Made by a program: the position numbers and the translations under genes. The notes under the pieces are model-generated. The model was not told where the DNA came from. It was given only the letters and a program-made list of their open reading frames with translations, and ran no database searches. From IMG/VR virus record IMGVR_UViG_3300032163_000008, positions 15,205 through 79,204 of that record: 64,000 bases of DNA; one strand, 5' to 3'. Every line of letters starts with the position of its first letter. The stretch's first letter is position 1. This document shows, piece after piece, positions 1 to 64,000 of the stretch. This DNA comes from a virus.

Positions 1-267
1 AAGCACGCGTATGGGAATCATTGTGGGGATGTAATCAACACAGAAGATGATGTATTGGTAGAAGATATCGACGTAGATATGATGGTAATCTTCACACCAG
101 GAAATGTGACTGCAAAGGGTCTAGTAAAGATCCATGGTATTACGTGTCACACATTTACACTTGAAGAGCACAGTGAGGCAGTACTTAAGACATTGCGCAC
201 TAAAGTAGCACCAGTAGTACCTACAGGTAGTATTCTTGCTTGCAACGACAAACAGATAGTAGTATAG
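1..267 (+). CDS. Hypothetical protein, 5'-truncated by window edge
   Basis: Frame is open from base 1 to TAG at 265-267. Confidence 0.6.
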   Translation, partial: KHAYGNHCGDVINTEDDVLVEDIDVDMMVIFTPGNVTAKGLVKIHGITCHTFTLEEHSEAVLKTLRTKVAPVVPTGSILACNDKQIVV

Positions 268-268
268 T

Positions 269-457
269 ATGTGGGTTCCAGTAGAAGAGAGATTGCCAGT
301 ACAGACGGGATACTACAACTGTAAGTGTATCCTAGAAGATAGCGATCCTCTTCCTGAGCCCCGTTCCGCGATAGAAACAATCCTCAGCATTTACTTTGCT
401 AATGGGTCTTTCGCGTACAACCCAGACACAACAACAATCATAGCCTGGCAGGAATAG
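269..457 (+). CDS. Small phage protein, DUF551-like
   Basis: N-terminal W-x-PVEERLP and C-terminal IIAW, typical of this family. Confidence 0.55.
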   Translation: MWVPVEERLPVQTGYYNCKCILEDSDPLPEPRSAIETILSIYFANGSFAYNPDTTTIIAWQE

Positions 458-1051
458 ATGGCTTCATTCGGTATAGGTGGGATGTTCACTAGTGTTACTA
501 AAGGGGTAGCGGCTAATCCCATATATCATGAAGGCGAGGGTCCTGGAGCAGGTAGGTCTCTTCCAGAGTTCCACTTGGGTCAAAATGTGTACAACTGGAT
601 AAGAGCCACCCAAGGTGCTCCATTCGTGTTGGAGTTTAGGAAGCGTAGTGATGGGGTCATTAAGGCTATTAGGTGTAAGTCACTACTGCATCAAGGTCTC
701 TCAGGACATGGTAGAAGGTATAACGCAGCTGCTAAGAACCTTATAACTGTATTTGATATTGGTGCTGGTGGATGGAGATCTATACCTATAGAAGGCATCA
801 TCTATATGTCAATGCGAGGTGAACACTTGCCTTTCGTAGATCCTAACGCTCCTGTGCATACGTTGGATGCTGAAGAAGAGAGGTATAAGACAGGGGACAT
901 ACTAACACAAGAAGAGAAAGACTTCTTCGCAGCTGGGATCGATTATGGAGAGGCTGATGACGTAGGTGAGATAGACTTCGCTGACAGTGCACAAGTAAGT
1001 GACCTTAGTGAGTACAAAGGCATAAAGAACTTTAACTCTCCCTTCCTATAG
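458..1051 (+). CDS. Phage SH3-barrel/WYL-like (DUF2693-like) protein with acidic tail
   Basis: FRKRSDG...LITVFDIGAGGWRSIPIEGI motif. Confidence 0.55.
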   Translation: MASFGIGGMFTSVTKGVAANPIYHEGEGPGAGRSLPEFHLGQNVYNWIRATQGAPFVLEFRKRSDGVIKAIRCKSLLHQGLSGHGRRYNAAAKNLITVFDIGAGGWRSIPIEGIIYMSMRGEHLPFVDPNAPVHTLDAEEERYKTGDILTQEEKDFFAAGIDYGEADDVGEIDFADSAQVSDLSEYKGIKNFNSPFL

Positions 1052-1175
1052 AGGCTGCACCCAGCTCAAATCGAGGTCGCCATTTAGGGGGGCTGTAATG
1101 AGGTCGGGAACTGGGCATGATTACGTAGGCTGTAAGAAACACGTCTTATAATAACCCAGTCTTACGATTAAATGT

Positions 1176-1296
1176 CGATTAAATTGTCTGTGTTATATTT
1201 GTAGCAGTATTCCACCCCCGTATAAACCCCCCAGTAATCCTCAGTGGTTCTACAATGAGTGCCATCACTATTCCCTACCGATTAAATTGTCTGTGT
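1176..1296. repeat. 18-bp direct repeat CGATTAAATTGTCTGTGT (1176-1193, 1279-1296) plus partial copy at 1165-1176
   Basis: Exact match read directly from the sequence, in the non-coding gap between convergent gene blocks. Confidence 0.85.
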
Positions 1297-1748
1297 CTTA
1301 TATCCTATTGTCTTTGTATGAGTATTGATTGTGGCCTTGGTATGCATTGCACCTCTGTGTATGATGAGCGTTGGTTAGGATGAGGGTAATGATACATGAG
1401 TTAGACATTCGTGGTGTACGAGCCTCCAGGTCGAGAAAACCCCTTTTCCACCCTATAGGAGTTTTAAGTAGGAGCTTTTTCACGCAGAAAAATTTTCACC
1501 AAATCTGTTTGCCGGTCGAGGGTCCAGTTAATGAGTGTCATAGTGTGGTGTTTACGCTAAAAAACCTAGGAACCCCACTTAATCCCAGGGAAAAACGGCC
1601 GCAGAAAATTTTAGGTTAAAACGGTTTTGGAGTTAAAACGGCTGACGACGCCCTGCGTTAATTCCATCTTTGTAGTCTTTCAGCGGCCAATTGGGGTTGC
1701 TGTGTCGTGCATGGTCTTACCACTTTTAGCATGCACTGTGTTCTAGCA

Positions 1749-1976
1749 TTACATCCTGTTAATAACTACTCGCCTGGGCTTGCCCTTTTTGGCCTTATAC
1801 GCGTCTAAGCGGTCTTCGGCGCTGGGAGTTGCCTTGAGTTTGCTCCCACTCCGAAGGGGACCCTCTACCTCTACGTCATTGGGAGCAGGTATGTCATCGC
1901 CTGCTCTGTGATTGTTGGCATCATAACTACTCAGCTTAAAGGCTTTAACCATGTCTTCAAAATCTCTGGCGTACAT
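1749..1976 (-). CDS. Small charged protein, putative internal head protein
   Basis: Likely ATG at 1976 after AAAGAGGA; N-terminus FEDMVKAFK resembles FVDLLKAYK of 2928-3155. Confidence 0.6.
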   Translation of the reverse strand: MYARDFEDMVKAFKLSSYDANNHRAGDDIPAPNDVEVEGPLRSGSKLKATPSAEDRLDAYKAKKGKPRRVVINRM

Positions 1977-1977
1977 A

Positions 1978-2499
1978 TTAGTCCTCTTTCTTAAGCAGAT
2001 GGCCTCTGCGTTTACTCGCATCGATGATCTCTACTTCTTTTTTAGTGCGTTTAACTTCTACGGGAGCAATGACCTGTTTGGTGCGATCCTTGTTCCAGAT
2101 CGGTATAAAGAACTTCTTCTGTTTCTGAGCAGCAGCGGGTTCATCCGGCTTACGTATCCACTCACTACCAGTGCCTTTGATCTTAGCAGGATCACTGCCG
2201 AAGCTGCCAGTACTAAGCATATACGCTTTGGCGAAGTTCTCGGCGAAGTCCGCCCATAGCTGCCTGTACAGGGGATCCAAGTTGTAACTCTTATTCAAAT
2301 AATCTTGGTTCTCTAGGACGATGCCAGCAAAGATCTCCGTGACAAATCCTGGGTCGGCAAACCCGGTAAAGCTCTTGTTGAGTTCGTCATAGAAGTACAC
2401 CTCTCTGCCCGCGCTGATATCAGCGAGTAGGGGTTCAACACAGCCCTTATAAAGCTCTGTCATTCTCGGATCTCTGAGGTAATCGCTGTAGTTATCCAT
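1978..2499 (-). CDS. Hypothetical protein; N-terminal domain paralogous to the central domain of 13529-14836
   Basis: LYKGCVEPLL...YFYDELNKSF aligns with LYKGVVVPCL...YFIDEMRKGF. Confidence 0.75.
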   Translation of the reverse strand: MDNYSDYLRDPRMTELYKGCVEPLLADISAGREVYFYDELNKSFTGFADPGFVTEIFAGIVLENQDYLNKSYNLDPLYRQLWADFAENFAKAYMLSTGSFGSDPAKIKGTGSEWIRKPDEPAAAQKQKKFFIPIWNKDRTKQVIAPVEVKRTKKEVEIIDASKRRGHLLKKED

Positions 2500-2900
2500 T
2501 ATTTTTCTGGGTACTTCAGAGGTTGTATGCTGAGGACGTTGTCACCCTTTTTAACCAGCTCATTATGCAGCTGTGCATGATGATTAGCTTTGGCGTGTTG
2601 GTGCCGGGCCATGTTTATATGTGCATGCATATAGTTATCGGCTTTGGCTTGGGCGTGATGATCGGCCTGATCTTCCCAACTTGCATTGGGATTACTCTTA
2701 TCCTTGGGTATATCCAGAGCTTGACCCGACTTCTTGGCATAGTCTTCGGCTCCGTACATCCAGGTGTGAGCATTGTGTGCGTGACCCAGTGCTCTGTGAT
2801 AGTGATGCTGCTTCTCATGCTCACGGCTCTGAGCCATGTGGTCATTCGCTTGTTTCGTATGATCTCTGTATTGTTGAAACGGTGTCATTTGCTTTTCCAT
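2499..2900 (-). CDS. His-rich helical hypothetical protein
   Basis: 18 His in 133 aa; AGAAGG SD and TATAATTA upstream; TAATG coupling to the next gene. Confidence 0.7.
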   Translation of the reverse strand: MEKQMTPFQQYRDHTKQANDHMAQSREHEKQHHYHRALGHAHNAHTWMYGAEDYAKKSGQALDIPKDKSNPNASWEDQADHHAQAKADNYMHAHINMARHQHAKANHHAQLHNELVKKGDNVLSIQPLKYPEK

Positions 2901-2918
2901 GTTGTACCTTCTCTTTCC

Positions 2919-2926
2919 TAATTATA
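2919..2926 (-). promoter_or_regulatory. TATAATTA putative late promoter
   Basis: Same octamer found upstream of the structural genes. Confidence 0.55.
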
Positions 2927-2927
2927 C

Positions 2928-3155
2928 CTAATTGGGCTGTCCATATTCTCGAAACACCTTAAGGTTCTGTCCTTCGATGTTATGGCTCCTATTTATATGG
3001 GCCTTGCCCTGAAGTGGTTTTACTTCGGCATTAGGATCGGGGCTGCCTTCAGCCTTAGCCTTTTTTTGCTTGGCTTTGATCCCTGGGCCCAACTCATTGA
3101 TGTGTATGTCGTCAAACTTATAAGCTTTTAGGAGGTCTACGAATGAGTTGAGCAT
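2928..3155 (-). CDS. Small basic protein, putative internal head protein
   Basis: Coupled ORF (TAATG); DLLKA motif near the N-terminus. Confidence 0.6.
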   Translation of the reverse strand: MLNSFVDLLKAYKFDDIHINELGPGIKAKQKKAKAEGSPDPNAEVKPLQGKAHINRSHNIEGQNLKVFREYGQPN

Positions 3156-3808
3156 TAGTTTTGACTCCTACCCTTGCCATAAGTCTTGAAGTCACTGACA
3201 TCGTGTTTAAGTGCTGGCTTGTATACAACCTTGGTTTGATCAGGCTTCAAATGAGGGGGTTCGGTGTTTTGTACCCTGGCATTAGGAATCTTTGTCTCTT
3301 TGTCTTCATTGGTGCTATCAAAGAGCTTGCCTCGGGCATAAGCATCACCCTTGGGTACAAAGCTCTTTCTTTCTTCACTGCTATAGGTATTCTTGGGCCA
3401 GCGCTTCTTTGAAGGCGGCTCAGGAGTCTTGGTGCCATTAACTGCATCCTTGATTTGACGGTTAGCATCTCTGCGGTCTCTTCTGAATTGACGATTCCTA
3501 GGACTGATGAACTCATCAAAGACGACAGGCGGATCCTGCATGACATAGGCCTTATTAAGAGGTAGGCCCGGCAGAGCTTTATGGAGTCTAGCACTATTGC
3601 CTAGACTGGGGTCTCTCCTAGTATTTATTGCTTCACTAGTACCCTTGGCTTGATGGCTCAGGTACTTGGCATAGAGTTGCGTCGAGTTCAGCTGTTTAGG
3701 CATAGGCGTGATTCGGGGCTGACCCATGCCGGTACTTCCACCCATGAGAAGAGCCTTAGTTAGTAGAACAGGGATATCTTTTGACATGCTACCTAAATTA
3801 TACCTCAA
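3155..3808 (-). CDS. Basic low-complexity hypothetical protein (start may be ATG at 3787)
   Basis: 217-aa ORF with LTKA, LHKA, LNKA motifs. Confidence 0.65.
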   Translation of the reverse strand: MRYNLGSMSKDIPVLLTKALLMGGSTGMGQPRITPMPKQLNSTQLYAKYLSHQAKGTSEAINTRRDPSLGNSARLHKALPGLPLNKAYVMQDPPVVFDEFISPRNRQFRRDRRDANRQIKDAVNGTKTPEPPSKKRWPKNTYSSEERKSFVPKGDAYARGKLFDSTNEDKETKIPNARVQNTEPPHLKPDQTKVVYKPALKHDVSDFKTYGKGRSQN

Positions 3809-3839
3809 AGTACTAAAATAATCTTTTATAGTACTAGTC

Positions 3840-4121
3840 GTGAGTAAATACTTGTGTTATATAATTACGGGCTACGAGGGTCTAACAGCTCGAGACCTCG
3901 AAGACCTTAGAGCACAGGACGTTTGTCTCGACGACTGGGATTATATGCTTGTCCTCCCCGCAGATGTCCTCCACGTCGAAACTGATGAGTGGGGAAAACC
4001 GTATTGGACTACTTCAGACTATGACCTGCAAAGACTGATGACTGGATGCTGCGACAATACTTGGTATAAAATTAAGTATAGGGGTCAAACTAAAGCCCTG
4101 GGAGTAGCTTATCATGCGTAG
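3840..4121 (+). CDS. Hypothetical phage protein
   Basis: Compact ORF ending VAYHA that overlaps the next gene. Confidence 0.6.
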   Translation: MSKYLCYIITGYEGLTARDLEDLRAQDVCLDDWDYMLVLPADVLHVETDEWGKPYWTTSDYDLQRLMTGCCDNTWYKIKYRGQTKALGVAYHA

Positions 4122-4347
4122 ACCAACCTTTTGGAACTATGGTTTTTACATGGGCCTATCTAAAAACAAGAGCTTGGAAGTAGAATTTCTCGCCGAGGAT
4201 ACTTGGTTTGAGTTTTATATTGCACTAATTAGGCATCAAGATCACGCAGGGTTTAACCTGCGAATCGCAGTGCTTAGGTTGAGTTTTAACCTTAAATTAT
4301 ATGATAATAGACATTGGGATTATGAAAATAACGAATATGAGGAGTAA
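4114..4347 (+). CDS. Hypothetical phage protein
   Basis: GGGAG SD; DHAG...YDNRHWDY pattern. Confidence 0.6.
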   Translation: MRRPTFWNYGFYMGLSKNKSLEVEFLAEDTWFEFYIALIRHQDHAGFNLRIAVLRLSFNLKLYDNRHWDYENNEYEE

Positions 4348-4350
4348 CAC

Positions 4351-4680
4351 ATGGTAGTAATCGTAGTAGAGCCCGCAGTTCCTGCGGAAAAAGAGGAAAA
4401 CGTCGCGGAAGTCACAGGGGTACCTAGTAAATTGATTAAGTTTTTTAGAGAGACTTGCAGTCCCTGCAAGCAACTGACGCCTATTTTAAATCATATTTTA
4501 GTTGACTATCCCCAAGTAGAGGTCTATAATTATGATGCTGATAAACAGCCTGAATTAGTTCAGCAATACAGTGTAACAGCTGTGCCCACATTAATATTTA
4601 TCAAAGATGATAAAGAAGTTGAACGTATACTAAGCCTTAGGTCGGAGGAAGTACTACGTAAAGCGTTTGAAAAACTATAA
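4351..4680 (+). CDS. Thioredoxin-family protein
   Basis: CSPC active site, VPTLIFIKD cis-Pro motif, GAGGAG SD. Confidence 0.9.
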   Translation: MVVIVVEPAVPAEKEENVAEVTGVPSKLIKFFRETCSPCKQLTPILNHILVDYPQVEVYNYDADKQPELVQQYSVTAVPTLIFIKDDKEVERILSLRSEEVLRKAFEKL

Positions 4681-4690
4681 AGGAGTTCAC

Positions 4691-5089
4691 ATGAAACTAA
4701 AAGTATTTGATGTATTGAATAGTATTGAACCAATCCGCGAGCTCAATAACAGAGATGATATGCCAATCGGTGTTAGCTTGAACCTAGTTCTAGCTTCTAA
4801 AGCCCTTGAGCCAATTCTCAATGTCATTGACGAGAAACAAAAAGGTCTTGTTGTAAAGTACACTACACCCACAGAGGAAACTACTACGGATGCAGAAGGT
4901 AAAGAAACAACTCAGACTCTTAATAAGTTTAATAGTGATGAGGATCGTGAAGCCTATAGCAAGGCCTACCAAGAGCTTCTTAATGAAGAAGTAGAGATCA
5001 CTGCTAAGCAAGTTGATTCCAGTAAGTTCCCCGAGACTTTTACAATTAGTGCCCAGAAGCTTATGGCTCTGAGCTGGTTGTTAGTCTAA
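4691..5089 (+). CDS. Hypothetical helical phage protein
   Basis: ATG at 4691 after AAGGAG. Confidence 0.7.
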   Translation: MKLKVFDVLNSIEPIRELNNRDDMPIGVSLNLVLASKALEPILNVIDEKQKGLVVKYTTPTEETTTDAEGKETTQTLNKFNSDEDREAYSKAYQELLNEEVEITAKQVDSSKFPETFTISAQKLMALSWLLV

Positions 5090-5097
5090 ACTTAGTC

Positions 5098-5131
5098 AGA
5101 GCAGCATTAGATCGACCCCTAGTGCTGCTCT
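5098..5131 (+). other. 13-bp stem-loop (possible terminator or processing site) directly before a TATAATTA motif
   Basis: AGAGCAGCATTAG...CTAGTGCTGCTCT; no U-tract. Confidence 0.5.
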
Positions 5132-5133
5132 CC

Positions 5134-5141
5134 TATAATTA
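5134..5141 (+). promoter_or_regulatory. TATAATTA putative late promoter
   Basis: Octamer begins 12 nt before ATG 5146. Confidence 0.55.
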
Positions 5142-5145
5142 AACT

Positions 5146-5334
5146 ATGCCATTAGGATTCCTTGATACATTATTATTGATTTTAATCACACTAAAGCTAC
5201 TACATCTAGTCAGCTTTTCCTGGTGGGTAGTATTTACACCTCTTTTCTTATCACTAGCTCTGAATATTGTGGCCTTTGCAAGCATTATCACACTGACTCG
5301 AAAAATAGTAGATGTCAAAAAGAAGGCTAAATAA
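5146..5334 (+). CDS. Small two-TM membrane protein
   Basis: LKLLHLVSFSWWVVFTPL pattern common in small phage membrane proteins. Confidence 0.65.
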   Translation: MPLGFLDTLLLILITLKLLHLVSFSWWVVFTPLFLSLALNIVAFASIITLTRKIVDVKKKAK

Positions 5335-6632
5335 TGGTACATGTAGAGGGTTACGACAGGTTAGATCCAGTTACAGGTAGAGTTGAGCACGTCAAGCCTC
5401 ACGAAGACGCCAGACGTAAAGCAACTCCAGTAGTACCAACAGACCAAGGCAAGGGAGTTACAAAAGAAGTTACTCCAGCCCTTCATATAAATAGAAAAGC
5501 AGAGCAGGGTTCCAGTAATGAGCAGCCCGTACCCATTGATAACTCTTTTACCAGAGCCGATACCAAAGGAATGCTTCATTCCATACAGAAGGCCAACCTC
5601 GAGGATCTTGTAAGCAATGAGCCCATGGTCATTAGTAGCGCAATAAAGCACAGAAACAGCTATAAAATGATAGAGGCCTACGCAAAAAGGCTCGGAGAAG
5701 ACCAGGAAGTTCTGATGAATACCTACGATACGACGAAAGACTGGTTGGCTAAAGCCCTATATAGTAATAAGTACCCCGATGGCAGCGAAATATCATCCTT
5801 TGCGAACAAGCAGAGTGTTGCAGCTAGCTACAGTAAGTTAAGAGCTGAGCTGAGTAAATACGCCGATTATGAGAATTTAACCAAGCTAAAGACTGAAGAT
5901 AACATATATGTCATAGGAAATGTCAATCATAGACTCACAGATGAGTTTCTTAAGAGCAGCGATGACTCCGGCTTAAAGCAAGCAGTCACAAATGTTAAAG
6001 ACCTCGTTGACTTCATAGACACAAAAACACCAGATATTCGCAAAGAAACTGCGTCTATTATGGAAAAATATGGCATGAAGGACTACGGAGCTGAAGCTCT
6101 GGATTTCACGGCAAATGGCGACCCCAGCTTTAATCAGGCTGTAATGCAAACCATGTATCATAAGGACTATAATCCCATTACAAAACCTCAGCCCATAGTA
6201 AAGCCTAAACCCGGGTCAAAAGAGAAGGCTGAACCGGAGCCTGTTGATCTAGGAGAATTCAGCACCAAGTACGTTCACGTCAGTTCTGCTGCAAATAGGG
6301 CTTACCTAAATGCTCAAGGTGTTAAAGAGATGACTTTATATAGAACCCTAGACTTAAACAAGAATCATCCCACATACAAAAAACTAGATAAAGCACACAA
6401 CGAGACTGCAGCTACTAAGGGTGCAGTACAATATACAGCAGAAGCTGATATCAGTCCAGCATCCCTATGGAGCTCTGTACCTCCTAAAGCTGATAAGGGT
6501 TCAGTGGTAGTAGCTTCTACTATTCCTGTTCATGACATAGTATCTAGCAAGTATACCGACGAAGCTCTTAACAAGGATAATGCGTTTATTATAGCAAGTC
6601 CCCTACAGCGCAAGGTCAGTCTCCATAAATAA
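5334..6632 (+). CDS. Hypothetical protein with possible C-terminal degenerate ADP-ribosyltransferase-like domain
   Basis: N-terminal VEGYDR...GRVEHVKPH motif; C-terminal TLYRT...SLWSS...VVASTIP. The ORF is clear; the function is tentative. Confidence 0.6.
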   Translation: MVHVEGYDRLDPVTGRVEHVKPHEDARRKATPVVPTDQGKGVTKEVTPALHINRKAEQGSSNEQPVPIDNSFTRADTKGMLHSIQKANLEDLVSNEPMVISSAIKHRNSYKMIEAYAKRLGEDQEVLMNTYDTTKDWLAKALYSNKYPDGSEISSFANKQSVAASYSKLRAELSKYADYENLTKLKTEDNIYVIGNVNHRLTDEFLKSSDDSGLKQAVTNVKDLVDFIDTKTPDIRKETASIMEKYGMKDYGAEALDFTANGDPSFNQAVMQTMYHKDYNPITKPQPIVKPKPGSKEKAEPEPVDLGEFSTKYVHVSSAANRAYLNAQGVKEMTLYRTLDLNKNHPTYKKLDKAHNETAATKGAVQYTAEADISPASLWSSVPPKADKGSVVVASTIPVHDIVSSKYTDEALNKDNAFIIASPLQRKVSLHK

Positions 6633-6665
6633 TAAGTAAGTTTTTTTCTCTTTCTAGTATTCGGT

Positions 6666-6890
6666 ATGAAAATTACCTTACAACTCATATCTTTCGTTAT
6701 TTTAATGTTCTTTGCCACAGCGGGATTCATGGCTCTATACGACTATGTCCCTATGACTGTAAGGTTCGCTCACCCCATCATTGCGGGTATAATTTTTGTA
6801 ACAGCAGCAGTACTACTATTGACTACAATAATCGATAGTATTCTGTGGTTACTCTTAGAGGAAGGAAGTGGTAGAGCAAAGAAAAGGTAG
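6666..6890 (+). CDS. Small membrane protein
   Basis: Two hydrophobic segments. Confidence 0.55.
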   Translation: MKITLQLISFVILMFFATAGFMALYDYVPMTVRFAHPIIAGIIFVTAAVLLLTTIIDSILWLLLEEGSGRAKKR

Positions 6891-6921
6891 AGACATCACA
6901 AATCATATGAAGGAGAATATA

Positions 6922-8328
6922 ATGGATAAAAGATACAACATTATTCTTGACACAGATAGTTACAAGCAGGGACACTGGAATCAGTATCCCAAGGACACCC
7001 AGACAATTTATAGTTATTTTGAAGCTCGTATTGGAGCTGAGTACGACAAAACCGTATTCTTTGGCTTACAGTATATCCTCATGAGTTATCTTGAGGGTGA
7101 AGTAGTCACACAAGCTGACATCGATGAAGCCAAGGCGCTCATGGATCAGCACTTAGGGCCTAACGCCTTCAATCTCGAGGGCTGGCAGTATATTCTTGAT
7201 GTACACCAAGGCAAACTTCCTATTCGTATTAAAGCAGTTGCAGAAGGTACACCAGTGCCTGTCGACAATGTTTTAATGACGGTAGAAAACACGGATCCTA
7301 AATGCTACTGGCTGACCAACTTTGTAGAAACACTGCTTTCACGAGTATGGTATGCATCCACAGTAGCAAGCAAATCCTATAATGTAAAAAAATCGTTGGA
7401 AACCTACTTCGATCGAAATTGTGATAACAGAGACGGCTTAATGTTTATGTTGCATGACTTCGGTAGTAGAGGCGTTTCCTCTTATGAAAGTGCTGGAATT
7501 GGTGGGTTAGCCCACTTAGTTAACTTCATGGGAACTGACACAGTTCATGCCTTGAAGTTTGCACAACAGTACTATGGAGCTCAAGGAGCTGTTGCGTATT
7601 CCGTTCCAGCCACTGAGCACAGTGTTATGACAATCAGAGGTAAAGAAGGAGAAGAGCAGGTCTTTGCTGAACTTCTCGAGAATTATCCTTCTGGTATTCT
7701 ATCAGTAGTTAGCGATAGCTATGACATCTGGAACTTTATCAACTGCTTTGGTGCTAGGTATAAAGAGCAGATCGAAGCCCGAGAAGGTAAACTCGTCTTT
7801 CGTCCTGATAGTGGAGATCCTCTTACCATGGTAACTGGCATTGCGAAGGCTCTCGGTGATATCTTCGGATACACTATGAATAGCAAAGGTGCCAGAGTGT
7901 TGAATCCTAAAGTAGGAATCATCTTTGGTGATGGCTTAGATGAATCAGCTATAGATAGAATCCTCTTTGCTCTTGACCTACATGGCTGGGCAGCATCTAC
8001 ATGCGTTTTTGGCATGGGTGGTGGGTTGTTACAGAAAGTTAACAGAGACACACAGAGATTCGCATTCAAATGCAGTGCAACGCAAAGAAACGGCGAATGG
8101 CACGATGTATACAAGGACCCTGTTGACAAGGGCTTCGTAAAGAACAGTAAGCGCGGTAGATTAATGCTTACCAGGAATGGCGACGACTTTAAAACCGTCT
8201 CAGGATATATGAAGCAGAGATCTCCTGGAGTCTCTTCTTTAGGCTTCGATCTCCTGACTCCTGTGTTTGAGAATGGTGTCATCTTGAAGAAGTACAGTTT
8301 TGATGAGGTAAGAGCTAATGCTCAGTAA
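6922..8328 (+). CDS. nadV: Nicotinamide phosphoribosyltransferase (NAMPT)
   Basis: TDSYK, HDFGSRG, VPATEHSVM, SVVSDSYD, RPDSGDP, FGMGGGLLQKVNRDT motifs; ATG 6922 after AAGGAG. Confidence 0.95.
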   Translation: MDKRYNIILDTDSYKQGHWNQYPKDTQTIYSYFEARIGAEYDKTVFFGLQYILMSYLEGEVVTQADIDEAKALMDQHLGPNAFNLEGWQYILDVHQGKLPIRIKAVAEGTPVPVDNVLMTVENTDPKCYWLTNFVETLLSRVWYASTVASKSYNVKKSLETYFDRNCDNRDGLMFMLHDFGSRGVSSYESAGIGGLAHLVNFMGTDTVHALKFAQQYYGAQGAVAYSVPATEHSVMTIRGKEGEEQVFAELLENYPSGILSVVSDSYDIWNFINCFGARYKEQIEAREGKLVFRPDSGDPLTMVTGIAKALGDIFGYTMNSKGARVLNPKVGIIFGDGLDESAIDRILFALDLHGWAASTCVFGMGGGLLQKVNRDTQRFAFKCSATQRNGEWHDVYKDPVDKGFVKNSKRGRLMLTRNGDDFKTVSGYMKQRSPGVSSLGFDLLTPVFENGVILKKYSFDEVRANAQ

Positions 8329-8728
8329 TGCCATCGAACGTGCTCTCAGCAAGTATAAGAGTGGTAACTGGGATAAGCTGTATCTTGCAGTTGACCTGCA
8401 TGGTGTAGTCTGTAAGCCCACCTACTCAGACAAGATTGAGTTCTATGCAGAGGCCTTATGGCCTCTGCAGCAGCTCTCCAAGAGTCCACATATTGTTTTG
8501 ATCACCTTTACTGGTAGTCATCCCAAGGATGTGGCTAAAATTGCTAAGAGGCTCAAGGAAGAGTGGCAGATTGAATTCAACTACTTCAACGACAACCCTG
8601 AAGTAGTAGACAATAAGCTCAGTTGTTTTTATGCGAAATTTTATTTTGACTTACTATTCGACGATAAAGCTGGCTTTGTGCCATACGATTGGTTCGATGT
8701 TGTCGACGGATTAAAGGAGATATTATGA
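8318..8728 (+). CDS. Minimal HAD-superfamily protein
   Basis: AVDLHGVV (motif I variant), ITFT, K-FYFDLLFDDKAGF (motif IV). Confidence 0.7.
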   Translation: MLSNAIERALSKYKSGNWDKLYLAVDLHGVVCKPTYSDKIEFYAEALWPLQQLSKSPHIVLITFTGSHPKDVAKIAKRLKEEWQIEFNYFNDNPEVVDNKLSCFYAKFYFDLLFDDKAGFVPYDWFDVVDGLKEIL

Positions 8729-9633
8729 ATACTAGTAACTACGATTTAGGAGTGATCATTGGCAGATTTCAGGTGCCTGAGCTGCATGATTCCCACAGAA
8801 AGCTATTTGACTTTGTTTTTAAGAACCATAAAAAGGTCATCTGTATCATTGGATTGAGTCCCCTAAAGACTACGCTAAGAAATCCTCTTGACTTTATTCA
8901 GCGTAAAGCCATGCTTGAGGAAGAGTACCCTCAATTAACATGCCTCTATGTTAAGGATGTATGGGATGATGGCTTGTGGAGTAAGAGTTTAGATGGAGTT
9001 CTCAGCGATAATATGATGCCTGGTCAAAAACCTCTACTCTATGGATCTAGAGATAGTTTCATTAAGGTTTACTCAGGTAGACATGATACATATGAGCTTG
9101 AAAGTGATAGTTTTATCAGTGGCACGGAGATTCGTAAGCAGATTACAAGGTCTATGCACAGCAGTAAAGACTTTCGTATGGGTGCTTGTTGGTCCGCAGC
9201 CAACCACTTTCCTGTGAACTACACTTGCGTGGATGTTGCTATTATGCGGGATCACCGCAGCAAACTGCTATTAGCACGTAAGTCAGATGAGAACTTATAT
9301 AGATTTGTTGGAGGCTTTACAGATCCAACAAGTGAGAGTATTGAGGCTGATGCGCAAAGAGAGGTTCTAGAAGAGTCTGGCTTATACGTGGATAAACCTA
9401 AATACATCGCTTCAATGCGTATAGATGATTGGCGCTATAGAAGTGAAGTAGACAAGATCTGTACAACCTTTTGGGTAGCGGATGTGATTAGTGGAGCGCC
9501 CATTGCCGGTGATGATGTGTGTGAAGTACGCTGGTTTGACATGGCAACGCTCACAGAATCCCAGATCATGGTTCAACACAGACACCTCTTCCGAGCTCTT
9601 AAAGAGTATATGGAACCAAAGGTACTCGACTAA
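8725..9633 (+). CDS. Bifunctional NMN adenylyltransferase / Nudix (ADP-ribose) hydrolase, NadM-Nudix/NatV-like
   Basis: GRFQVPELHDSH, ISGTEIR, Nudix box GGFTD..SE....DAQREVLEESGL; ATG 8725 after AAGGAG. Confidence 0.92.
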   Translation: MNTSNYDLGVIIGRFQVPELHDSHRKLFDFVFKNHKKVICIIGLSPLKTTLRNPLDFIQRKAMLEEEYPQLTCLYVKDVWDDGLWSKSLDGVLSDNMMPGQKPLLYGSRDSFIKVYSGRHDTYELESDSFISGTEIRKQITRSMHSSKDFRMGACWSAANHFPVNYTCVDVAIMRDHRSKLLLARKSDENLYRFVGGFTDPTSESIEADAQREVLEESGLYVDKPKYIASMRIDDWRYRSEVDKICTTFWVADVISGAPIAGDDVCEVRWFDMATLTESQIMVQHRHLFRALKEYMEPKVLD

Positions 9634-9634
9634 T

Positions 9635-10129
9635 ATGGGTAGAGTACTCATATGGTCTGACCTTCACTTAGGTCATAGTAAGATTATTGAGTACGAGAAT
9701 CGTCCCTTTACAGATGTGTATGAGATGGATAAAGAACTACTTGACAACTGGCGCACATTTGTAAAGAAGGATGATACCCTTATTAACTTAGGAGATCTCT
9801 CCATGTATATTAACAAGGAGAGGATGATAAAGCTCCTCGCCAACCTTCCTGGAAAGAAGATCTTAATCATTGGAAATCATGATCGCAGTAAGCCGGTGAA
9901 GTGGTGGTATGAGGTGGGCTTTGATGAGGTGTATAAACATCCTTATGTCTATTGTGATAGGTTTATATTAAGCCATAAGCCCCTTGAAGGTGACCTTGGA
10001 GGTTTCCTAAATATACACGGACACACTCACAGCCAACGCGAAGACGATAATCAACATAGGTGTGTAAGTGTAGAAAAGACTGGGTATAAACCCCTGCTAT
10101 TTGATGACGTTATAAGGAGTTTCAAATGA
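9635..10129 (+). CDS. Calcineurin-like metallophosphoesterase
   Basis: SDLHLGH, LGD, GNHD, SH.P, HGHTH motifs; ATG at 9635. Confidence 0.9.
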   Translation: MGRVLIWSDLHLGHSKIIEYENRPFTDVYEMDKELLDNWRTFVKKDDTLINLGDLSMYINKERMIKLLANLPGKKILIIGNHDRSKPVKWWYEVGFDEVYKHPYVYCDRFILSHKPLEGDLGGFLNIHGHTHSQREDDNQHRCVSVEKTGYKPLLFDDVIRSFK

Positions 10130-10476
10130 TAAGAGACGCAGCGCAGCTAGGTAATCAGACTATTCAAGACATTAAAGCGGAGAAGGCCCGACAGATAGAT
10201 AAGTGGGGGATACAGGATAGGCCTATAGCGGATTGGTTAGCTATTTTAGGAGAAGAGGTGGGGGAGTGCAACCGAGCCTACCTAGAGATGATGTTTGACA
10301 AAAACTACGATAATTATGACGGACACTATCAGGAGCTCATAGATGAGTTGATCCAAGTTGCCACAGTAGCTGCGAATGTAGCAGACGCTTTGCGGTTGAC
10401 TAAGGTAAGGAAGAAAGATATGTTTCAAGCCCTTAAAGATATAATTACGGATGCCTGGACAGGACCAAAGAACTGA
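10126..10476 (+). CDS. MazG-like NTP pyrophosphohydrolase
   Basis: LGEEVGE...ELIQVATVA. Confidence 0.8.
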   Translation: MIRDAAQLGNQTIQDIKAEKARQIDKWGIQDRPIADWLAILGEEVGECNRAYLEMMFDKNYDNYDGHYQELIDELIQVATVAANVADALRLTKVRKKDMFQALKDIITDAWTGPKN

Positions 10477-10649
10477 TGAGAGACCCTAAACGCATCGAAG
10501 AAATCCTCGTAACTCTAGGCCACATTTGGATGAAGCATCCCGATCAGCGCTTTTGCCAACTACTCTTCAATATAGGGCTGGCACAAGACCTCTTTTACCT
10601 AGAAGATGATAAACTGCAAGTAATGCTAGATAAAGTCAAAAAGGAGTAA
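10476..10649 (+). CDS. Small YihD/DUF1040-like protein (absent from ORF track)
   Basis: MRDPKRIEEILVTLGHIWMKHPDQRFCQLL...FYLEDD; TGATG coupling. Confidence 0.7.
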   Translation: MRDPKRIEEILVTLGHIWMKHPDQRFCQLLFNIGLAQDLFYLEDDKLQVMLDKVKKE

Positions 10650-10655
10650 ACTGCC

Positions 10656-10808
10656 ATGGATGAATGTGAAAACTGCAAGAAACTGGAAAAGAAGCTTAAG
10701 GACGAGTATGTGAAGATTAGGGCATTGACTACACTATTCTTACAACTAACTGAAGATCACTTGGGGCAACTAGAGACTACTATGAAGGATGCGGATGTAC
10801 CCTTCTAA
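10656..10808 (+). CDS. Small coiled-coil protein (absent from ORF track)
   Basis: AAGGAG SD; 50 aa beginning MDECENCKKLEKKL. Confidence 0.5.
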   Translation: MDECENCKKLEKKLKDEYVKIRALTTLFLQLTEDHLGQLETTMKDADVPF

Positions 10809-11019
10809 ACTAGTTACTGAGAAGTTGCAGGAGTTACGGAATGAGCCCAACGAGACTCTGTCTAGGATGAGCTTTGAGGAGTATACTGATGCTGTATGGA
10901 ATGCAGCTATTGAGCATTCTGTAAACACTAGACAGATTCAAAATCTTATTGAGGATGCCTATAGTGAAGGCTATGAGAATGGATGGGAAGAAGGATGCGA
11001 AGAGTATGACAGCAAATAG
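10789..11019 (+). CDS. Hypothetical acidic protein
   Basis: AYSEGYENGWEEG pattern. Confidence 0.55.
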   Translation: MRMYPSKLVTEKLQELRNEPNETLSRMSFEEYTDAVWNAAIEHSVNTRQIQNLIEDAYSEGYENGWEEGCEEYDSK

Positions 11020-11251
11020 TTTAAAAGCGGATAGCAGAGACCTTATTGAGCATCTTGATAAAAGAGGACTCTCATATAAAGAGTCTAATGGTGGACAGTT
11101 CCATAAAAGTATCGCGATAGGGAGTATTGAGAAGCTTAGGGAAGGCTATAAGATAGCTAACTTATTCAATACGGTAACGAATGAGAAGTTCTTGAAGGCC
11201 TTAGAGGTATCACAGAAGGCTGCCAATATGATACTTCAAAACAACAACTAG
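11006..11251 (+). CDS. Hypothetical protein
   Basis: Probable ATG 11006 overlapping the previous stop. Confidence 0.5.
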   Translation: MTANSLKADSRDLIEHLDKRGLSYKESNGGQFHKSIAIGSIEKLREGYKIANLFNTVTNEKFLKALEVSQKAANMILQNNN

Positions 11252-11259
11252 TATAATTA
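11252..11259 (+). promoter_or_regulatory. TATAATTA putative late promoter upstream of the structured RNA
   Basis: Exact octamer. Confidence 0.55.
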
Positions 11260-11263
11260 AGTC

Positions 11264-11492
11264 ACTCACGTACCTAGTGTACGAGGAGCTATTAGGATGC
11301 TTGCATCCTTTTTAGAAGAGGCGTGTTGGGGATGGTACACGGCTAATCGATGCTCAGCTTGAGCAGAGTGGGGGATGCCCCAAGCGTGTGCTGGCTCATG
11401 GTAACCAGACTACCCCAACTTAGGCGGACACGCCGCTCTATCGAGGTTTTGGGGGTGTACCCGGTAACAAAACACCCCCTCACACAAAACTT
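11264..11492 (+). ncRNA. Candidate structured ncRNA, family not recognised
   Basis: GC-rich intergenic region with nested helices: GGCGTGT/ACACGCC, GTTGGGG/CCCCAAC, GGTACACG/CGTGTGCT, TGCTCA/TGAGCA, GGGG/CCCC, GGGGGTGT/ACACCCCC. Confidence 0.55.
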
Positions 11493-11497
11493 AGCCA

Positions 11498-11505
11498 TAT
11501 AATTA
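11498..11505 (+). promoter_or_regulatory. TATAATTA putative late promoter
   Basis: Begins 12 nt before ATG 11510; no SD. Confidence 0.55.
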
Positions 11506-11509
11506 GTAT

Positions 11510-13528
11510 ATGCGTCCTGGGTTACTCATAAAAAATGATCCACATAAAAAGGTTATACTACACGATGGTCTCCGTATCCACGTAGAATGGCTCAAAGGTT
11601 CTATACGATCATACAAAAATTCCGATTTTAAGAAGCTCATGCACGCCGATTATGGTTACATACACGATACCACAAGCCGTGACGGAGAGGACATTGATGT
11701 ATATGTAGGCTCTGATCAAGTTACAGAAAAAGTGTATAAAATAAAACAACTAAAGTCTGAGTATGAGGCTGAGAAGCAAGGTGGTACTGCTTATGAGTCT
11801 TTTGATGAATGGAAGTATATGCTTTTCTTTCCCTCAGCGAAGGCAGCAAAAGATTGTTATATAAAGTGTATGGATAAGAAACTTTTTGGCGGTATTGATG
11901 AGATGTCCTGGAGCACCTTTAAAGGGATAGTCACTCGCAGTAGACCAAAAGAACTATCTAAGGGGGTACAATTAAAAGAGAAACCCGAGTACAAGGAGAC
12001 TAATATGGATGACGGCAAAATAGAGTTATGGTTAAAGGCAAAAACGTCTAGTATCATTATACCTCATAAGGATTTTACTCCTAAGAAACCCAAAATAAAC
12101 TTAAACCCTTTTAAAGCAAAAAAGGAATCTCCTGATACTATTATGCCTCTTTCGGCAGACCTAACAAAGAACCAGCACGATGACCTGAAGATAAAGAAGG
12201 GTAAGACTGTTGAGCGAAATTTTGATCCCAAAACTCACTACATAAATAGGGATGGTAAGGTTACTAAGAAGGTTCCCGCTGCCCAACGCATCGAGCAACT
12301 TTCGAGCCACGATCAAGTCGAGCATGCAAAAAATCCAGAAATAGAACTAAAGGATCCAGACCTTAATCCAAAAGGACATGAGGGTGGACCAGTTAAAGTT
12401 TTCAAATTAGAAAAGAGCGCACAGGAGGCTAACATGATAGAGTACAGAGATGGGAATAGTGAGATAGGTTACCAATTACTAGTAAAAAATGCTACAGACA
12501 GGGCTGAGCTTATCAAAACTAACTTCATGGAAGAGTTTACATACGAAGAGACTCCCTCTCAAGAGCTGTTTAAAGGCTGGTCAGAGGATCAAGAGTATGG
12601 AGAATACCTATCAAAACGTAGAGGTAACATGGTAAAAGATGCTCCTATCTACAAGATGGCCGATTTAGAGCCGATTGAAGTCTCTCCAGAGCTTATTGCT
12701 TTATATAAAGGGGATACTTTTGGTATTCCTTCTGAAGGTGAATTTGATCTAGTGGATTTCGTCAAGAATAGCCAATTAAGTGAGTTTGAAGGCTCCCCAG
12801 TGGCACAGCAAGACGCTGACCATCGAGCATTAGCGAAGATGGCTGAGCTATATAATGAGGTATGGACGCCTTTATTAAAGAAGGTTGCAGAAGAGCTTGA
12901 AGAAAAAGAAAAGAAAAAAGACGAGGACCTCGAAGATGTTGAAGTTGATTTAGATGGAGAGGACGAGGATACTCCTGAAGATGACACTATCGATGAAGCT
13001 GCAGATAAAGAGGATAAAGTAGACTTTAAGAAGGAACTTCATAAGGGTCTAACGGACCGTGGTGTTGTAGACGTTAACAAAGTTGAGCGCATATTTATTA
13101 AGATGCTACTTGAGGGTGGAGAATCCGAATTACAGAAGAAATATGCAAGTTTTAGTAAGCTAGTCAGCAGACTCAAGAAGAGTACTGAGATGACCAGTGA
13201 CCAAAAGCCCCAAGTGGTTAATGGTAATCCCGTTGCCAAGAAGTTTGACTCAAAGTCAAATACCAAAGCTACAATCATTCACAGAGCCCCTACAAAGAAG
13301 AAGGGTATTTCTGAGAGCGTTTTAAGTGATGAAGAAAAATATTTTTTCAGTCCTAAAAACCCAGATAATAAAGGGTTTAGAAAGTCTTTTGACGCACTTT
13401 TAGAGCGTTTTGACGGCCTACAAAAGGATTATCAGCATACCACGAAGCCAAAAGGTAGACCCGTGGGCTCCAAAAATGCAGTAGTTAAACCTGAAGTTGA
13501 AAAGATTGAGGAGCAAAGGGAAGTATAG
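11510..13528 (+). CDS. Large charged protein with N-terminal inorganic-pyrophosphatase-like (polyvalent-protein InPase) domain; putative internal head polyprotein
   Basis: DYGYI..T..RDGEDIDVYVG...FDEWKYMLFF; many hydrophobic-x-K-[AGS] motifs. Confidence 0.7.
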   Translation: MRPGLLIKNDPHKKVILHDGLRIHVEWLKGSIRSYKNSDFKKLMHADYGYIHDTTSRDGEDIDVYVGSDQVTEKVYKIKQLKSEYEAEKQGGTAYESFDEWKYMLFFPSAKAAKDCYIKCMDKKLFGGIDEMSWSTFKGIVTRSRPKELSKGVQLKEKPEYKETNMDDGKIELWLKAKTSSIIIPHKDFTPKKPKINLNPFKAKKESPDTIMPLSADLTKNQHDDLKIKKGKTVERNFDPKTHYINRDGKVTKKVPAAQRIEQLSSHDQVEHAKNPEIELKDPDLNPKGHEGGPVKVFKLEKSAQEANMIEYRDGNSEIGYQLLVKNATDRAELIKTNFMEEFTYEETPSQELFKGWSEDQEYGEYLSKRRGNMVKDAPIYKMADLEPIEVSPELIALYKGDTFGIPSEGEFDLVDFVKNSQLSEFEGSPVAQQDADHRALAKMAELYNEVWTPLLKKVAEELEEKEKKKDEDLEDVEVDLDGEDEDTPEDDTIDEAADKEDKVDFKKELHKGLTDRGVVDVNKVERIFIKMLLEGGESELQKKYASFSKLVSRLKKSTEMTSDQKPQVVNGNPVAKKFDSKSNTKATIIHRAPTKKKGISESVLSDEEKYFFSPKNPDNKGFRKSFDALLERFDGLQKDYQHTTKPKGRPVGSKNAVVKPEVEKIEEQREV

Positions 13529-14836
13529 ATGCTCGAAGGAACTGGCTATCTGTCAAGGTCTTTTGCTAGTGCCCTGGATGCTCTTGAAGACATCACAAAG
13601 GGATTAGATCATAGCCTACTCTTATCCGAAGATGAGATAAGAGAATCTATGCACGAGCCTGAGCACCAAGCTATCAATGTGAAGACAGAATCGGGAGGGT
13701 GGAAACCAGCTCGTAGTCCCCTTGAATATGACCCAGACCTAAAAGATCATCATATCGAGCACAATATAAACGATAATGCTACAAAACCTGGTAAAGCAAA
13801 TAAGAAGGTTAAAGGTACAGATCTTTCTGAGCACATGAAAGTCTCTGTGACTCATAAGCCTCCCTTTAAGCAGCTTAAGGAATACCCAGTAAATGAAGCT
13901 ATGAGGGATGCTAATAACAAGCATCAAGAAGAGAAATTACATAAAGGAGTGGAGAGCATGGACAACGACATTACAGATTACGACGCAAACACGGCATATG
14001 TACAATATGTTATCGAGGAAAAGCTCAGCAGCCTTTATAAGGGTGTAGTCGTACCCTGCTTAGAAAATATTACTACTCCAGACTTTTATTTCATTGACGA
14101 AATGAGAAAAGGCTTTATTTTAGCTGGGGTAGAAGATCTTGATGAAGTAGAAGAACTCTTTAAGAGTGCGCTTCTTGATGAGTACGAGGTTCTCTCTAAG
14201 AACTATGAGGGATTTGACCTCCTTGCTGAGGCTATAAGTGAAGATTTCTTTAAGAATGACGAGCCATCTTCTGGTATAGATAAATACCGATCAAAATATG
14301 AACAACCAGGATTTACACCCCCTCCAGAAAAGGTTATAAAAGTTCCTGAAGCTGGTGGAAGAGGGCGTCCAGCTAAGCCCCTTACAGAGTCTGAGCACGC
14401 TGATCAACGCAGAAACATTAAAAATGCCCTATTAAACGGACCTGCACCCAAAAATGAAAAGGGTGAGTACGATACAAAGAAAATGACTGAAGAGGGTAGA
14501 ATAGGCCACGAGGATGCAAAATTTAAGCAACACAAGAAATCTAAAGACGACTCCTATAAAAAGGACCAGTCTAGCGTTATTATTGAGGGTAAGCATTACA
14601 AATATGTAAAGCGTAAAGGGAGAGCGGGAGGCACAGAAGGCCAGACTCTTCAACAAATTATTGCTAGACACGAATCTGATAAGGCAAAACACGCAGCAAA
14701 AGCTAATACATTACCAAAAGCAACACCAGAGCAAGAAAAGTTTGTAGCGGATGCCAACGAAAGATATGCTAAAGCGCAAGAGCGAAAAGCGGCACAGCAA
14801 GCTAAGTTTGACTCAGGCTCAAAGAAATTCTTTTAA
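13529..14836 (+). CDS. Charged putative internal head protein
   Basis: Lies upstream of the protease; ITKG/LHKG/LYKG/LFKS motifs; basic C-terminus. Confidence 0.65.
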   Translation: MLEGTGYLSRSFASALDALEDITKGLDHSLLLSEDEIRESMHEPEHQAINVKTESGGWKPARSPLEYDPDLKDHHIEHNINDNATKPGKANKKVKGTDLSEHMKVSVTHKPPFKQLKEYPVNEAMRDANNKHQEEKLHKGVESMDNDITDYDANTAYVQYVIEEKLSSLYKGVVVPCLENITTPDFYFIDEMRKGFILAGVEDLDEVEELFKSALLDEYEVLSKNYEGFDLLAEAISEDFFKNDEPSSGIDKYRSKYEQPGFTPPPEKVIKVPEAGGRGRPAKPLTESEHADQRRNIKNALLNGPAPKNEKGEYDTKKMTEEGRIGHEDAKFKQHKKSKDDSYKKDQSSVIIEGKHYKYVKRKGRAGGTEGQTLQQIIARHESDKAKHAAKANTLPKATPEQEKFVADANERYAKAQERKAAQQAKFDSGSKKFF

Positions 14837-14842
14837 TATAAC

Positions 14843-15763
14843 ATGCCAGTAGCAGCACTAAAGGGTATCGCCAAGAAAAATAAGACGTCCGTAAGGGCTG
14901 TTGAAAAGGATTGGAAAGAGGCTAAAGGTGTTGTAAAGGGTCAAAAGGGCACTGCAGAGGGTAATTGGGGTCTTGTCAACTTTATCACTCAGAAGAAAGC
15001 TCATGCACATGTTCTTGAGAAAAGCGATGAATTACTTAAGAGCATAGCTAAAGCAGAGTCTAAGAAGAAAAAGACAAAAGACGCAGACGAGCCTCTTACA
15101 GAGATCCCTGAAATTGATTTTGAGGAAGTTCTCGATGACTCTGAAGCATACAAGAAGGCTAAAGAAGAGACAAGTAATCCATCTCTATATCCTAATACAC
15201 TACTCTTAAATGCTGATCGCGCCTATAGATACGGAGTTTATAGCGGAAAAATAGATCCTGATAACTTTGATCCTGATTACAGTGGGCAGACCGTAGACAA
15301 GATGCTCAACAGAAAGTCCATAAAAGAGATCGCTATAGAGGATGATCAAGAAGTTAAGCATGAAATTAGGGACTCATATATACCCGCCACCGTTATACAG
15401 AGAATAAAAGAGAGAGATGCAGCTACACTAGATTTACCTAAAAAAGTTGATACAGATTCCCCAGAAGATGATGAGTCCGAAGATAAGACGGGTAATAGAG
15501 GCCTTCAAAAGAGAGCGGCCCTTCCTGGAGGAGACTCAGGTCTAGCAGCTAAAGCTAAGTTTAAGGCCAAAGATGCTAACCCCCAAGAACTTAAAGAGGG
15601 TATTAAGTTTGAGAAAGAGCACTCAAGTGATCCAGCCGTAGAAGAGGAAATAGCTTTGGACCATATCTCAGAAGATCCTAAGTATTATGATAAACTGAAG
15701 ACAATGGAAAAGCATTTGAAAACGTGGGACTCAATGACAAAGTCATGGGTTGAGGTATTTTAG
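14843..15763 (+). CDS. Putative head protein with C-terminal DUF5661-like domain
   Basis: ELKEGIKFEKEH...EIALDHISEDPKYYDKL. Confidence 0.65.
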   Translation: MPVAALKGIAKKNKTSVRAVEKDWKEAKGVVKGQKGTAEGNWGLVNFITQKKAHAHVLEKSDELLKSIAKAESKKKKTKDADEPLTEIPEIDFEEVLDDSEAYKKAKEETSNPSLYPNTLLLNADRAYRYGVYSGKIDPDNFDPDYSGQTVDKMLNRKSIKEIAIEDDQEVKHEIRDSYIPATVIQRIKERDAATLDLPKKVDTDSPEDDESEDKTGNRGLQKRAALPGGDSGLAAKAKFKAKDANPQELKEGIKFEKEHSSDPAVEEEIALDHISEDPKYYDKLKTMEKHLKTWDSMTKSWVEVF

Positions 15764-15811
15764 ATAGTAAGGGTGTTTCTGCCCAAGGGGTAGAAGTAGA
15801 TTAGCGCTCTG

Positions 15812-15819
15812 TATAATTA
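15812..15819 (+). promoter_or_regulatory. TATAATTA putative late promoter
   Basis: Upstream of the protease. Confidence 0.55.
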
Positions 15820-15831
15820 AGGAGAACAACC

Positions 15832-17415
15832 ATGACTGACACTTTTAATTTTGGATTTGATTTAGTAAAGGGAAAAGAAGAGGGGGGTAAACGATACATT
15901 TATGGTATCGCGTCCTCAGAGAGTCCTGACCAAGCAAATGAGATCGTGGAAGCGGCTGGACTAAAGAAGTCTGCTGAATTCTTCATTAAAAAGGGTCTCA
16001 TTGACTACGATCACCAAAGCCAGATTAAGAAAGATCCTTCCGCTATTATAGGTAAGCCTATGAATGTGCATTGGGATGACCAGAATCGCATGCATCTCAA
16101 AGCCGAGATATACAAAGGTGTAGCAAAAGCTGATGCAGTATGGGATCTCGTTAAAGCAGGAGCTCCACTTGGCTTAAGTGTCGGTGGTAAGGTTCTTGAT
16201 AGATACCAAACCTATGATCCAAAATTAAACAAAAATGTAACCCGTGTTACCAGAGCTATGATCAATCACGTTGCCGTAACACCATTCCCTTGTAATGAAG
16301 ACACTATGGTAACTAATGAATCCTACGCATCCTTCTTCAAAAGCCTATCAACAGGCTCACGACTCTCAGAAGACGAGTTTGAAGACATACTAAAAAATGA
16401 GGCGTGGGAAGATTCTGATAACCTACAAAAAGATATGGCTGCAATGGGTAATCCAGTGTCTGAAGGCTCCGGTGGAGTTCAACAAGGCGTTAATCCCATA
16501 GTACGACAGGATCTAGAAGCCCAACATAAAGTAGAGGGGGCTACACAAGAGGATAAAAAGAAAAAGAAGGTTGTCAAATTGAATAAACACACAGTCGAAT
16601 TCGACGGCTCATATGTTACTATAAATACCACAGACAACTCAACGGACGTTATGGAAGATCGCGAGCTTGCTAAAGCAAGTGACGCAGACAAAGAAAAGAT
16701 CGTTGAGTGCTATATCAACTTGGTTAAAGCTATGAGTGACGGCGACAAAGAAGCCGTAAATGTAGACTCTTTTCTTAAGAGTAGGGACCTAGACCGGTAC
16801 GGCCGCAGAATTATTAAGAGGCATCTGGTTAAGAAGTTTTCGGAAGTGTTTAGTAATGACAATTTTGTTAAGAGCTTATACGCCGATTCCCCTCTAGGTC
16901 CCGATATCGCCAATGCTTATGTGAACCCTATGAGTGCCCCTTATAAGAAAGATGGTGTTATATATGGTGCTTATGAAGATCCTAGTTTTATCCCTGTGCA
17001 CGTACCTTCTATACCTCTTACAGAAGAACTTACCTCCCAGAATCTAGACGTTAAGGTAAGAGACAGTATCCGTGGAGAAGCTGAAGCAGCTAACGACGAT
17101 CACAAAAAGTATATCCTAGACAGTATCAATAGAATTGATGCAAATACCCTTTCTGAAGCTGAAGCGTTGAAAAAGTTCAATGATGTCAGATCTAGTTATG
17201 GTAAGGAAGCACTTAAAGCAGCTAACTTCGCCAAGTTGTGGAAAGAAGACAAGTACGCCATACAAAGCGTTATTCGCGAGTTTGCTGAGATGATGAAGAA
17301 AGAGGTTGAAGGTGCGCTTAAAAATGCTGTAAGGCAGATAAAAGACCACGTAAATCCCGATCCTCGTGATACTCAGAACATCAAAGACTTTAGTCAGGTT
17401 CGCCCCATTCAGTAA
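15832..17415 (+). CDS. Prohead (capsid maturation) protease, HK97-type, with long C-terminal extension
   Basis: IYGIAS...D...E, IDYDH, IIGKP, LGLSVGG, VAVTPFPCNEDT; position before scaffold and MCP. Confidence 0.9.
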   Translation: MTDTFNFGFDLVKGKEEGGKRYIYGIASSESPDQANEIVEAAGLKKSAEFFIKKGLIDYDHQSQIKKDPSAIIGKPMNVHWDDQNRMHLKAEIYKGVAKADAVWDLVKAGAPLGLSVGGKVLDRYQTYDPKLNKNVTRVTRAMINHVAVTPFPCNEDTMVTNESYASFFKSLSTGSRLSEDEFEDILKNEAWEDSDNLQKDMAAMGNPVSEGSGGVQQGVNPIVRQDLEAQHKVEGATQEDKKKKKVVKLNKHTVEFDGSYVTINTTDNSTDVMEDRELAKASDADKEKIVECYINLVKAMSDGDKEAVNVDSFLKSRDLDRYGRRIIKRHLVKKFSEVFSNDNFVKSLYADSPLGPDIANAYVNPMSAPYKKDGVIYGAYEDPSFIPVHVPSIPLTEELTSQNLDVKVRDSIRGEAEAANDDHKKYILDSINRIDANTLSEAEALKKFNDVRSSYGKEALKAANFAKLWKEDKYAIQSVIREFAEMMKKEVEGALKNAVRQIKDHVNPDPRDTQNIKDFSQVRPIQ

Positions 17416-17446
17416 ACTGTGGGGTATCATTCGGTCATATCACCGC

Positions 17447-17454
17447 TATAATTA
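17447..17454 (+). promoter_or_regulatory. TATAATTA putative late promoter for scaffold-capsid operon
   Basis: Exact octamer in the intergenic region. Confidence 0.6.
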
Positions 17455-17584
17455 GGTTGTTAGTAATAACATTATAAGGCTTGCCTGAAAAAGGTAGGTA
17501 ACCTAAGGTCGAGCTGCTAGTAATAGCTCAAATATAACTGAACAAGTTGCAAAAAATTAAAGTAAAGGTAGGTGAAAAGTAAAG

Positions 17585-18550
17585 ATGAAAATTTTGGAAA
17601 GATTCATTAAGTCGTTAGGTGATGATCAGGAAGAACTGACACTTAACAAGGCGATTGATGATTCACAGAGCTCTATCGAGCGTATGTTGAACATTATCGA
17701 TGGTGCGAGTGAGTTAAATAAGTCAAACATTCCGGAGGAAGCAGACGCAAAGGCCGAAAAGGAAGCTGCGAACGCAACTGACAGTGTCTTTACGGTAGAA
17801 AAGAAAAGGGAAGATCAGGGAAAGGGTATTCAAAAGAGCCCAGACTCATCTGTTCCTGAGGAAGCTGACATTGCTGCAGAAGATGAAGCAGCAGACGCAA
17901 CCGACAAAGTATTTTCTGTCGAAAGAAAATTAGGTGAAACTCCTAAGTCTACGAAGCAAGCTGAGGTTCATCTTCGCAAATCCGATAAAAAGGAAGAAGA
18001 AGAGGAATTAGAGGATGTAGAAGAAGACGAAGAATGTGAAGAAGATGATGCTAAAGACGCTAAGAAAAAGGTCAAAAAAATTGAAGAAAAGTTAGAAAAA
18101 AGTTCCGATATGTACAAGAGTTCCGACTCTGACACAATGGAAATGTTCGACGTTTCTTTGCCTTTAGAAGAGCTCAAAAAAGCTATCGATTTCCTTGCTG
18201 AAGAAATCATTTCTCTGCGCAAAGGTCACGAAGTAATTCAAGACTCTATCTCGGCAATCGCTGAAGTAGAAGCAAAGGGTTTTATTCTCAACAAGAGTAT
18301 CGCTTCTGCATTAGATGATCTAGGAAGTACACCAAACCAGCCAAAAGGCCAAGTTAGTGTATTCCACAAGTCATTTGATCAAGGTGATCAAGGTCTCCCA
18401 TCAGTTCAAGAATTCTCTGACGTTATGTATAAAAGCATGATCGAAGGAAAAACTTCCGCAGACGTAGCTTCAAAGCTAATTGCGAATGCAGAAGCTTCTG
18501 GACAGGTTGATCCTTCTTATATGTCCTATTTCACACAGGCCAGTAAGTAG
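17585..18550 (+). CDS. Capsid scaffold protein
   Basis: Acidic coiled-coil between protease and MCP; 12 hydrophobic-x-K-[SAG] sites. Confidence 0.75.
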   Translation: MKILERFIKSLGDDQEELTLNKAIDDSQSSIERMLNIIDGASELNKSNIPEEADAKAEKEAANATDSVFTVEKKREDQGKGIQKSPDSSVPEEADIAAEDEAADATDKVFSVERKLGETPKSTKQAEVHLRKSDKKEEEEELEDVEEDEECEEDDAKDAKKKVKKIEEKLEKSSDMYKSSDSDTMEMFDVSLPLEELKKAIDFLAEEIISLRKGHEVIQDSISAIAEVEAKGFILNKSIASALDDLGSTPNQPKGQVSVFHKSFDQGDQGLPSVQEFSDVMYKSMIEGKTSADVASKLIANAEASGQVDPSYMSYFTQASK

Positions 18551-18611
18551 TAGTTTTTAGTGTGTGTTAAGTTTGAAAAATTAAAACAATTGAAAGGAAG
18601 GTGAGAAAGAC

Positions 18612-20000
18612 ATGAGTAATATTTTAGGTGGCGTTTTAGGTGATTCTTTCGGAGTCCCAACTCAAGAGTTGAACGATCTCGCGAAAGCATTAGGAACTGG
18701 TACAGCAAACACAAGTACATACGTACAAGGTGGAGCTCCTTTCCGCGTTCAGAGCTTAGAAGGAATTTTGAAGGTTGTAACGTATCAAGATAGAAACATC
18801 GTCTTTTGGAAAGATATTCCTAAACTACAGGCTTTTAACACTGTAGAAGAATATAACCAATTAACATCGTACGGTTCTACAGGTAGTGGGTTCTTCAGTG
18901 AAGGAGGACTTCCAACCGAGGACGACAGTACTTATGTTCGTCAAACAGCTTTAGTGAAATTTATGGGTACAACTGGTGTCGTAACACATCCTTTAACATT
19001 AGTGCGTTCTGCGCATGGTGATGTTATCGGTCGTGAAGCGAAGAACAGAACTCTGTGGCTGTTACAGAGAGTAGAAGAAGCACTTTTCGGTGGTAATTCT
19101 GCAATTAATCCATTCGCATTTGATGGTTTAGAAAAGCAAGTTGTTACTGCTAATGCAGCTTCACAACTTCAAGAAAACGTAATTGACCTTCGTGGTGCTG
19201 CACTTGATGAAGAGACAAGTGAAAATCTATCTCGCGTCGTTGCAGACAACTTCGGTACTCTTACAACTCTATATGCTGGAAACAAAGTCCTTACAGACCT
19301 TTCCAAGCAGATTCTTCCAAATGGTCGTTTCAGTCTACCTTACGGTGACAAAGAAGGACGTCTTGGATACAGAGTTCGCTTTTTTGATTCGCAGGTTGGT
19401 TCCTACGAATTGAAGCCAAACGTATTCCTTAAAGCAGGCGGACCTTGTCCTACTGTTGCAGACGCTGGTACATCAGCTACAGGAACAATCGTAAACCCAC
19501 TACTCGTTGGTGGTATTGCTAAGTCAGCTATTACACAAACATCACAGTTTACTGCTGGTGCAACGTACAGCTACAGAATCAGTTCCATTGGTGCAGCCGG
19601 AGAAACAGTTCCTAGTGGTCAACTCGCTCAAGCAGTTGCAGGTAGCACAGAATGTGTACAACTTGTAATTACTAACGTGACTGGTGCTACAGGATACAAG
19701 GTTTACCGCGCTCCTGCTGGTACAACAACTGGTCATCTACTTATGACAACAATTCCTGCTACTGTTGGAGCAACAACAACTTTCGTTGATGCTAACGCAG
19801 ATCTTCCAGGAACGTCAAAAGCATATGGCGTAATGATCGATCCAGACCAAGGTCTAGCTTTCAAACAGTTAGCTCCTTTGATGAAGATGGATCTTGCAAC
19901 AGTTGCTGCAAGCTATCGTTTTATGGTTCTTCTTTATGGTGTACCGATTGTTTACAGTCCTCTTAAACAGGTTGTAATTAAGAATATCGGGAATCTATAG
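18612..20000 (+). CDS. Major capsid protein (Twort/A511-like)
   Basis: LAKALGTG...GGAPFRVQSLE, TVEEY, FDGL, IDLRG, LAPLMKMDLA, VLLYG, VIKNIG; strong terminator follows. Confidence 0.92.
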   Translation: MSNILGGVLGDSFGVPTQELNDLAKALGTGTANTSTYVQGGAPFRVQSLEGILKVVTYQDRNIVFWKDIPKLQAFNTVEEYNQLTSYGSTGSGFFSEGGLPTEDDSTYVRQTALVKFMGTTGVVTHPLTLVRSAHGDVIGREAKNRTLWLLQRVEEALFGGNSAINPFAFDGLEKQVVTANAASQLQENVIDLRGAALDEETSENLSRVVADNFGTLTTLYAGNKVLTDLSKQILPNGRFSLPYGDKEGRLGYRVRFFDSQVGSYELKPNVFLKAGGPCPTVADAGTSATGTIVNPLLVGGIAKSAITQTSQFTAGATYSYRISSIGAAGETVPSGQLAQAVAGSTECVQLVITNVTGATGYKVYRAPAGTTTGHLLMTTIPATVGATTTFVDANADLPGTSKAYGVMIDPDQGLAFKQLAPLMKMDLATVAASYRFMVLLYGVPIVYSPLKQVVIKNIGNL

Positions 20001-20027
20001 AATTTAGAATCTTAGGTTAGTTTCTTG

Positions 20028-20056
20028 GAGGGCCCCGAAAGGGGCCCTCTTCGTTT
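20028..20056 (+). terminator. Intrinsic terminator after MCP
   Basis: GAGGGCCCC-GAAA-GGGGCCCTC then TTCGTTT. Confidence 0.8.
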
Positions 20057-20183
20057 GTAAAGTACTATTTTTTTCCATTACAGTCTAATGTATGTTCATT
20101 CCGATTACCAAGTCTAATACTGTAAGTACTCCTACACCCTCTCCCAGTGAGGATGAGGAATTTATTATCATGGAGGAAGCAAA

Positions 20184-20429
20184 ATGAGTGAATGTAGCTG
20201 TGAGACCTGTATAATGGGAAGACGTAAGCGAGATATAGTTGCTACTCTAGAGAAGGAACCTATAACTCCTGGCGTATTAAAATTAGTGGTAGATCTTATT
20301 GAGGAGTTAGGAGAGCTCTGGATAAATGAGGGATTTGAGGCAGATTGTCAAAAATGGGCTAAAGAACAAAGAGAGGCTCTGCTGGATAAGCACGGTATCG
20401 TGTGGAGAGGTACAGGCGTGTTAGGGTAA
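20184..20429 (+). CDS. Hypothetical protein
   Basis: GGAGG SD; N-terminal CxCxxC. Confidence 0.6.
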   Translation: MSECSCETCIMGRRKRDIVATLEKEPITPGVLKLVVDLIEELGELWINEGFEADCQKWAKEQREALLDKHGIVWRGTGVLG

Positions 20430-20451
20430 TATTACCCACGACAATTAAGAT

Positions 20452-21114
20452 ATGAACTCAATACTAGATCAATTAGATGGAGATGAGGCTCAAAGAGCCT
20501 TCCAAGAGGGAGGAATATACCTTGCTCGTCTCGATAGCAATAATGAGCCCATGGAAGAAACCTTTGTACCTTTTCAGGGAGGCATTGTTAGGTATCCCGA
20601 CGTACTTACACTTCACACAGATTTCCCTGAGAGAGATTATAAACTGTCTCGTCCTGAGAGGATCGGGGATATTGTGATGATTCAGCCCGATGGTAGCAAA
20701 AAGATAATCAGCCAGGAACAGCTTGATGGTGTGATAAAGGCTAAATGTGTGGAGGCTCTTCCGAAAAGTACTCCCGACGTGTCTATATTTGAATTTGGGC
20801 TCGTATCAGCTCTAGACACGCTCAGGCTACGGTACAGTATTGACCCAATCAAGGTTTATGAGGGTTACATTGGAAATAGTTTCTATAGAATACACATAAA
20901 CCACGAGGTAAAGAATACTTTTATAGCCTTTAATAAGGGGACTGTAATGGATGTATTACTTGTGGCAGAGCTTTGTGCGATGTGTAGTGACTATTGCAGC
21001 GCTATGAAATATGAATTTAAGATAGGAGATTATTATGAGGACAGAACAAGTGAACCTGAGACTACCGAAAGAGCAGATTCAGGCACTCAAGGTGATAGCA
21101 GCAAAACTAAGTAG
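20452..21114 (+). CDS. Hypothetical protein
   Basis: 220-aa ORF. Confidence 0.6.
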   Translation: MNSILDQLDGDEAQRAFQEGGIYLARLDSNNEPMEETFVPFQGGIVRYPDVLTLHTDFPERDYKLSRPERIGDIVMIQPDGSKKIISQEQLDGVIKAKCVEALPKSTPDVSIFEFGLVSALDTLRLRYSIDPIKVYEGYIGNSFYRIHINHEVKNTFIAFNKGTVMDVLLVAELCAMCSDYCSAMKYEFKIGDYYEDRTSEPETTERADSGTQGDSSKTK

Positions 21115-21193
21115 TGAGGTTGGTGGGAGGCTATCCTACCAAGATGTTATTCGTCTAGTTTTACAAGAAAAGTTTGAAGCTGAGATACAATAG
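21035..21193 (+). CDS. Ribbon-helix-helix-like DNA-binding protein (absent from ORF track)
   Basis: AGGAG SD; MRTEQVNLRLPKEQIQALKVIAAKLSSEVGGRLSYQDVIRLVL. Confidence 0.65.
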   Translation: MRTEQVNLRLPKEQIQALKVIAAKLSSEVGGRLSYQDVIRLVLQEKFEAEIQ

Positions 21194-21220
21194 TGGTAGT
21201 AATATCATATAACCCTCCTC

Positions 21221-21228
21221 TATAATTA
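21221..21228 (+). promoter_or_regulatory. TATAATTA putative late promoter
   Basis: Exact octamer upstream of 21268. Confidence 0.6.
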
Positions 21229-21267
21229 GGACAGAGCCTTAGGGCAAAATATATAGGAGGAAGAAAA

Positions 21268-21744
21268 ATGGCATTGTTACACCCGATCGCGAATAAGTTA
21301 GATAGATACCAACCAGCATTTAAGAAAGTTCACTTTGAGGATATTCTCACAGATTTATCAACACAAATTGATAATATTGAAGTAGGAACAGTTGCAGATA
21401 ACTCAATTACTGCAGCAAAATTAACAGCTGACTCTGTGTCGTCAGTGAAAATAATCAATGCAAACGTAACCCTAGCCAAATTGGCTCCTGGGATCACTCC
21501 TTCACATATCGTTGTGAAAGCTGGGTCAATCACTTGGTCAGGAAGCGGAGCAAGTCTTGCAACAACAATTGCTGGAGTCGCTGCTACTGATATCGTTATG
21601 TGCACCATTGCTGTAGCTCCTACACAGGCTGCCTACATTAAAGCTGCTGCACCTACGCTGAACACGATCACAATTGTACTTTCTGCTGCAAACACATCTA
21701 ATGATGCTGAGATCAGTTACCAAGTATTAAGAGCCGCTGCATAG
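21268..21744 (+). CDS. Putative head decoration / short fibre protein
   Basis: ADNSITAAKL-type repeats; own promoter, AGGAGG SD and terminator suggest high expression. Confidence 0.6.
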   Translation: MALLHPIANKLDRYQPAFKKVHFEDILTDLSTQIDNIEVGTVADNSITAAKLTADSVSSVKIINANVTLAKLAPGITPSHIVVKAGSITWSGSGASLATTIAGVAATDIVMCTIAVAPTQAAYIKAAAPTLNTITIVLSAANTSNDAEISYQVLRAAA

Positions 21745-21768
21745 TAACTCTTAGTTAGTTTGATCTAC

Positions 21769-21795
21769 AAAAAGGCCTCTTCGGAGGCCTTTTTT
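21769..21795 (+). terminator. Intrinsic (bidirectional-type) terminator
   Basis: AAAAAGGCCTC-TTCG-GAGGCCTTTTTT. Confidence 0.9.
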
Positions 21796-21812
21796 ATTGT
21801 CTCCATCCCGTC

Positions 21813-21820
21813 TATAATTA
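21813..21820 (+). promoter_or_regulatory. TATAATTA putative late promoter
   Basis: Exact octamer after the terminator. Confidence 0.6.
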
Positions 21821-21900
21821 AATTGAGTGGCATGCCAGCTCAAACCGGCGGTCACTTGGGCGTGAGCCCTAGCGAAATAATCAAATAAAAGGAGTCGAAG

Positions 21901-22224
21901 ATGAACAACAATAACCCCAATGCTAGAAATGGTTTATCACGCAGTGATATAGAATATAAGAAGTTTTTTAAAGATCAGTTTGGAATGCCCGCAATTAGAG
22001 TTGGAGCAGACGATATTGACACAGTTACTGCACTAGTCTATGTACAAGCAGCAGATATTAGTGCTGATTATATGGCAGGTAGTGTGGGACAAGTAAAGAC
22101 TATTACTGAATACCAAGCTGGTGCTTTAACAGGAGCGCCTACTAAAGTAACAACTCTTACCTACACGGATCCAGTTTATACAACAAAGCCTACAGGTATT
22201 GTAGTGGTTCAAGGGACCCTATAA
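21901..22224 (+). CDS. Putative virion structural protein
   Basis: AAGGAG SD; Thr/Val-rich. Confidence 0.6.
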   Translation: MNNNNPNARNGLSRSDIEYKKFFKDQFGMPAIRVGADDIDTVTALVYVQAADISADYMAGSVGQVKTITEYQAGALTGAPTKVTTLTYTDPVYTTKPTGIVVVQGTL

Positions 22225-22730
22225 TGAATGTCGTTGATATTGTAAAACAGAGTGTATTATTTCCTATAGCAGTGTCAAAATCTGCAGTAGGTCTAGACAA
22301 TGTAGATAACGTCAGACAAGTTGCACAATTTAATTCAGCAGTAGGTTCTAACCTATTCTCAGGCATCTACTTCAATATGACAATGAATAATAACCAAATT
22401 CACTTTGGTGATGTGTTGACAGTAGGAGCAGATGGCTACGCAGTACAAGCAAAAGCCGACAGTGCAACAACGCTGCCTGCCGTGTTTATGGCGTGTCAGA
22501 CGGGCTTTGATCATCCACCACAACAAGCTCTTGTAATGAGTCAAGGGTTTCTAGATAAATCTACCTGGAGTTGGACTCCTGGACAGCTTTTATATGTATC
22601 TGATGCTACCGAAGGTCTTATGACCGCTACTAAGCCAGTAGGTGCAGGGAAGTTCGTGCAACCTGTAGCAATAGCTATGTCCGCTACCAGAATATTCTTC
22701 AATCCTAGTCTTAGCATGGTGGCGTTGTAG
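22224..22730 (+). CDS. Putative virion decoration protein
   Basis: AKADS...WSWTPGQLLYVS..G.MT.TKP...VQPVAIA domain seen in phage fibre/decoration proteins. Confidence 0.6.
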   Translation: MNVVDIVKQSVLFPIAVSKSAVGLDNVDNVRQVAQFNSAVGSNLFSGIYFNMTMNNNQIHFGDVLTVGADGYAVQAKADSATTLPAVFMACQTGFDHPPQQALVMSQGFLDKSTWSWTPGQLLYVSDATEGLMTATKPVGAGKFVQPVAIAMSATRIFFNPSLSMVAL

Positions 22731-23269
22731 TGAATACATTGCCACAAGGATTTGGGATTAAAGAACTAGTGCCTCCTGAGACGTTTGCTCTCGGAGAGGA
22801 TAAAGCTCTAGCTCTTATGGATCAAAGGCTACTAGATGTCTTAGGACAGCTTAAAGCTGCTTTTGGATACACCATGATCATTGACTCTTGGGGTTTTGCC
22901 TCTCGCAAGTATGACGAAGCTACAGGTAGCCCCTACAAGTACAGTGGTTATCGTCCCGTTGGCTGTAATGTCGGGGTTATTGGTGGAGCCCACTACAAGG
23001 GAATGGCCGCCGATATAAAGTTTTACGATGCAACTGGGAAACGCATTCCTACGCAGACTATGCAGAAGCTTATTATACAGAATATGGCTAAGTTTCCTAA
23101 GCTAGTTGCTATGGAGCTTAATGTTAGTTGGAACCATATTGACGTTATGACAGAAAAAGATAGCTCTTCACGCGGTGGAGTAGTACCTGGAAAGATTTTT
23201 ATGTTTAATGTAACAGATAACAGTAAGAGCTGGACGGCTACAAAGCCAGAGGATTCAGCTCGAGTATAG
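22730..23269 (+). CDS. Peptidase M15-family cell-wall hydrolase (endolysin-like)
   Basis: SGYRP, AH..G.AADI, WNHID Zn-binding motifs. Confidence 0.8.
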   Translation: MNTLPQGFGIKELVPPETFALGEDKALALMDQRLLDVLGQLKAAFGYTMIIDSWGFASRKYDEATGSPYKYSGYRPVGCNVGVIGGAHYKGMAADIKFYDATGKRIPTQTMQKLIIQNMAKFPKLVAMELNVSWNHIDVMTEKDSSSRGGVVPGKIFMFNVTDNSKSWTATKPEDSARV

Positions 23270-23282
23270 AGAGGGAGCTAGT

Positions 23283-23618
23283 ATGAATTTAAACGCAGTA
23301 AGAGGAGATACTTTTACTCTACCCATTCAAATAAAGAACAATGGGATTCCTATGGATATCTCTGGATGGACCTTCTTCTTCACAATGAAGAACAAGATTA
23401 ACGATTCAGACGCTAATGCGGTGCTTAAGAGGGATATTGTTATACACGTGGATGCAAATCAAGGCAGAACTCAGTTAGTATTAAGTGCTACTGATACAGC
23501 AAACTTTGTAGGAAGCTACGTATACGACTTTCAATTTAGGGACATAAATGGTAATGTTGGTACATTTTTGCTGGGAACTATGAATTTTGTAAAAGACGTA
23601 TCTAGGAGAATAGCATAA
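23283..23618 (+). CDS. BppU-N-like Ig-fold virion adaptor protein
   Basis: RGDTF...D.SG.TF.FT.K...LSATDT...G.YVYDFQ. Confidence 0.6.
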   Translation: MNLNAVRGDTFTLPIQIKNNGIPMDISGWTFFFTMKNKINDSDANAVLKRDIVIHVDANQGRTQLVLSATDTANFVGSYVYDFQFRDINGNVGTFLLGTMNFVKDVSRRIA

Positions 23619-26600
23619 TGGGAGTAATCACACCAGTTGAAGTAAGTTTAACACAACCAAATCCCATTATAGTGGACATCCTTAGCGATGGGTCCTTAAT
23701 GGCTGGCTCAGGCTCAGGATCGGGAAGTACTATTAACGTATTCCAGCAATTTGGAGTATATAATAGCTTACTTCATGCCTACATAACTACAGACAATTAC
23801 AGACTAACGGTAGATGAGTACTTTAGCTGGCAGCAACCTATTATATCAATACTGAACACTCCTCCAGATCTTCCTACAGTAGGAGATAGGTACATAGTAG
23901 GAACTGCTCCTACAGATATTTGGACAGGGCATGAGAAGGCGATCGCATGGTTTGACGGGCTTAACTGGAATTATGACGTACCCTCAACTGGGTGGGTGGC
24001 GTTTAACTTAGCGACCCTATCTCTCTACTATTACACAGGGACTTGGGGTGCTTTAGACACTACAGTTAAGGCTGATAAGGTAGCTGGTGCGGTAGCTGGT
24101 AACTTTGCTGGGCTCGATGTTACAGGAAATTTAACGGATAGTGGTTTTGATTCGGCTAGTTTTGACCTTTCTGGTACAACTACAACTCATGCCAGCTTAA
24201 CTACAACTCACGGAGTTAGTGGACACCTTGTTGGAACTACTGATATACAGACTCTAACTAATAAGACCTTAACAAGCCCCAAAATAAACGAAAATGTTGC
24301 TTTAGTAGCAACTTCAACGCTTCTCGACGACGCTGTAGCAAAAAGACACTCACAAAATACAGATACAGGTACAACAGCCAGTACCTTCGTCATTAACTCC
24401 ACCTCAGGAACAAAGAGACTAACTATAGACACCTCTACACTAACACATAACATGGTGTTCGATCCCACAGCGTATATAACTACCACTAGTATATCTACCC
24501 TAACAAACAAGACTATCCTGGCTCCTTGGGGATTAGTGAGTAGTGATGTAGGCTTAGGAAGCGTAGACAATGTCCAACAGATGCCTTTATCCTACTTAGA
24601 TGCAGATAGCGCATTAACAGCCAATAGTGATGTTAAAGTAGCGTCACAGAAGGCAACTAAGGCTTATGTAGATGCCGCTATTACTGGATTAAGCTGGAAG
24701 CAGTCAGTAAGACTCGCCACAGCCAGCTTAAATGTGACTCTAACAGGCACTCAAACCGTTGATGGAAAGTCAACTGTTCCTGGAGATCGAATCCTGGTTA
24801 AAGATCAATCGAATCCAGCTGCTAATGGCATATACGAGGCCTCTGCTGCGGGATGGACAAGATCCGCTGACGCTAATACCGCTAATGAACTCCTACAGAT
24901 GGCTGTATTTGTTCGTGAAGGTGATAGTTTGGCTGATACCGCATGGGTATTAACAAATAATAGTATTACATTAGAATCCACAGCTCTAACATACGCTCAG
25001 TTTGCTGGTAGCAGCACCTATGTTGGTGGCTATGGTATCCTTGTAAATGGTAACCAAATAAGAATCAACACAAATGTTACAACACTAACCGATATACAGA
25101 CTCTAACTAATAAGACTCTAACGAACCCCAAGATAAATGATGTGGTGGCTTTATCAGCTTCCTCAACAGCTATTGACGACGCAGTTACAAAGAAGCATAC
25201 TCAGAATACGGATACAGGAACTTCTTCTACCTCTTGGATAGTTAACTCAGCATCAGGTACTAAGCGATTTACGATAGATACGTCAGGGCTGTCAACCGCC
25301 ACAGTAATCGACGCTAGTAAGTTTGTTACTACTGATAATTCAGTAACACTAACAAATAAGACTCTTATTACTCCTCTAGGTCTTGTAAAGGGAGACGTAG
25401 GCTTAGGAAGCGTAGACAATGTCCAACAGATGCCTTTATCCTACTTAGACATCGATGGCACTCTTACAGCTAATAGTGATATCAAAGTAGCTTCGCAAAA
25501 AGCGATCAAGACTTATGTAGATGCCCAAGTAGTGGGTACAGGACACCTACAGAACACCGACACAGGCACAGATAAAACCTCTTGGATTATTAATTCCACC
25601 TCAGGCACAAAGAAACTGACCCTTACAACAGCGGGATTATCGGCAAGCCTATCAATAGATGGCAATGACATCGTTACGAGATCTGCCGAACAAACCCTAA
25701 CAAATAAGACTCTTATTACTCCTCTAGGCCTAGTGAGTAGTGACGTAGGTTTAGGAAATGTTACTAATGTGGCACAGATGCCTTTATCCTATCTAGACAT
25801 CGATGGTACTCTCACAGCCAATAGCGATACTAGAGTGGCTTCACAAAAGGCTGTTAAGACATATATTGACGCTCATGGATCAGGTGGAGGTCATGTACAG
25901 AACACAGATACAGGCACTACACAGGTTACTTGGATCATAAACTCTACATCCCTTACGAAGAAGTTAACTCTCGATACAACAAACTTATCAGTAAATACTA
26001 CAGTAGATGCTGTTAAGCTCGTAACAACGGACAGCGCGCAGACACTAACCAATAAAACAATTACAGCTCCTCTGGGATTAGTAAGCGGTGACGTAGGATT
26101 AGGAAATGTTACTAATGTAGCTCAGATGCCTCTGTCATATCTTGATACTGACGTGGCTCTAACAGCCAACAGCAATCTTAAAGTACCTTCTCAACATGCC
26201 GTAAAGACTTATGTAGATAGTGTGCTTCAGGGTGTTGCTTGGAAGCAATCAGTAAAGCTCGTTACGGCAAACAATGAGCAAATGAACTTCGTTGGACCAA
26301 CCTTTGTCGATGGCAGACAAGCATCTAGTGGAGATCGAATCCTAGTTAAAGATCAACAGGATCCCGCTCAAAATGGTATTTGGGTAGTATCTAACACTGG
26401 GTGGACAAGGGCTACTGACGCAGACACCCCGGCAAAGCTGCTACAAATGGCTGTGTTTGCTCGAGAAGGTATCACTAATGCAGATACTGGATGGATGCTT
26501 AACGCTGATGCGATAACTATAGGCGTAACTCCACTTTTATATGGACAGATTGGTAGTGGTGCAGCATACACAGCAGGTACAGGAATATCAATAAGTGGTG

Positions 26601-26791
26601 TGCATGTAATTAGCATTAACTCTACTGTTGCAACTCTTACAGGAGTTCAAACCCTAACTAATAAGACTCTAACAAGTCCTAAAATTAATGAAGACGTAAT
26701 ATTAACGGCGACATCCACGCAATTAAACGCAGCAGTGGCCATAGCAACCAGCTACAATCTAGCCTTGGGCTGTGTAGTAATGAACTTATAG
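23618..26791 (+). CDS. Fibre protein with DUF2793-like domain and internal repeats
   Basis: TPP...GDRYIVG..PT..W; two WKQSV...GDRILVKDQ..NGI domains; repeated TLTNKT / DVGLG.V.NV / HTQNTDTGT. Confidence 0.8.
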   Translation: MGVITPVEVSLTQPNPIIVDILSDGSLMAGSGSGSGSTINVFQQFGVYNSLLHAYITTDNYRLTVDEYFSWQQPIISILNTPPDLPTVGDRYIVGTAPTDIWTGHEKAIAWFDGLNWNYDVPSTGWVAFNLATLSLYYYTGTWGALDTTVKADKVAGAVAGNFAGLDVTGNLTDSGFDSASFDLSGTTTTHASLTTTHGVSGHLVGTTDIQTLTNKTLTSPKINENVALVATSTLLDDAVAKRHSQNTDTGTTASTFVINSTSGTKRLTIDTSTLTHNMVFDPTAYITTTSISTLTNKTILAPWGLVSSDVGLGSVDNVQQMPLSYLDADSALTANSDVKVASQKATKAYVDAAITGLSWKQSVRLATASLNVTLTGTQTVDGKSTVPGDRILVKDQSNPAANGIYEASAAGWTRSADANTANELLQMAVFVREGDSLADTAWVLTNNSITLESTALTYAQFAGSSTYVGGYGILVNGNQIRINTNVTTLTDIQTLTNKTLTNPKINDVVALSASSTAIDDAVTKKHTQNTDTGTSSTSWIVNSASGTKRFTIDTSGLSTATVIDASKFVTTDNSVTLTNKTLITPLGLVKGDVGLGSVDNVQQMPLSYLDIDGTLTANSDIKVASQKAIKTYVDAQVVGTGHLQNTDTGTDKTSWIINSTSGTKKLTLTTAGLSASLSIDGNDIVTRSAEQTLTNKTLITPLGLVSSDVGLGNVTNVAQMPLSYLDIDGTLTANSDTRVASQKAVKTYIDAHGSGGGHVQNTDTGTTQVTWIINSTSLTKKLTLDTTNLSVNTTVDAVKLVTTDSAQTLTNKTITAPLGLVSGDVGLGNVTNVAQMPLSYLDTDVALTANSNLKVPSQHAVKTYVDSVLQGVAWKQSVKLVTANNEQMNFVGPTFVDGRQASSGDRILVKDQQDPAQNGIWVVSNTGWTRATDADTPAKLLQMAVFAREGITNADTGWMLNADAITIGVTPLLYGQIGSGAAYTAGTGISISGVHVISINSTVATLTGVQTLTNKTLTSPKINEDVILTATSTQLNAAVAIATSYNLALGCVVMNL

Positions 26792-26801
26792 AGGAATATA
26801 A

Positions 26802-27278
26802 ATGACAAAAATATACGTACCGTCTTTATCTAATTTCGAGTGGCAGCCTACAGTTCTAGCTAAGGATGTTAACACTCCTCCCGTAGCCCCACAACCAGGG
26901 GACAGATATATTGTCGGAAGTCATCCCACAGGCATTTGGATAGGCAATCCTCTATGGATTGCTTGGTATACAGGCACTGAGTGGGAATATATCGAGCCTA
27001 AAAATGGTATGACTCTCTACATTGTAGACCTTGCAGGTCTTTATACATATCTCGACGGCTACTGGGTAGTTCTGCTAATGGGCAAGTACACATTCTATCA
27101 GAATACCCTATCAGACACCTGGAATATCAACCATCCCCTTAAAACCACAGACCTTCAAGTTTCTATCTGGAGTGATACTAATACCTCTATTATTGCTAAT
27201 ATGCAAGTAATAGATGCGAATAATCTCATGCTTTCCTTCACATCGGAACAACAAGGGAGGGCTATACTGATAGGATAA
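26802..27278 (+). CDS. DUF2793-like virion protein
   Basis: TPP.APQPGDRYIVG..PTG.W; C-terminal W.INH.L. Confidence 0.7.
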   Translation: MTKIYVPSLSNFEWQPTVLAKDVNTPPVAPQPGDRYIVGSHPTGIWIGNPLWIAWYTGTEWEYIEPKNGMTLYIVDLAGLYTYLDGYWVVLLMGKYTFYQNTLSDTWNINHPLKTTDLQVSIWSDTNTSIIANMQVIDANNLMLSFTSEQQGRAILIG

Positions 27279-27322
27279 CTGAACGATAATATAAGTAGCA
27301 GACTACAAAAAAGGAGAAAATA

Positions 27323-29077
27323 ATGGCCATAATCAATGCAGATGTAACCATCTATGGGCAGTTAGAATTAGGTAAAACAAACAAAGTAATATTAAGTAAC
27401 GCATCGCAGACAGCGAACAGGACTTTCACGATTCCTGATACGGCAGGGGACATTGTTGTTGATGTAGCTTCTCAAACGCTTACAAACAAGACTCTCACAA
27501 GTCCTAAAATCAACGAGAACGTAGTTCTCGCAGCAACTTCAACGACATTAGACGATGCCGTTGCTAAAAAGCACACACAAAATACAGACACAGGTACAAC
27601 TGATGCTGGATTTGTTATTAACAGTGGATCATCAGTTAAAAAGTTCACGATCACTACTGGTGGTCTAGCAGCAAACAGAAGCTTAGACGCAGCAGATATC
27701 GTCGATCTCTCTACGAATCAGACTCTAACGACTAAGACAATCAACGCAACGAACAACACAATCAGTAATTTAACGACAGGGATGTTCGCAGCCGGCGTTA
27801 TTGATACTGATGGAACTCTCGCGGCAAACTCCGATACGGTACTAGCTACTCAAAAAGCTATCGTAACATATGTAAATCATCAAATTGGTGATCAAAGCTT
27901 AAACGGCCTATCTGACGTTGTAATCGCTACTCCAACAGTAGCACAGATGATTCTGTTTGATGACTCTGATGCTCTTTGGAAAAATGTATCAATGTCTGGT
28001 GACGCTGTCACTACTAAGCTAGGCGTTGTTACAGTTTCGAAAATTGGTGGAAAATCAATTAGCCTTGCTAACTCATTCACTACTACAGGCAACTTCGCAG
28101 TTACCTTAGCAGCAGGAGCTACAACAAGCTTGACCCTTCCAGCTTCTGGAACTCTTGCAACTCTCGCTGGTGTTGAATCTTTCACAAACAAGACTCTTAC
28201 AAGTCCTAAGATTAATGAAGATGTAGTACTTGCTTCTACATCAACTCAACTAGACAGTGCAGTTGCTCTAAAGCACACACAGAATACAGACACAGGTACA
28301 ACTGCATCATCATTCAACATCCTTAGTGGTGGGACTGGTGTTAAGTTAAAGGTTGCAGCTGGTGGAGTTCTTGAGCTTCGTAATCTAGCAGATAATGCTT
28401 ACGCAGACTTCAAAGCAAAGAATGCTACATTCACAGGTAATGTAACACACATTGATTCAACAGACATCTTAATCGCTGACCCGATCATCACGTTGAATTC
28501 AAACCTCGCTGATAATGCAAACAACGCAAGTGGTGGTATCGAAATCAAGAGACTTGATGACGAAACCGCAACAGGTAGAGCAATCGAATCAATCACGAAG
28601 CTATCTAATGTTTTAGTAGTTAGTGATGCAGGTCATGGTATCGTAGCAAGTGATCGTATCCAACTCGTTGGATGTACTAACCCTCTAAATGATGGTTACT
28701 ATGCAGTAGCAAGTATTGATGGCGCTTCGATCACAATCGACCCAGTCTTCCAAGAATTCGCTGCAGACCAAGCACTTCCAGCTGGTACGGTTGCTAAGGC
28801 AGTTAACGCTATTATCGAATGGAACGAAGGCGATAAATTATGGGAAGCTGGGTATAACACCCTTATTCTTCCAATTGTTCGTAGAGTCGTGATTCCAAAG
28901 ACTTCTAGCACAACTTGGACACTAACACACAACTTAGGTGTAAAAGAGGTTTCAGTGGTAATTTATGCCTCTGATGACACTCAAGTTTACCCTGATACTG
29001 TTACGCTAACAAGTACTTCTGTTACGACAGTAACTTTCCATGACGCTCAAGCAGGATATGCAGTAGTTATTGGCTAG
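27323..29077 (+). CDS. Fibre protein
   Basis: TLTNKTLTSPKINE...HTQNTDTGT repeats; C-terminal WTLTHNLG. Confidence 0.75.
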   Translation: MAIINADVTIYGQLELGKTNKVILSNASQTANRTFTIPDTAGDIVVDVASQTLTNKTLTSPKINENVVLAATSTTLDDAVAKKHTQNTDTGTTDAGFVINSGSSVKKFTITTGGLAANRSLDAADIVDLSTNQTLTTKTINATNNTISNLTTGMFAAGVIDTDGTLAANSDTVLATQKAIVTYVNHQIGDQSLNGLSDVVIATPTVAQMILFDDSDALWKNVSMSGDAVTTKLGVVTVSKIGGKSISLANSFTTTGNFAVTLAAGATTSLTLPASGTLATLAGVESFTNKTLTSPKINEDVVLASTSTQLDSAVALKHTQNTDTGTTASSFNILSGGTGVKLKVAAGGVLELRNLADNAYADFKAKNATFTGNVTHIDSTDILIADPIITLNSNLADNANNASGGIEIKRLDDETATGRAIESITKLSNVLVVSDAGHGIVASDRIQLVGCTNPLNDGYYAVASIDGASITIDPVFQEFAADQALPAGTVAKAVNAIIEWNEGDKLWEAGYNTLILPIVRRVVIPKTSSTTWTLTHNLGVKEVSVVIYASDDTQVYPDTVTLTSTSVTTVTFHDAQAGYAVVIG

Positions 29078-29095
29078 TTTTAGGTAGACACAGCG

Positions 29096-29134
29096 ACCCC
29101 TTCGTGTATTGTAAAAAGTACACGAAGGGGTTTA
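29096..29134 (+). terminator. Long stem-loop, probable terminator/attenuator
   Basis: ACCCCTTCGTGTAT...GTACACGAAGGGGT then TTATATT. Confidence 0.65.
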
Positions 29135-29149
29135 TATTAGGAGAAGTAC

Positions 29150-31543
29150 ATGCGGCATAATAGTTCGGACAGCTTTCAAGGCACAGTCAATAAAATTACA
29201 CTAACTCCACCAACTAATGGAGCTACCCTAACTTTAGCAGATGGCAAGACTCTAGCAGTTGACAATAGTTTAACTCTTAGTGGCACGGATGCTTCCACAT
29301 TAAATATTGGTACAGGTGGTACTCTAGGAACTGCAGCTTACACTGCCTCGACAGCATATGATGCTTCTGGAGCAGCAACTACCGCAGTCAGCAATCACGC
29401 AGCATTACAAACGGGTGTTCATGGAATATCAATTACGGCTGCAAAAACTCTTACAGTTAGCAATAGTTTAACATTAGCAGGGACAGATGGCAACTCTCTG
29501 ACTATCGGCGCTAGTGCATCAGTAGCTGGATCCAACACAGGCGATGTAACCCTAGCAACTAACCATGGCCTAGCTCTAACGAATCAGGTCATTGGAATGG
29601 GTACACCTTCAAGTATAACTGACACATCGACAAACGCAGTAACAACGACAACGCACACTCATGCCATAACAGGTTTTGAGGTCACATCCAATAAATCAAA
29701 TAACATTGCAACGGATGCTGCTTCTACGACGAAGTATCCTTCTGTAAAAGCCATAAAGGACTATGCAGATGGATTGGTCGTAGGCCTTCTTGACTACAGA
29801 GGTGGATACGATGCCTCAGTTAATACCTATCCAACAACGGGTGGGTCAGGGTCTGCTGGTGCGGTTCTAAAAGGTGATATGTATGTAATTTCCGTTGGTG
29901 GTACTCTTAGTGGAGTAGCAATTCAAGTTGGAGACATGATCATCGCAACCGTAGATACTCCTGGACAGACAGCAGGAAACTGGAATACCTTAAATACGAA
30001 CATATCCTACGTGGCAGAAGACGTCGCCAATAAAGTTACATCTCTATCAGGAGCTTCAACAAATACTCAGTATACTGGTGCAAAACTAGTTTACGATCAA
30101 TTGGCTCTAAAGGCTAACCTAATAAGCCCAGCATTTACAACGCCAAGCCTAGGTGTGGCGACAGCAACGTCTATCAACGGTGCAACAATCACATCAGGAA
30201 CTCTAAATGGTTCTGTAACAGGGACAAACACAGGGGACGTCACACTAACAGTAAATAGTGGTATGGCTCTTACCGGTCAAGCCCTAAATATGGGTACACC
30301 GTCCACTATCACATCAGCTACAACAAATAGCGTCACTACTACAACACATACACACGCTCTAACAGTTACGAAGTCCGATGTAGGACTAGGTTCTGTAGAA
30401 AACACAGCACTATCTACATGGGCAGGCACTGCTAATGTCATTACATTGGGAACAGTCACAACTGGTACATGGAATGCAGCAACTATTGCTGACGGGAAGA
30501 TTGCCACAGCTCTTACAGGCAAGACATATAATGCTCTAACACTGACAGCACTAGCAACCGGATTTTCTATTGCTGGTGGAACGACATCAAAAACTCTAAC
30601 AGTTTCAAATACTCTGACTCTTGCCGGTACGGATGGAACGACAATGACGTTTCCAACTACCTCAGCAACCTTAGCCAGAACGGATGCCGCTAATACTTTC
30701 ACAGGACACCAAACAATTGAAGGGGTAACTTCAACAGGTGCAACTGGCACAGGTAATCTAGTATTCAACGGTACTCCTACTCTATTAACTCCAGTATTTA
30801 CAGGTCTTCCAACAGGAACGGGTGTATCAAGCACTGCAACCGCTTCAACCCTAGTTGCTAGAGATGTGAATGGTATGACTACTGCTGCAGGACGTATAAC
30901 ATCAGTAACCTCTACCGCTACAGCGGCCGGTACAACAACTCTAACTTCTAGTAGCAACTACTACCGGGAGTTCACGGGTACGACTACACAAACCCTGGTT
31001 CTTCCCAACGCAACGACACTATCTGTAGGAGCTGAATACAAGATATTTAATAACTCCACTGGTGGATCCATAACAATCAATGTAAATGGTGGAACACTGC
31101 TTTTAACTCTAACGTCAGGATCAGTCGCTACTCTCCTTCTTACATCGAATGGATCTACAGCTGGTACTTGGGACACCACAGTAAATATCCCTGTATATAG
31201 TAATGAAGTCTATTCTGCTGCTACTTTTACTGGTACTGGTGCCGATGCTCTCGTTACTGGTATGGCGATAACTCCACCAGCGGGTATCTACAAGGTATTT
31301 TTTGAAGCTCCCTGTGATTCAACAGTTGCGGGAGGTGTTAACGCAACACTTACCATTCGTGCTGGTGGGGTAGCAAACACTAACTCAACGAGGGCATTGA
31401 TGTTAAGAACGGCAGCTAGAGGATCAATAACTACGGCTGCAATAGTAACGGTTAACGGTTCTCAGGTAATAGATGTCTATGTTAATGCTCCGAATACAGT
31501 AAGTGTTTACAATAGAAGACTTGAAGTAATAAGAATAGAGTAA
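29150..31543 (+). CDS. Thr/Gly/Ala-rich fibre protein
   Basis: TTTTHTHA and SDVGLGSVEN repeats. Confidence 0.75.
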   Translation: MRHNSSDSFQGTVNKITLTPPTNGATLTLADGKTLAVDNSLTLSGTDASTLNIGTGGTLGTAAYTASTAYDASGAATTAVSNHAALQTGVHGISITAAKTLTVSNSLTLAGTDGNSLTIGASASVAGSNTGDVTLATNHGLALTNQVIGMGTPSSITDTSTNAVTTTTHTHAITGFEVTSNKSNNIATDAASTTKYPSVKAIKDYADGLVVGLLDYRGGYDASVNTYPTTGGSGSAGAVLKGDMYVISVGGTLSGVAIQVGDMIIATVDTPGQTAGNWNTLNTNISYVAEDVANKVTSLSGASTNTQYTGAKLVYDQLALKANLISPAFTTPSLGVATATSINGATITSGTLNGSVTGTNTGDVTLTVNSGMALTGQALNMGTPSTITSATTNSVTTTTHTHALTVTKSDVGLGSVENTALSTWAGTANVITLGTVTTGTWNAATIADGKIATALTGKTYNALTLTALATGFSIAGGTTSKTLTVSNTLTLAGTDGTTMTFPTTSATLARTDAANTFTGHQTIEGVTSTGATGTGNLVFNGTPTLLTPVFTGLPTGTGVSSTATASTLVARDVNGMTTAAGRITSVTSTATAAGTTTLTSSSNYYREFTGTTTQTLVLPNATTLSVGAEYKIFNNSTGGSITINVNGGTLLLTLTSGSVATLLLTSNGSTAGTWDTTVNIPVYSNEVYSAATFTGTGADALVTGMAITPPAGIYKVFFEAPCDSTVAGGVNATLTIRAGGVANTNSTRALMLRTAARGSITTAAIVTVNGSQVIDVYVNAPNTVSVYNRRLEVIRIE

Positions 31544-31554
31544 AGGGGAGAAAA

Positions 31555-31824
31555 ATGGCAATTCAGTTAGAAAATTACGAGACACCGTTTGGATTTGTTA
31601 TTCCATACGCATATTGTCGCTTAGACAGTATGATAGGAGATAAGTATACAGTCACAGCTAGGGTAAGAGCCTATACCACACCTACAGCTTTTGGTGAGGG
31701 TAAAGAGGGTGTACTTATGGGAGACTTTAGCTTCACTCCAGCAATGGATGCTGACAACTACATTGCCCAGGGCTATGGCTACTTAATGACTTTACCTCTG
31801 TTCTCTAGTGGAACATGGGTATAG
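31555..31824 (+). CDS. Small protein after fibre gene (possible fibre chaperone)
   Basis: GGGGAG SD; AY.R...QGY.YL..LP.F pattern. Confidence 0.55.
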   Translation: MAIQLENYETPFGFVIPYAYCRLDSMIGDKYTVTARVRAYTTPTAFGEGKEGVLMGDFSFTPAMDADNYIAQGYGYLMTLPLFSSGTWV

Positions 31825-31892
31825 GGAGGGTGAATCCGGAGAAAGAGCTTATACGCAGCTTAACTAGACCATATAGTACTTCCATCAAGGTG

Positions 31893-31900
31893 TATAATTA
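31893..31900 (+). promoter_or_regulatory. TATAATTA putative late promoter
   Basis: Exact octamer upstream of the giant fibre gene. Confidence 0.6.
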
Positions 31901-31936
31901 AGTAGATAAGTCACGTAAAGGAATTAAGCACTAAAG

Positions 31937-34900
31937 ATGGTTCAAAAATTAACTCCTCCAATCCTCTCAGCTGATGAGATTGCAGCCATAAAAAATGCTG
32001 TCAATCCATCTGGAGCCAATCCTTTCTCTACTGGAACCGATGTAACTACTATAGCAGAGAACCTAACAGGTACTACTGCTGACTCCTTCGATATTAAAAA
32101 GAATGGTCCTGCGGGAGTAAAACTTAAAAACTCCAGTGGTGATGTCCAATTTAGAAATCTCGGTGACACAGAATTCGCAAGCATTGAGGCTAAGAATGTA
32201 ACAGTTCATGGAACCCTATTTGCTGACGGTGCCAGTGTAGATCTCGAAGTTGCAACTCTTGAAGTCAAAGACAAAAACATCAGTGTAAATAAAAATGGTG
32301 GTGGAGCTGCTGCTCCTGGTGCAGGTTTTACAGTACTAGGAAATGGTAATTCTGCCTTAGCGGGGATCTTTTACGATCCTACAACAGCGAGCCTGTTTAC
32401 GGCTGGTGATGCAAGTGCTCCAGTAGAGCTCGTAAATATCAACGCGTCACAAGTCCTAACGAATAAAACATACAACGGTGTTCTAGCTAACGTAACAGCA
32501 ACTACGCAGGCTCAGAATGATAATAGCACAAAAGTTGCAACAACAGCTTATGTGGATAGTGCTGTTGCCCCCGAAAGCATGTGGGATCGTGCTGGTGGAG
32601 TAATAACTCCTCATACAGCTGGAGACACTTTAAGTATTCTTGGAGACGTAGAGCTAGCAAATAATAAGTTTATAATTCGAACTGCAACAGGAAACGCTTC
32701 ATTGACAGGAATTTTAACCGCTACTGGAGGTTTCGTAGGAAATCTGACTGGTAATGTCACTGGTCTAGTTAAAACAGGTTCTAGCCTCGAAAATGGAGTT
32801 ACAGCTTCAACCCAGTCACAAAACGACAATAGCACAAAAATAGCCACAACAGCGTATGTAGATGCGGCGATTGCCCCAGAAAATATGTGGGACAGAAGTG
32901 GGACGATTATATCTTCTCGTACAGCCGGAGATAGCTTGTACGTAGATGGTAACTTCAAGGTAAACACAACGAAGTTTGTAGTAGATCCTATAACAGGTAA
33001 TACTACACAAGAGGGTACAGCAACAGCTATTTCTTTTATAGGACCTCTGACAGGAAATGTAACAGGAAACCTAACTGGTATACTCCAAGCCGGATCTAGT
33101 ATTGCGGGTACTGTTACGGCTGTAACACAAGCACCTCTTAATAATTCAACAAAGATTGCTACTACTGCTTATGTAGATGCAGCACTTTCTGGTGAGAGCT
33201 TCTGGGATAGGGCTGGTAACACAATAACATCCCTTGTTCCTACAGACAACTTGAGTATTGGTGGAAACATCGTTATATCAAATACAGGAACACTGACTGC
33301 TGGAACTAATTTTGTCACAAATAGCGCGGGTACCCTTACTAAGGTAGACTTCATCGCTCAAAAATACTCGTCTATAGGAAAAGATATCACGAGCATTGAC
33401 CATAATGTGTCACCAGAGGCTGTATTAGTACTAGGCAAGTCCAGCTATTTCGCTAGTACTGACTCTTATTTTAGAATTGACAGTGTGGCGAATGCTAGAA
33501 TCTTAGAGTTAGACCACTTAGGAGCACTTCGATCTACAGGCAATAAGTTTATATTAGATACTACAACAGGTAACATAACAACCACTGGAACAGTTGTAGC
33601 AAATAACATTTCTGCAACACTTACAGCTGGAAGCTACTTAGCAGACGGCGTTATGTCAACAACCCAGCCAGTAGGAGACGGGTCCAATAAGGTCGCTACT
33701 ACGGCATATGTTGACAATGCCCGATATGTTGTAGATGAGATATGGGATAGAGACCCGACTCTACAGAGGGTATATCTCCACAACTGGGGAGACACTATTG
33801 AGCTCTCCGGTCTTATCACATTCAACCAATTAACCCTAATCGATGATACTCCTGTTAATCTAAGAAATGGAAACAGTACCGTATATTCAGGAGCGGATGG
33901 TTACTTAGACTTTCATGCTACAATAGGTTTTAGATACAATACATCATTAATAACAATAGACGCTGTAACAGGTGACACCTTTATAACCGGTAAACTGGAT
34001 ATAGGAGATAGCTTCACAGTAGCCACAACAAAATTCATGGTTGACAGCGCTACAGGGAACACCACTATTGCTGGTACTCTTGATGTGGCTAAGGATGTTG
34101 CAGTAGCTGTAGATAAGTTTAATATTGATTATCTCACAGGTGACACACTTATTGCAGGTACGCTGGGTGTAACTGGCATCACAGATTTAACTAGTGATCT
34201 GAGAGTAGCTACAACAAAGTTCACAGTAGCTTCAGCAACAGGTAATACTGTTATTGCAGGTACGCTGGATGTAGCTAAAGACCTCAAGGTTAACACAAAT
34301 ATGTTCACCGTAGCTAATGCTACTGGTAATACAATAATAGCTGGTACATTGGATGTGGCCAAGGATTTCAAAGTAAACACAAATGTATTTACTGTTGCAT
34401 ACGCCACAGGCAACACCTATATAGACGGGACTCTAAATGTACATGGCATAACTGACTTAGACAAGGATTTACGAGTAAATACAAACATGTTTACAGTAGA
34501 TAGTGTTACAGGTAATACTCTGGTGGCTGGCACACTTAATGCCACAGGAAGTTTTAAAGTAAATACAAATATGTTTACCGTAGATAGTGCCAACGGTGAC
34601 ACACTTATTGCTGGTACGTTAGGTGTAACTGGCATAACCGATCTCACTGATGACCTGAGAATTGCTACAACAAAATTCACAGTGGCGGCCGCAACTGGTA
34701 ATACGGTTGTTGCAGGTACCCTAGATGTGGCCAAAGATCTTAAAGTAAACACAAATATGTTTACCGTTGATAACACTAATGGTAACACCCTTGTGGCTGG
34801 GACATTAAATGTTACTAAGAGCCTCTATGTAAACACTAATATGTTTACAATCGACAGCACTAATGGTAATACAGCTATAGCAGGTACACTAGATATAGCC

Positions 34901-37900
34901 AAGGACTTCAGAGTAAATACAACGATGTTCACTGTGGCATATGCTACAGGCAACACTCATGTAGACGGAACTTTTAGCGTAAAAGGTATAACTGATCTCA
35001 CAGACGATCTGAGAGTAGCTACAACAAAGTTCACAGTAGCTTCAGCAACAGGTAATACCGTTATAGCGGGTACATTGGATGTAGCCAAGGACTTCAAAGT
35101 AAACACAACGATGTTTACAGTGGCCAATGCTACTGGTAACACACACATTGCTGGAACATTGAATGTAGTAGGGCTATCCACACAAAACGGAGGCATATCA
35201 GTAACTAGTGCCACAGGAGTACAAGTCGCTCAAGTAATGGGTGATAGCTATGCTCTTGGAGGTGTAGGTAATAGCCTTGTAATGACAGACACTCAAACCA
35301 ACGCCTTGATGGGTGTTCAAGTAGACATGGGTGCTTCAAGCCTAGTTCACCACGCATTTCAAGCAAGGGGCTCAAATAACTCAGCAGCCGTTGCCTTCTG
35401 TGCAGACATGCAGACAGGATTTACCGGGATGCTGTACCACGGCATGGTTAACTCAGTCAATAAGTTTATAGTAGACTATCAAGGCAACACGACAATCGCA
35501 GGTACTCTAGGCGTAACAGGCATAACAGATCTATCTGGAAACTTTAGAATATCTACAGATAGATTTACTGTGGCAGCTGCCACAGGTGACACGATTATAA
35601 AAGGAACTCTAGATGTAACTGGAGCCTTGACTCTAGCAGGGTTATCTACTCTAACAGGTGGAATAAGTATAACAACTGCCACAGGAACCCAAATAACTCA
35701 GGTAATGAGTAATAGCTACGCTTTGAATGGAGTAGGAACAAGTATTTCTATGGGAAATACGCAAGTTAATCCTCTAATAGGATTAGTTGTGGATATGGGG
35801 TCTTCAGCGATTGCACACGATGCCTTCAAGGCTAGAGGGTCTAACGCAGCTGCAGCTGATGCCTTTATGGCGGAAATGCAAACAGGCTTTACTGGTAACC
35901 TATTCCATGGTACACTAAACTCAGTCGATAAGTTCGTAGTAGACTATCAAGGTAACACAAATATTGCTGGGACTTTAAATGTAGTAGGGTTATCCACTCA
36001 AAATGGTGGTATCTCTGTAACTAATGCCACTGGAACTCAAGTAGTTCAGGTAATGAGTAATAGTTTTGCATCGGGGGGTATAGGTCAATCCGTAACGGTT
36101 GGTAATACTCAAACCAACGCCCTAATAGGTAACCAGGTAGATTTAGGATCTTCCACAGTTACACACAGTGCCTTCGTAGTAAAGGGATCAAACACAGCAG
36201 TAGCCAATGCATTCTATGCGAATATGCAGACAGGTTATACTGGAAACTACTTCTTGGGTGTACTGAACGCCGTAGAGAAGTTTAAAGTAGACTACCAAGG
36301 TAATGTTACTATTGCTGGAACAATCGCAGTTACGGGACATACAACTTTCGAGGGGGTTACTTCTACAGGCGCAACTGGTACTGGAAAGCTGGTATATGAC
36401 ACAGCTCCTTCCTTCTCTTCAACAATTAATGTGGTAGGGTTATCTACTCAAAATGGTGGAATAAGTATTACTAACGCCACTGGAACTCAAGTAGTTCAAG
36501 TAATGAGCAATGCTTACGCTTCTGGTGGTATTGGAAATAGCATAACACTAGGTAATACACAGTCAAACGCCCTAATAGGTGTTCAAGTAGATTTAGGATC
36601 TTCAGCAGTAGCACATAGCGCTTTCACAGCTAAAGGATCAAATGCCACAACTGCAAACGCGTTCTACGCAAATATGCAGACGGGCTTCGCCGGAAGCTTA
36701 TTCAATGGTGGAGTAAATGGCGTTAATAAGTTTAATGTGGACTACTTAGGAAATGTATCCAATGTAGGTACTCTAATGACTACAGGAATTATTTCAGGGG
36801 CAGCTGGGGCACCTGCAAACGTAGCAGTAACTTCTCGGTATGTTGGAAATTCCACAGACCTCAATACAGCTCTAGCTAATCTAGATGATTCTGAGTTTTA
36901 TAAGGTTATGTCAGGGTTCGCTCAATGGGGAGTTGAAGCTGGATATTATTCTATAGCTTCTGGGTTCTTTACTCTTCTTAAGAGTGGTTTTGGTTTTATT
37001 AAGGGTAAAAAGGTATCTTGGGCAGCCAACCAAGTAACGTCAGCAATCCTACCAGCCCATACGGCTGGATGGCTCTACATCGACAGTTCAGGAATACTAC
37101 TGCAAACACCATCAGTTGGGTCCATATACACAGATGCAATTCCTTTGTTTTACTACTGGTTTGACGGAACCAATTATTTTGTAGAAAAAGAAAATCATCC
37201 CTACTCCTTCCACACAGCTACAGCCACATTCTTCCACCGCACAATCAATGTTATTGTTCGAGGATCAGGAGTAGTAATTTCCAGAGTAGGTTCTGGTACA
37301 GGAACCCTCGCTGCTGATAGGCAGATACAAACAAACGGTGTGGATTCCATAGATGACCACGGTCTATCAACAGCAGTTCCACTTACTAATCCGGTATCTT
37401 GGATAGTTGTTAATACTAACAGCTCTGCACAGTGGGTGCAAAATATCACAGCTACAGAGCTTCCAATTAAATACAACAATGGAGGCACTCCTACAGCGCT
37501 AGACGCTGTTAATGCTTACGCAGTATATACTCTGTATGCTTTACAAGATGACCTAGCCACAGCCACACCGAGGTTTATGGCAGTTATGGATACACAGGTA
37601 TTCACGACGCTGCTCGCAGCTCAACAAGCAGTTGCCAACGGCGCTGTCGCGGTTGCCGCGGGTGAAGTAGAAACAATCGAGCCATGTCAATTAGGTTATG
37701 CAATTGTAGCATACAGCGCAACTGGTGGGTATGTTGCAGATTATGCCGTGGCAAGAAACACATTTAATCAGTCCTTAGTTGGTGGTGGTGCCGGTAGCTC
37801 ACAAGATCATGCTTTCTTAACGGGTCTAGATTATGCAAGTGCGGGTCACACAGGGTTCACAAGTCCAGCTTCCGTGGATGTGTTCACAAATAAGACGTTT

Positions 37901-38614
37901 GACACGGCCGCAACAGGCAACGTATTTAAAGTTAATGCAAATCAGATAAATGCGTACACCGGTACAGGTGCGACAGTAGTACTATCAGCAAGTCCAACCC
38001 TTACAGGAAGTCCTCTAGCACCTACTCAGACAGCACTGGATAATTCAACGAAGATTGCCACTACGGCTTACGTTGATTCAGCAGTTAGTGTAGAGAACCT
38101 CTGGGATCGCGCAAGTACCACAGTAACATTACGCAACTCAGGAGATACTTTAAACCTCAGTGGCGACCTACAGATCGCAACAAATAAAGCAGTAATTGCA
38201 GCGGCTACAGGAAATATAACGAATGCGGGTAACATTACAACGGCAGGCATGATATATGGTCCAGCAGGCTTAACTTACTCAAGAAAAATGACTGGTCAGG
38301 TTAATGGAACAATAAATATTGCTACTATTGGTGCTGCTGACGCAGCATATAGTGGTCTTATCACAGTACAAGCCTGGAAGGCTGGTAAGGCAGTCTCTCA
38401 AACATACAGCGTTGAGGGCAGATATGACGATGGTGGTAATATCACTCAATTAGGATCTATCAACAGAACCAGTGAAACTTGTGTACTTAACATCACAGGA
38501 ACATCGACTAATGTAAAAACACTCAGTGTTACAATTGCTGGTTTTGATGCAGCTTTCGTATTAACCGTTGGAGCTCAGTTATTTGGCGATGGCATTGTAG
38601 CCACAAACCTATAA
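31937..38614 (+). CDS. Giant (2225 aa) repeat-rich fibre protein
   Basis: Five (N)ST/SNK[VI]ATTAYVD...WDR units; 14 tandem 28/34-aa F.V..ATGNT.IAGTL units; four longer GLS...GGIS.T.ATG.Q units. Confidence 0.85.
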   Translation: MVQKLTPPILSADEIAAIKNAVNPSGANPFSTGTDVTTIAENLTGTTADSFDIKKNGPAGVKLKNSSGDVQFRNLGDTEFASIEAKNVTVHGTLFADGASVDLEVATLEVKDKNISVNKNGGGAAAPGAGFTVLGNGNSALAGIFYDPTTASLFTAGDASAPVELVNINASQVLTNKTYNGVLANVTATTQAQNDNSTKVATTAYVDSAVAPESMWDRAGGVITPHTAGDTLSILGDVELANNKFIIRTATGNASLTGILTATGGFVGNLTGNVTGLVKTGSSLENGVTASTQSQNDNSTKIATTAYVDAAIAPENMWDRSGTIISSRTAGDSLYVDGNFKVNTTKFVVDPITGNTTQEGTATAISFIGPLTGNVTGNLTGILQAGSSIAGTVTAVTQAPLNNSTKIATTAYVDAALSGESFWDRAGNTITSLVPTDNLSIGGNIVISNTGTLTAGTNFVTNSAGTLTKVDFIAQKYSSIGKDITSIDHNVSPEAVLVLGKSSYFASTDSYFRIDSVANARILELDHLGALRSTGNKFILDTTTGNITTTGTVVANNISATLTAGSYLADGVMSTTQPVGDGSNKVATTAYVDNARYVVDEIWDRDPTLQRVYLHNWGDTIELSGLITFNQLTLIDDTPVNLRNGNSTVYSGADGYLDFHATIGFRYNTSLITIDAVTGDTFITGKLDIGDSFTVATTKFMVDSATGNTTIAGTLDVAKDVAVAVDKFNIDYLTGDTLIAGTLGVTGITDLTSDLRVATTKFTVASATGNTVIAGTLDVAKDLKVNTNMFTVANATGNTIIAGTLDVAKDFKVNTNVFTVAYATGNTYIDGTLNVHGITDLDKDLRVNTNMFTVDSVTGNTLVAGTLNATGSFKVNTNMFTVDSANGDTLIAGTLGVTGITDLTDDLRIATTKFTVAAATGNTVVAGTLDVAKDLKVNTNMFTVDNTNGNTLVAGTLNVTKSLYVNTNMFTIDSTNGNTAIAGTLDIAKDFRVNTTMFTVAYATGNTHVDGTFSVKGITDLTDDLRVATTKFTVASATGNTVIAGTLDVAKDFKVNTTMFTVANATGNTHIAGTLNVVGLSTQNGGISVTSATGVQVAQVMGDSYALGGVGNSLVMTDTQTNALMGVQVDMGASSLVHHAFQARGSNNSAAVAFCADMQTGFTGMLYHGMVNSVNKFIVDYQGNTTIAGTLGVTGITDLSGNFRISTDRFTVAAATGDTIIKGTLDVTGALTLAGLSTLTGGISITTATGTQITQVMSNSYALNGVGTSISMGNTQVNPLIGLVVDMGSSAIAHDAFKARGSNAAAADAFMAEMQTGFTGNLFHGTLNSVDKFVVDYQGNTNIAGTLNVVGLSTQNGGISVTNATGTQVVQVMSNSFASGGIGQSVTVGNTQTNALIGNQVDLGSSTVTHSAFVVKGSNTAVANAFYANMQTGYTGNYFLGVLNAVEKFKVDYQGNVTIAGTIAVTGHTTFEGVTSTGATGTGKLVYDTAPSFSSTINVVGLSTQNGGISITNATGTQVVQVMSNAYASGGIGNSITLGNTQSNALIGVQVDLGSSAVAHSAFTAKGSNATTANAFYANMQTGFAGSLFNGGVNGVNKFNVDYLGNVSNVGTLMTTGIISGAAGAPANVAVTSRYVGNSTDLNTALANLDDSEFYKVMSGFAQWGVEAGYYSIASGFFTLLKSGFGFIKGKKVSWAANQVTSAILPAHTAGWLYIDSSGILLQTPSVGSIYTDAIPLFYYWFDGTNYFVEKENHPYSFHTATATFFHRTINVIVRGSGVVISRVGSGTGTLAADRQIQTNGVDSIDDHGLSTAVPLTNPVSWIVVNTNSSAQWVQNITATELPIKYNNGGTPTALDAVNAYAVYTLYALQDDLATATPRFMAVMDTQVFTTLLAAQQAVANGAVAVAAGEVETIEPCQLGYAIVAYSATGGYVADYAVARNTFNQSLVGGGAGSSQDHAFLTGLDYASAGHTGFTSPASVDVFTNKTFDTAATGNVFKVNANQINAYTGTGATVVLSASPTLTGSPLAPTQTALDNSTKIATTAYVDSAVSVENLWDRASTTVTLRNSGDTLNLSGDLQIATNKAVIAAATGNITNAGNITTAGMIYGPAGLTYSRKMTGQVNGTINIATIGAADAAYSGLITVQAWKAGKAVSQTYSVEGRYDDGGNITQLGSINRTSETCVLNITGTSTNVKTLSVTIAGFDAAFVLTVGAQLFGDGIVATNL
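33950..35165 (+). repeat. Tandem coding repeat, 14 units of 84/102 bp
   Basis: Seen in the translation; includes an identical 53-bp segment at 34196-34248 and 35006-35058. Confidence 0.85.
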
Positions 38615-38617
38615 TTA
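38610..38617 (+). promoter_or_regulatory. TATAATTA motif overlapping stop codon
   Basis: Exact octamer; may be partly coincidental with TAA. Confidence 0.4.
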
Positions 38618-38632
38618 AGAAGGATATAATAA

Positions 38633-41600
38633 ATGACAGGTAGTCGCTATAACAGTAATGTATATGAGAGCTGGACTTTAAGCAAAGACGCGGGGGGAAG
38701 TGACCTAGCAGGGTTACTCTTAGGTACTGGTGCAGCAACTAATGACACAAATCTATATAGAAGCGCAATAGGTACTCTAAAGACTGACGGCATTTTCACA
38801 GTTGGTGGAGCACTCAATGCCAATAGCACTCTAACCGTTGCAAGCACTCTAACAACTACAGGCTTTACAACTGGCTCTGTACATTTTACTGGAGCAGCTG
38901 CTGCCTTAACGCAAGACGCTACTAACTTCTTTTGGGATAACACAGACAAAAGACTGGGTATTGGAACGAATGCTCCAAGTGCAATTATTCACTCATACAC
39001 GACAGGAGCCATAGATCAGCTATGGGTTGAGCGTTATGGTGGTAGTGCAGCTACTAGAGGTAAGTTAAGGATCTGGCACTCTAATATTGGCTATAGTGGT
39101 GGTACTGGTGCAGATACGCTTCACACTGCCGATTGGGGACATGCTTTTCAGGTAAACAACCAATCTGCAGCAGCCTACGCCATGACTATTACGAATGGTG
39201 GACTTGTTGGTATTGGTACCACAGGACCATCTAACCTACTGACAGTACAAAACGTCTTAAACAGTGCTTCAGCGATTGCAGTATTACAACAGAATCAAGC
39301 GAGTACATCCAATCCTCTGGCACGACTAGATTTACTAGGAGTCTCAGGAACAGGATCTGCTGGTGGTGTTATATATCTTACTGAAGGTACTTATCCCACA
39401 TATATTAAAGGCATCAGAGATGCGTCTCTAACAAAATCAAAGCTTATATTTGGAACAAATAATGGTGGTGGAAACACAGTAACCGACTGGATGACTCTAA
39501 ACAGTGTTGGTGAGTTAATACTAACCAGCACCTCAGTGTCGAGCTCTACAGCAACGGGTACTTTAATTCTCAGTGGTGGTGCCGGTATCGCTGGTGCAGT
39601 ATATATTGGTGGAGCATTAAATGTAACAGGAAATATAACAGGAACCCTAGCCACAGCAGCCCAACCGAATATTACGAGTGTGGGTACACTAAGTGCTCTT
39701 ACAGTTACTGCAACGATCACAGGAAGCGTTAGTGGATCTGCGGCAACGGTTACAGGAGCTTCTCAAACAGCTATTACAACTCTATCAAATCTTGTATCAG
39801 TGGGAGTAATTACAACAGGTACTTGGCGCGGTACAGTCGTAGAATCGGTCTATGGTGGTACTGGCGTAAATAACGGTGGTAGAACTCTAACGATTGCAAC
39901 ACAGAGTGGTACTCTAACATTCACAGGAGCATCTCTAACTATTGGTGCTAGCGCATCAGTAGCTGGCTCAAATACCGGCGATGTAACTCTAGCTACGAAT
40001 CATGGCCTATCATTAACTAATCAAGTAATTGGAATGGGAACTCCTAGCACAGTTACAAGCGCTACGACAAATAGCGTTACAACTACAACACATACCCACG
40101 CCCTAACGGTTACGAAGTCAGATGTAGGATTGGGCAGCGTGGAAAATACAGCACTATCTACTTGGGCAGGCACTGGAAATATCACCACAGTAGGTACAAT
40201 TACATCTGGTACTTGGACAGGTGGTGTAATAGGTGCGACTTATGGTGGTACAGGTATAAACAACGGTGCTAGAACTCTAACCATTAGTACTAATGCTGGT
40301 ACGCTATCTTTCACGAACGCAAGTACAACGCTGACTATAGGTACTGCAGCAGCTTCAGTTAGCAACGCTAACACAGGTGATGTAACTCTAGCTACGAATC
40401 ATGGTCTATCACTAACTAATCAAGTAATTGGAATGGGCACACCGTCCACAGTGACAAGTGCCACAACAAATGCTGTAACAACTACAACACACAGCCACGC
40501 TCTAACAGTTACTAAGTCTGATGTAGGCTTGAGCGCCGTGGAAAATACAGCACTGTCCACATGGGCAGGTACTGGGAATATTACCACAGTAGGTACAATT
40601 ACATCTGGGTCATGGACTAGCGGCGTAATAGCCTCTAACTATGGTGGTACTGGCGTAAATAACGCAGGTAGAACCCTAACTCTTAATACAAATTCGGGTA
40701 CACTAGCATATTCTAGTGCAAGTTTAACTCTAACAGTTGCAGCGAATGCTACCGTTAGTGGATCAAACACAGGGGATCAAACAACTATAACAGGTAATGC
40801 TGGATCAGCAACATACGCGTCAAATACAACCATCACAGATGATACAACAACGGCAGCTACAATGTATCCTACATGGGTTACAGCTAATACTGGAAACATA
40901 CCTCAAAAGGTATCTAGTACGAAGCTTAGCTTCGTGCCTAGCACGGGAATTTTAAGTGCTACGGGCTTTGCAGGACCTCTGACAGGAAATGTAACAGGTA
41001 ACGTCAGTGGATCGGCTGGATCGGTGACTTGGGCTAACGTGTCAAGTAAGCCTTTTAACTATAGTGGCCAAGCTGGGCAACCGTCATGGTTATGGGGTAC
41101 AAGCGACGGAGTTGCATACTATGTGTGGAACCCTAGTAACTTTAATGTAAATTCCGCAACTACGGCTACTAACGCCACTAATGCCACATATCTAAATGTC
41201 GCAGATACCAGAGATACAGCACTTACTCCAAACAGTATGATCGCAAATAAGGTGCAGTCAGCTTTCACAAATATGAATGGTGGAGGTTGGAGATCTTTCT
41301 TAAACATACAGGGTTGGTCAAGTGGTTATGCTTCTTGGAGAATTATAGGGCCAGCAAATGCAAGTAATGATGACTTATGGTATCTACAGGGTGGCGTAAA
41401 TACTACTTGGGGTACTCAACACACAATCATGCACAGCGGTAACATTGGGTCATATGCACCAACTCTAACGGGTGGTGGTGCCAGTGGTAACTGGGGCATC
41501 AATGTAACAGGAACAGCGGCGTCTACTACGAGATTCTTCTCTACGAGTCACCCTACATCATACTATCTAGAGCATACTTGGGATGGCACGTATTGGTATA

Positions 41601-42061
41601 TTAATGGTAACCATCCTACTAATCCTGGTGCCAGAGTTGCACGTGCCGATACAGCCGGGTCAGCTACAACTGCTGGATCTGTCACTAACTCTCTAACAGC
41701 AGGAACAGGACTATCCGGTACAGCCTTTAATGGTAGTGCAGCACAGACTTGGAATCATGCTAGCGGTAACGGATATAATCATATTCCGACGGGTGGTCAA
41801 TCTACATATGTTCTGACGTGGGCATCTAGTGGTGCAGCGACATGGGCAGCACCTACAGGTGGAGGTTCTAGTGGATGGACTTATTACAGAGACTCTAGTG
41901 GTATAAATGCTACGGCACCCGTCATTAGAACGAATGCGCAGCAAATTGATGCAAACATAACGATGCTAGCCACAGAGAATGGTTTATCAGCAGGACCCAT
42001 TACTATTAGCAGTGGTGTTACTGTCACTATTCCAAGTGGGGCTTCTTGGTCTATTGTCTAA
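38633..42061 (+). CDS. Long fibre protein
   Basis: LGIGT..P units, GGTG repeats, TTTTH[TS]HA; C-terminal SAGPITISSGVTVTIPSGASWSIV. Confidence 0.8.
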   Translation: MTGSRYNSNVYESWTLSKDAGGSDLAGLLLGTGAATNDTNLYRSAIGTLKTDGIFTVGGALNANSTLTVASTLTTTGFTTGSVHFTGAAAALTQDATNFFWDNTDKRLGIGTNAPSAIIHSYTTGAIDQLWVERYGGSAATRGKLRIWHSNIGYSGGTGADTLHTADWGHAFQVNNQSAAAYAMTITNGGLVGIGTTGPSNLLTVQNVLNSASAIAVLQQNQASTSNPLARLDLLGVSGTGSAGGVIYLTEGTYPTYIKGIRDASLTKSKLIFGTNNGGGNTVTDWMTLNSVGELILTSTSVSSSTATGTLILSGGAGIAGAVYIGGALNVTGNITGTLATAAQPNITSVGTLSALTVTATITGSVSGSAATVTGASQTAITTLSNLVSVGVITTGTWRGTVVESVYGGTGVNNGGRTLTIATQSGTLTFTGASLTIGASASVAGSNTGDVTLATNHGLSLTNQVIGMGTPSTVTSATTNSVTTTTHTHALTVTKSDVGLGSVENTALSTWAGTGNITTVGTITSGTWTGGVIGATYGGTGINNGARTLTISTNAGTLSFTNASTTLTIGTAAASVSNANTGDVTLATNHGLSLTNQVIGMGTPSTVTSATTNAVTTTTHSHALTVTKSDVGLSAVENTALSTWAGTGNITTVGTITSGSWTSGVIASNYGGTGVNNAGRTLTLNTNSGTLAYSSASLTLTVAANATVSGSNTGDQTTITGNAGSATYASNTTITDDTTTAATMYPTWVTANTGNIPQKVSSTKLSFVPSTGILSATGFAGPLTGNVTGNVSGSAGSVTWANVSSKPFNYSGQAGQPSWLWGTSDGVAYYVWNPSNFNVNSATTATNATNATYLNVADTRDTALTPNSMIANKVQSAFTNMNGGGWRSFLNIQGWSSGYASWRIIGPANASNDDLWYLQGGVNTTWGTQHTIMHSGNIGSYAPTLTGGGASGNWGINVTGTAASTTRFFSTSHPTSYYLEHTWDGTYWYINGNHPTNPGARVARADTAGSATTAGSVTNSLTAGTGLSGTAFNGSAAQTWNHASGNGYNHIPTGGQSTYVLTWASSGAATWAAPTGGGSSGWTYYRDSSGINATAPVIRTNAQQIDANITMLATENGLSAGPITISSGVTVTIPSGASWSIV

Positions 42062-42071
42062 GGAGTGATGT

Positions 42072-42470
42072 ATGAAATTAAATGTTAACACCATTAAAGG
42101 CATAACAGCAGCCACCCCAACATTTAAAAACGCTCTTGGGGCGGAGTTAGGTCAGCCCTGCAAGGCTTTTATCGCCTTCAACGGATCTACAGGGGTGGTT
42201 AATTCCAACTTTAACATGCCATCAATCACAAAAGATGGCACAGGAAACTATAGGGCAAATATAACTCCAGGGACTTTCGCCACTGCAACATTCTCTATAG
42301 CAGGGACGTCTGTTATGCTCCCAACTTCGACTTTTAACCCACACAGGAGAGGCCTAGGAGTAGGAGCCATATCGACATCAGTAGTCTACTGTAGTACAGG
42401 GTATGTGACAGAAAGTGCGAGTACTTATGAAGATATGATGGTCAGCGTTGTCCTATTTGGACACGGATAA
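42072..42470 (+). CDS. Fibre-tip-associated paralogue 1
   Basis: CKAFIAFNG...FN..SIT..GTG.Y; FNPHRRG; YEDM. Confidence 0.7.
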   Translation: MKLNVNTIKGITAATPTFKNALGAELGQPCKAFIAFNGSTGVVNSNFNMPSITKDGTGNYRANITPGTFATATFSIAGTSVMLPTSTFNPHRRGLGVGAISTSVVYCSTGYVTESASTYEDMMVSVVLFGHG

Positions 42471-42474
42471 TATA

Positions 42475-42864
42475 ATGAGCACATTGGCAACAGATAGTAT
42501 CTATAGCGTACAGAACACAGTTCCTCCAGTGTTTAGGAACTCTACAGGAGCCGAGATTGGGAAGCTATGCAAGGCTTGGATATACTTTGATGGGGTTGCT
42601 CTAGGTATGGTAGCCTTCAACGTATCTTCAGTTACTAAGGATGGAACTGGTATGTACAGAATAAATATACCAGTGGGAATATTTGCAGATGCTAATTACG
42701 CTATAATGGGCTGTAATAGTGCGAGTGGCACATATAACCCTCATAGAAAGGGAATCGGTTTTGCGGCTCAATCGGCTACACAGCTTCCCTGCAATTCTGG
42801 GTATGTAACAGAAAATGCTACAGCCTATGAGGATCATCCCATGCATGTTCAGATGTGGTCATAA
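42475..42864 (+). CDS. Fibre-tip-associated paralogue 2
   Basis: CKAWIYFDG...FNVSSVT..GTG.Y; YNPHRKG; likely ATG 42475. Confidence 0.7.
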   Translation: MSTLATDSIYSVQNTVPPVFRNSTGAEIGKLCKAWIYFDGVALGMVAFNVSSVTKDGTGMYRINIPVGIFADANYAIMGCNSASGTYNPHRKGIGFAAQSATQLPCNSGYVTENATAYEDHPMHVQMWS

Positions 42865-42873
42865 GGAGATAGT

Positions 42874-43275
42874 ATGCCAGTAAATGTACAAACAATTCAG
42901 AGTCTAACGACAGCTCCTCCAGCGATTACAAACTCTTCTGATGTTGTAAAGGGTAAGTTATGCAAGGCTTGGGTGAACTATAACGCAATAGGAACCGTGC
43001 CCGTTCCTATCAGGGCTTCTTTTAATATTCCTTCAATCACTAGAAATGGTGTGGGTGGGTATATGATTAATATTACTCCTGGTGTTCTTGCAGACACTAA
43101 TTTCTGTCTCATCGGAAGTCAGACATACCCTCAAGGTGCATATGATCCTCATAGAAACGGCACGGGATTATCAATTCAGTCATCAACACTAGTATACCAA
43201 TCGATGTCTTGGGTATCTGAGGGTTCAAGTGGTTTTGAAGATATGACCCAGGGTTGTATTCAGATATATACTTAA
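42874..43275 (+). CDS. Fibre-tip-associated paralogue 3
   Basis: CKAWVNYN...SFNIPSIT..G.G.Y; YDPHRNG; FEDM. Confidence 0.7.
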   Translation: MPVNVQTIQSLTTAPPAITNSSDVVKGKLCKAWVNYNAIGTVPVPIRASFNIPSITRNGVGGYMINITPGVLADTNFCLIGSQTYPQGAYDPHRNGTGLSIQSSTLVYQSMSWVSEGSSGFEDMTQGCIQIYT

Positions 43276-43328
43276 AGTATAAAAAAGCTCCCGTGATAGG
43301 GATGCATGTAAGATAGGAGGAAGAACTT

Positions 43329-43763
43329 ATGAATATAGTATGGAGAAGACCTGATGGTGGAATATCAACTACACACCTAGCTAGCAATGCAGGGACTCCT
43401 GAGGAGCATGCTGAGGAATTGAAGCAGTGGGGAAATATTCCTGAGGATTGGGAGGTAGTTGCAACTCGCTATGACCTTCCAATGGAGCATCCCGAGTATT
43501 TTAACGCTTGGGAATGGCATGAGCAGGATGGGATTATACACAATATGGGTAAAGCCGCAGAGGTAACAAAGGAGCGTTTACGACGTGAGCGTGCACCTCT
43601 CTTAACTGCGCTCGATGTTGAACACTTCCGTGCAGATGAGGCTGGCGATACCGTTGCTAAGGCGGAAATCTCAGCCCGTAAGCAGGCGCTAAGAGACGTT
43701 ACAAAGAGAGTTCATAATAGGCTCACAATAGAGCAAATGAAGGCTATTAAGGTAGGGGAATAA
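43329..43763 (+). CDS. Tail fibre assembly chaperone-like protein
   Basis: YFNAW...LRRERAPLL.ALDV...KQALRD. Confidence 0.7.
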   Translation: MNIVWRRPDGGISTTHLASNAGTPEEHAEELKQWGNIPEDWEVVATRYDLPMEHPEYFNAWEWHEQDGIIHNMGKAAEVTKERLRRERAPLLTALDVEHFRADEAGDTVAKAEISARKQALRDVTKRVHNRLTIEQMKAIKVGE

Positions 43764-43764
43764 T

Positions 43765-44265
43765 ATGGTATCTACAATATCAGCAGTTGATTTGAATTTT
43801 ACTGGGAACATTACAGTAGCTGGAAACACAGTTATATCAGGAAACATGTCTGCTGCAGGCACAATATATGCCAACTACGCCGACTTAGCGGAGTATTTTG
43901 ATGTTAAAAAGGACGTCGTCCTGAAGCCTGGGGATCCCACGTCCATTGCAGGCCTTCGTACACTCACAACCTACAATGGAAAGAACTACGCAGGAATAAT
44001 TAGTACAGAGCCAGGAGTAATGCTAGGTAGGAGTCGCACTCAAGCCATAGCCCTAGCCCTAGCTGGCACGGTGCCTGTAAGAACTTCTGACACAAGCATA
44101 AAAATTGGGGACACCCTAGTATTAACAAAAAAGGGTAAGATTATTCGAAAGCGTTTTTGGAGCTTATTTTTGACTGTGGTAGGGATAGCGCAAGAGAAAT
44201 ACAAGAAGACCTCGTTTGGTCCCAACGGCAGTAGTGAGACTCTTTTGAATTGTTTATTAGATTAA
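43765..44265 (+). CDS. Stand-alone intramolecular-chaperone-like (ADLAEYF) protein 1
   Basis: YADLAEYF, AGIIST.PG, ALAGTVPV, IGD.LV, VGIAQE. Confidence 0.65.
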   Translation: MVSTISAVDLNFTGNITVAGNTVISGNMSAAGTIYANYADLAEYFDVKKDVVLKPGDPTSIAGLRTLTTYNGKNYAGIISTEPGVMLGRSRTQAIALALAGTVPVRTSDTSIKIGDTLVLTKKGKIIRKRFWSLFLTVVGIAQEKYKKTSFGPNGSSETLLNCLLD

Positions 44266-44274
44266 GGGGTATAG

Positions 44275-44637
44275 ATGACTTTTTCATTCGTTGATATTTC
44301 TGGATGCACCTCTGACACTAATAACGGGTTTAACGGCTCTGACTTTAAATATAAGATCGCACTATTCGCAGAGCTACTAGACACAATTCTCAATATACTA
44401 GATGTACCTAGCGCCTCAGTGTCGCTGGCTATCGGAAACGATGATCCTAGTACACTTGAGGCATTCGCAGTAGAACTAGAGAAGGGTCTCATAACTCTGC
44501 ATAATAGAATAATAGGTACACAATGGACACCCAAGGAAATGACTTATGAAGAGCGTCTCAATATGTGTCTGGTGCTCTCAGTGTCAATGCTCGACAATAA
44601 TTTAGATGGAGACAATAATGGTATCAACCCTAAATAG
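44275..44637 (+). CDS. Hypothetical protein sharing an N-terminal motif with the Cys-rich protein at 45492
   Basis: MTFSFVDISGCTSDTNNGFN. Confidence 0.6.
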   Translation: MTFSFVDISGCTSDTNNGFNGSDFKYKIALFAELLDTILNILDVPSASVSLAIGNDDPSTLEAFAVELEKGLITLHNRIIGTQWTPKEMTYEERLNMCLVLSVSMLDNNLDGDNNGINPK

Positions 44638-45043
44638 TAATATTGAGATAACGGGGAACTTAACTGCTGGAGGCACGGTAAGGGGAACCTATTCGGATCT
44701 AGCAGAATACTTTCTTGTGGAGGGCTCAATTCTGTGCGGAAACCCTACATCTATAGTAGGCTTTCGAAAAGTTGGGAAGTACAGTGGAAGAGCCTATGCA
44801 GGTATCAGAAGCTTTAGGCCAGCTATGTCGATGGGTGGAGACATTAGTAAGAGCAGCATTCCAATAGCCCTCAGTGGGTCCGTAAAGGTTAACACTAGAG
44901 ACCGAAGCATCAAATTAGGAGACAAATTAGTAGTTACAAAGCAAGGTACGGTTATCCGTAAGAGATGGTATCATTTGGGTTTACCTCTTGTTGGAGTGGC
45001 ACAAGAGGATTATAGGAAGAACTCCGTAATGACTTTGGTATAA
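44618..45043 (+). CDS. Stand-alone ADLAEYF protein 2
   Basis: YSDLAEYF; likely ATG 44618 after GGAG. Confidence 0.65.
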   Translation: MVSTLNSNIEITGNLTAGGTVRGTYSDLAEYFLVEGSILCGNPTSIVGFRKVGKYSGRAYAGIRSFRPAMSMGGDISKSSIPIALSGSVKVNTRDRSIKLGDKLVVTKQGTVIRKRWYHLGLPLVGVAQEDYRKNSVMTLV

Positions 45044-45046
45044 TTA
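45039..45046 (+). promoter_or_regulatory. TATAATTA motif overlapping stop codon
   Basis: Exact octamer upstream of the 45059-48203 block. Confidence 0.45.
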
Positions 45047-45058
45047 AAGGAGAATAAT

Positions 45059-45490
45059 ATGACATCAACTCTAACAGCAGCAGACTTATATATTTCAGGA
45101 AATGTTACCGCTGGTGGTACTGTGCAGGCCAACTACGCGGATCTAGCAGAGTATTTCCTTACTAAAGATACAATTGCTTGCGGTGACCCCGTTTCAATCA
45201 CTGACTTGCGTACGGTAGGAAAATATAACGGAAAATCCTATGCAGGGGTGAGAAGCACTATCCCCGGTTTTTCTATGGGCGGTGAGATGGGCGGAGGTAT
45301 TCCAGTTGCCCTAATCGGCTCTGTTCCAGTTAACACTAGAGATCAAAGCATCAGGATTGGAGATAAGTTAGTTTTAACTAGAAGTGGAAAAATTGTAAAA
45401 AAGAGATGGTTTCACGTGTTCACTCAGTATGTGGGAATTTCTCAAGACGCATATAAGGACGGCCAAGTAATGTGCCTATTAGGGGTGTAG
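45059..45490 (+). CDS. Stand-alone ADLAEYF protein 3
   Basis: YADLAEYF; AAGGAG SD. Confidence 0.65.
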   Translation: MTSTLTAADLYISGNVTAGGTVQANYADLAEYFLTKDTIACGDPVSITDLRTVGKYNGKSYAGVRSTIPGFSMGGEMGGGIPVALIGSVPVNTRDQSIRIGDKLVLTRSGKIVKKRWFHVFTQYVGISQDAYKDGQVMCLLGV

Positions 45491-45491
45491 C

Positions 45492-46034
45492 ATGGCATTT
45501 ACATACACAAATGGGTCAGGGTGTAATGCCAACACATCGAACACGTATAACAGCACGATACTTCCAACTAAGGGCTACATAAGAGCAGCTCATACAAACG
45601 AGCTGAGAAAGGCTCTTGAAGACTTCTACGCACAACATCAAGTAACTGCTCCAACATGGGCTGACACACCTACAGGAATGCCTGCTGGAACTCTAGTTAG
45701 AAACCCAGATATTAACGAACTAAGAACAGCTGTCAATAAAATACGACAGCTGGTATATCGATGCACTTGTGATTCAAACGGGTGTTGCGTCTGTCATAAT
45801 ACTGGAGGTTGCTGGATGGGAAGTACTTGCGTCTCCCAGTACTTTTATAACTACTCTTCTACTATGGCATTATACACATTCAGTAATGAAACCGGAGACA
45901 CCTCAGGGGCAGGTACACGAGTGACAACGAATGCAGTTGATAAGAAGTTTATAAACCAGATCAGGAATGCCATAGATGCGCCAAACTCTAATACAGCTCC
46001 CGCTTACTGGCAGAACTACAACCAGGCTTTCTAA
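45492..46034 (+). CDS. Cys-cluster protein, putative virion protein and rSAM substrate
   Basis: CTCDSNGCCVCHNTGGCWMGSTC flanked by three NELR.A / NQIR.A helices. Confidence 0.7.
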   Translation: MAFTYTNGSGCNANTSNTYNSTILPTKGYIRAAHTNELRKALEDFYAQHQVTAPTWADTPTGMPAGTLVRNPDINELRTAVNKIRQLVYRCTCDSNGCCVCHNTGGCWMGSTCVSQYFYNYSSTMALYTFSNETGDTSGAGTRVTTNAVDKKFINQIRNAIDAPNSNTAPAYWQNYNQAF

Positions 46035-47494
46035 TGAGAACTATTAATTTTATAACAACTAACAGCTGCAACGCTAACTGTTCCTTCTGTTTTGAGCAAC
46101 ATAAAAGGGATTTTAAAGCAGTAGCTATTTCAAATGAGGTCGTCGACAAGACTCTCGAGTACTTCTTCAACTTATGGGGGAATACTGACATAATTTCCAT
46201 AGACCTCTTTGGCGGAGAGCCCACTCTTGCAGAGGACACCTGCGTGTACACAGTTAATCGCGCAACCGAGATGGCTCGGGAGTATCGGATTAGTCTGAGA
46301 TTCTTATTATTCACCAACTGCTTTGTATTTCCTGAGAAGCTAGTAGAGGTACTCTTAGAGTCAAAAGCACTGGTTACAATACAGATATCTAATGAGGGTG
46401 TTGACAATCATCTTAAGGATCATAACAACACCACTCTTAGGGAAAAAATTCATAGTAACATCGAGAGGTACGTTGCAACGAAGCTTCCCGTTATTGTGAG
46501 AGCAACCATGAGTAGTGAGAGTCTAACTACTGCAGAAAACCTCCTAGAATCTGTGAAGCTAATGGTCTCTCTGGGATTAGATTCCTTCTACTTCTTTCCT
46601 ATTATGGAGCATGGATGGCAGGAGCACCACTTTAAAGTTTGGCGAGATGGCTTCCACCTAATCGCGGACTACTTATTCGAGTTACATAGTAAGAGCCCAG
46701 AGATACCCTTTAATGTTGGTAACTTTCTTCACGAAGTAACTGAGGAGATCCCCCCAATGTGCGCAGCAGGAGAGGACTATGTGTCAGTTAATACCGATGG
46801 TGAGGTGTATGCCTGTCAACGATTCTTGCCTATAGCCACAAACACACCACAGTCTATGGGGAGCGTGTTTACTGGAGTGGATTTAAAGCTTATTGGAGAA
46901 ATAGGTGCCCATGAGGGCTGCAGAGAGTGTAGGGTAAAAAACTGCAAGATCTGCCCAGCAGTATCTTATGTGGCTCAAGACGACAGGATCGTGATAGGTA
47001 GGGGAGACTACTGCAGAATTCGGCTGATAATGTGGGACGAATACATGTACTACACAGAAAAGATGCAATCTATAGGGCAATATAACCTTCCAACTTCTGA
47101 GCAGCTTGAAGAATTGGATTTAGTGCAATACATCGAAACAATGTTCTATAAGCTGTTTAATGTACCTAACCAGGATGCTGAGTCAGGTTACAACATATAC
47201 AACACTAGGACTTCATACATGACTAATATTATCCGATACTTCCTGAGGATGTCTAGAGTGTTTATAGACCTTACTGAGGGAGAGCTTGGGCTAGACACAT
47301 CTCTTACTGATGAGAGCCAGATACTGACCTACCTGATAAAATTTATCGAGAGCATTCTCTTTGAGATATACAATACAAACCCTCAGGTAACATACATATA
47401 CCACGACAATGCTACGAGTCTAACTAGTCTCTCAGCGATGCTAGTGCTATTACTCGAGGAGAAAGGCCAACGCTATGACAGAAACAATATATAA
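46034..47494 (+). CDS. Radical SAM enzyme with SPASM domain and helical C-terminal extension
   Basis: CNANCSFC, FGGEP, CAAG...DGEVYACQRF, CRECRVKNCKICPA...YC. Confidence 0.92.
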   Translation: MRTINFITTNSCNANCSFCFEQHKRDFKAVAISNEVVDKTLEYFFNLWGNTDIISIDLFGGEPTLAEDTCVYTVNRATEMAREYRISLRFLLFTNCFVFPEKLVEVLLESKALVTIQISNEGVDNHLKDHNNTTLREKIHSNIERYVATKLPVIVRATMSSESLTTAENLLESVKLMVSLGLDSFYFFPIMEHGWQEHHFKVWRDGFHLIADYLFELHSKSPEIPFNVGNFLHEVTEEIPPMCAAGEDYVSVNTDGEVYACQRFLPIATNTPQSMGSVFTGVDLKLIGEIGAHEGCRECRVKNCKICPAVSYVAQDDRIVIGRGDYCRIRLIMWDEYMYYTEKMQSIGQYNLPTSEQLEELDLVQYIETMFYKLFNVPNQDAESGYNIYNTRTSYMTNIIRYFLRMSRVFIDLTEGELGLDTSLTDESQILTYLIKFIESILFEIYNTNPQVTYIYHDNATSLTSLSAMLVLLLEEKGQRYDRNNI

Positions 47495-48203
47495 AGTAGA
47501 TGACAACGAACTTCTTAAAAAGGTTTACAGCAACGTAAAATTAGCACATAGAGACATATACAATACTACGATTGCGTATCTAAGTGACTCGCAATTTCAG
47601 TACATATTCGATCTAGTGGTATCCGTAGGAGATCTCAAGAAATCATACGTGGTTGTAGTCAATAACGAAGCCAATATTCAAAAGCTTAAGAACTTTCTTG
47701 TGTCAAAAGGAGTTCCCAGTAGCTTCATATTTAGGCAATATGATGCAGCAATAGTATATGTCTTGAGAATGGTTATAACGGATGGGGTAGTTAGTGGGAT
47801 AGAACCAGTGTATCTACAAGGGCACCTACCCGATGGATTTACTCTTGAGTATCTGTCAACTTTCACACCAGACATTCACCCACCTTTTGAAGGTGTTGCT
47901 TGGGTAGAGGGTGATGATACCTTCGGATACCAGTTCACAAACACAGCTTTCTTTGACTCTGTTCAAGCCAGCCATGGTACAGTATATGATAAATTCATGG
48001 CCACGTATCCCGGACTAGACCTGACGAGACTCTACGGAGTACTGGATGCAGGCGTCCTTAAGTTCTATTATTACACAGCTTATAGAGAGCCTACCGACAT
48101 ATCAAATGGGTATTACACGAAGGCAGTTTATGATGAGACCACCGACGCTTTTATTATTCACGAATATACCGGGTATTATAACGAGAAAAAAGTCATAGGC
48201 TAG
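47475..48203 (+). CDS. Hypothetical protein overlapping the rSAM gene
   Basis: 242-aa ORF with 20-nt overlap. Confidence 0.65.
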   Translation: MTETIYKVDDNELLKKVYSNVKLAHRDIYNTTIAYLSDSQFQYIFDLVVSVGDLKKSYVVVVNNEANIQKLKNFLVSKGVPSSFIFRQYDAAIVYVLRMVITDGVVSGIEPVYLQGHLPDGFTLEYLSTFTPDIHPPFEGVAWVEGDDTFGYQFTNTAFFDSVQASHGTVYDKFMATYPGLDLTRLYGVLDAGVLKFYYYTAYREPTDISNGYYTKAVYDETTDAFIIHEYTGYYNEKKVIG

Positions 48204-48216
48204 CAGCACTTACTCC

Positions 48217-48224
48217 TATAATTA
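48217..48224 (+). promoter_or_regulatory. TATAATTA putative late promoter
   Basis: Exact octamer in the intergenic region. Confidence 0.6.
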
Positions 48225-48258
48225 AACTAAAGCATTTTAATTACGCATAGGAGTACTA

Positions 48259-49056
48259 ATGGCATCGGTATTTACGTGGTTTTGGGGGGTTCTTCTAACT
48301 CTTGCGTCTCATGCCCCTGCCATACTCATATTACTACTATTTTTAGCGCTCGTTATTGCGAGCTTTTATGCCTATCACACTCTATTCGTAGCTCCTGCTT
48401 TCACGGCCACACTCAGGACTATCCAGGATAAATTCCTACTAGGGATCTCCCAAGTAACTGGTGGAATTGAGTCAGTAGAAAACACGGTAAAGGCTTATAA
48501 AGATAACGAGGACATAAAGCACAATCAAATAGAGACTAAGATGGAAGAGATTCATGTGGGTATACGTGCTAATAATGAGCAGTTACTAATTATAAAGGAT
48601 GACATGAACACGTACAAAATAGTTAACCACGAGGTGCTTAGTGATGAGTTGGATAAGATAGGCGCGGTGGTATACTACTCCTCAACAGCCGCTACAAACA
48701 TTTTATCAGAGGCCCTTATCAGCTTCAGAGATCATCCAGAGAGAGTAGTCATAAGTAACGACCAGTTACTCCATGACATTACAAAGGATGTTCAGAAGGA
48801 TCGATTAAAATATCACACACAGCTGGTAACCCAAGGGGTATCTCCTAGAACTGTACAGTTATGGGAAGAGACCGAGGGGGAAATGTTCGAGAGATTTGCT
48901 TTTTGGATAATACAGTTCTACGAGAGATTCCAGACAATGAGGGGTAATGGCACGGTTACCGAGCTTATCAAGACGGAAGCAAACACATTAAAGGATAGAT
49001 TCTTTAGGGAATTTATGACGACCTTTAAGGGTAAGCTCTCGATCATAAAATCTTAA
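48259..49056 (+). CDS. N-terminally membrane-anchored coiled-coil protein (possibly lysis-related)
   Basis: Hydrophobic N-terminus; AGGAG SD. Confidence 0.6.
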   Translation: MASVFTWFWGVLLTLASHAPAILILLLFLALVIASFYAYHTLFVAPAFTATLRTIQDKFLLGISQVTGGIESVENTVKAYKDNEDIKHNQIETKMEEIHVGIRANNEQLLIIKDDMNTYKIVNHEVLSDELDKIGAVVYYSSTAATNILSEALISFRDHPERVVISNDQLLHDITKDVQKDRLKYHTQLVTQGVSPRTVQLWEETEGEMFERFAFWIIQFYERFQTMRGNGTVTELIKTEANTLKDRFFREFMTTFKGKLSIIKS

Positions 49057-49073
49057 TATAGAGGTATATTGGA

Positions 49074-49760
49074 ATGGTTTTAGGCATAGTAAATTTAGTG
49101 CTTCTTGTTCTCTTAACGGGGATGTTCGCGTACTTTCTAAAAGTGTTCAACAAAAACAACGTCAAAGTTAAAGACTGCGTGGATGGCGTACAGAAGACTC
49201 TAGTAAATCATATCAGGGATGAGGAGGGAGCCTTCTCTGCAGTTACAAAAACTCTAGTAGGACTGGTTAATCAAACCAATACTCTTCACGGCAAGGTAGA
49301 AGAGTTCAGCGCCGCCCTCGCTGCCGCCTTTATCAAAAAGGCTGACGTGTATGAGGAAGAGTGGGCTGAAGTTAAGGAGAGGCTTTTCGCAACTGCTGAT
49401 GAGGCTTTTAATGGAGCTCTGGCAGCATGCGGTAATTGTGTGGGAAAATGTGGCTTCGTTGATAGGTTCCTGGAGATTGTAGCTAAGAGAAGAGCCGAGT
49501 CTTTCCGCATCTGGGAAGTAGAGGCTATTCCTCAAGCCGTATTAAAGGTGGTAGAGCAGATAGATAAAGAGCTATACCCTAGAGTAATAGATATATACCT
49601 TCCCGATATTCTCAGCATCTGTGTAGACCGCAGAGCTGGTCTTGAAAAACGCAAAGCATTAGTACAAGAAAAGGTACTAAAGTATAAAGAGCAAGTGAAG
49701 ATGGATTGGGAAGAGGCTATTCTAAAACGGCTACACTTCCAAGACGCCCCTAAGCTTTAA
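49074..49760 (+). CDS. N-terminally membrane-anchored helical protein
   Basis: Single TM; CGNCVGKC motif. Confidence 0.6.
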   Translation: MVLGIVNLVLLVLLTGMFAYFLKVFNKNNVKVKDCVDGVQKTLVNHIRDEEGAFSAVTKTLVGLVNQTNTLHGKVEEFSAALAAAFIKKADVYEEEWAEVKERLFATADEAFNGALAACGNCVGKCGFVDRFLEIVAKRRAESFRIWEVEAIPQAVLKVVEQIDKELYPRVIDIYLPDILSICVDRRAGLEKRKALVQEKVLKYKEQVKMDWEEAILKRLHFQDAPKL

Positions 49761-49783
49761 TAATTTTTTAATCGGAGGTTTTT

Positions 49784-50182
49784 ATGACGCTAGAGGAATT
49801 CGTTGAGCGAAGAGTGTTTTTATATGATACGGATAGCACAGGCATTGTTTATCACTCCAGATATTTGGAATGGTTTGAGGAGGTTAGGCTGGTATTACTT
49901 GAGCGAGAGTATAAGCCAATGCTTAGGATGATCTCAGAGGATCACATCACGTTCGTTCCCGTTGAATGTGATCTTCAGTTCAAGCGTCCGACGATGTTTG
50001 AGGATCGTGTTACTATAGAAGTAAAGGTGAAAGCAGCTAGTAAGATAGCTATTGACACAAAATATACGATCATTAAAGAAGGAAAAGTAGCAGTTACAGC
50101 GAGCATGAAACTTGTATGTGTCAGCACCAAAACAGGCCGACCAGTTAAGATTCCTGCACCGTTAATGAATATTCTGAAGTAG
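49784..50182 (+). CDS. YbgC/FadM (4HBT-like) hotdog acyl-CoA thioesterase
   Basis: DTDSTGIVYHSRYLEWFEEVR ... LVCVS...GRPVKIP. Confidence 0.88.
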   Translation: MTLEEFVERRVFLYDTDSTGIVYHSRYLEWFEEVRLVLLEREYKPMLRMISEDHITFVPVECDLQFKRPTMFEDRVTIEVKVKAASKIAIDTKYTIIKEGKVAVTASMKLVCVSTKTGRPVKIPAPLMNILK

Positions 50183-50203
50183 AGCTTACTTAAGGAGGCT
50201 CCC

Positions 50204-50500
50204 ATGGACAATAAGTGGATCTTACCTATAGTTTTGACGTCACTTATAGCTTGGGGAACCTTTATAACTAGTCAAGTGTATGATATGCGTGCAAAGATGG
50301 ATTCAAATTATCGGGAAGTAAGTCGGATTCAAGATGAGTTAAAGAGTCTGAAGAACGAGTTTAATGGCATAATGATAGAGATAGCTCACTCCTCAGTGAA
50401 GGCTAGAATTAAAGGAAATAAGGGGCTCAACAGTGAAGATCCAAACCAACATAATTATTGCTTGTATTATATTTCTTCTAGGAGGCTTTCTAGGGTATAA
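50204..50500 (+). CDS. Small TM + coiled-coil protein (holin-like?)
   Basis: AAGGAGG SD; one TM segment. Confidence 0.5.
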   Translation: MDNKWILPIVLTSLIAWGTFITSQVYDMRAKMDSNYREVSRIQDELKSLKNEFNGIMIEIAHSSVKARIKGNKGLNSEDPNQHNYCLYYISSRRLSRV

Positions 50501-51002
50501 AATAGGCAGTGTAACACATCCAGTAAAGCCTGGAGTAGTAGACGTTAAACCGGTGGTTACAATAGTTACTCAGAATGTTGAAGTTCCAGTATGGAGGACT
50601 AGGTATATCACAAAAGTAGTTACTGTGAATAACTCCACCACTACTACGATAGTAATCACCACTCAGAATGCTGTGGAAGTAGCCACAAATTACCAGAGAG
50701 ATGTTATCCACTTTGAGAACGACACTCTGAATGTAACCATAGCCCCCTATGAGATAGTAGGAGGCATTCCACCTAAGACTATAAGTATGGACGCTAGCCT
50801 GTATGACCGAAGTTGGAAGATGCAAATTCATAATGCCTATACTATCAAGCAGAAGCCTAAATTAGATGACTTCCCTCTAGTCGTGGACTTTGCTTACAGT
50901 GTAAACTTATCGAAGATGTCAGTAGGTTTATCTAAGTACATACTTACAATACCCCTAATTAACACTCCGGTATATCTTGGCCTATCCTACACACTGAACT
51001 AA
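50433..51002 (+). CDS. Membrane-anchored protein with C-terminal beta-strands (spanin-like candidate)
   Basis: N-terminal TM; ends PVYLGLSYTLN. Confidence 0.5.
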   Translation: MKIQTNIIIACIIFLLGGFLGYKIGSVTHPVKPGVVDVKPVVTIVTQNVEVPVWRTRYITKVVTVNNSTTTTIVITTQNAVEVATNYQRDVIHFENDTLNVTIAPYEIVGGIPPKTISMDASLYDRSWKMQIHNAYTIKQKPKLDDFPLVVDFAYSVNLSKMSVGLSKYILTIPLINTPVYLGLSYTLN

Positions 51003-51021
51003 GGGCGATAATTGAAATAGC

Positions 51022-51525
51022 ATGGAAAACTTTCAAAAGGGCAGCACAGTACATTTACAGCTTTACTTAGAGGATGCAGAAGGCAACCCAATTCATGGAG
51101 CAACCTGTATAGCTAATCTGTATCGGAACAGTGATAACGCTTATTATGATTATGGCGACAATACTTTTGGAGCCGGTGTTTTCAAGGATATTCCCCTATT
51201 TGAATTTAATGACACCGGTATATATCGGTATGACTTCAACCAAACCCACGATGAGGGTGGCGTTCAAAGAGACTACACAGTTCAATATAAGGTATCGGCT
51301 CCCTTCGTAAGTGCATCTATCGATACACTGCAGTTCTCCGATGTAGATAACATTGAAGTAAAGGGAGCGGGTTGGGATCTAGCCGCAACAAAACCTTCTC
51401 TAATGAAGATAGCAAATAAGGATGGAAGTAGCACATTTGATGCGACTACCGACTCCTTAGAGATACTATCAACAAAGGTGGACGGCATTCTATCCAACAC
51501 AACCTATCAAGTAACGGGAGTATAG
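51022..51525 (+). CDS. Putative virion structural protein
   Basis: Beta-rich ORF heading the neck operon. Confidence 0.55.
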   Translation: MENFQKGSTVHLQLYLEDAEGNPIHGATCIANLYRNSDNAYYDYGDNTFGAGVFKDIPLFEFNDTGIYRYDFNQTHDEGGVQRDYTVQYKVSAPFVSASIDTLQFSDVDNIEVKGAGWDLAATKPSLMKIANKDGSSTFDATTDSLEILSTKVDGILSNTTYQVTGV

Positions 51526-51526
51526 C

Positions 51527-52609
51527 GTGGCAAATTCCACCAGATCAGCAGCAACTATAAACACGAATATAGTTTTAGGAACTCTGTTCTTTAAGTTGGG
51601 GCAGAGATTCGATCCCTATAGCGTAGACCGAGTAGACCTCGTTGACAGTCAGACAAACCTTGTAATTGAGTCAATTCCCGCTGTGGATATTCGACGAATC
51701 AGCGTGGGCTACTACGAGATTACTACAAGCTCTATCTGGAATACACATCCTCAGACGGTACTAGATACTTGGTACTTTACTCCAGAGAATCCAGGACCTC
51801 AGAACTCAGCAGCAGAGACCGTTGTTATTCGTATAGGTTCCCCAACAAATGCAGTTACAGTAGATGATCTAAGAAATAAATTTCTTAAGGGTATGGACCT
51901 CACAGACACTAGTGGAGAAGACATAGATGACACAACTCTAGAGAAGTTTATCGCTGTTGCCGTTAAGACGGTAGAGCGCGAGCTTCATATTGACATCAAC
52001 CCCAGAGTTGTTATATGTACTCCAGCAGCGGGTGAGGTCTTTGACGTTGAAGAGCCTAATTATGATTATGAGCTTAACGATTATTGGAAGTGGGGCTTTA
52101 TGAAGCTCTATAGAATGCCAGTACAAAAAGTAGATAAGATGGAGTTAATCTATCCTACGGGACAGAAAATCATGGACATTCCGACTCCATGGATCAAATT
52201 GAGAAAAGACCACGGACAAATCAACCTAGTTCCTACCGCTGGTACATTATCACAAGTCATGTTAGGCACTGGATACTATCTACCAATGCTTTCTGCAGGT
52301 ATCTTGGGAGACCTACCATCCATGTTTCGTATACATTATACAACAGGCTTCAAGATGATTCCTGACGATATTTGGGATGCAATAGGCAAAGTAGCAGCTA
52401 TCGAGATCCTCATAATTCTGGATGCCAATGCACAAGGCTTATCAAGCAGCTCCATATCTGCGGACGGCTTAAACATAAGTTACAGCCGCACAAACAGTCC
52501 ATCACAAATACTTTATCAAGCAAGAATTGATATGTATGGTAAGCAGCTAGAGGAGTTTTATCAAGATGCTTATCGTTACTACCATGGTGCTAATCTGACG
52601 GTGGCTTAA
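51527..52609 (+). CDS. Head-tail adaptor/neck protein
   Basis: A...VE.EL.IDI.P, G++.LY..P, SS.S.S.DG motifs; synteny. Confidence 0.7.
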   Translation: MANSTRSAATINTNIVLGTLFFKLGQRFDPYSVDRVDLVDSQTNLVIESIPAVDIRRISVGYYEITTSSIWNTHPQTVLDTWYFTPENPGPQNSAAETVVIRIGSPTNAVTVDDLRNKFLKGMDLTDTSGEDIDDTTLEKFIAVAVKTVERELHIDINPRVVICTPAAGEVFDVEEPNYDYELNDYWKWGFMKLYRMPVQKVDKMELIYPTGQKIMDIPTPWIKLRKDHGQINLVPTAGTLSQVMLGTGYYLPMLSAGILGDLPSMFRIHYTTGFKMIPDDIWDAIGKVAAIEILIILDANAQGLSSSSISADGLNISYSRTNSPSQILYQARIDMYGKQLEEFYQDAYRYYHGANLTVA

Positions 52610-52611
52610 TA

Positions 52612-53784
52612 ATGCTTCCCTCAACAAACATATATTCGACAATAAAGTTTGATACCACTAAGTTCATGCAACTTATTGAGGCACAAGGCTATCTATTTAA
52701 GTGGGAGCGAGCTACTAGATGCACCTGCATTACTAGAGATGTGATCAACGCAGACAGCTTGGCCTTTACAACTGTAAACGTGGTTGACTTTGACTATAAG
52801 TGCCCCGTATGTAAGGGCAGAGGCTACAACTATACAGCTCCTTCAAATAACAAAGTATATGAGGAGAAGGCAGTAGTCCTTTCTGCAAACAAGATCCGAG
52901 TTAAGCACACTCCTACTAAGATCATTAGGATATTTAGAAAGAAGACTGGAGATGAGTATACTGTAAGTAGTATTTCAGGGAATGACATAACACTAAACGA
53001 AAACACATTGAGCTCTAGCTTCGGCATATACGTCAGCTATGAGTGCACCCTTTTAAACTCATCAGTAGAGGTAGTAAAGCCTCTAGTTGAGCATAATGAC
53101 CAGATACGAGTAGCACACAAATACATAGATAACGTAATTAGTATCATTGACACAACGGCACAGCCTAATGTGGCCCTAACTCATCTCTACTTCACAGACA
53201 CCCTAATAAAGCTATCAGATGTAGTAGATCCTAGCCATAGCATCTCAGTGACATACCAGTACATGGAGCCCATCAGAGCTATTATGACAAGTCTAACTGA
53301 GCAGAAGAGATACTTGGGTATCGGTGCGGTTCAGGACGGAGACATGCAAATTACATTCAGTCCGGCATTTGACATAGGAGAGCGTGATAGGATTACTCTT
53401 TTAGATAATGAGGTAGTAACGCGTGAAAACGAGCTGTTACAGAGGGATGTAGTAGACTTTCTAAAATATGACACAGTAGTCAATATTATAGACGTTAGTG
53501 ATAGATACAACAAGTATGTTGAGGGCGTAGATTATATATTTGACAATGTGCGGGGCATTACTTGGCTTCCTGATCCAAATGTTCCAGGTACCTTCCGAGG
53601 TCCAGAGCGACAGGAGATGTACAGCGTCACCTATAACGCACGAAGAGAGTATATAATTTGGAGAGAGATAGCTCAGGAGAGATTCCATGGGCAGGTCATT
53701 CTTCCTAGACGCATGGCAGCTAGAAGAATTGAGCGGTACAACTTCTTGCAAGACTCAAGCTTTCCTTTGGCGGTAGAAAACTAA
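52612..53784 (+). CDS. Neck/head-closure protein with CxC...CxxCxGxG and inserted domains
   Basis: WERATRCTC...CPVCKGRG; DRITL; LPRR. Confidence 0.7.
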   Translation: MLPSTNIYSTIKFDTTKFMQLIEAQGYLFKWERATRCTCITRDVINADSLAFTTVNVVDFDYKCPVCKGRGYNYTAPSNNKVYEEKAVVLSANKIRVKHTPTKIIRIFRKKTGDEYTVSSISGNDITLNENTLSSSFGIYVSYECTLLNSSVEVVKPLVEHNDQIRVAHKYIDNVISIIDTTAQPNVALTHLYFTDTLIKLSDVVDPSHSISVTYQYMEPIRAIMTSLTEQKRYLGIGAVQDGDMQITFSPAFDIGERDRITLLDNEVVTRENELLQRDVVDFLKYDTVVNIIDVSDRYNKYVEGVDYIFDNVRGITWLPDPNVPGTFRGPERQEMYSVTYNARREYIIWREIAQERFHGQVILPRRMAARRIERYNFLQDSSFPLAVEN

Positions 53785-54659
53785 TGGTAGTATTTAAGAA
53801 CTATGACTATTCCTTCCTTGACACCAAGGATGCTTTGCGTAAGCTACTTACAGATGGCTTTACTGAGCTCGCTGTTCTTGCTCCCTCTGATTACAAAGTA
53901 AACGTATTCACTAGAGATCCTGTCATTGACGGGGGTTCTCCAGGATCCGGTACTGAAATTCCTTGCGTTACCATATTTAGAACAACCACAGCTGAAACCG
54001 ATCAGTTTATCGGAGAAGTAATTGACGTAGGTGAAACAGGGAACAACCAGACAGGTAGGTTTTTTAATGAGGCCTACGAGTTAAGAGTCTGGGCAAGCAC
54101 CGCAGAGATGCGTGATGACATAAGCTACGGACTTATGAAGATCTTTATGGTGGGTAAAACGGAGTACTTAGAAAACCAGGGGGTTTATCTGGTTAGACTA
54201 GAAAATGGTCAGGACGGCCAAGATCACACAATGCTTCCTGGTGGCAAAGCTCTGTTCTTTGGTATATTTAACATCAGTCTGATCAACAGCTTCATTATTG
54301 AGAGTAGAGTAATGCCTCCTATTATTGATGAAATCAATCTTACGGAGACCGAGTACTACGCAAACGTAAATACGAAGGAGTTTGAAGGAGAGGCTGTCAG
54401 TTATGATACACTAGCTGATTTCCCTGTAGTGGGTGTGCTTCATACCCTATATCTTACTAAAGACACCGGCCTAGTTTACTTGTGGACAGGTGATAAGTTT
54501 GTGCTATCAGGAGGCCTCAATGGCCTTCACACCACTAAATATCCAGATCTAGCTAGCTTCCCTGCTGTGGGTAACACTGTTACACTATACTTAGCAGAGG
54601 ATACAGGCAGAGCATATTTGTGGGTTAACAATGCATACTTACTTTCGGGTTACGGGTAG
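53784..54659 (+). CDS. Tail terminator/completion-like protein with two C-terminal repeats
   Basis: Position before the sheath; two Y..LA.FP.VG...TLYL..DTG..YLW units. Confidence 0.55.
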   Translation: MVVFKNYDYSFLDTKDALRKLLTDGFTELAVLAPSDYKVNVFTRDPVIDGGSPGSGTEIPCVTIFRTTTAETDQFIGEVIDVGETGNNQTGRFFNEAYELRVWASTAEMRDDISYGLMKIFMVGKTEYLENQGVYLVRLENGQDGQDHTMLPGGKALFFGIFNISLINSFIIESRVMPPIIDEINLTETEYYANVNTKEFEGEAVSYDTLADFPVVGVLHTLYLTKDTGLVYLWTGDKFVLSGGLNGLHTTKYPDLASFPAVGNTVTLYLAEDTGRAYLWVNNAYLLSGYG

Positions 54660-54676
54660 TGATTAGTTTATTGGTG

Positions 54677-54684
54677 TATAATTA
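54677..54684 (+). promoter_or_regulatory. TATAATTA putative late promoter for sheath-tube operon
   Basis: Exact octamer. Confidence 0.6.
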
Positions 54685-54696
54685 AATAGAATTAAC

Positions 54697-54960
54697 ATGG
54701 CCAAAAAGGACGAAAACATTAATACGGAAATTCAAGAAGAGGTTGCAGTTGTAACCCCTCCTGTAGAGAATACAGGTCGTTATATGACCGCTGTTGATTA
54801 CGCCATGGCTTACAGTTATGGCATGGGTATTGCAGGCGCCGTAAAAACGCTTGACCATACTTACAATTTTCGCCTATATGAATCCGATTGGGAAAAAATC
54901 TTCTCGGCATATATGGATAAACCATCGGATGTTGCATGGAAAGATTATTACAAAGGTTAA
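54697..54960 (+). CDS. Small protein upstream of sheath
   Basis: Syntenic small ORF. Confidence 0.6.
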   Translation: MAKKDENINTEIQEEVAVVTPPVENTGRYMTAVDYAMAYSYGMGIAGAVKTLDHTYNFRLYESDWEKIFSAYMDKPSDVAWKDYYKG

Positions 54961-54975
54961 TAGGAGGAAAGAAGG

Positions 54976-57015
54976 ATGTCAATATTTTTTAACGGTAAGA
55001 GATTAGTTAAGCCACAGGCGGCATCAAAAATTGATATTTCGAATCTTTCTAGTGTAGACGCTGGAGCAACTCGAAACATCTATTTAATTGGGCAAGCCAC
55101 AGGTGGTGTTCCTGGAGTTATACAGACTTTCAATGATCCTTCAGTAGCTAACGCGGTTCTTCGTGGTGGTGACCTTCTTAAAGCAGTAGGTATCGCCTGG
55201 TCCCCTTCCCCTAACCAAAATGGTGCATCAGTTATCAAAGCAATCAGAATTAACGCTGCTACCCAGTCAGTAGATACAGCAAGCAGCACAGGTTTAACAG
55301 TTACAACTAAAGACTATGGCATCTACACAAAAAGTATACAATATCAAGTGACAACAGCAACGGCAGATAGAGTTGACTATGACAACATAGGGGAATCAGT
55401 TCCCATTGATGGTGTTAGAATTGATGGAGTAAGTGATGGAGCTTCTTCTTCTGGAACCCTGCAATTCACGTTCTCGGGAACAACCTCGGGAACAACTCTA
55501 GCATGGGCTAGTGGTCCTGCAGTAGACGTACATCTAGGTGGATCTTTTACTCTCTACGCTTCAGGCTCATCAACAAACTATCTTACAGTAACAGTTACTG
55601 AGGCTAATTTAGCTACAGCAGATAAGACCGACGTAGTAACGATCGTTCCAAATGGAGTTAAATGGTTTAGCCAGTACACTCCTACAGGTGCGTGGGAATC
55701 ACAAGAAAATTTGGGTCCAGCTTTTACAGTTAGATATACTGGTAATGCTGCAACTTGTAAGGTTACAGTGACAGTGCCGGCTGGGGCAGCTACGACTTTC
55801 GCAGTCACATCCGCTACAACAACCGAATCGTTCTCATTAAGTCTGTCTGACTCAAGATTCACAACAGTCTCTCAGTTAGTTAATTACCTTAATGGGACTG
55901 GTTACCTTTACGCAGAAGTCTCTCCGTACCTTAGGAACCAACAACTAAGTACAGCATATATAAATGCCGTTGATAAGTTCATACGCGTCGCAGCTAAACA
56001 AGACCGTAATCTTACGATCACAGCTAAAGCTGGAGCAATTATTGATTGGGCATTAAATGAATCACAATTTCTTACGGTAGCTCAAACAACTCCTGGTGCG
56101 GAGCTCACAACAATTATTCCAATGGCCAATGTTTCAACAGCATGGACAACTCCTGGTGCAGAGGGTAGTAACACAGCAACACAATGGACAGCAGCTCTCA
56201 CGCTTCTGGAAAATGAAGATGCCGATATTATTGTTCCTCTAACTGCTGACACTTCTCTTATGGCTCTTGTATCCTCTCACGTAGAGAATATGAGTGTAAC
56301 AAAGAGAGAGCGCAGAGCTTATTATGGAACAGCTCTTGGATACACAAAACAACAAATAAAAGCCTTGGCTTCAACAACAAACAGCCGTAGAGCTCTTCTA
56401 GTTACTCCTGGTGTTCAGTTAAGAGAGTTCGACGGAACAGTCACAACTTATCCTTCCTATATAGCTGCTGCTGCAGTAGCAGGGATAATGGCTGGATTTG
56501 ATAACGTAGCTGAGCCTGCAACATACAAACTTCTCAACATAGTGGGTATGGAAAAGACTTGGAGTCCTACAGATATCGACGAGCTTCTCGATGCTGGTGT
56601 TGCGCCACTTGAGTATGCTAGAAACCTTGGATGGAGAATCTGTCAGGGCAGAACTACTTACACGAAAGACAATAATGTTGTTAACGTAGAAGACAGTGTA
56701 TCAGCTGTAGCTGACTATGTATCAAAGGATCTAAGAACTTACTTAGAGAATCGGTTCATCGGTCAAAAAGCTACTACATCTTCAATCAGCTCGATTGAAA
56801 GTGCGGTTGTAAGTAAATTGAAGGATTATGAGAGATCAGGAATCATCACTGGTGGTATCGATCCTACAACAGGAACTCCAGTAATGGCATATAGAAACAT
56901 CAATATCAGCTTCAGTAACAGAACCTGTATTGTAACTTACGAAATTAGCCCAGTTGAGCCGATCAACTACATTACAATTACGGCGGTATTCAAACCAGCC
57001 ACGATTGTGGTTTAA
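54976..57015 (+). CDS. Contractile tail sheath protein
   Basis: IGQATGGVP, LRGGDLL.A...AW.P, DYG, EPATYK, FIGQK, PVEPINYI. Confidence 0.92.
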   Translation: MSIFFNGKRLVKPQAASKIDISNLSSVDAGATRNIYLIGQATGGVPGVIQTFNDPSVANAVLRGGDLLKAVGIAWSPSPNQNGASVIKAIRINAATQSVDTASSTGLTVTTKDYGIYTKSIQYQVTTATADRVDYDNIGESVPIDGVRIDGVSDGASSSGTLQFTFSGTTSGTTLAWASGPAVDVHLGGSFTLYASGSSTNYLTVTVTEANLATADKTDVVTIVPNGVKWFSQYTPTGAWESQENLGPAFTVRYTGNAATCKVTVTVPAGAATTFAVTSATTTESFSLSLSDSRFTTVSQLVNYLNGTGYLYAEVSPYLRNQQLSTAYINAVDKFIRVAAKQDRNLTITAKAGAIIDWALNESQFLTVAQTTPGAELTTIIPMANVSTAWTTPGAEGSNTATQWTAALTLLENEDADIIVPLTADTSLMALVSSHVENMSVTKRERRAYYGTALGYTKQQIKALASTTNSRRALLVTPGVQLREFDGTVTTYPSYIAAAAVAGIMAGFDNVAEPATYKLLNIVGMEKTWSPTDIDELLDAGVAPLEYARNLGWRICQGRTTYTKDNNVVNVEDSVSAVADYVSKDLRTYLENRFIGQKATTSSISSIESAVVSKLKDYERSGIITGGIDPTTGTPVMAYRNINISFSNRTCIVTYEISPVEPINYITITAVFKPATIVV

Positions 57016-57030
57016 TAAAGGAGGATAGGA

Positions 57031-57498
57031 ATGGCAAGCGCAACAAATCAAAAAGTACATACCTCTGCAACGGTTTTATTGCAGGTTGGTGGTAAAAACA
57101 TCGGAGTAGGACAGTCCGCTACAGCCACAGAACAATTTAATGTTCAACCTGTCTCTCGAGGATTTGGTAGTATTATGCCTTTAGAGCATGTAGCTACTGA
57201 GTGGAGTGCTAATATTGAAATGGATAAGTTTTATCTACGCAACCACAGCTTAGCCCAAATGGGTTTAGCAGCAAGTGGAAGCGGTATTCTAGCAATGGAG
57301 CCAATTAATATTGCTTTCATCGATAGTCTTCTTACTTCACAAGAGTTAACAACATTTCTCGGTTGTACTCTAATTACAAGATCATTTACGGTTACACACA
57401 ATAATATCGTTGGTGAAAGAGCCACGTGGTGGGCAATGGACGTTAAGAATGACACTCCAATGTACAGCCACAAAGTTACCGACTACATGAACCAATAA
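57031..57498 (+). CDS. Tail tube protein
   Basis: MASATNQKVHT...GSIMPLEHV...FLGC, as in Twort-like tubes. Confidence 0.88.
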   Translation: MASATNQKVHTSATVLLQVGGKNIGVGQSATATEQFNVQPVSRGFGSIMPLEHVATEWSANIEMDKFYLRNHSLAQMGLAASGSGILAMEPINIAFIDSLLTSQELTTFLGCTLITRSFTVTHNNIVGERATWWAMDVKNDTPMYSHKVTDYMNQ

Positions 57499-57517
57499 AG
57501 TCATCTTTTAAAACTTT

Positions 57518-57542
57518 ATAGCCTCTACCCAGAGGCTATTTT
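57518..57542 (+). terminator. Intrinsic terminator after tube gene
   Basis: ATAGCCTCT-ACCC-AGAGGCTAT-TTT. Confidence 0.75.
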
Positions 57543-57571
57543 AGTCTTCATATCAGGAAAAGGAGTTTTTT

Positions 57572-58027
57572 ATGGAACCAATGGAAGAACTAACGGAAGA
57601 GACTACAAGTTCAATGGAAGCATTGAGATCAGAACTAGATCAATTTAACGTAGATGACATCATCGTAGGAAAGGATAAGCGATTTACTTTCAGTGTAACC
57701 TACACGGACTATGATAGCCAGAAGTATGAAGGATCTTTTCAATCTCGCGTTCCCAGTATTGGGGACATTATCCAAATAGGTATTCTTGAAAGCTCCTACT
57801 ACAGTGGAGTAACAAATCGTGCCACACTTTCCCCAGAAATTCAGAACATTGCATTTATGAAGGCAACACTGAAGGTCTTGCTCGTAAATTGGCCCTCTTG
57901 GTTTAAGATTGAAGAGCTTGACAATTTAGCGCTGCTAGAGTCTATATATGTCCAACACGCATTGGTCGTAGAATCATTTAGAAAAAATAGCAAGATTGAA
58001 TTCAACAAATCCTCTATTAAAAGATAA
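57572..58027 (+). CDS. Tail assembly chaperone (G-like)
   Basis: Lies between tube and tape measure genes; ATL......P.WF motif. Confidence 0.75.
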   Translation: MEPMEELTEETTSSMEALRSELDQFNVDDIIVGKDKRFTFSVTYTDYDSQKYEGSFQSRVPSIGDIIQIGILESSYYSGVTNRATLSPEIQNIAFMKATLKVLLVNWPSWFKIEELDNLALLESIYVQHALVVESFRKNSKIEFNKSSIKR

Positions 58028-58370
58028 CAACTTTCATCGAGTCTTATTCTGGATCTGTAAGGAGTGGAAGGTACTCCCTACAGATCCTCGTTTTCTAAAC
58101 CTCACCCTAGAGCAGATTGATTGGTTGTTATTTTGGAATGAGCAGTCTAACCAGCCCCCTACTGTGGATATTAGTCCTGAAGCTATGTCCTTTATGGATA
58201 GCATCGATAAGGAAGTCGATGATAATCAAGTAGACAGGAGAAAAACACCTAAAGTGGAAACAGAGAAGTACATCAGTAGAGTGGAAGATGCTTTGCGTGT
58301 TTTTGAACAGGGTGGGGATGTTTCCGATTGGGAAGACGTCACAAAACAATTTTTACCAGCGGAGCAATAG
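57972..58370 (+). CDS. Tail assembly chaperone extension (T-like), probably made by frameshift
   Basis: +1 frame open from 57972 with no good SD/ATG; W....KVLPTDPRF..LT.EQI. Confidence 0.7.
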   Translation, partial: NHLEKIARLNSTNPLLKDNNFHRVLFWICKEWKVLPTDPRFLNLTLEQIDWLLFWNEQSNQPPTVDISPEAMSFMDSIDKEVDDNQVDRRKTPKVETEKYISRVEDALRVFEQGGDVSDWEDVTKQFLPAEQ

Positions 58371-60524
58371 ATGGCACCAAGAACCTCACAATATAAAGCC
58401 AATGCCCTTCATAACCTCACTGAGGGTATGTCTGCAATCCAAAAAATAAAGGATAATGCTGCTAGTATCGCAAAAGAGGGTGGGACGAGTAAGAGTGTTG
58501 AGAGAAGTAACACACACCTATTTGATGTAGTAAAGGGAGCAGCTTCCTCAGCCGAAACTCATATAAACTCATTCTCTAGGTCTCTCAAAGGATTACAGAA
58601 ACAGCTTGACAATATGACGAGTGGAGGCTCTCTTCAAGATAAGGATATCAAGCACTTTGAGGATCTTACGCAAGAGGTAGAGGGATACAAAAAGGCTCTT
58701 AAAGAAGCTAGAGACGCTCAGTCTCTCCTAAATGCTGAGAGTGCTAAAGCACATACGCAGGTAGAGCAGGTACAAAATAAGTTCCCTAATCCCCCCGCTA
58801 AAGGTGGTGGACCAGGGAAGACAGGTATGCAGTATCTGAGTACCTTCGGTGCTAATGCTGGCGTTCCAGGTATGGGTCTTCTGGGTTCAGCAAGTCTGGG
58901 CTTAGGCCTTGCAGCCGTAGCAGGTATGGCTGTCCAAAAATCCATTACGACATCCCTAGCTATAAACGCCAAGGCAGACCCTATGAGACTTCGTGGCATG
59001 AATATGGACTCCATACTCAACCAAGGGTATAAGATGGGTATGTATGGTAGGGAGTCAGCCGACTTAACAACATCATACGCTAGACAAGGTGGAATGGTAT
59101 CAGACAGTAAGTTCTACTCAATGGCCAAATTCAGTCGGGGTTTCGGTATGTCAGCGGAAGAGGCTGGTGGTGCTTTTGGAGGTATGGCCGGTACAATGGT
59201 TATGGGGGAAAGAAATAACGCCCGTCTTCCAGAGATGATAGCTGGTGCCTTTGCCAAAGGCTTAAGCAAAGCAGATCTTCCAAACTTCTTAGAAAACTTA
59301 AACCAGACGCTACAGCAGTTGAATCAAACCCTACCAGGTCTCAGTGAGAATCAGGTTAAGGCTGCAACAGCACTTACCGCAGGGATGTATGTAAGAGGAA
59401 ACGGTATGTTATCTACTGAGGGTGCTGGCAGGATGTCAAGAGGCATTCTAGCCGGTATGGCGGCGCCCCGTACCCAGATGATGTCATTAATGCAGCTGAT
59501 GCAATCAGGTGGATTAGACCCAGGAACTATGGCCGCTATGGTGAATTCCACAGGGCCCCTAGGCAGTACTTTAGGAGCTGGAGCAAAGAGTGCAATTATG
59601 GCTGGGATTAATGGTCCAGGAGCAAATGATTGGACACGTATACAGTCTATGCAGTCTATGGCAGAGGACCCAGGACTAGCTATACAGATGTTTAGTAAAA
59701 TCATGCCTAATATCAATCAGATGGGTGGTTTAGGCTATGTAACCCAGTTTATGAAAGAGAGCTTCGGAATGAAGCCTACTGAGGCTCAAGAGGCAACACA
59801 ACTTCTTGGGTTAACCGAAAGAACTGCAGAACAAAATGCTAGGTTGAAAGATCTCATGACTATTAAGGATGGAGCTAAGACTCTAAATGATCAGCTTGCC
59901 AAGGAAGCCAAGACGGTTACTGGTATAGCTAATAGGATAGGCGCTCCTTTAGAGCATGCTGCACTGTTTGCAGGAGATGTCTTGATAAAGTTTGCTGGAA
60001 AAGTGTTAAACATAACTCCTGGGAAGATGGCAGCTTTCGACGTATGGGATAAGGCTAGGAAAAACAACCTTGAGAATGGGAATCTTGCGTCCTTTATGAC
60101 GAAGGGCGACCCTCTATACACATTCTCTGGGAAGATCGGAGACTACTCGACAGACAACGCAATGCGAGAGGGTTGGACTGGTAAACTAAATGGAAGAAGT
60201 AGTATTGAGGGTATTTCTCCGGAAGAGAATGCTGCACTATCCCTATTGGGTACAGATGAGAATGCGAGACAACTCATAGATGCCAAATATAATGCAGAAG
60301 GAGCCTGGAAGCGATCTGTCGGTATCCTTAAGAGGACCGATGATGAAAAATCAGAGGGGGCGGGGTATAGAGCCATTATTCAGATGCTCATGGAGAAACT
60401 TCTAAATGGGGATGCCAAGACTACTCAAAAAGATCCGACAGAGCGTCTAATGGAGATTAAGATAAAGATAGACCAGAATAATAAGGTAGCATCAGCAAAC
60501 ATTGCCGAAGAGCGAGCAGCTTAA
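58371..60524 (+). CDS. Tape measure protein
   Basis: Ala/Gly/Met-rich helical protein after the chaperones. Confidence 0.8.
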   Translation: MAPRTSQYKANALHNLTEGMSAIQKIKDNAASIAKEGGTSKSVERSNTHLFDVVKGAASSAETHINSFSRSLKGLQKQLDNMTSGGSLQDKDIKHFEDLTQEVEGYKKALKEARDAQSLLNAESAKAHTQVEQVQNKFPNPPAKGGGPGKTGMQYLSTFGANAGVPGMGLLGSASLGLGLAAVAGMAVQKSITTSLAINAKADPMRLRGMNMDSILNQGYKMGMYGRESADLTTSYARQGGMVSDSKFYSMAKFSRGFGMSAEEAGGAFGGMAGTMVMGERNNARLPEMIAGAFAKGLSKADLPNFLENLNQTLQQLNQTLPGLSENQVKAATALTAGMYVRGNGMLSTEGAGRMSRGILAGMAAPRTQMMSLMQLMQSGGLDPGTMAAMVNSTGPLGSTLGAGAKSAIMAGINGPGANDWTRIQSMQSMAEDPGLAIQMFSKIMPNINQMGGLGYVTQFMKESFGMKPTEAQEATQLLGLTERTAEQNARLKDLMTIKDGAKTLNDQLAKEAKTVTGIANRIGAPLEHAALFAGDVLIKFAGKVLNITPGKMAAFDVWDKARKNNLENGNLASFMTKGDPLYTFSGKIGDYSTDNAMREGWTGKLNGRSSIEGISPEENAALSLLGTDENARQLIDAKYNAEGAWKRSVGILKRTDDEKSEGAGYRAIIQMLMEKLLNGDAKTTQKDPTERLMEIKIKIDQNNKVASANIAEERAA

Positions 60525-60527
60525 GCT

Positions 60528-63068
60528 ATGGTTACTCCTGATGGTCTCTTTGCAGTACCGAAATGCCATGTAGAGATACACTCTAGAATAGGAGTACTCA
60601 CCTTTACAGGGGTGGCCAATAAGGAAGATATCCCATATAAGACCAACACAGGAGTAGACAATTATTACAACAATAACATTAGATATAATAACCAAGATGA
60701 GTTCGCAGACTCCCTGGTAAGTTGTAGAACCTCAAAGAGCCTTGGGGATCCCTTTGGTACTTTTACATTGGAGCTAGTCAATAGAATCTTTCCAGATGGC
60801 GTAGCTCTTATAGATACACTAGATATGAAGCACCTCGTTATAATAAGGTTTTCTGGGGGATCTTCAGCAGAGCATCAACTTGACCCTCAAGTGGTTATGG
60901 TGGGTTTTATAGAGAGTATCTCTATAAACTCCACTTTCGGGATGTCACCTCAGCAACGTATAATAATTGAGGGTGCAGACTTTGGTAAGACTTTATATGA
61001 TGCAAAACTTATATTTGCTTATTGGGACAGTAAGAAGGCTTTCGTATTTCGAGGTAGAGACATAGCTGGCGCACTCACTTTAGTAAAGCGGGAAGCAATG
61101 ATCAATACACTCATGGAGGAGTTGTTTTACCCTAGGCATAACGCTACTTGGCTATATGACGGTAAGTCGATGACTGTGTCAGACTTCTTAACATATACCT
61201 TTGGGAGTTCAAAAGGATACGTATCAAGTTTTTTATCTAACTTCATAGTACCTGAGGGGTCTTTTTGGGATTCTTTTAAAGGGATTTCTAATGCACCCTT
61301 TTACGAGCTCTTTGTAGATGTAATACCTAAAAGACAGCTACGTAATTATGCAGGTTACATAAAGGACTATGACTTTCAGCTCTCTGAAGGAATCCATGCA
61401 CAAACCGTTACTGTCGATTATTCGGAGGAGCTTACTAGAAAGGATGATGCAAGTGTTGTTAGTTTTTTCAGCGCTAACGGAGATCCTGATTCAGAGTGCC
61501 AGATACGGCTCATGTTTAGAAGGGTACCTTTTATTGATGCAGAAGTGGGCACATTCTTTTACAAGAATTTGCCTAGTACTCATATATACCCTCAGGACAT
61601 TATAAGTCAATCCCTTACTAGATCTTCTCATGAGGTGGGTAATTATTTCGGTGTAGATTATCTTAGTGAGGATATCGATCTTCTGGGTAGTACATACTAC
61701 GCAGATAGTTCTGAAGAAAAACCCACCCTGTGGTCCGTGGCATGCCCAGAAACCATGGGGGTGTATGGACCTCGCAAGGTAAATGCCACACTAAACATCA
61801 TGCCAGAGGCCTTAAGAGAGCCTTATGTGTCATCAGGAAAGGCACCTCCACTAGTTCCAGTAGCAGTTAAATATGCGAATGAGGTAAGCTCTCTAGCGAA
61901 GACTGCTCAAGCAACTCTGAAGATATCAAACCCTGATGGCAAGTTTGGACTAGGTAGTATTAAGGTACTACGGAAAAGTGACCTTAAAGTTAAAGCCAAC
62001 TCAGATATATTCAATCAGATTGAAGGATTACTTATCCCCATATGGGCAGCTCCGGCACAACAGGCAGAGGTTCAGAGTCTTCTACAAGCGATTAAGCAAG
62101 CGATCAATACCACTGAATTAGTTCCTCAAAGAGATTTTGTAGAGTATGCTAAGGAGCATTCTAGACTTTTATTTGACTGGAATGTATACCAAGATGAGTA
62201 TCTTTCTGGCAGCTTTACTATTGAGGGTAACCCTGATCCTAAGATAGGTACCTTGTTAATTCTTGGAGATTCAAAAACTAACAAGCCTGAGCCGTCTTTT
62301 TATATACAGGCCGTAGTCCATGATTTTGTTTGCTTTGAATACTATAAGACCAGTATAGACGTTGTTCGTGGCATTGATGCTAATGAGGTATTTCCTGGGA
62401 AAGACTTTTTAAAGCACTCCAGAGAGGGTCTTGACTATAGGCGCAAGTCTCTCACGGACTTCGTAGGAGCTCTGGGAATAAACGCAAATAAGTCAAAAGG
62501 TAAGCTCGTAGGGCAAGTTGAAATTGTGATCAAGAGTGAGAAGCCAGCAGAGCAGAAGGCTCCAACATATACCCCCTTTACTAATGAGGGTAAGATTTCA
62601 GGTGTGGGCAGCTCGTTCGGATCAGTCAACAGCAACTACACAGCTGCAGTACCTATAGATCCCTCTCTTACCAATAGGGCATGGGGCAATCTTAATCTTA
62701 CTTTTAACTACTCGGACCCAGGTACAAATGCAATATATCCCCTTGGAGGCACCCCATATAACAAGTTTGGTACAGCAGCTAACTCCACAGTATTTGGAAC
62801 CCCTGCGGCTTCTTTTATGCAGTACTATAACGATAGAGACTACAACTCTGCAGTAGAGTTAGCTATAAACTCCAATCAATTTGGGGGTAATTTATTGGAC
62901 ATTAATCCTTTAAATATAAGTATGAGAAATAAAGACACTGTAGCAGCTTTGTTGGGGCAGGCATCATTCTATCAGAGGTCTTTATTTAATAAGCTGTGGG
63001 ATTTGGATCCGGAACTAGGGATGTACGTAGACTACCAGAGATTTACTGAAAAGAGGTTTGGAAATTAG
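60528..63068 (+). CDS. Baseplate hub / tail-associated protein
   Basis: TSK...G.FTL.L, VMVG.I..I, G.DFGK, PFYELF, SG..TI.G, FYI..V.H.F. Confidence 0.7.
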   Translation: MVTPDGLFAVPKCHVEIHSRIGVLTFTGVANKEDIPYKTNTGVDNYYNNNIRYNNQDEFADSLVSCRTSKSLGDPFGTFTLELVNRIFPDGVALIDTLDMKHLVIIRFSGGSSAEHQLDPQVVMVGFIESISINSTFGMSPQQRIIIEGADFGKTLYDAKLIFAYWDSKKAFVFRGRDIAGALTLVKREAMINTLMEELFYPRHNATWLYDGKSMTVSDFLTYTFGSSKGYVSSFLSNFIVPEGSFWDSFKGISNAPFYELFVDVIPKRQLRNYAGYIKDYDFQLSEGIHAQTVTVDYSEELTRKDDASVVSFFSANGDPDSECQIRLMFRRVPFIDAEVGTFFYKNLPSTHIYPQDIISQSLTRSSHEVGNYFGVDYLSEDIDLLGSTYYADSSEEKPTLWSVACPETMGVYGPRKVNATLNIMPEALREPYVSSGKAPPLVPVAVKYANEVSSLAKTAQATLKISNPDGKFGLGSIKVLRKSDLKVKANSDIFNQIEGLLIPIWAAPAQQAEVQSLLQAIKQAINTTELVPQRDFVEYAKEHSRLLFDWNVYQDEYLSGSFTIEGNPDPKIGTLLILGDSKTNKPEPSFYIQAVVHDFVCFEYYKTSIDVVRGIDANEVFPGKDFLKHSREGLDYRRKSLTDFVGALGINANKSKGKLVGQVEIVIKSEKPAEQKAPTYTPFTNEGKISGVGSSFGSVNSNYTAAVPIDPSLTNRAWGNLNLTFNYSDPGTNAIYPLGGTPYNKFGTAANSTVFGTPAASFMQYYNDRDYNSAVELAINSNQFGGNLLDINPLNISMRNKDTVAALLGQASFYQRSLFNKLWDLDPELGMYVDYQRFTEKRFGN

Positions 63069-63070
63069 TT

Positions 63071-63985
63071 ATGTGGATCCCACAAGAACACTTTAAAGCG
63101 AATACATACAAGAAGGATATTGTGCCTAATAGCTTTTCAGCCCTTCAGGTGGGTACGGTAAGGCGTACTAACTATGCAGACGATGCTACAGACGACCCAA
63201 CTATGGTAGTGGACACTGTGGATGTCAGCACAGACATAGGGATGCTATACCAGAATGTTCCTGTTATGGCTCCAAAGTTTTTTGACAACTATAAAAATGC
63301 TAGATACGTGTCTTCTTCTGTGAATGGGGAACATAAGATAACCGAAGTTATTAAAGAGGAGGATCTTGAATCAGACTCATGCATGTCCACAATTGACATC
63401 GATCTACCAACCCCTGGGACACGCGTTGTCTTGGGGTTTTTAAATGGGAAAGGCTATTTTCCGATTGTTTTGGGAAGCGTGCCAAATACCTCTGCACATG
63501 CGGAAGAGGCTCCTAATCGGTCTACTAGGTCTACCCCTACGGATGGTCCTAGTAGAAAGCTGTACGTGCATGAATCAAGATACTGGCAAAAGATTAACTA
63601 TAAGGGGGATTTTGAGGAGTCTTTTCCTGATGGAACTAAGATATCTATAAGCGATACAGTATTAACCGATAGTGATGATCTGTCAGAGGGATCCCGATTT
63701 GATAAGGCTACCATGGAAGCTGCTAAGACTGTGCGCATCAAGCATGCTACAGGAACTACTTTAACAATAAAGGCTGACGGAACTGTGGTTATTCACGCGA
63801 CAAAGATTCAAATAGGAGATGATGGAGATGACTCTGCTGATGGTTTAGTATTAGGAACTAAGCTGAAGAAGCTATTCAATGAGCATATGCATCCCACTGG
63901 AGTAGGTCCTTCAGGAACTCCTATAGTACCTATTATGAGTGCAACTGAAACCAATAGTGGCATCATTCAAATAAAGACTAGTTAA
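63071..63985 (+). CDS. Baseplate central spike (gpV-like)
   Basis: LP..G.RV.LGFL.G...PIVLG OB-fold; C-terminal FNEHMHPTGVGPSGTP (HxH). Confidence 0.8.
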   Translation: MWIPQEHFKANTYKKDIVPNSFSALQVGTVRRTNYADDATDDPTMVVDTVDVSTDIGMLYQNVPVMAPKFFDNYKNARYVSSSVNGEHKITEVIKEEDLESDSCMSTIDIDLPTPGTRVVLGFLNGKGYFPIVLGSVPNTSAHAEEAPNRSTRSTPTDGPSRKLYVHESRYWQKINYKGDFEESFPDGTKISISDTVLTDSDDLSEGSRFDKATMEAAKTVRIKHATGTTLTIKADGTVVIHATKIQIGDDGDDSADGLVLGTKLKKLFNEHMHPTGVGPSGTPIVPIMSATETNSGIIQIKTS

Positions 63986-64000
63986 TATGTCGGTATCTCA

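Follow-up and report, generated by a model that had tools for sequence, protein, structure and literature searches.

The phi29 pRNA comes from small protein-primed podoviruses, where an early promoter located at one end of the genome drives its synthesis. The HK022 put RNA and EAR are cis-acting read-through leaders, that is, structured GC-rich RNAs located just after a promoter, where a long single-strand operon with terminators begins. Long GC-rich intergenic regions are used to predict structured non-coding RNAs in the GC-IGR and DIMPL approaches, where a candidate is accepted only once its homologues covary (PMC6429828, PMC8723152). The late promoters of Kayvirus, which have been mapped by RNA-seq, consist of a long −10 box (TGTTATATTA) with no −35 element, and transcription starts 6 nt after the box (PMC7698491). 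In T4-type phages, promoter/stem-loop cassettes (PeSLs) drive the shuffling of modules (PMC2839356, PMC4122927). Small promoter-driven phage RNAs also include the RNA anti-CRISPRs, or solitary repeat units (PMC10651486), and the sgRNA mimic rAcrIIA1 (bioRxiv 10.64898/2026.06.03.729762). The locus described here is a gap of 258 nt (positions 11252–11509) in an uncultured sediment phage, in which a GC-rich, non-coding stretch with the potential to form several helices lies between two copies of a putative late-promoter box. All positions refer to the window, i.e. the whole 64-kb stretch of DNA that was analysed, unless they are given for the record. The features of the gap are collected in Table 1.

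Table 1. Features predicted in the gap and the gene that follows it (window coordinates; probabilities are pair probabilities in the predicted ensemble).
Feature	Position	Strand	Remarks
First TATAATTA box	11252–11259	+	Resembles a late promoter of the extended −10 type; immediately follows the stop codon of the preceding ORF
5′ hairpin CGTAC-CTAGT-GTACG	11269–11283	+	Probability 0.99; −7.7 kcal/mol with extension
SD-like GAGGAG	11284–11289	+	Directly after the 5′ hairpin
6-bp hairpin with CUUG tetraloop, then U5	11294–11314 (hairpin 11294–11309)	+	Probability 0.97; −6.5 kcal/mol
Closing helix GTTGGGG/CCCCAAC, 7 bp	11325–31/11413–19	+	Probability 0.96
Inner stem, 8+2 bp	11334–44/11383–92	+	Probability 0.74 for 11334–41/11385–92
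Two terminal hairpins	11351–65, 11369–82	+	Probabilities 0.85 and 0.95
U-less 8-bp hairpin GGGGGTGT / ACACCCCC	11451–58/11472–79	+	13-nt loop; probability 0.97
Second TATAATTA box	11498–11505	+	4 nt before the gp672 ATG (11510)
gp672, first gene of the head module	11510–13528	+	672 aa; InPase domain (PF18823, 3.6e-22); PHROG match to ‘minor head protein’

The window corresponds to bases 15205–79204 of a 79-kb IMG/VR record, the completeness of which is rated 48%; an identical copy of gp672 is also present on a contig of 171,862 bases. Over its full length, the capsid protein (18612–20000) shares no more than 42% identity with those of IMG/VR relatives, although a few short partial matches reach 49%; its identity to that of the Bacillus SPO1-like Herelleviridae is 39%. 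Judging by these low identities, the phage appears to be a large and very isolated Herelleviridae-like myovirus from sediment. Contigs of a second sediment study from the region 10300–11466 are identical to the phage DNA over the parts that they cover, with no variants, so the phage recurs in more than one sediment sample; two DNA sequencing runs contain the stretch, and no RNA run is listed as containing it. On its 5′ side, the gap is preceded by genes for NAMPT, an NMNAT-Nudix protein, a phosphoesterase and a MazG-like protein, along with small unknown ORFs, while gp672, two unknown proteins, the prohead protease and the capsid protein follow on its 3′ side. All of these neighbours are encoded on the + strand, and at the gap an NAD-salvage/MazG block gives way to the late head module. 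None of the annotated genes next to the gap is a terminase, replication or integrase gene. The InPase domain of gp672, a domain known from phage polyvalent proteins, is N-terminal and complete from residue 13, and the reading of the gap as a split gene or an intron was rejected on this ground. Amongst 5.8 billion proteins, the only full-length match to gp672 was gp672 itself, and three weak matches to the InPase domain were also found.

The initial annotation had described a GC-rich stretch between two copies of one motif, just upstream of the head module and free of ORFs of at least 60 aa, and each of these points holds. The longest ORFs in the gap are of 50 aa (+ strand) and 51 aa (− strand), every minus-strand frame over the stretch contains stops, and all six frames are closed. 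Searches of Pfam and PHROGs with the 21-, 50- and 51-aa frames gave nothing at E<0.1, and hence no remnant of a protein family. With frames of at most 51 aa and no family match, no protein-coding gene is detectable in the gap. The GC content is 53% for the stretch (11264–11492), 60% for 11320–11434 and 58–60% for the branched core 11325–11419, as compared with 38–40% in the flanks. At 60% against 42.7% for the record, the core (11317–11436) is the third-highest 120-nt GC window of the 79 kb (+3.3 SD) and the sole non-coding GC island within the window. The window contains 12 gaps of at least 120 nt, among which the present gap ranks first in local GC content and in the middle by folding z-score. 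The stretch is present in a single copy, with no paralogue in the 79-kb record, and its best complementarity within the genome is a 12-mer, which is at chance level. Neither iterons nor an AT-rich unwinding region were found in it. The possibility of a MITE was rejected, as the inverted-repeat match between the ends, assessed by eye, amounts to 4 bases.

The octamer TATAATTA occurs 17 times in the window, where 4.2 copies are expected, and none of 100 shuffled sequences reached that number. Fifteen copies lie on the + strand, most of them in short gaps that precede ORFs of virion genes (for example at 5134, 11252, 11498, 15812, 38610 and 45039). Since it is enriched, strand-biased and placed before late ORFs, we regard TATAATTA as the putative late-promoter box of this phage. 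The copy that opens the gap is accompanied by a partial −35 element (ATGATA, 11228–33) with an 18-nt spacer, and scores 10/12 in a sigma-70-type scan. Between the second copy and the ATG of gp672 there is no Shine-Dalgarno (SD) sequence, so transcription is predicted to start at or next to this ATG. As the spacing known from Kayvirus would put the start on or beside the ATG, the gp672 mRNA would be leaderless. The same arrangement, with the box 4 nt before the ATG and no SD, is found at 5134, and the boxes at 5134 and 11498 suggest that late mRNAs of this phage may be leaderless.

Between the two boxes, the hairpin followed by a T-run near the 5′ end and the stem near the 3′ end, both of which had been annotated, are in the sequence, each with a predicted pair probability of 0.97. 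The former may act as a weak site resembling an intrinsic terminator: its 6-bp stem and U5 tract amount to only −6.5 kcal/mol, and a consensus terminator scan makes no call there. By comparison, a clear terminator of the same phage (around 21780–21810) reaches −17.8. Read-through of such a weak hairpin is therefore plausible. The U-less hairpin at the 3′ side ends 18 nt upstream of the second box and belongs to a pattern that recurs in the genome, in which a hairpin is followed by a promoter, as in PeSLs. Hairpins of −15 kcal/mol or lower are present within 70 nt upstream of 5 of the 17 boxes, the stem at 11451–79 being one of the five cases, as compared with 6.7% of 150 random positions. Strong hairpins, the majority of which lack a U-tract, are located 0–20 nt before boxes at 5090–5133, 11451–11479, 15780–15811 and 21780–21810, as well as at about 10870–10920 of the record, outside the window. 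These recurrent hairpins may serve in RNA processing or stability, or as factor-dependent terminators. Most of the structure in the gap thus looks like ordinary punctuation, made up of a box, a weak hairpin with U5, a U-less hairpin and the next box.

The complementary pairs listed in the initial annotation for the core are all in the sequence, but not all of them are favoured by the predicted ensemble. While the closing helix and the inner stem with its two terminal hairpins are retained (Table 1), the basal helix GGCGTGT/ACACGCC (11320–26/11428–34) has a pair probability of 0.05 and the CTGG/CCAG pairing one of 0.22. The basal and closing helices share two bases (11325–26), and therefore cannot both form in full. 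The hairpin GGCG-GACA-CGCC (11423–34), which had been proposed to compete with the basal helix, indeed prevails over it in the ensemble (0.61 versus 0.05); the centroid structure of the isolated core does include the basal helix. The segment 11393–11412 is weakly paired, and the minimum free energy (MFE) structure has a low frequency in the ensemble. In these models, the 7-bp helix closing a stem with two hairpins is the robust part of the fold.

Folding energies were compared with those of dinucleotide-shuffled sequences. The inner 99 nt (11323–11421) gave z-scores of −2.12 on the + strand and −2.30 on the − strand, with 6 of 200 shuffles as good on each strand. For the whole 229 nt (11264–11492) the values were −1.54 (10 of 200 shuffles as good) and −2.55, and for a 119-nt core (11318–11436) −1.43 and −1.83, respectively. 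The inner domain alone shows a slight advantage over shuffles, the whole stretch does not fold clearly better than they do, and the − strand does as well or better throughout; the predicted multi-helix fold is only marginally better than chance. Since the window has other gaps that surpass their shuffles by more (z of −2 to −3.7), the anomaly of this stretch lies in its composition and not in its folding energy. The structure gives no preference for either strand, and it is the promoter boxes and the orientation of the genes that point to the + strand as the one that would encode an RNA. An AT-rich gap of 244 nt (5090–5333) has a z-score of −3.7 (40 shuffles), which exceeds that of the stretch studied here; its signal comes in part from a 13-bp hairpin just before the TATAATTA copy at 5134. 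Finally, both arms of the closing helix have counterparts of similar sequence in the 3′ hairpin (GTGTTGGGGATG versus GTTTTGGGGGTG, and GGTAACCAGACTACCCC versus GGTAACAAAACACCCCC), and GGTAAC..ACCCC is present twice, the alignment of these internal repeats having a p-value of about 0.01–0.05 against shuffles. This is suggestive only, and the core might be a copied 3′-type hairpin whose loop has taken up about 56 nt.

No match was found to Rfam 15 at gathering thresholds in the 64-kb window, nor at E≤10 in the region 11150–11600, the latter search including ribozymes, riboswitches, pRNA, 6S, SRP, tmRNA, CRISPR-DR and group I/II introns. The stretch is thus not accounted for by a known family. 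That it does not resemble tRNA, tmRNA or SRP RNA, as had been judged by eye, agrees with this result and with ARAGORN, which predicts no gene at default settings and, at thresholds lowered to 50–70%, makes only implausible calls without a T-loop consensus. The suggestions of a packaging RNA or a ribozyme fared less well, as phi29 pRNA and every ribozyme family of Rfam remained unmatched even at E≤10; packaging RNA, decoy and ribozyme have no support as specific functions.

A collection of homologues from related phages had also been proposed, and none were found in GenBank phages, IMG/VR, JGI metagenomes or GTDB genomes. With blastn, no DNA match to the stretch was obtained in GenBank phages. 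When gp672 and the prohead protease were used as anchors, no kin were found in IMG/VR, and the first early ORF is also without kin. The capsid protein served as anchor for 79 IMG/VR loci (identity of at most 49%), in which nhmmer and blastn searches with the stretch gave nothing. According to tblastn, synteny with these relatives extends to the protease, the capsid protein and the InPase domain and no further, which leaves no syntenic junction with which the gap could be compared. A covariance model of the core (R1), built from its single sequence, matched only itself in the 79 loci, 40 whole records and the first 15 kb of its own record. Scans for words and loop patterns (four in IMG/VR, one in JGI metagenomes and one in GTDB genomes) gave candidates which all failed model R1. 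The single GTDB word match, a 19-mer, had a score of 15.1 bits, obtained over the seeded word, and falls within an archaeal ORF of 263 aa; it was rejected as a chance match, about 4 being expected. The stretch is an orphan in all of these collections, and distant homologues may have been missed because the searches used either exact words or a model of one sequence.

Two further regions of the record, both outside the window, are worth describing. The first (record 2810–3050) is a second ORF-free GC island, rich in G-runs, which includes the most GC-rich window of the record (70%). It begins with an 11-mer of the core (GTGTTGGGGAT), which is not significant, given that 18 of 300 shuffles reach such a word; it has no match to model R1 or in Rfam, and its folding z-score is −1.5. 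The other (record 4340–5150) consists of about 800 nt that are ORF-poor and rich in hairpins, before the first early gene, and neither Rfam at E≤1 nor blastn against GenBank phages found anything in it.

Our preferred explanation, to which we give a probability of roughly 0.4 and which is thus tentative, is that the junction with the head module carries a structured leader or RNA cassette that is transcribed late. Transcription would be late, from the first TATAATTA box and on the + strand, and would read through the weak hairpin and its U5. Between the punctuation elements, a GC-rich branched RNA domain of about 95–115 nt (11325–11419, perhaps closed by 11320–26/11428–34) would then form and serve as a structured 5′ leader for the head operon, whose transcripts would include the gp672 start without an SD. 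It might also become a free RNA of about 215 nt, with the U-less hairpin as its 3′ end. What the sequence shows is the boxes, the composition, the lack of coding potential, the potential for pairing and the orphan status; the transcription itself, its strand, the ends of the transcript and any role in cis (in stability, translation or read-through) are inferred. The features that speak for a leader are the enriched strand-specific motif, neighbours on the + strand, a GC island of +3.3 SD in a compact genome, the closed frames, the predicted fold of the inner domain (z of −2.1, probabilities of 0.74–0.96), the recurrent pattern of hairpin and promoter on the 3′ side and the SD-less gp672. Counting against it are the z-score of the whole stretch (−1.5), a minus strand that folds equally well or better, the disfavoured basal helix and the failure to find a homologue. 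With a second promoter present, the downstream genes also do not need a leader.

The same elements can be read as a stand-alone late RNA of about 215 nt that begins at the first box, ends with the U-less hairpin and acts in trans on a host or virion target, as a structural or packaging RNA, a protein sponge or an anti-defence decoy. A box of its own, a stable hairpin and then a fresh promoter make the stretch look like a gene cassette with an RNA payload, and long GC-rich intergenic regions are a recognised predictor of structured non-coding RNAs (PMC6429828, PMC8723152). The 3′ end, however, has no U-tract or other defined end signal, Rfam is empty at E≤10, no homologues were found and the folding z-score is weak. 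Nothing links such an RNA to any target either, the best complementarity in the genome being the chance-level 12-mer, and we consider this reading somewhat unlikely. More unlikely still is its narrower form, a late RNA of a unique family that would act in trans either as a defence decoy, with the 3′ stem mimicking a repeat, or as an RNA that enters the prohead together with the head-cargo proteins encoded nearby. The stretch could also have no function as RNA, being a relic or filler made of GC-rich DNA that recombined at the boxes, or a duplicated G-run/C-run punctuation hairpin with a later insertion. The identical 8-mers on both flanks, the internal repeats described above (GTGTTGGGGATG versus GTTTTGGGGGTG and the two copies of GGTAAC..ACCCC, p of about 0.01–0.05), the orphan status in all collections searched and the shuffling of modules by promoter/stem-loop cassettes in T4-type phages (PMC2839356, PMC4122927) are consistent with such an origin. 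Yet 250 nt of junk are rarely kept in compact phage genomes, the six closed frames hold no detectable remnant of a protein family, and no donor was found for a composition so sharply different from the rest of the genome; on balance this origin is doubtful.

The G-runs and C-runs and the inverted repeats are symmetric between the strands, the − strand has an equally good folding z-score, and another GC and G-run island is located near the edge of the early region in the same record, all of which would suit a site acting as DNA (for protein binding, packaging or replication) at the boundary between modules. Against this stand the lack of iterons and of an AT-rich unwinding region, repeats that are short and marginal, and the fact that terminase, replication and integrase genes are not adjacent, which make such a site very improbable. 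A micro-gene is the least probable of the readings we considered. The candidates for its product are an ORF of 21 aa (11297–11362) and one of 50 aa (11350–11502), and the former has GAGGAG at a favourable distance of 8 nt before its ATG, downstream of a late-promoter box, in a phage that uses AGGAG-type sites after such boxes elsewhere. Its ATG, however, lies inside the hairpin 11294–11309 (probability of 0.97) and the SD is partly paired, while one SD–ATG pair among five ATGs is close to what chance would give (estimated at about 10%). There is also no family match, and the GC-rich part would be left unexplained.

If the core is functional as RNA, large environmental phages would gain one more orphan structured RNA. 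Its position at the switch from metabolic to head genes means that it could control or accompany late expression. As the evidence stands, the value of the analysis is mostly negative, and the stretch is a legitimate but weak orphan candidate. With several GC-rich non-coding islands, the genome is nonetheless a reasonable target for a study of transcription.

Compared with the systems described at the outset, the stretch resembles GC-IGR/DIMPL candidates in being an ORF-free gap far richer in GC than its genome, with the potential for several helices, and differs from those that were accepted in having no homologues and hence no covariation. Like phi29 pRNA (RF00044), it could be a phage RNA of about 120–170 nt with a multi-helix junction and a link to head assembly, but it has no Rfam match at E≤10 and its phage is myovirus-like with about 170 kb. 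The stretch would resemble HK022 put and EAR as a structured GC-rich RNA close behind a promoter and ahead of a long single-strand operon with terminators, but processive antitermination of the kind served by these leaders is unnecessary here, where there are many internal promoters. The 3′ module, GUUUUG...CAAAAC around the 8-bp stem, is loosely similar to a CRISPR repeat or a repeat:anti-repeat duplex. It has no match to the CRISPR-DR families of Rfam, and its lower stem is absent from the MFE structure; the idea of a CRISPR-repeat mimic is not supported, and a plain hairpin before a promoter explains the module. The boxes share with the late promoters of Kayvirus (TGTTATATTA; PMC7698491) and T4 (TATAAATA) a single extended −10-like element with no shared −35, a clustering before virion genes on one strand and a predicted start a few bases downstream. 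They differ in that the putative box is TATAATTA and that the first copy also has a partial −35. As in the PeSLs of T4-type phages (PMC2839356, PMC4122927), a stem-loop is closely followed by a promoter at the boundaries between units, and the repeated boxes could likewise mediate the insertion of cassettes. PeSLs are conserved composite motifs of early promoter and terminator around protein genes, whereas in this phage only the 8-mer is shared, the promoter is of a late type and the payload is non-coding.

Follow-up and report, generated by a model that had tools for sequence, protein, structure and literature searches.

Most of what is known of thioether formation by radical SAM/SPASM enzymes comes from short RiPP peptides and, to our knowledge, the protein-sized substrates are few, comprising QhpC and, as of 2026, CrpA. 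The 64,000-nucleotide stretch of viral DNA analysed here (the window) contains a radical SAM/SPASM gene that adjoins a gene for a Cys-rich protein of 180 residues, at the end of a cluster of fibre genes. The locus thus raises the question of what a phage enzyme of this type acts upon, and whether the target is part of the virion. An initial annotation had proposed that RiPP-like chemistry is applied to a structural protein.

Results

Organization of the locus

The phage is best explained as a sediment myovirus of ~170-172 kb. Large fibre genes (31937-38614 and 38633-42061) and fibre-accessory genes precede a block of four genes on the plus strand. These encode ORF143 (45059..45490), in which a short β-strand stub is followed by an ADLAEYF domain (Peptidase_G2-type intramolecular chaperone/autocleavage), ORF180 (45492..46034), a protein with NELR helices and a Cys core that is the proposed substrate, a PapB-like radical SAM/SPASM enzyme (46034..47494) and the orphan protein ORF242 (47475..48203). 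Inspection of the junctions places the stop of ORF143 1 nt before the start of ORF180. At the junction between ORF180 and the enzyme, TTCTAATGAGA, stop (TAA) and start (ATG) codons overlap as TAATG, as initially annotated, and the two genes are translationally coupled; ORF242 begins 20 nt inside the end of the enzyme gene, with GAGGAG in front.

The block lies between two plus-strand copies of a late-promoter-like motif, TATAATTA. The unit is opened by the copy at 45039..45046, downstream of which lie AAGGAG and the start codon (ATG) of ORF143, and the next copy, at 48217..48224, is located 3' of ORF242 and closes it. There are 17 copies of the motif where 4.2 ± 2.3 would be expected, with 15 of the 17 on the plus strand, mostly directly upstream of gene starts. 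The best explanation is that 45039-48224 forms one putative late transcription unit, ORF143-ORF180-radical SAM-ORF242, ending the fibre-gene cluster; no RNA holder is listed for the stretch. It had been noted earlier that the block closes a fibre cluster and follows such a motif. This position holds, but the 45039 copy precedes ORF143 and not ORF180 directly. Similarly, the overlap of a third gene with the end of the enzyme gene is as described, but its product is not counted as a conserved component, because ORF242 has no homologue besides itself (the atlas was uninformative) and no significant similarity to the products of genes 3' of the radical SAM genes in a bacterial MAG or G001.

The radical SAM enzyme resembles peptide and protein maturases

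Membership of the radical SAM superfamily is evident from a PF04055 score of 40.7 bits (cutoff 29.5). The CxxxCxxC cluster motif (C12, C16 and C19; 46067..46090, plus strand), GGEP at residues 60-63 and the seven cysteines of the SPASM-type region (C243, C261, C296, C299, C304, C307 and C327; 46760..47014, plus strand), all of which the initial annotation had pointed out, are invariant in five orthologues. The SPASM cysteines follow the pattern C243-x12-G-x4-C261, C296-x2-C-x4-C-x2-C307, C327, a variant of the canonical Cx2Cx5Cx3C, and it is this pattern that assigns the enzyme to the SPASM group and not the score with the Pfam SPASM HMM, which at 15.3 bits is below the cutoff of 21.5.

The best NCBIfam match of the enzyme is PapB (NF047865; E 1.8e-37, 129.3 bits, the equivalog cutoff of 340 not being reached), which is also the best match of the paralogous phage enzyme and of three L047 prophage-type enzymes. 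The CXXX-repeat, SCIFF and QhpD maturases follow. The scores are 91 and 34.3 bits against cutoffs of 350 and 150 for the CXXX-repeat maturase families TIGR04115 and TIGR04119, 36.6 against 525 for TIGR04463 (the CrpC family), and 48 against 453 for TIGR03906 (QhpD). None of the curated family cutoffs is even approached, so that the chemistry of the enzyme is not transferable by membership. It could be argued that the enzyme groups instead with radical SAM proteins of the anSME type or with those that modify cofactors or nucleotides, the last of which would have spoken against the initial proposal. These families, however, score far below the maturase families, of which PapB, CXXX-repeat, SCIFF and QhpD match best. 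The profile matches therefore support the assignment of the enzyme to the peptide/protein-maturase type.

The closest solved structures are those of CteB (PDB 5WGG, E 6.7e-19) and SkfB, both thioether formers. The alignment to CteB begins at residue 97 of the latter, indicating that the N-terminal RRE is absent, and indeed the phage enzyme has no space for such a domain as its radical SAM motif begins at residue 12. The enzyme does, however, have a C-terminal extension of ~150 residues (residues 335-486; 47036..47491, plus strand), which is specific to its clade and is a candidate substrate-docking domain. Alignments with the orthologues, with the phage paralogue and with the two MAG enzymes run through the whole extension, whereas other relatives leave the profile at about position 300-333. 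Prediction of a complex between the enzyme and ORF180 returned a score of 0.00, which is uninformative either way.

ORF180 combines three helices with a cysteine core

Residues 91-113 of ORF180 (45762..45830, plus strand) contain seven cysteines (C91, C93, C98, C99, C101, C107 and C113), the cluster of 7 Cys in 23 residues from which the initial proposal had started. The mean Cys content of the window's 50 long ORFs is 0.54%, and ORF180 alone exceeds four Cys per 23 residues. About 5.5e-7 such windows would be expected by chance, and a fortuitous cluster was thus ruled out. The protein opens with a conserved motif, M-x-F-x-[YF]-x-N-x-x-G-C-x-A-N...N (45492..45551, plus strand), in which C11 and N20 are invariant. 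The three helices with the signature [IV]-x4-5-N[EQ][LI]R-x-A that had been described around the core are present as I30-x5-NELRKA, V69-x5-NELRTA and V148-x5-INQIRNA, and correspond to NELR helix 1 (residues 30-48; 45579..45635), NELR helix 2 (residues 69-87, DINELRTAVNKIR; 45696..45752) and NELR-type helix 3 (residues 148-165, INQIRNAID; 45933..45986), all on the plus strand. They coincide with the three long helices (residues 32-48, 71-87 and 151-165) of an AF2 model of the protein (pLDDT 70, pTM 0.75). Helix 2 is directly upstream of the Cys core and is a candidate recognition element.

The Cys core is present in about ten members of the ORF180 family and in every member begins 4-8 residues past helix 2. 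The number and spacing of the cysteines vary within the core, while the helix that precedes it is conserved. Some homologues contain CxCxxx repeats rich in C-x-x-[N/D/Q/E]; the core of ORF180 itself has just two C-x-x-[D/N] motifs and no CXXX repeat, and is followed directly by a Tyr/Phe-rich stretch. The phage members of the family lack signal peptides. ORF180 has no match among the Pfam, PHROG or NCBIfam families, tblastn against phage records found none, and its model has no fold match in PDB or BFVD (Foldseek) or in a wide VIA fold search (best Z 2.6). The family profile gave chance-level matches to solved structures. Elsewhere, Kelch, LamG and β-propeller proteins contain the NELR module as a fusion.

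ORF120 (44275..44637, plus strand) may be another substrate or partner. Its N-terminus weakly resembles the N-terminal motif of ORF180 and is the best non-family match to the ORF180 motif model among 10,257 ORFs (a weak one, E = 0.48). A likeness of ORF120 to the C-terminal extension of the enzyme was not supported (E 1.7).

Conservation of the enzyme and its Cys-cluster neighbour

A second, paralogous pair, its genes 11 nt apart, is located in L082, and the contig that carries it probably makes up the second half of this ~170-172-kb phage. Three orthologue pairs were also recovered (P0002/P0011, P0003/P0015 and P0005/P0014), whose co-location is based only on the contigs of the two partners being exactly equal in size. 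Two pairs occur among housekeeping genes in a bacterial MAG (Ca. Marinamargulisbacteria), where the module adjoins TatC and three further radical SAM genes. One MAG homologue of ORF180 (P0016) carries a signal-peptide-like N-terminal extension, directly after which the conserved N-terminal motif starts. Searches of viral contigs with single proteins or the enzyme alignment revealed no close relatives, and a profile search of genome contigs with alignment A2 returned nothing.

In the enzyme tree, a clade with SH-like support of 99 unites eight members, every one of which has an NELR/Cys neighbour, while all 60 enzymes of the large clade formed by other relatives lack one. Radical SAM homologues lacking a Cys-rich neighbour would have weakened the initial proposal; the neighbourhood survey that it recommended found the reverse in this clade. 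The Type-1 substrates group like their enzymes, the groups being roughly congruent. These data support a stable link, at the level of gene neighbourhood, between the enzyme and the Cys-cluster protein in phage and bacterial DNA, and since the pair is co-inherited in phages and one bacterium the enzyme most likely crosslinks the Cys-cluster protein.

The association extends to more distant phages, in which NELR-motif proteins are encoded beside three radical SAM genes. ORF074 of jumbo phage RP12 has NELR helices (E 9.5e-7) and three adjoining radical SAM genes but no Cys, with Trp, Tyr and His abundant between the helices; the RP12 enzymes are on long branches outside the clade of the window enzyme. 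Thus, Cys is not universal to the wider NELR/radical SAM association.

A Peptidase_G2-type protein precedes the pair

Four pairs were read as DNA, and in three of them a Peptidase_G2 domain of the ORF143 type is encoded upstream of the substrate gene. Judged by this gene order, the conserved upstream partner of the pair is ORF143, which was overlooked in the first reading. The window contains two further copies, ORF166 (43765..44265) and ORF145 (44606..45043), both on the plus strand, and ORF143 is 53-54% identical to these paralogues. ORF143 itself has no direct match to PF11962 and is assigned through ORF166, to which it is 53% identical and which scores 26.3 bits (cutoff 25), and through a 217-aa MAG protein, which scores 34.4 bits and to which ORF143 is 39% identical (E 1e-25). 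The domain was identified through Pfam, the AF2 model of ORF143 reaching a pLDDT of only 30.6. By these comparisons ORF143, ORF145 and ORF166 are all predicted to be Peptidase_G2-type domain proteins. The window copies of the domain stand by themselves after a stub of only 25-37 residues. The domain is also present in the Kelch-type fibre encoded upstream of the second pair, and both phage pairs end a fibre cluster, behind a Peptidase_G2 domain. The L047-type and RP12 loci lack it.

Discussion

We consider it somewhat better than an even chance (roughly 55%) that the radical SAM enzyme puts thioether crosslinks into the Cys core of ORF180; that the product is an accessory or distal part of the fibre is more weakly indicated by the position of its gene and by the domain fusions of the NELR module. 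The conserved module would consist of three genes, encoding a Peptidase_G2-type protein, an NELR/Cys-core protein and a dedicated radical SAM/SPASM enzyme. The second of these, of ~180 residues, would present a hypervariable core inserted just past the second of three NELR-type helices, and the third, an enzyme from the thioether-forming maturase sector with its own C-terminal extension and no N-terminal RRE, would dock on ORF180, probably via the core-adjacent helix and/or the N-terminal motif and perhaps with the aid of that extension. An auxiliary Fe-S cluster of the enzyme may then activate the Cys thiols, and the 5'-deoxyadenosyl radical would take hydrogen from a nearby residue, leading to intramolecular S-C (thioether) crosslinks. 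The Cys core would thereby become a rigid knot that is independent of redox state.

With respect to the structural protein of the initial annotation, the maturase type of the enzyme and its link to a Cys-rich neighbour are upheld, but a place for ORF180 in the virion or fibre is not established, the protein being without a structural family or fold match. Furthermore, the virion claim is weakened by the presence of the module in a cellular genome with a secreted-looking homologue. It is possible that ORF180 is crosslinked by the enzyme and yet acts outside the virion, as a released or secreted RiPP-like product with a role in adhesion, metal binding, signalling or action against competitors, the phage carrying cargo borrowed from bacteria. 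The housekeeping setting of the MAG module beside TatC and three more radical SAM genes, the signal-peptide-like extension of one MAG homologue and the lack of a structural match for ORF180 are consistent with this view, which we nevertheless regard as improbable. Both phage pairs end fibre clusters behind a chaperone domain of the fibre type, the unit is opened by a late-type promoter motif, the phage proteins have no signal peptides, and the proteins to which the NELR module is fused elsewhere (Kelch, LamG and propeller) are typical of fibres or adhesins.

Two other explanations, to each of which we give about half that weight, question the thioether crosslinks. The Cys cluster could be a metal or Fe-S site, with ORF180 an accessory that serves the radical SAM enzyme as redox partner, scaffold or chaperone, in which case the true substrate would lie elsewhere, for example in the stubs of the Peptidase_G2 proteins, in ORF120 or in the large fibres. 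Cys clusters often bind metals, indeed most Cys-rich proteins in the survey of the CrpA study were predicted metal binders (PMC13692751), and both the conservation of the Peptidase_G2-domain gene in the module and the N-terminal motif weakly shared by ORF120 offer candidates for such a substrate. The cysteines, however, differ widely in number and spacing among homologues, some of which have tandem CxCxxx repeats, and this is not what a fixed metal site would show. In the wider association the radical SAM genes go with the NELR protein and not with Peptidase_G2, which is missing from the L047-type and RP12 loci. Alternatively, the enzyme may modify ORF180 without involving Cys, through C-C cyclophane links on the aromatic residues past the core or through epimerisation, the Cys cluster having another role. 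RP12 ORF074, a Cys-free protein rich in Trp, Tyr and His beside three radical SAM genes, speaks for this reading, as does the Tyr/Phe-rich stretch that follows the core of ORF180. In contrast, the best matches of the window enzyme are all Cys-directed thioether formers, the RP12 enzymes belong outside its clade, and it is the Cys core that goes with this clade.

Thioether crosslinking of ORF180 has implications for phage biology if it is true. In its most far-reaching form, phages would build a thioether-knotted hypervariable core into a fibre-associated protein with their own radical SAM enzyme and a self-cleaving chaperone domain, crosslinking host-recognition parts in the reducing cytoplasm and in anoxic habitats, where disulfides cannot do so; variation of the core would tune receptor binding, and bacteria would share the module for secreted proteins. 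This wider proposal is tentative, and we think it clearly less probable than the crosslinking itself. A paper on cyanophages and one on RP12/RP31 list radical SAM genes without assigning a role, and no description of radical SAM or RiPP modification of virion proteins in phages was found in the literature searched. Were the proposal correct, ORF180 would represent a new substrate family, in which three helices with an internal core replace the arrangement of leader then core, and its partner an enzyme clade that recognizes a folded protein without the usual RRE. It would be the first such chemistry tied to phage fibre genes, as far as the literature searched shows, adding a covalent maturation step for phage host-recognition parts and making the hypervariable core a plausible site of host-range variation.

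Comparison with known systems

The C-terminal autochaperone of the phi29 gp12 pre-neck appendage belongs to the same Peptidase_G2 (PF11962) family as the ADLAEYF domain. The domain in the window, however, is free-standing behind its stub and conserved beside a radical SAM/substrate pair, a linkage of which we know no previous description. QhpD/QhpC likewise involves a radical SAM/SPASM enzyme. QhpD links Cys to Asp/Glu within a small protein subunit that then has a structural role, the γ subunit of quinohemoprotein amine dehydrogenase, and all the enzymes examined have QhpD among their matches. QhpC, in contrast, is part of a periplasmic enzyme, and the further maturation steps of QhpG and QhpE are absent here.

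Among the peptide systems, the chemistry of which (NxxcB, PapB and CteB) has been reviewed (PMC9389541), CteB/SCIFF provides a thioether-forming maturase whose structure covers the radical SAM and SPASM domains. An N-terminal RRE of ~96 residues is present in CteB but missing from the phage enzyme, and the substrate SCIFF, about 45 residues long, is a peptide with six Cys. PapB/PapA (freyrasin) has the same radical SAM plus SPASM architecture, and no family scores higher with the window enzyme, with its paralogue or with the L047-type enzymes. PapB forms Cys-to-acceptor β-thioethers in repeated motifs, but PapA is a short leader-plus-core peptide, whereas ORF180 is a folded protein of 180 residues with the core in its middle.

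A protein-sized substrate has been established by experiment for CrpC, which installs ranthionine links on CrpA in Methanococcus voltae (2026; PMC13692751); the same study named the C-X-X-Q/D motif as suggestive of radical SAM thioether formation. As in the phage locus, a SPASM radical SAM gene adjoins the gene for a Cys-rich protein and not for a short peptide, and in CrpA, as in ORF180, a Cys-rich core comes after a conserved N-terminal part. The CrpC/CrpA(/CrpB) system includes another protein that shares the N-terminal region, a possible parallel to ORF120. The two systems differ in that CrpC is a TIGR04463 member with an N-terminal RRE, while the window enzyme lacks this domain and has its C-terminal extension, and in that the substrates are of different families, ORF180 having NELR helices and a short core, and CrpA deriving from an archaeal host and not a phage fibre cluster. 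By analogy, the best reading of the locus is that the enzyme may thioether-link the hypervariable Cys core of ORF180 as CrpC does CrpA.

Organization of the gene unit

The coupling of a radical SAM/SPASM (rSAM) gene to an ORF with a cysteine cluster, proposed in the initial annotation, is real. The genes encoding the candidate substrate ORF180 (45492-46034), the rSAM enzyme (46034-47494) and ORF242 (47475-48203), an orphan, were all present as described; the rSAM start lies in the ORF180 stop (the junction reads TAATG, with TAA overlapping ATG), while ORF242 starts 20 nt inside the end of the rSAM gene and is preceded by GAGGAG. Direct reading of the upstream junction showed that a single nucleotide separates the stop of ORF143 (45059-45490) from the start of ORF180. 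The viral contig is 79 kb long, the window being its rightmost 64 kb, and represents a myovirus with genes for the major head protein, protease and tail sheath. It derives from sediment, a habitat that suits an oxygen-sensitive enzyme and a crosslink independent of redox state.

The motif TATAATTA occurs 17 times in the window, compared with 4.2 ± 2.3 copies expected (a fourfold enrichment). It lies almost only on the coding strand (15 of 17 copies on the + strand), usually 10-40 nt upstream of gene starts, examples being at 11498, 15812, 31893, 38610, 45039, 48217 and 54677, and is probably a late promoter element of this phage. The block had been described as following this motif. A copy is indeed located at 45039, but it precedes ORF143 rather than ORF180, and the next copy, at 48217, follows ORF242. 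Thus, ORF143, ORF180, the rSAM gene and ORF242 look like a single late unit.

Several features were observed in the surrounding structural region. A 1,142-aa fibre protein (38633-42061) has long repeats within it, in which GTG[VI]NN-GRTLT and THTHALTVTKSDVGLG blocks recur, and its gene is followed by three tandem paralogous ORFs of ~133 aa (42072-43275; 132, 138 and 133 aa), which share motifs such as GKLCKAW and NPHR-G-G and display only a weak PHROG tail-fibre match. Two genes beyond the rSAM unit is a 4HBT-type thioesterase gene (49784-50182; PF13279, E 2.4e-17); the products of the intervening genes (48259-49056 and 49074-49760) both have predicted N-terminal membrane segments.

Conserved pairing of candidate substrate and enzyme

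An ORF180 homologue of 194 aa is encoded on another IMG/VR contig, G001 (85.6 kb); 11 nt further on is the gene for a 466-aa rSAM protein that aligns with the window enzyme to the C-terminal end (23% identity, E 9e-22). For the ORF180 homologue of G001 (P0022), as for the proteins of the window, the recorded contig size is exactly 171,862 bp. CheckV completeness is 57% for G001 and 48% for the window's contig (79.2 kb), GC content agrees, tetranucleotide usage is correlated (r = 0.93), and G001, in which no capsid gene was found, opens with baseplate genes that continue the tail module of the window. The shared record, completeness, composition and tail-module continuation indicate that the two contigs are probably halves of one ~172-kb phage, which would then probably carry two paralogous substrate/rSAM pairs, each closing a fibre cluster. 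Exactly equal recorded contig sizes were also noted for the orthologue pairs P0002/P0011 (22,687 bp), P0003/P0015 (5,785 bp) and P0005/P0014 (26,439 bp). The paralogous pair of G001 comes after a second fibre set (within positions 1-20000), made up of a 695-aa protein and of a Kelch protein of 470 aa that carries a Peptidase_G2 domain.

Two pairs also occur on a contig of a Ca. Marinamargulisbacteria MAG. In one, an orthologue of the window enzyme (497 aa; 38% identity, E 1e-113) is found near the ORF180 homologue P0016; the other consists of a 207-aa homologue and, after it, an rSAM protein of 498 aa. The contig also encodes IlvD, a glycine dehydrogenase subunit, TatC and three further rSAM proteins, indicating that it is cellular. 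P0016 has an N-terminal extension that, judged by eye, resembles a signal peptide, and the conserved motif starts directly after it.

In a FastTree phylogeny of 97 rSAM cores the eight pair enzymes formed one clade (SH-like support 99) with two subtypes, and the phage and the MAG each hold one enzyme of each. A conserved Cys-cluster neighbour had been anticipated for homologous enzymes, and such a neighbour, with NELR helices of the kind described for ORF180 ([IV]-x4-5-N[EQ][LI]R-x-A), was found for 8/8 clade members compared with 0/60 in the large clade of other relatives. Type-1 substrates group like their enzymes with weak support, and the type-2 substrate tree lacks resolution. This conserved linkage and shared descent make it well supported, at the level of sequence, that the rSAM protein would act as the enzyme on ORF180.

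The pairs have further neighbours. The ADLAEYF domain of ORF143, ORF145 (44606-45043) and ORF166 (43765-44265), which display 49-54% mutual identity, is by profile score Pfam Peptidase_G2 (ORF166, 26.3 bits; a MAG protein, 34.4 bits; cutoff 25), the family of the self-cleaving intramolecular chaperone of the phi29 appendage. Of the four pairs for which DNA was read, three have a gene for this domain as the immediate 5' neighbour of the substrate gene. In the window this neighbour is ORF143, on G001 it is the gene for the Kelch-type 470-aa protein, whose C-terminus forms the domain, and in the MAG its product is a signal-peptide-bearing protein of 217 aa that shares 39% identity with ORF143 (E 1e-25). 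The exception is the P0016 pair, where the upstream gene encodes a 326-aa U32-like protein. The motif LKTDGxFTVxGxLNA, N-terminal in the 1,142-aa fibre protein, was also observed just before the Peptidase_G2 domain of the 217-aa protein. The genes 3' of the two MAG rSAM genes (L088:1923-2558 and L088:10834-12096) are mutual paralogues (24% identity over 195 aa, E 2e-6), belong to no known family and are unrelated to ORF242; they are possibly a fourth module component, absent from the phage or replaced there by ORF242.

The candidate substrate

The reported cluster of seven Cys (ORF180 residues 91-113) holds up: ~5.5e-7 such windows are expected by chance, the mean Cys content of the phage proteins being 0.54%, and other ORFs contain at most four Cys per 23 residues. 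ORF180 matched no family in Pfam, PHROG or NCBIfam, and a full search with HMMER against 1.8 billion representatives found its whole architecture in about ten proteins. This comprises, in order, an N-terminal motif (M-x-F-x-Y-x-N-x-x-G-C-x-A-N), NELR helices 1 and 2, the Cys core, helix 3 and a C-terminal N-Q-x-F. It forms the C-terminal domain of P0026 (1,124 aa, with a LamG domain) and is interrupted by an insert in P0019. The helix pair, for which Pfam has no family, also recurs by itself, in many cases repeated three times at the C-terminal end of Kelch, SBBP or FN3 proteins. The AF2 model (pLDDT 70, pTM 0.75) places a long helix at each of the three motifs and short strands within the core, with no fold match in structure searches. 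ORF120 (44275-44637), which follows a Peptidase_G2 paralogue, begins M-T-F-S-F...S-G-C, a non-significant resemblance to the ORF180 N-terminus (E 0.48), and is otherwise unrelated to ORF180.

It could be argued that the cysteines constitute a metal site. A fixed site, however, would be expected to keep its Cys spacing, whereas RiPP precursors combine a conserved element with a variable core. The start of the core is always 4-8 residues past the INELRxAINKIR helix; of 12 sequences compared, 10 have CxC as the first core residues. The Cys count of the core region ranges from ~5 to 12, with variable spacing. The conserved helix and variable Cys core thus follow precursor logic, unlike a fixed metal site. 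One MAG homologue contains tandem CxCxxx repeats rich in C-x-x-[N/D/Q/E]; a C-X-X-Q/D motif was named as suggestive of rSAM thioethers in the study of CrpA (PMC13692751). Enzyme class and core composition point to probable thioether chemistry on ORF180. Gene position and domain fusions hint that ORF180 may be a virion or fibre part, a claim weakened by the cellular version, which looks secreted.

The radical SAM/SPASM enzyme

The window enzyme scored above the Pfam cutoff for Radical_SAM and weakly for SPASM; five orthologues all retain C12/C16/C19, GGEP and seven SPASM-type Cys. Its top NCBIfam match was the PapB ranthipeptide maturase (1.8e-37, 129 bits), followed by the CXXX-repeat maturase, ScfB-like and SCIFF maturases, then others including QhpD, with no curated NCBIfam cutoff reached, that of PapB included. 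The nearest solved structures were CteB (6.7e-19) and SkfB. As the alignment begins only at CteB residue 97, past its RiPP recognition element, the window enzyme lacks an N-terminal element of this kind. A C-terminal extension (residues ~335-486) is conserved among the orthologues as well as in the phage paralogue and the two MAG enzymes; the profile match of other relatives ends before it, at about position 300-333. Family rankings, motifs and nearest structures thus place the enzyme, as judged from its sequence, in the sector of thioether-forming peptide/protein maturases, outside every curated family.

Wider association of the helix module with radical SAM genes

Seven metagenome loci (L047:6054-11140; also L002, L003, L004, L011, L016 and L039), one on an 805-kb contig, share the order gpJ-like tail protein, 163-aa fibre-like protein, 241-aa protein (three TDP...HIDELR repeats, 17 Cys), 135-aa ORF and three rSAM/SPASM genes. 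In this tail region of prophage type the gpJ-like protein has 1,206 aa and the three rSAM/SPASM genes overlap, PapB being the best match for all. In Ralstonia jumbo phage RP12 (NC_041911.1:79153-90091) virion genes are followed by ORF074 and three rSAM genes (ORF076, 077 and 079), in a block that also contains an MgoB-like gene and ORF078, and to which the RP12 paper assigns no role. ORF074 matches the helix-pair model (E 9.5e-7), lacks Cys altogether and has many Trp, Tyr and His residues; the locus could be a related system in which the chemistry differs. Across three phage lineages, then, rSAM genes have the helix module as their shared partner, and the Cys-free ORF074 indicates that Cys does not always accompany it.

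Comparison with known thioether systems

A search of the accessible literature found no description of a phage rSAM enzyme modifying virion or fibre proteins. QhpD/QhpC offers one precedent for rSAM crosslinking. That SPASM enzymes can crosslink Cys-rich proteins through thioethers also has an experimental precedent: in Methanococcus voltae CrpC puts ranthionine links on the 28.8-kDa CrpA, with which CrpB has an N-terminal region in common (PMC13692751). Further precedents are the chemistries of NxxcB, PapB and CteB, in which an auxiliary cluster activates the thiol (PMC9389541). The window enzyme falls below the family cutoffs of the CrpC, QhpD, NxxcB, PapB and CteB systems, and we file it, by analogy, as an enzyme that would work like these rather than as a member of their families.
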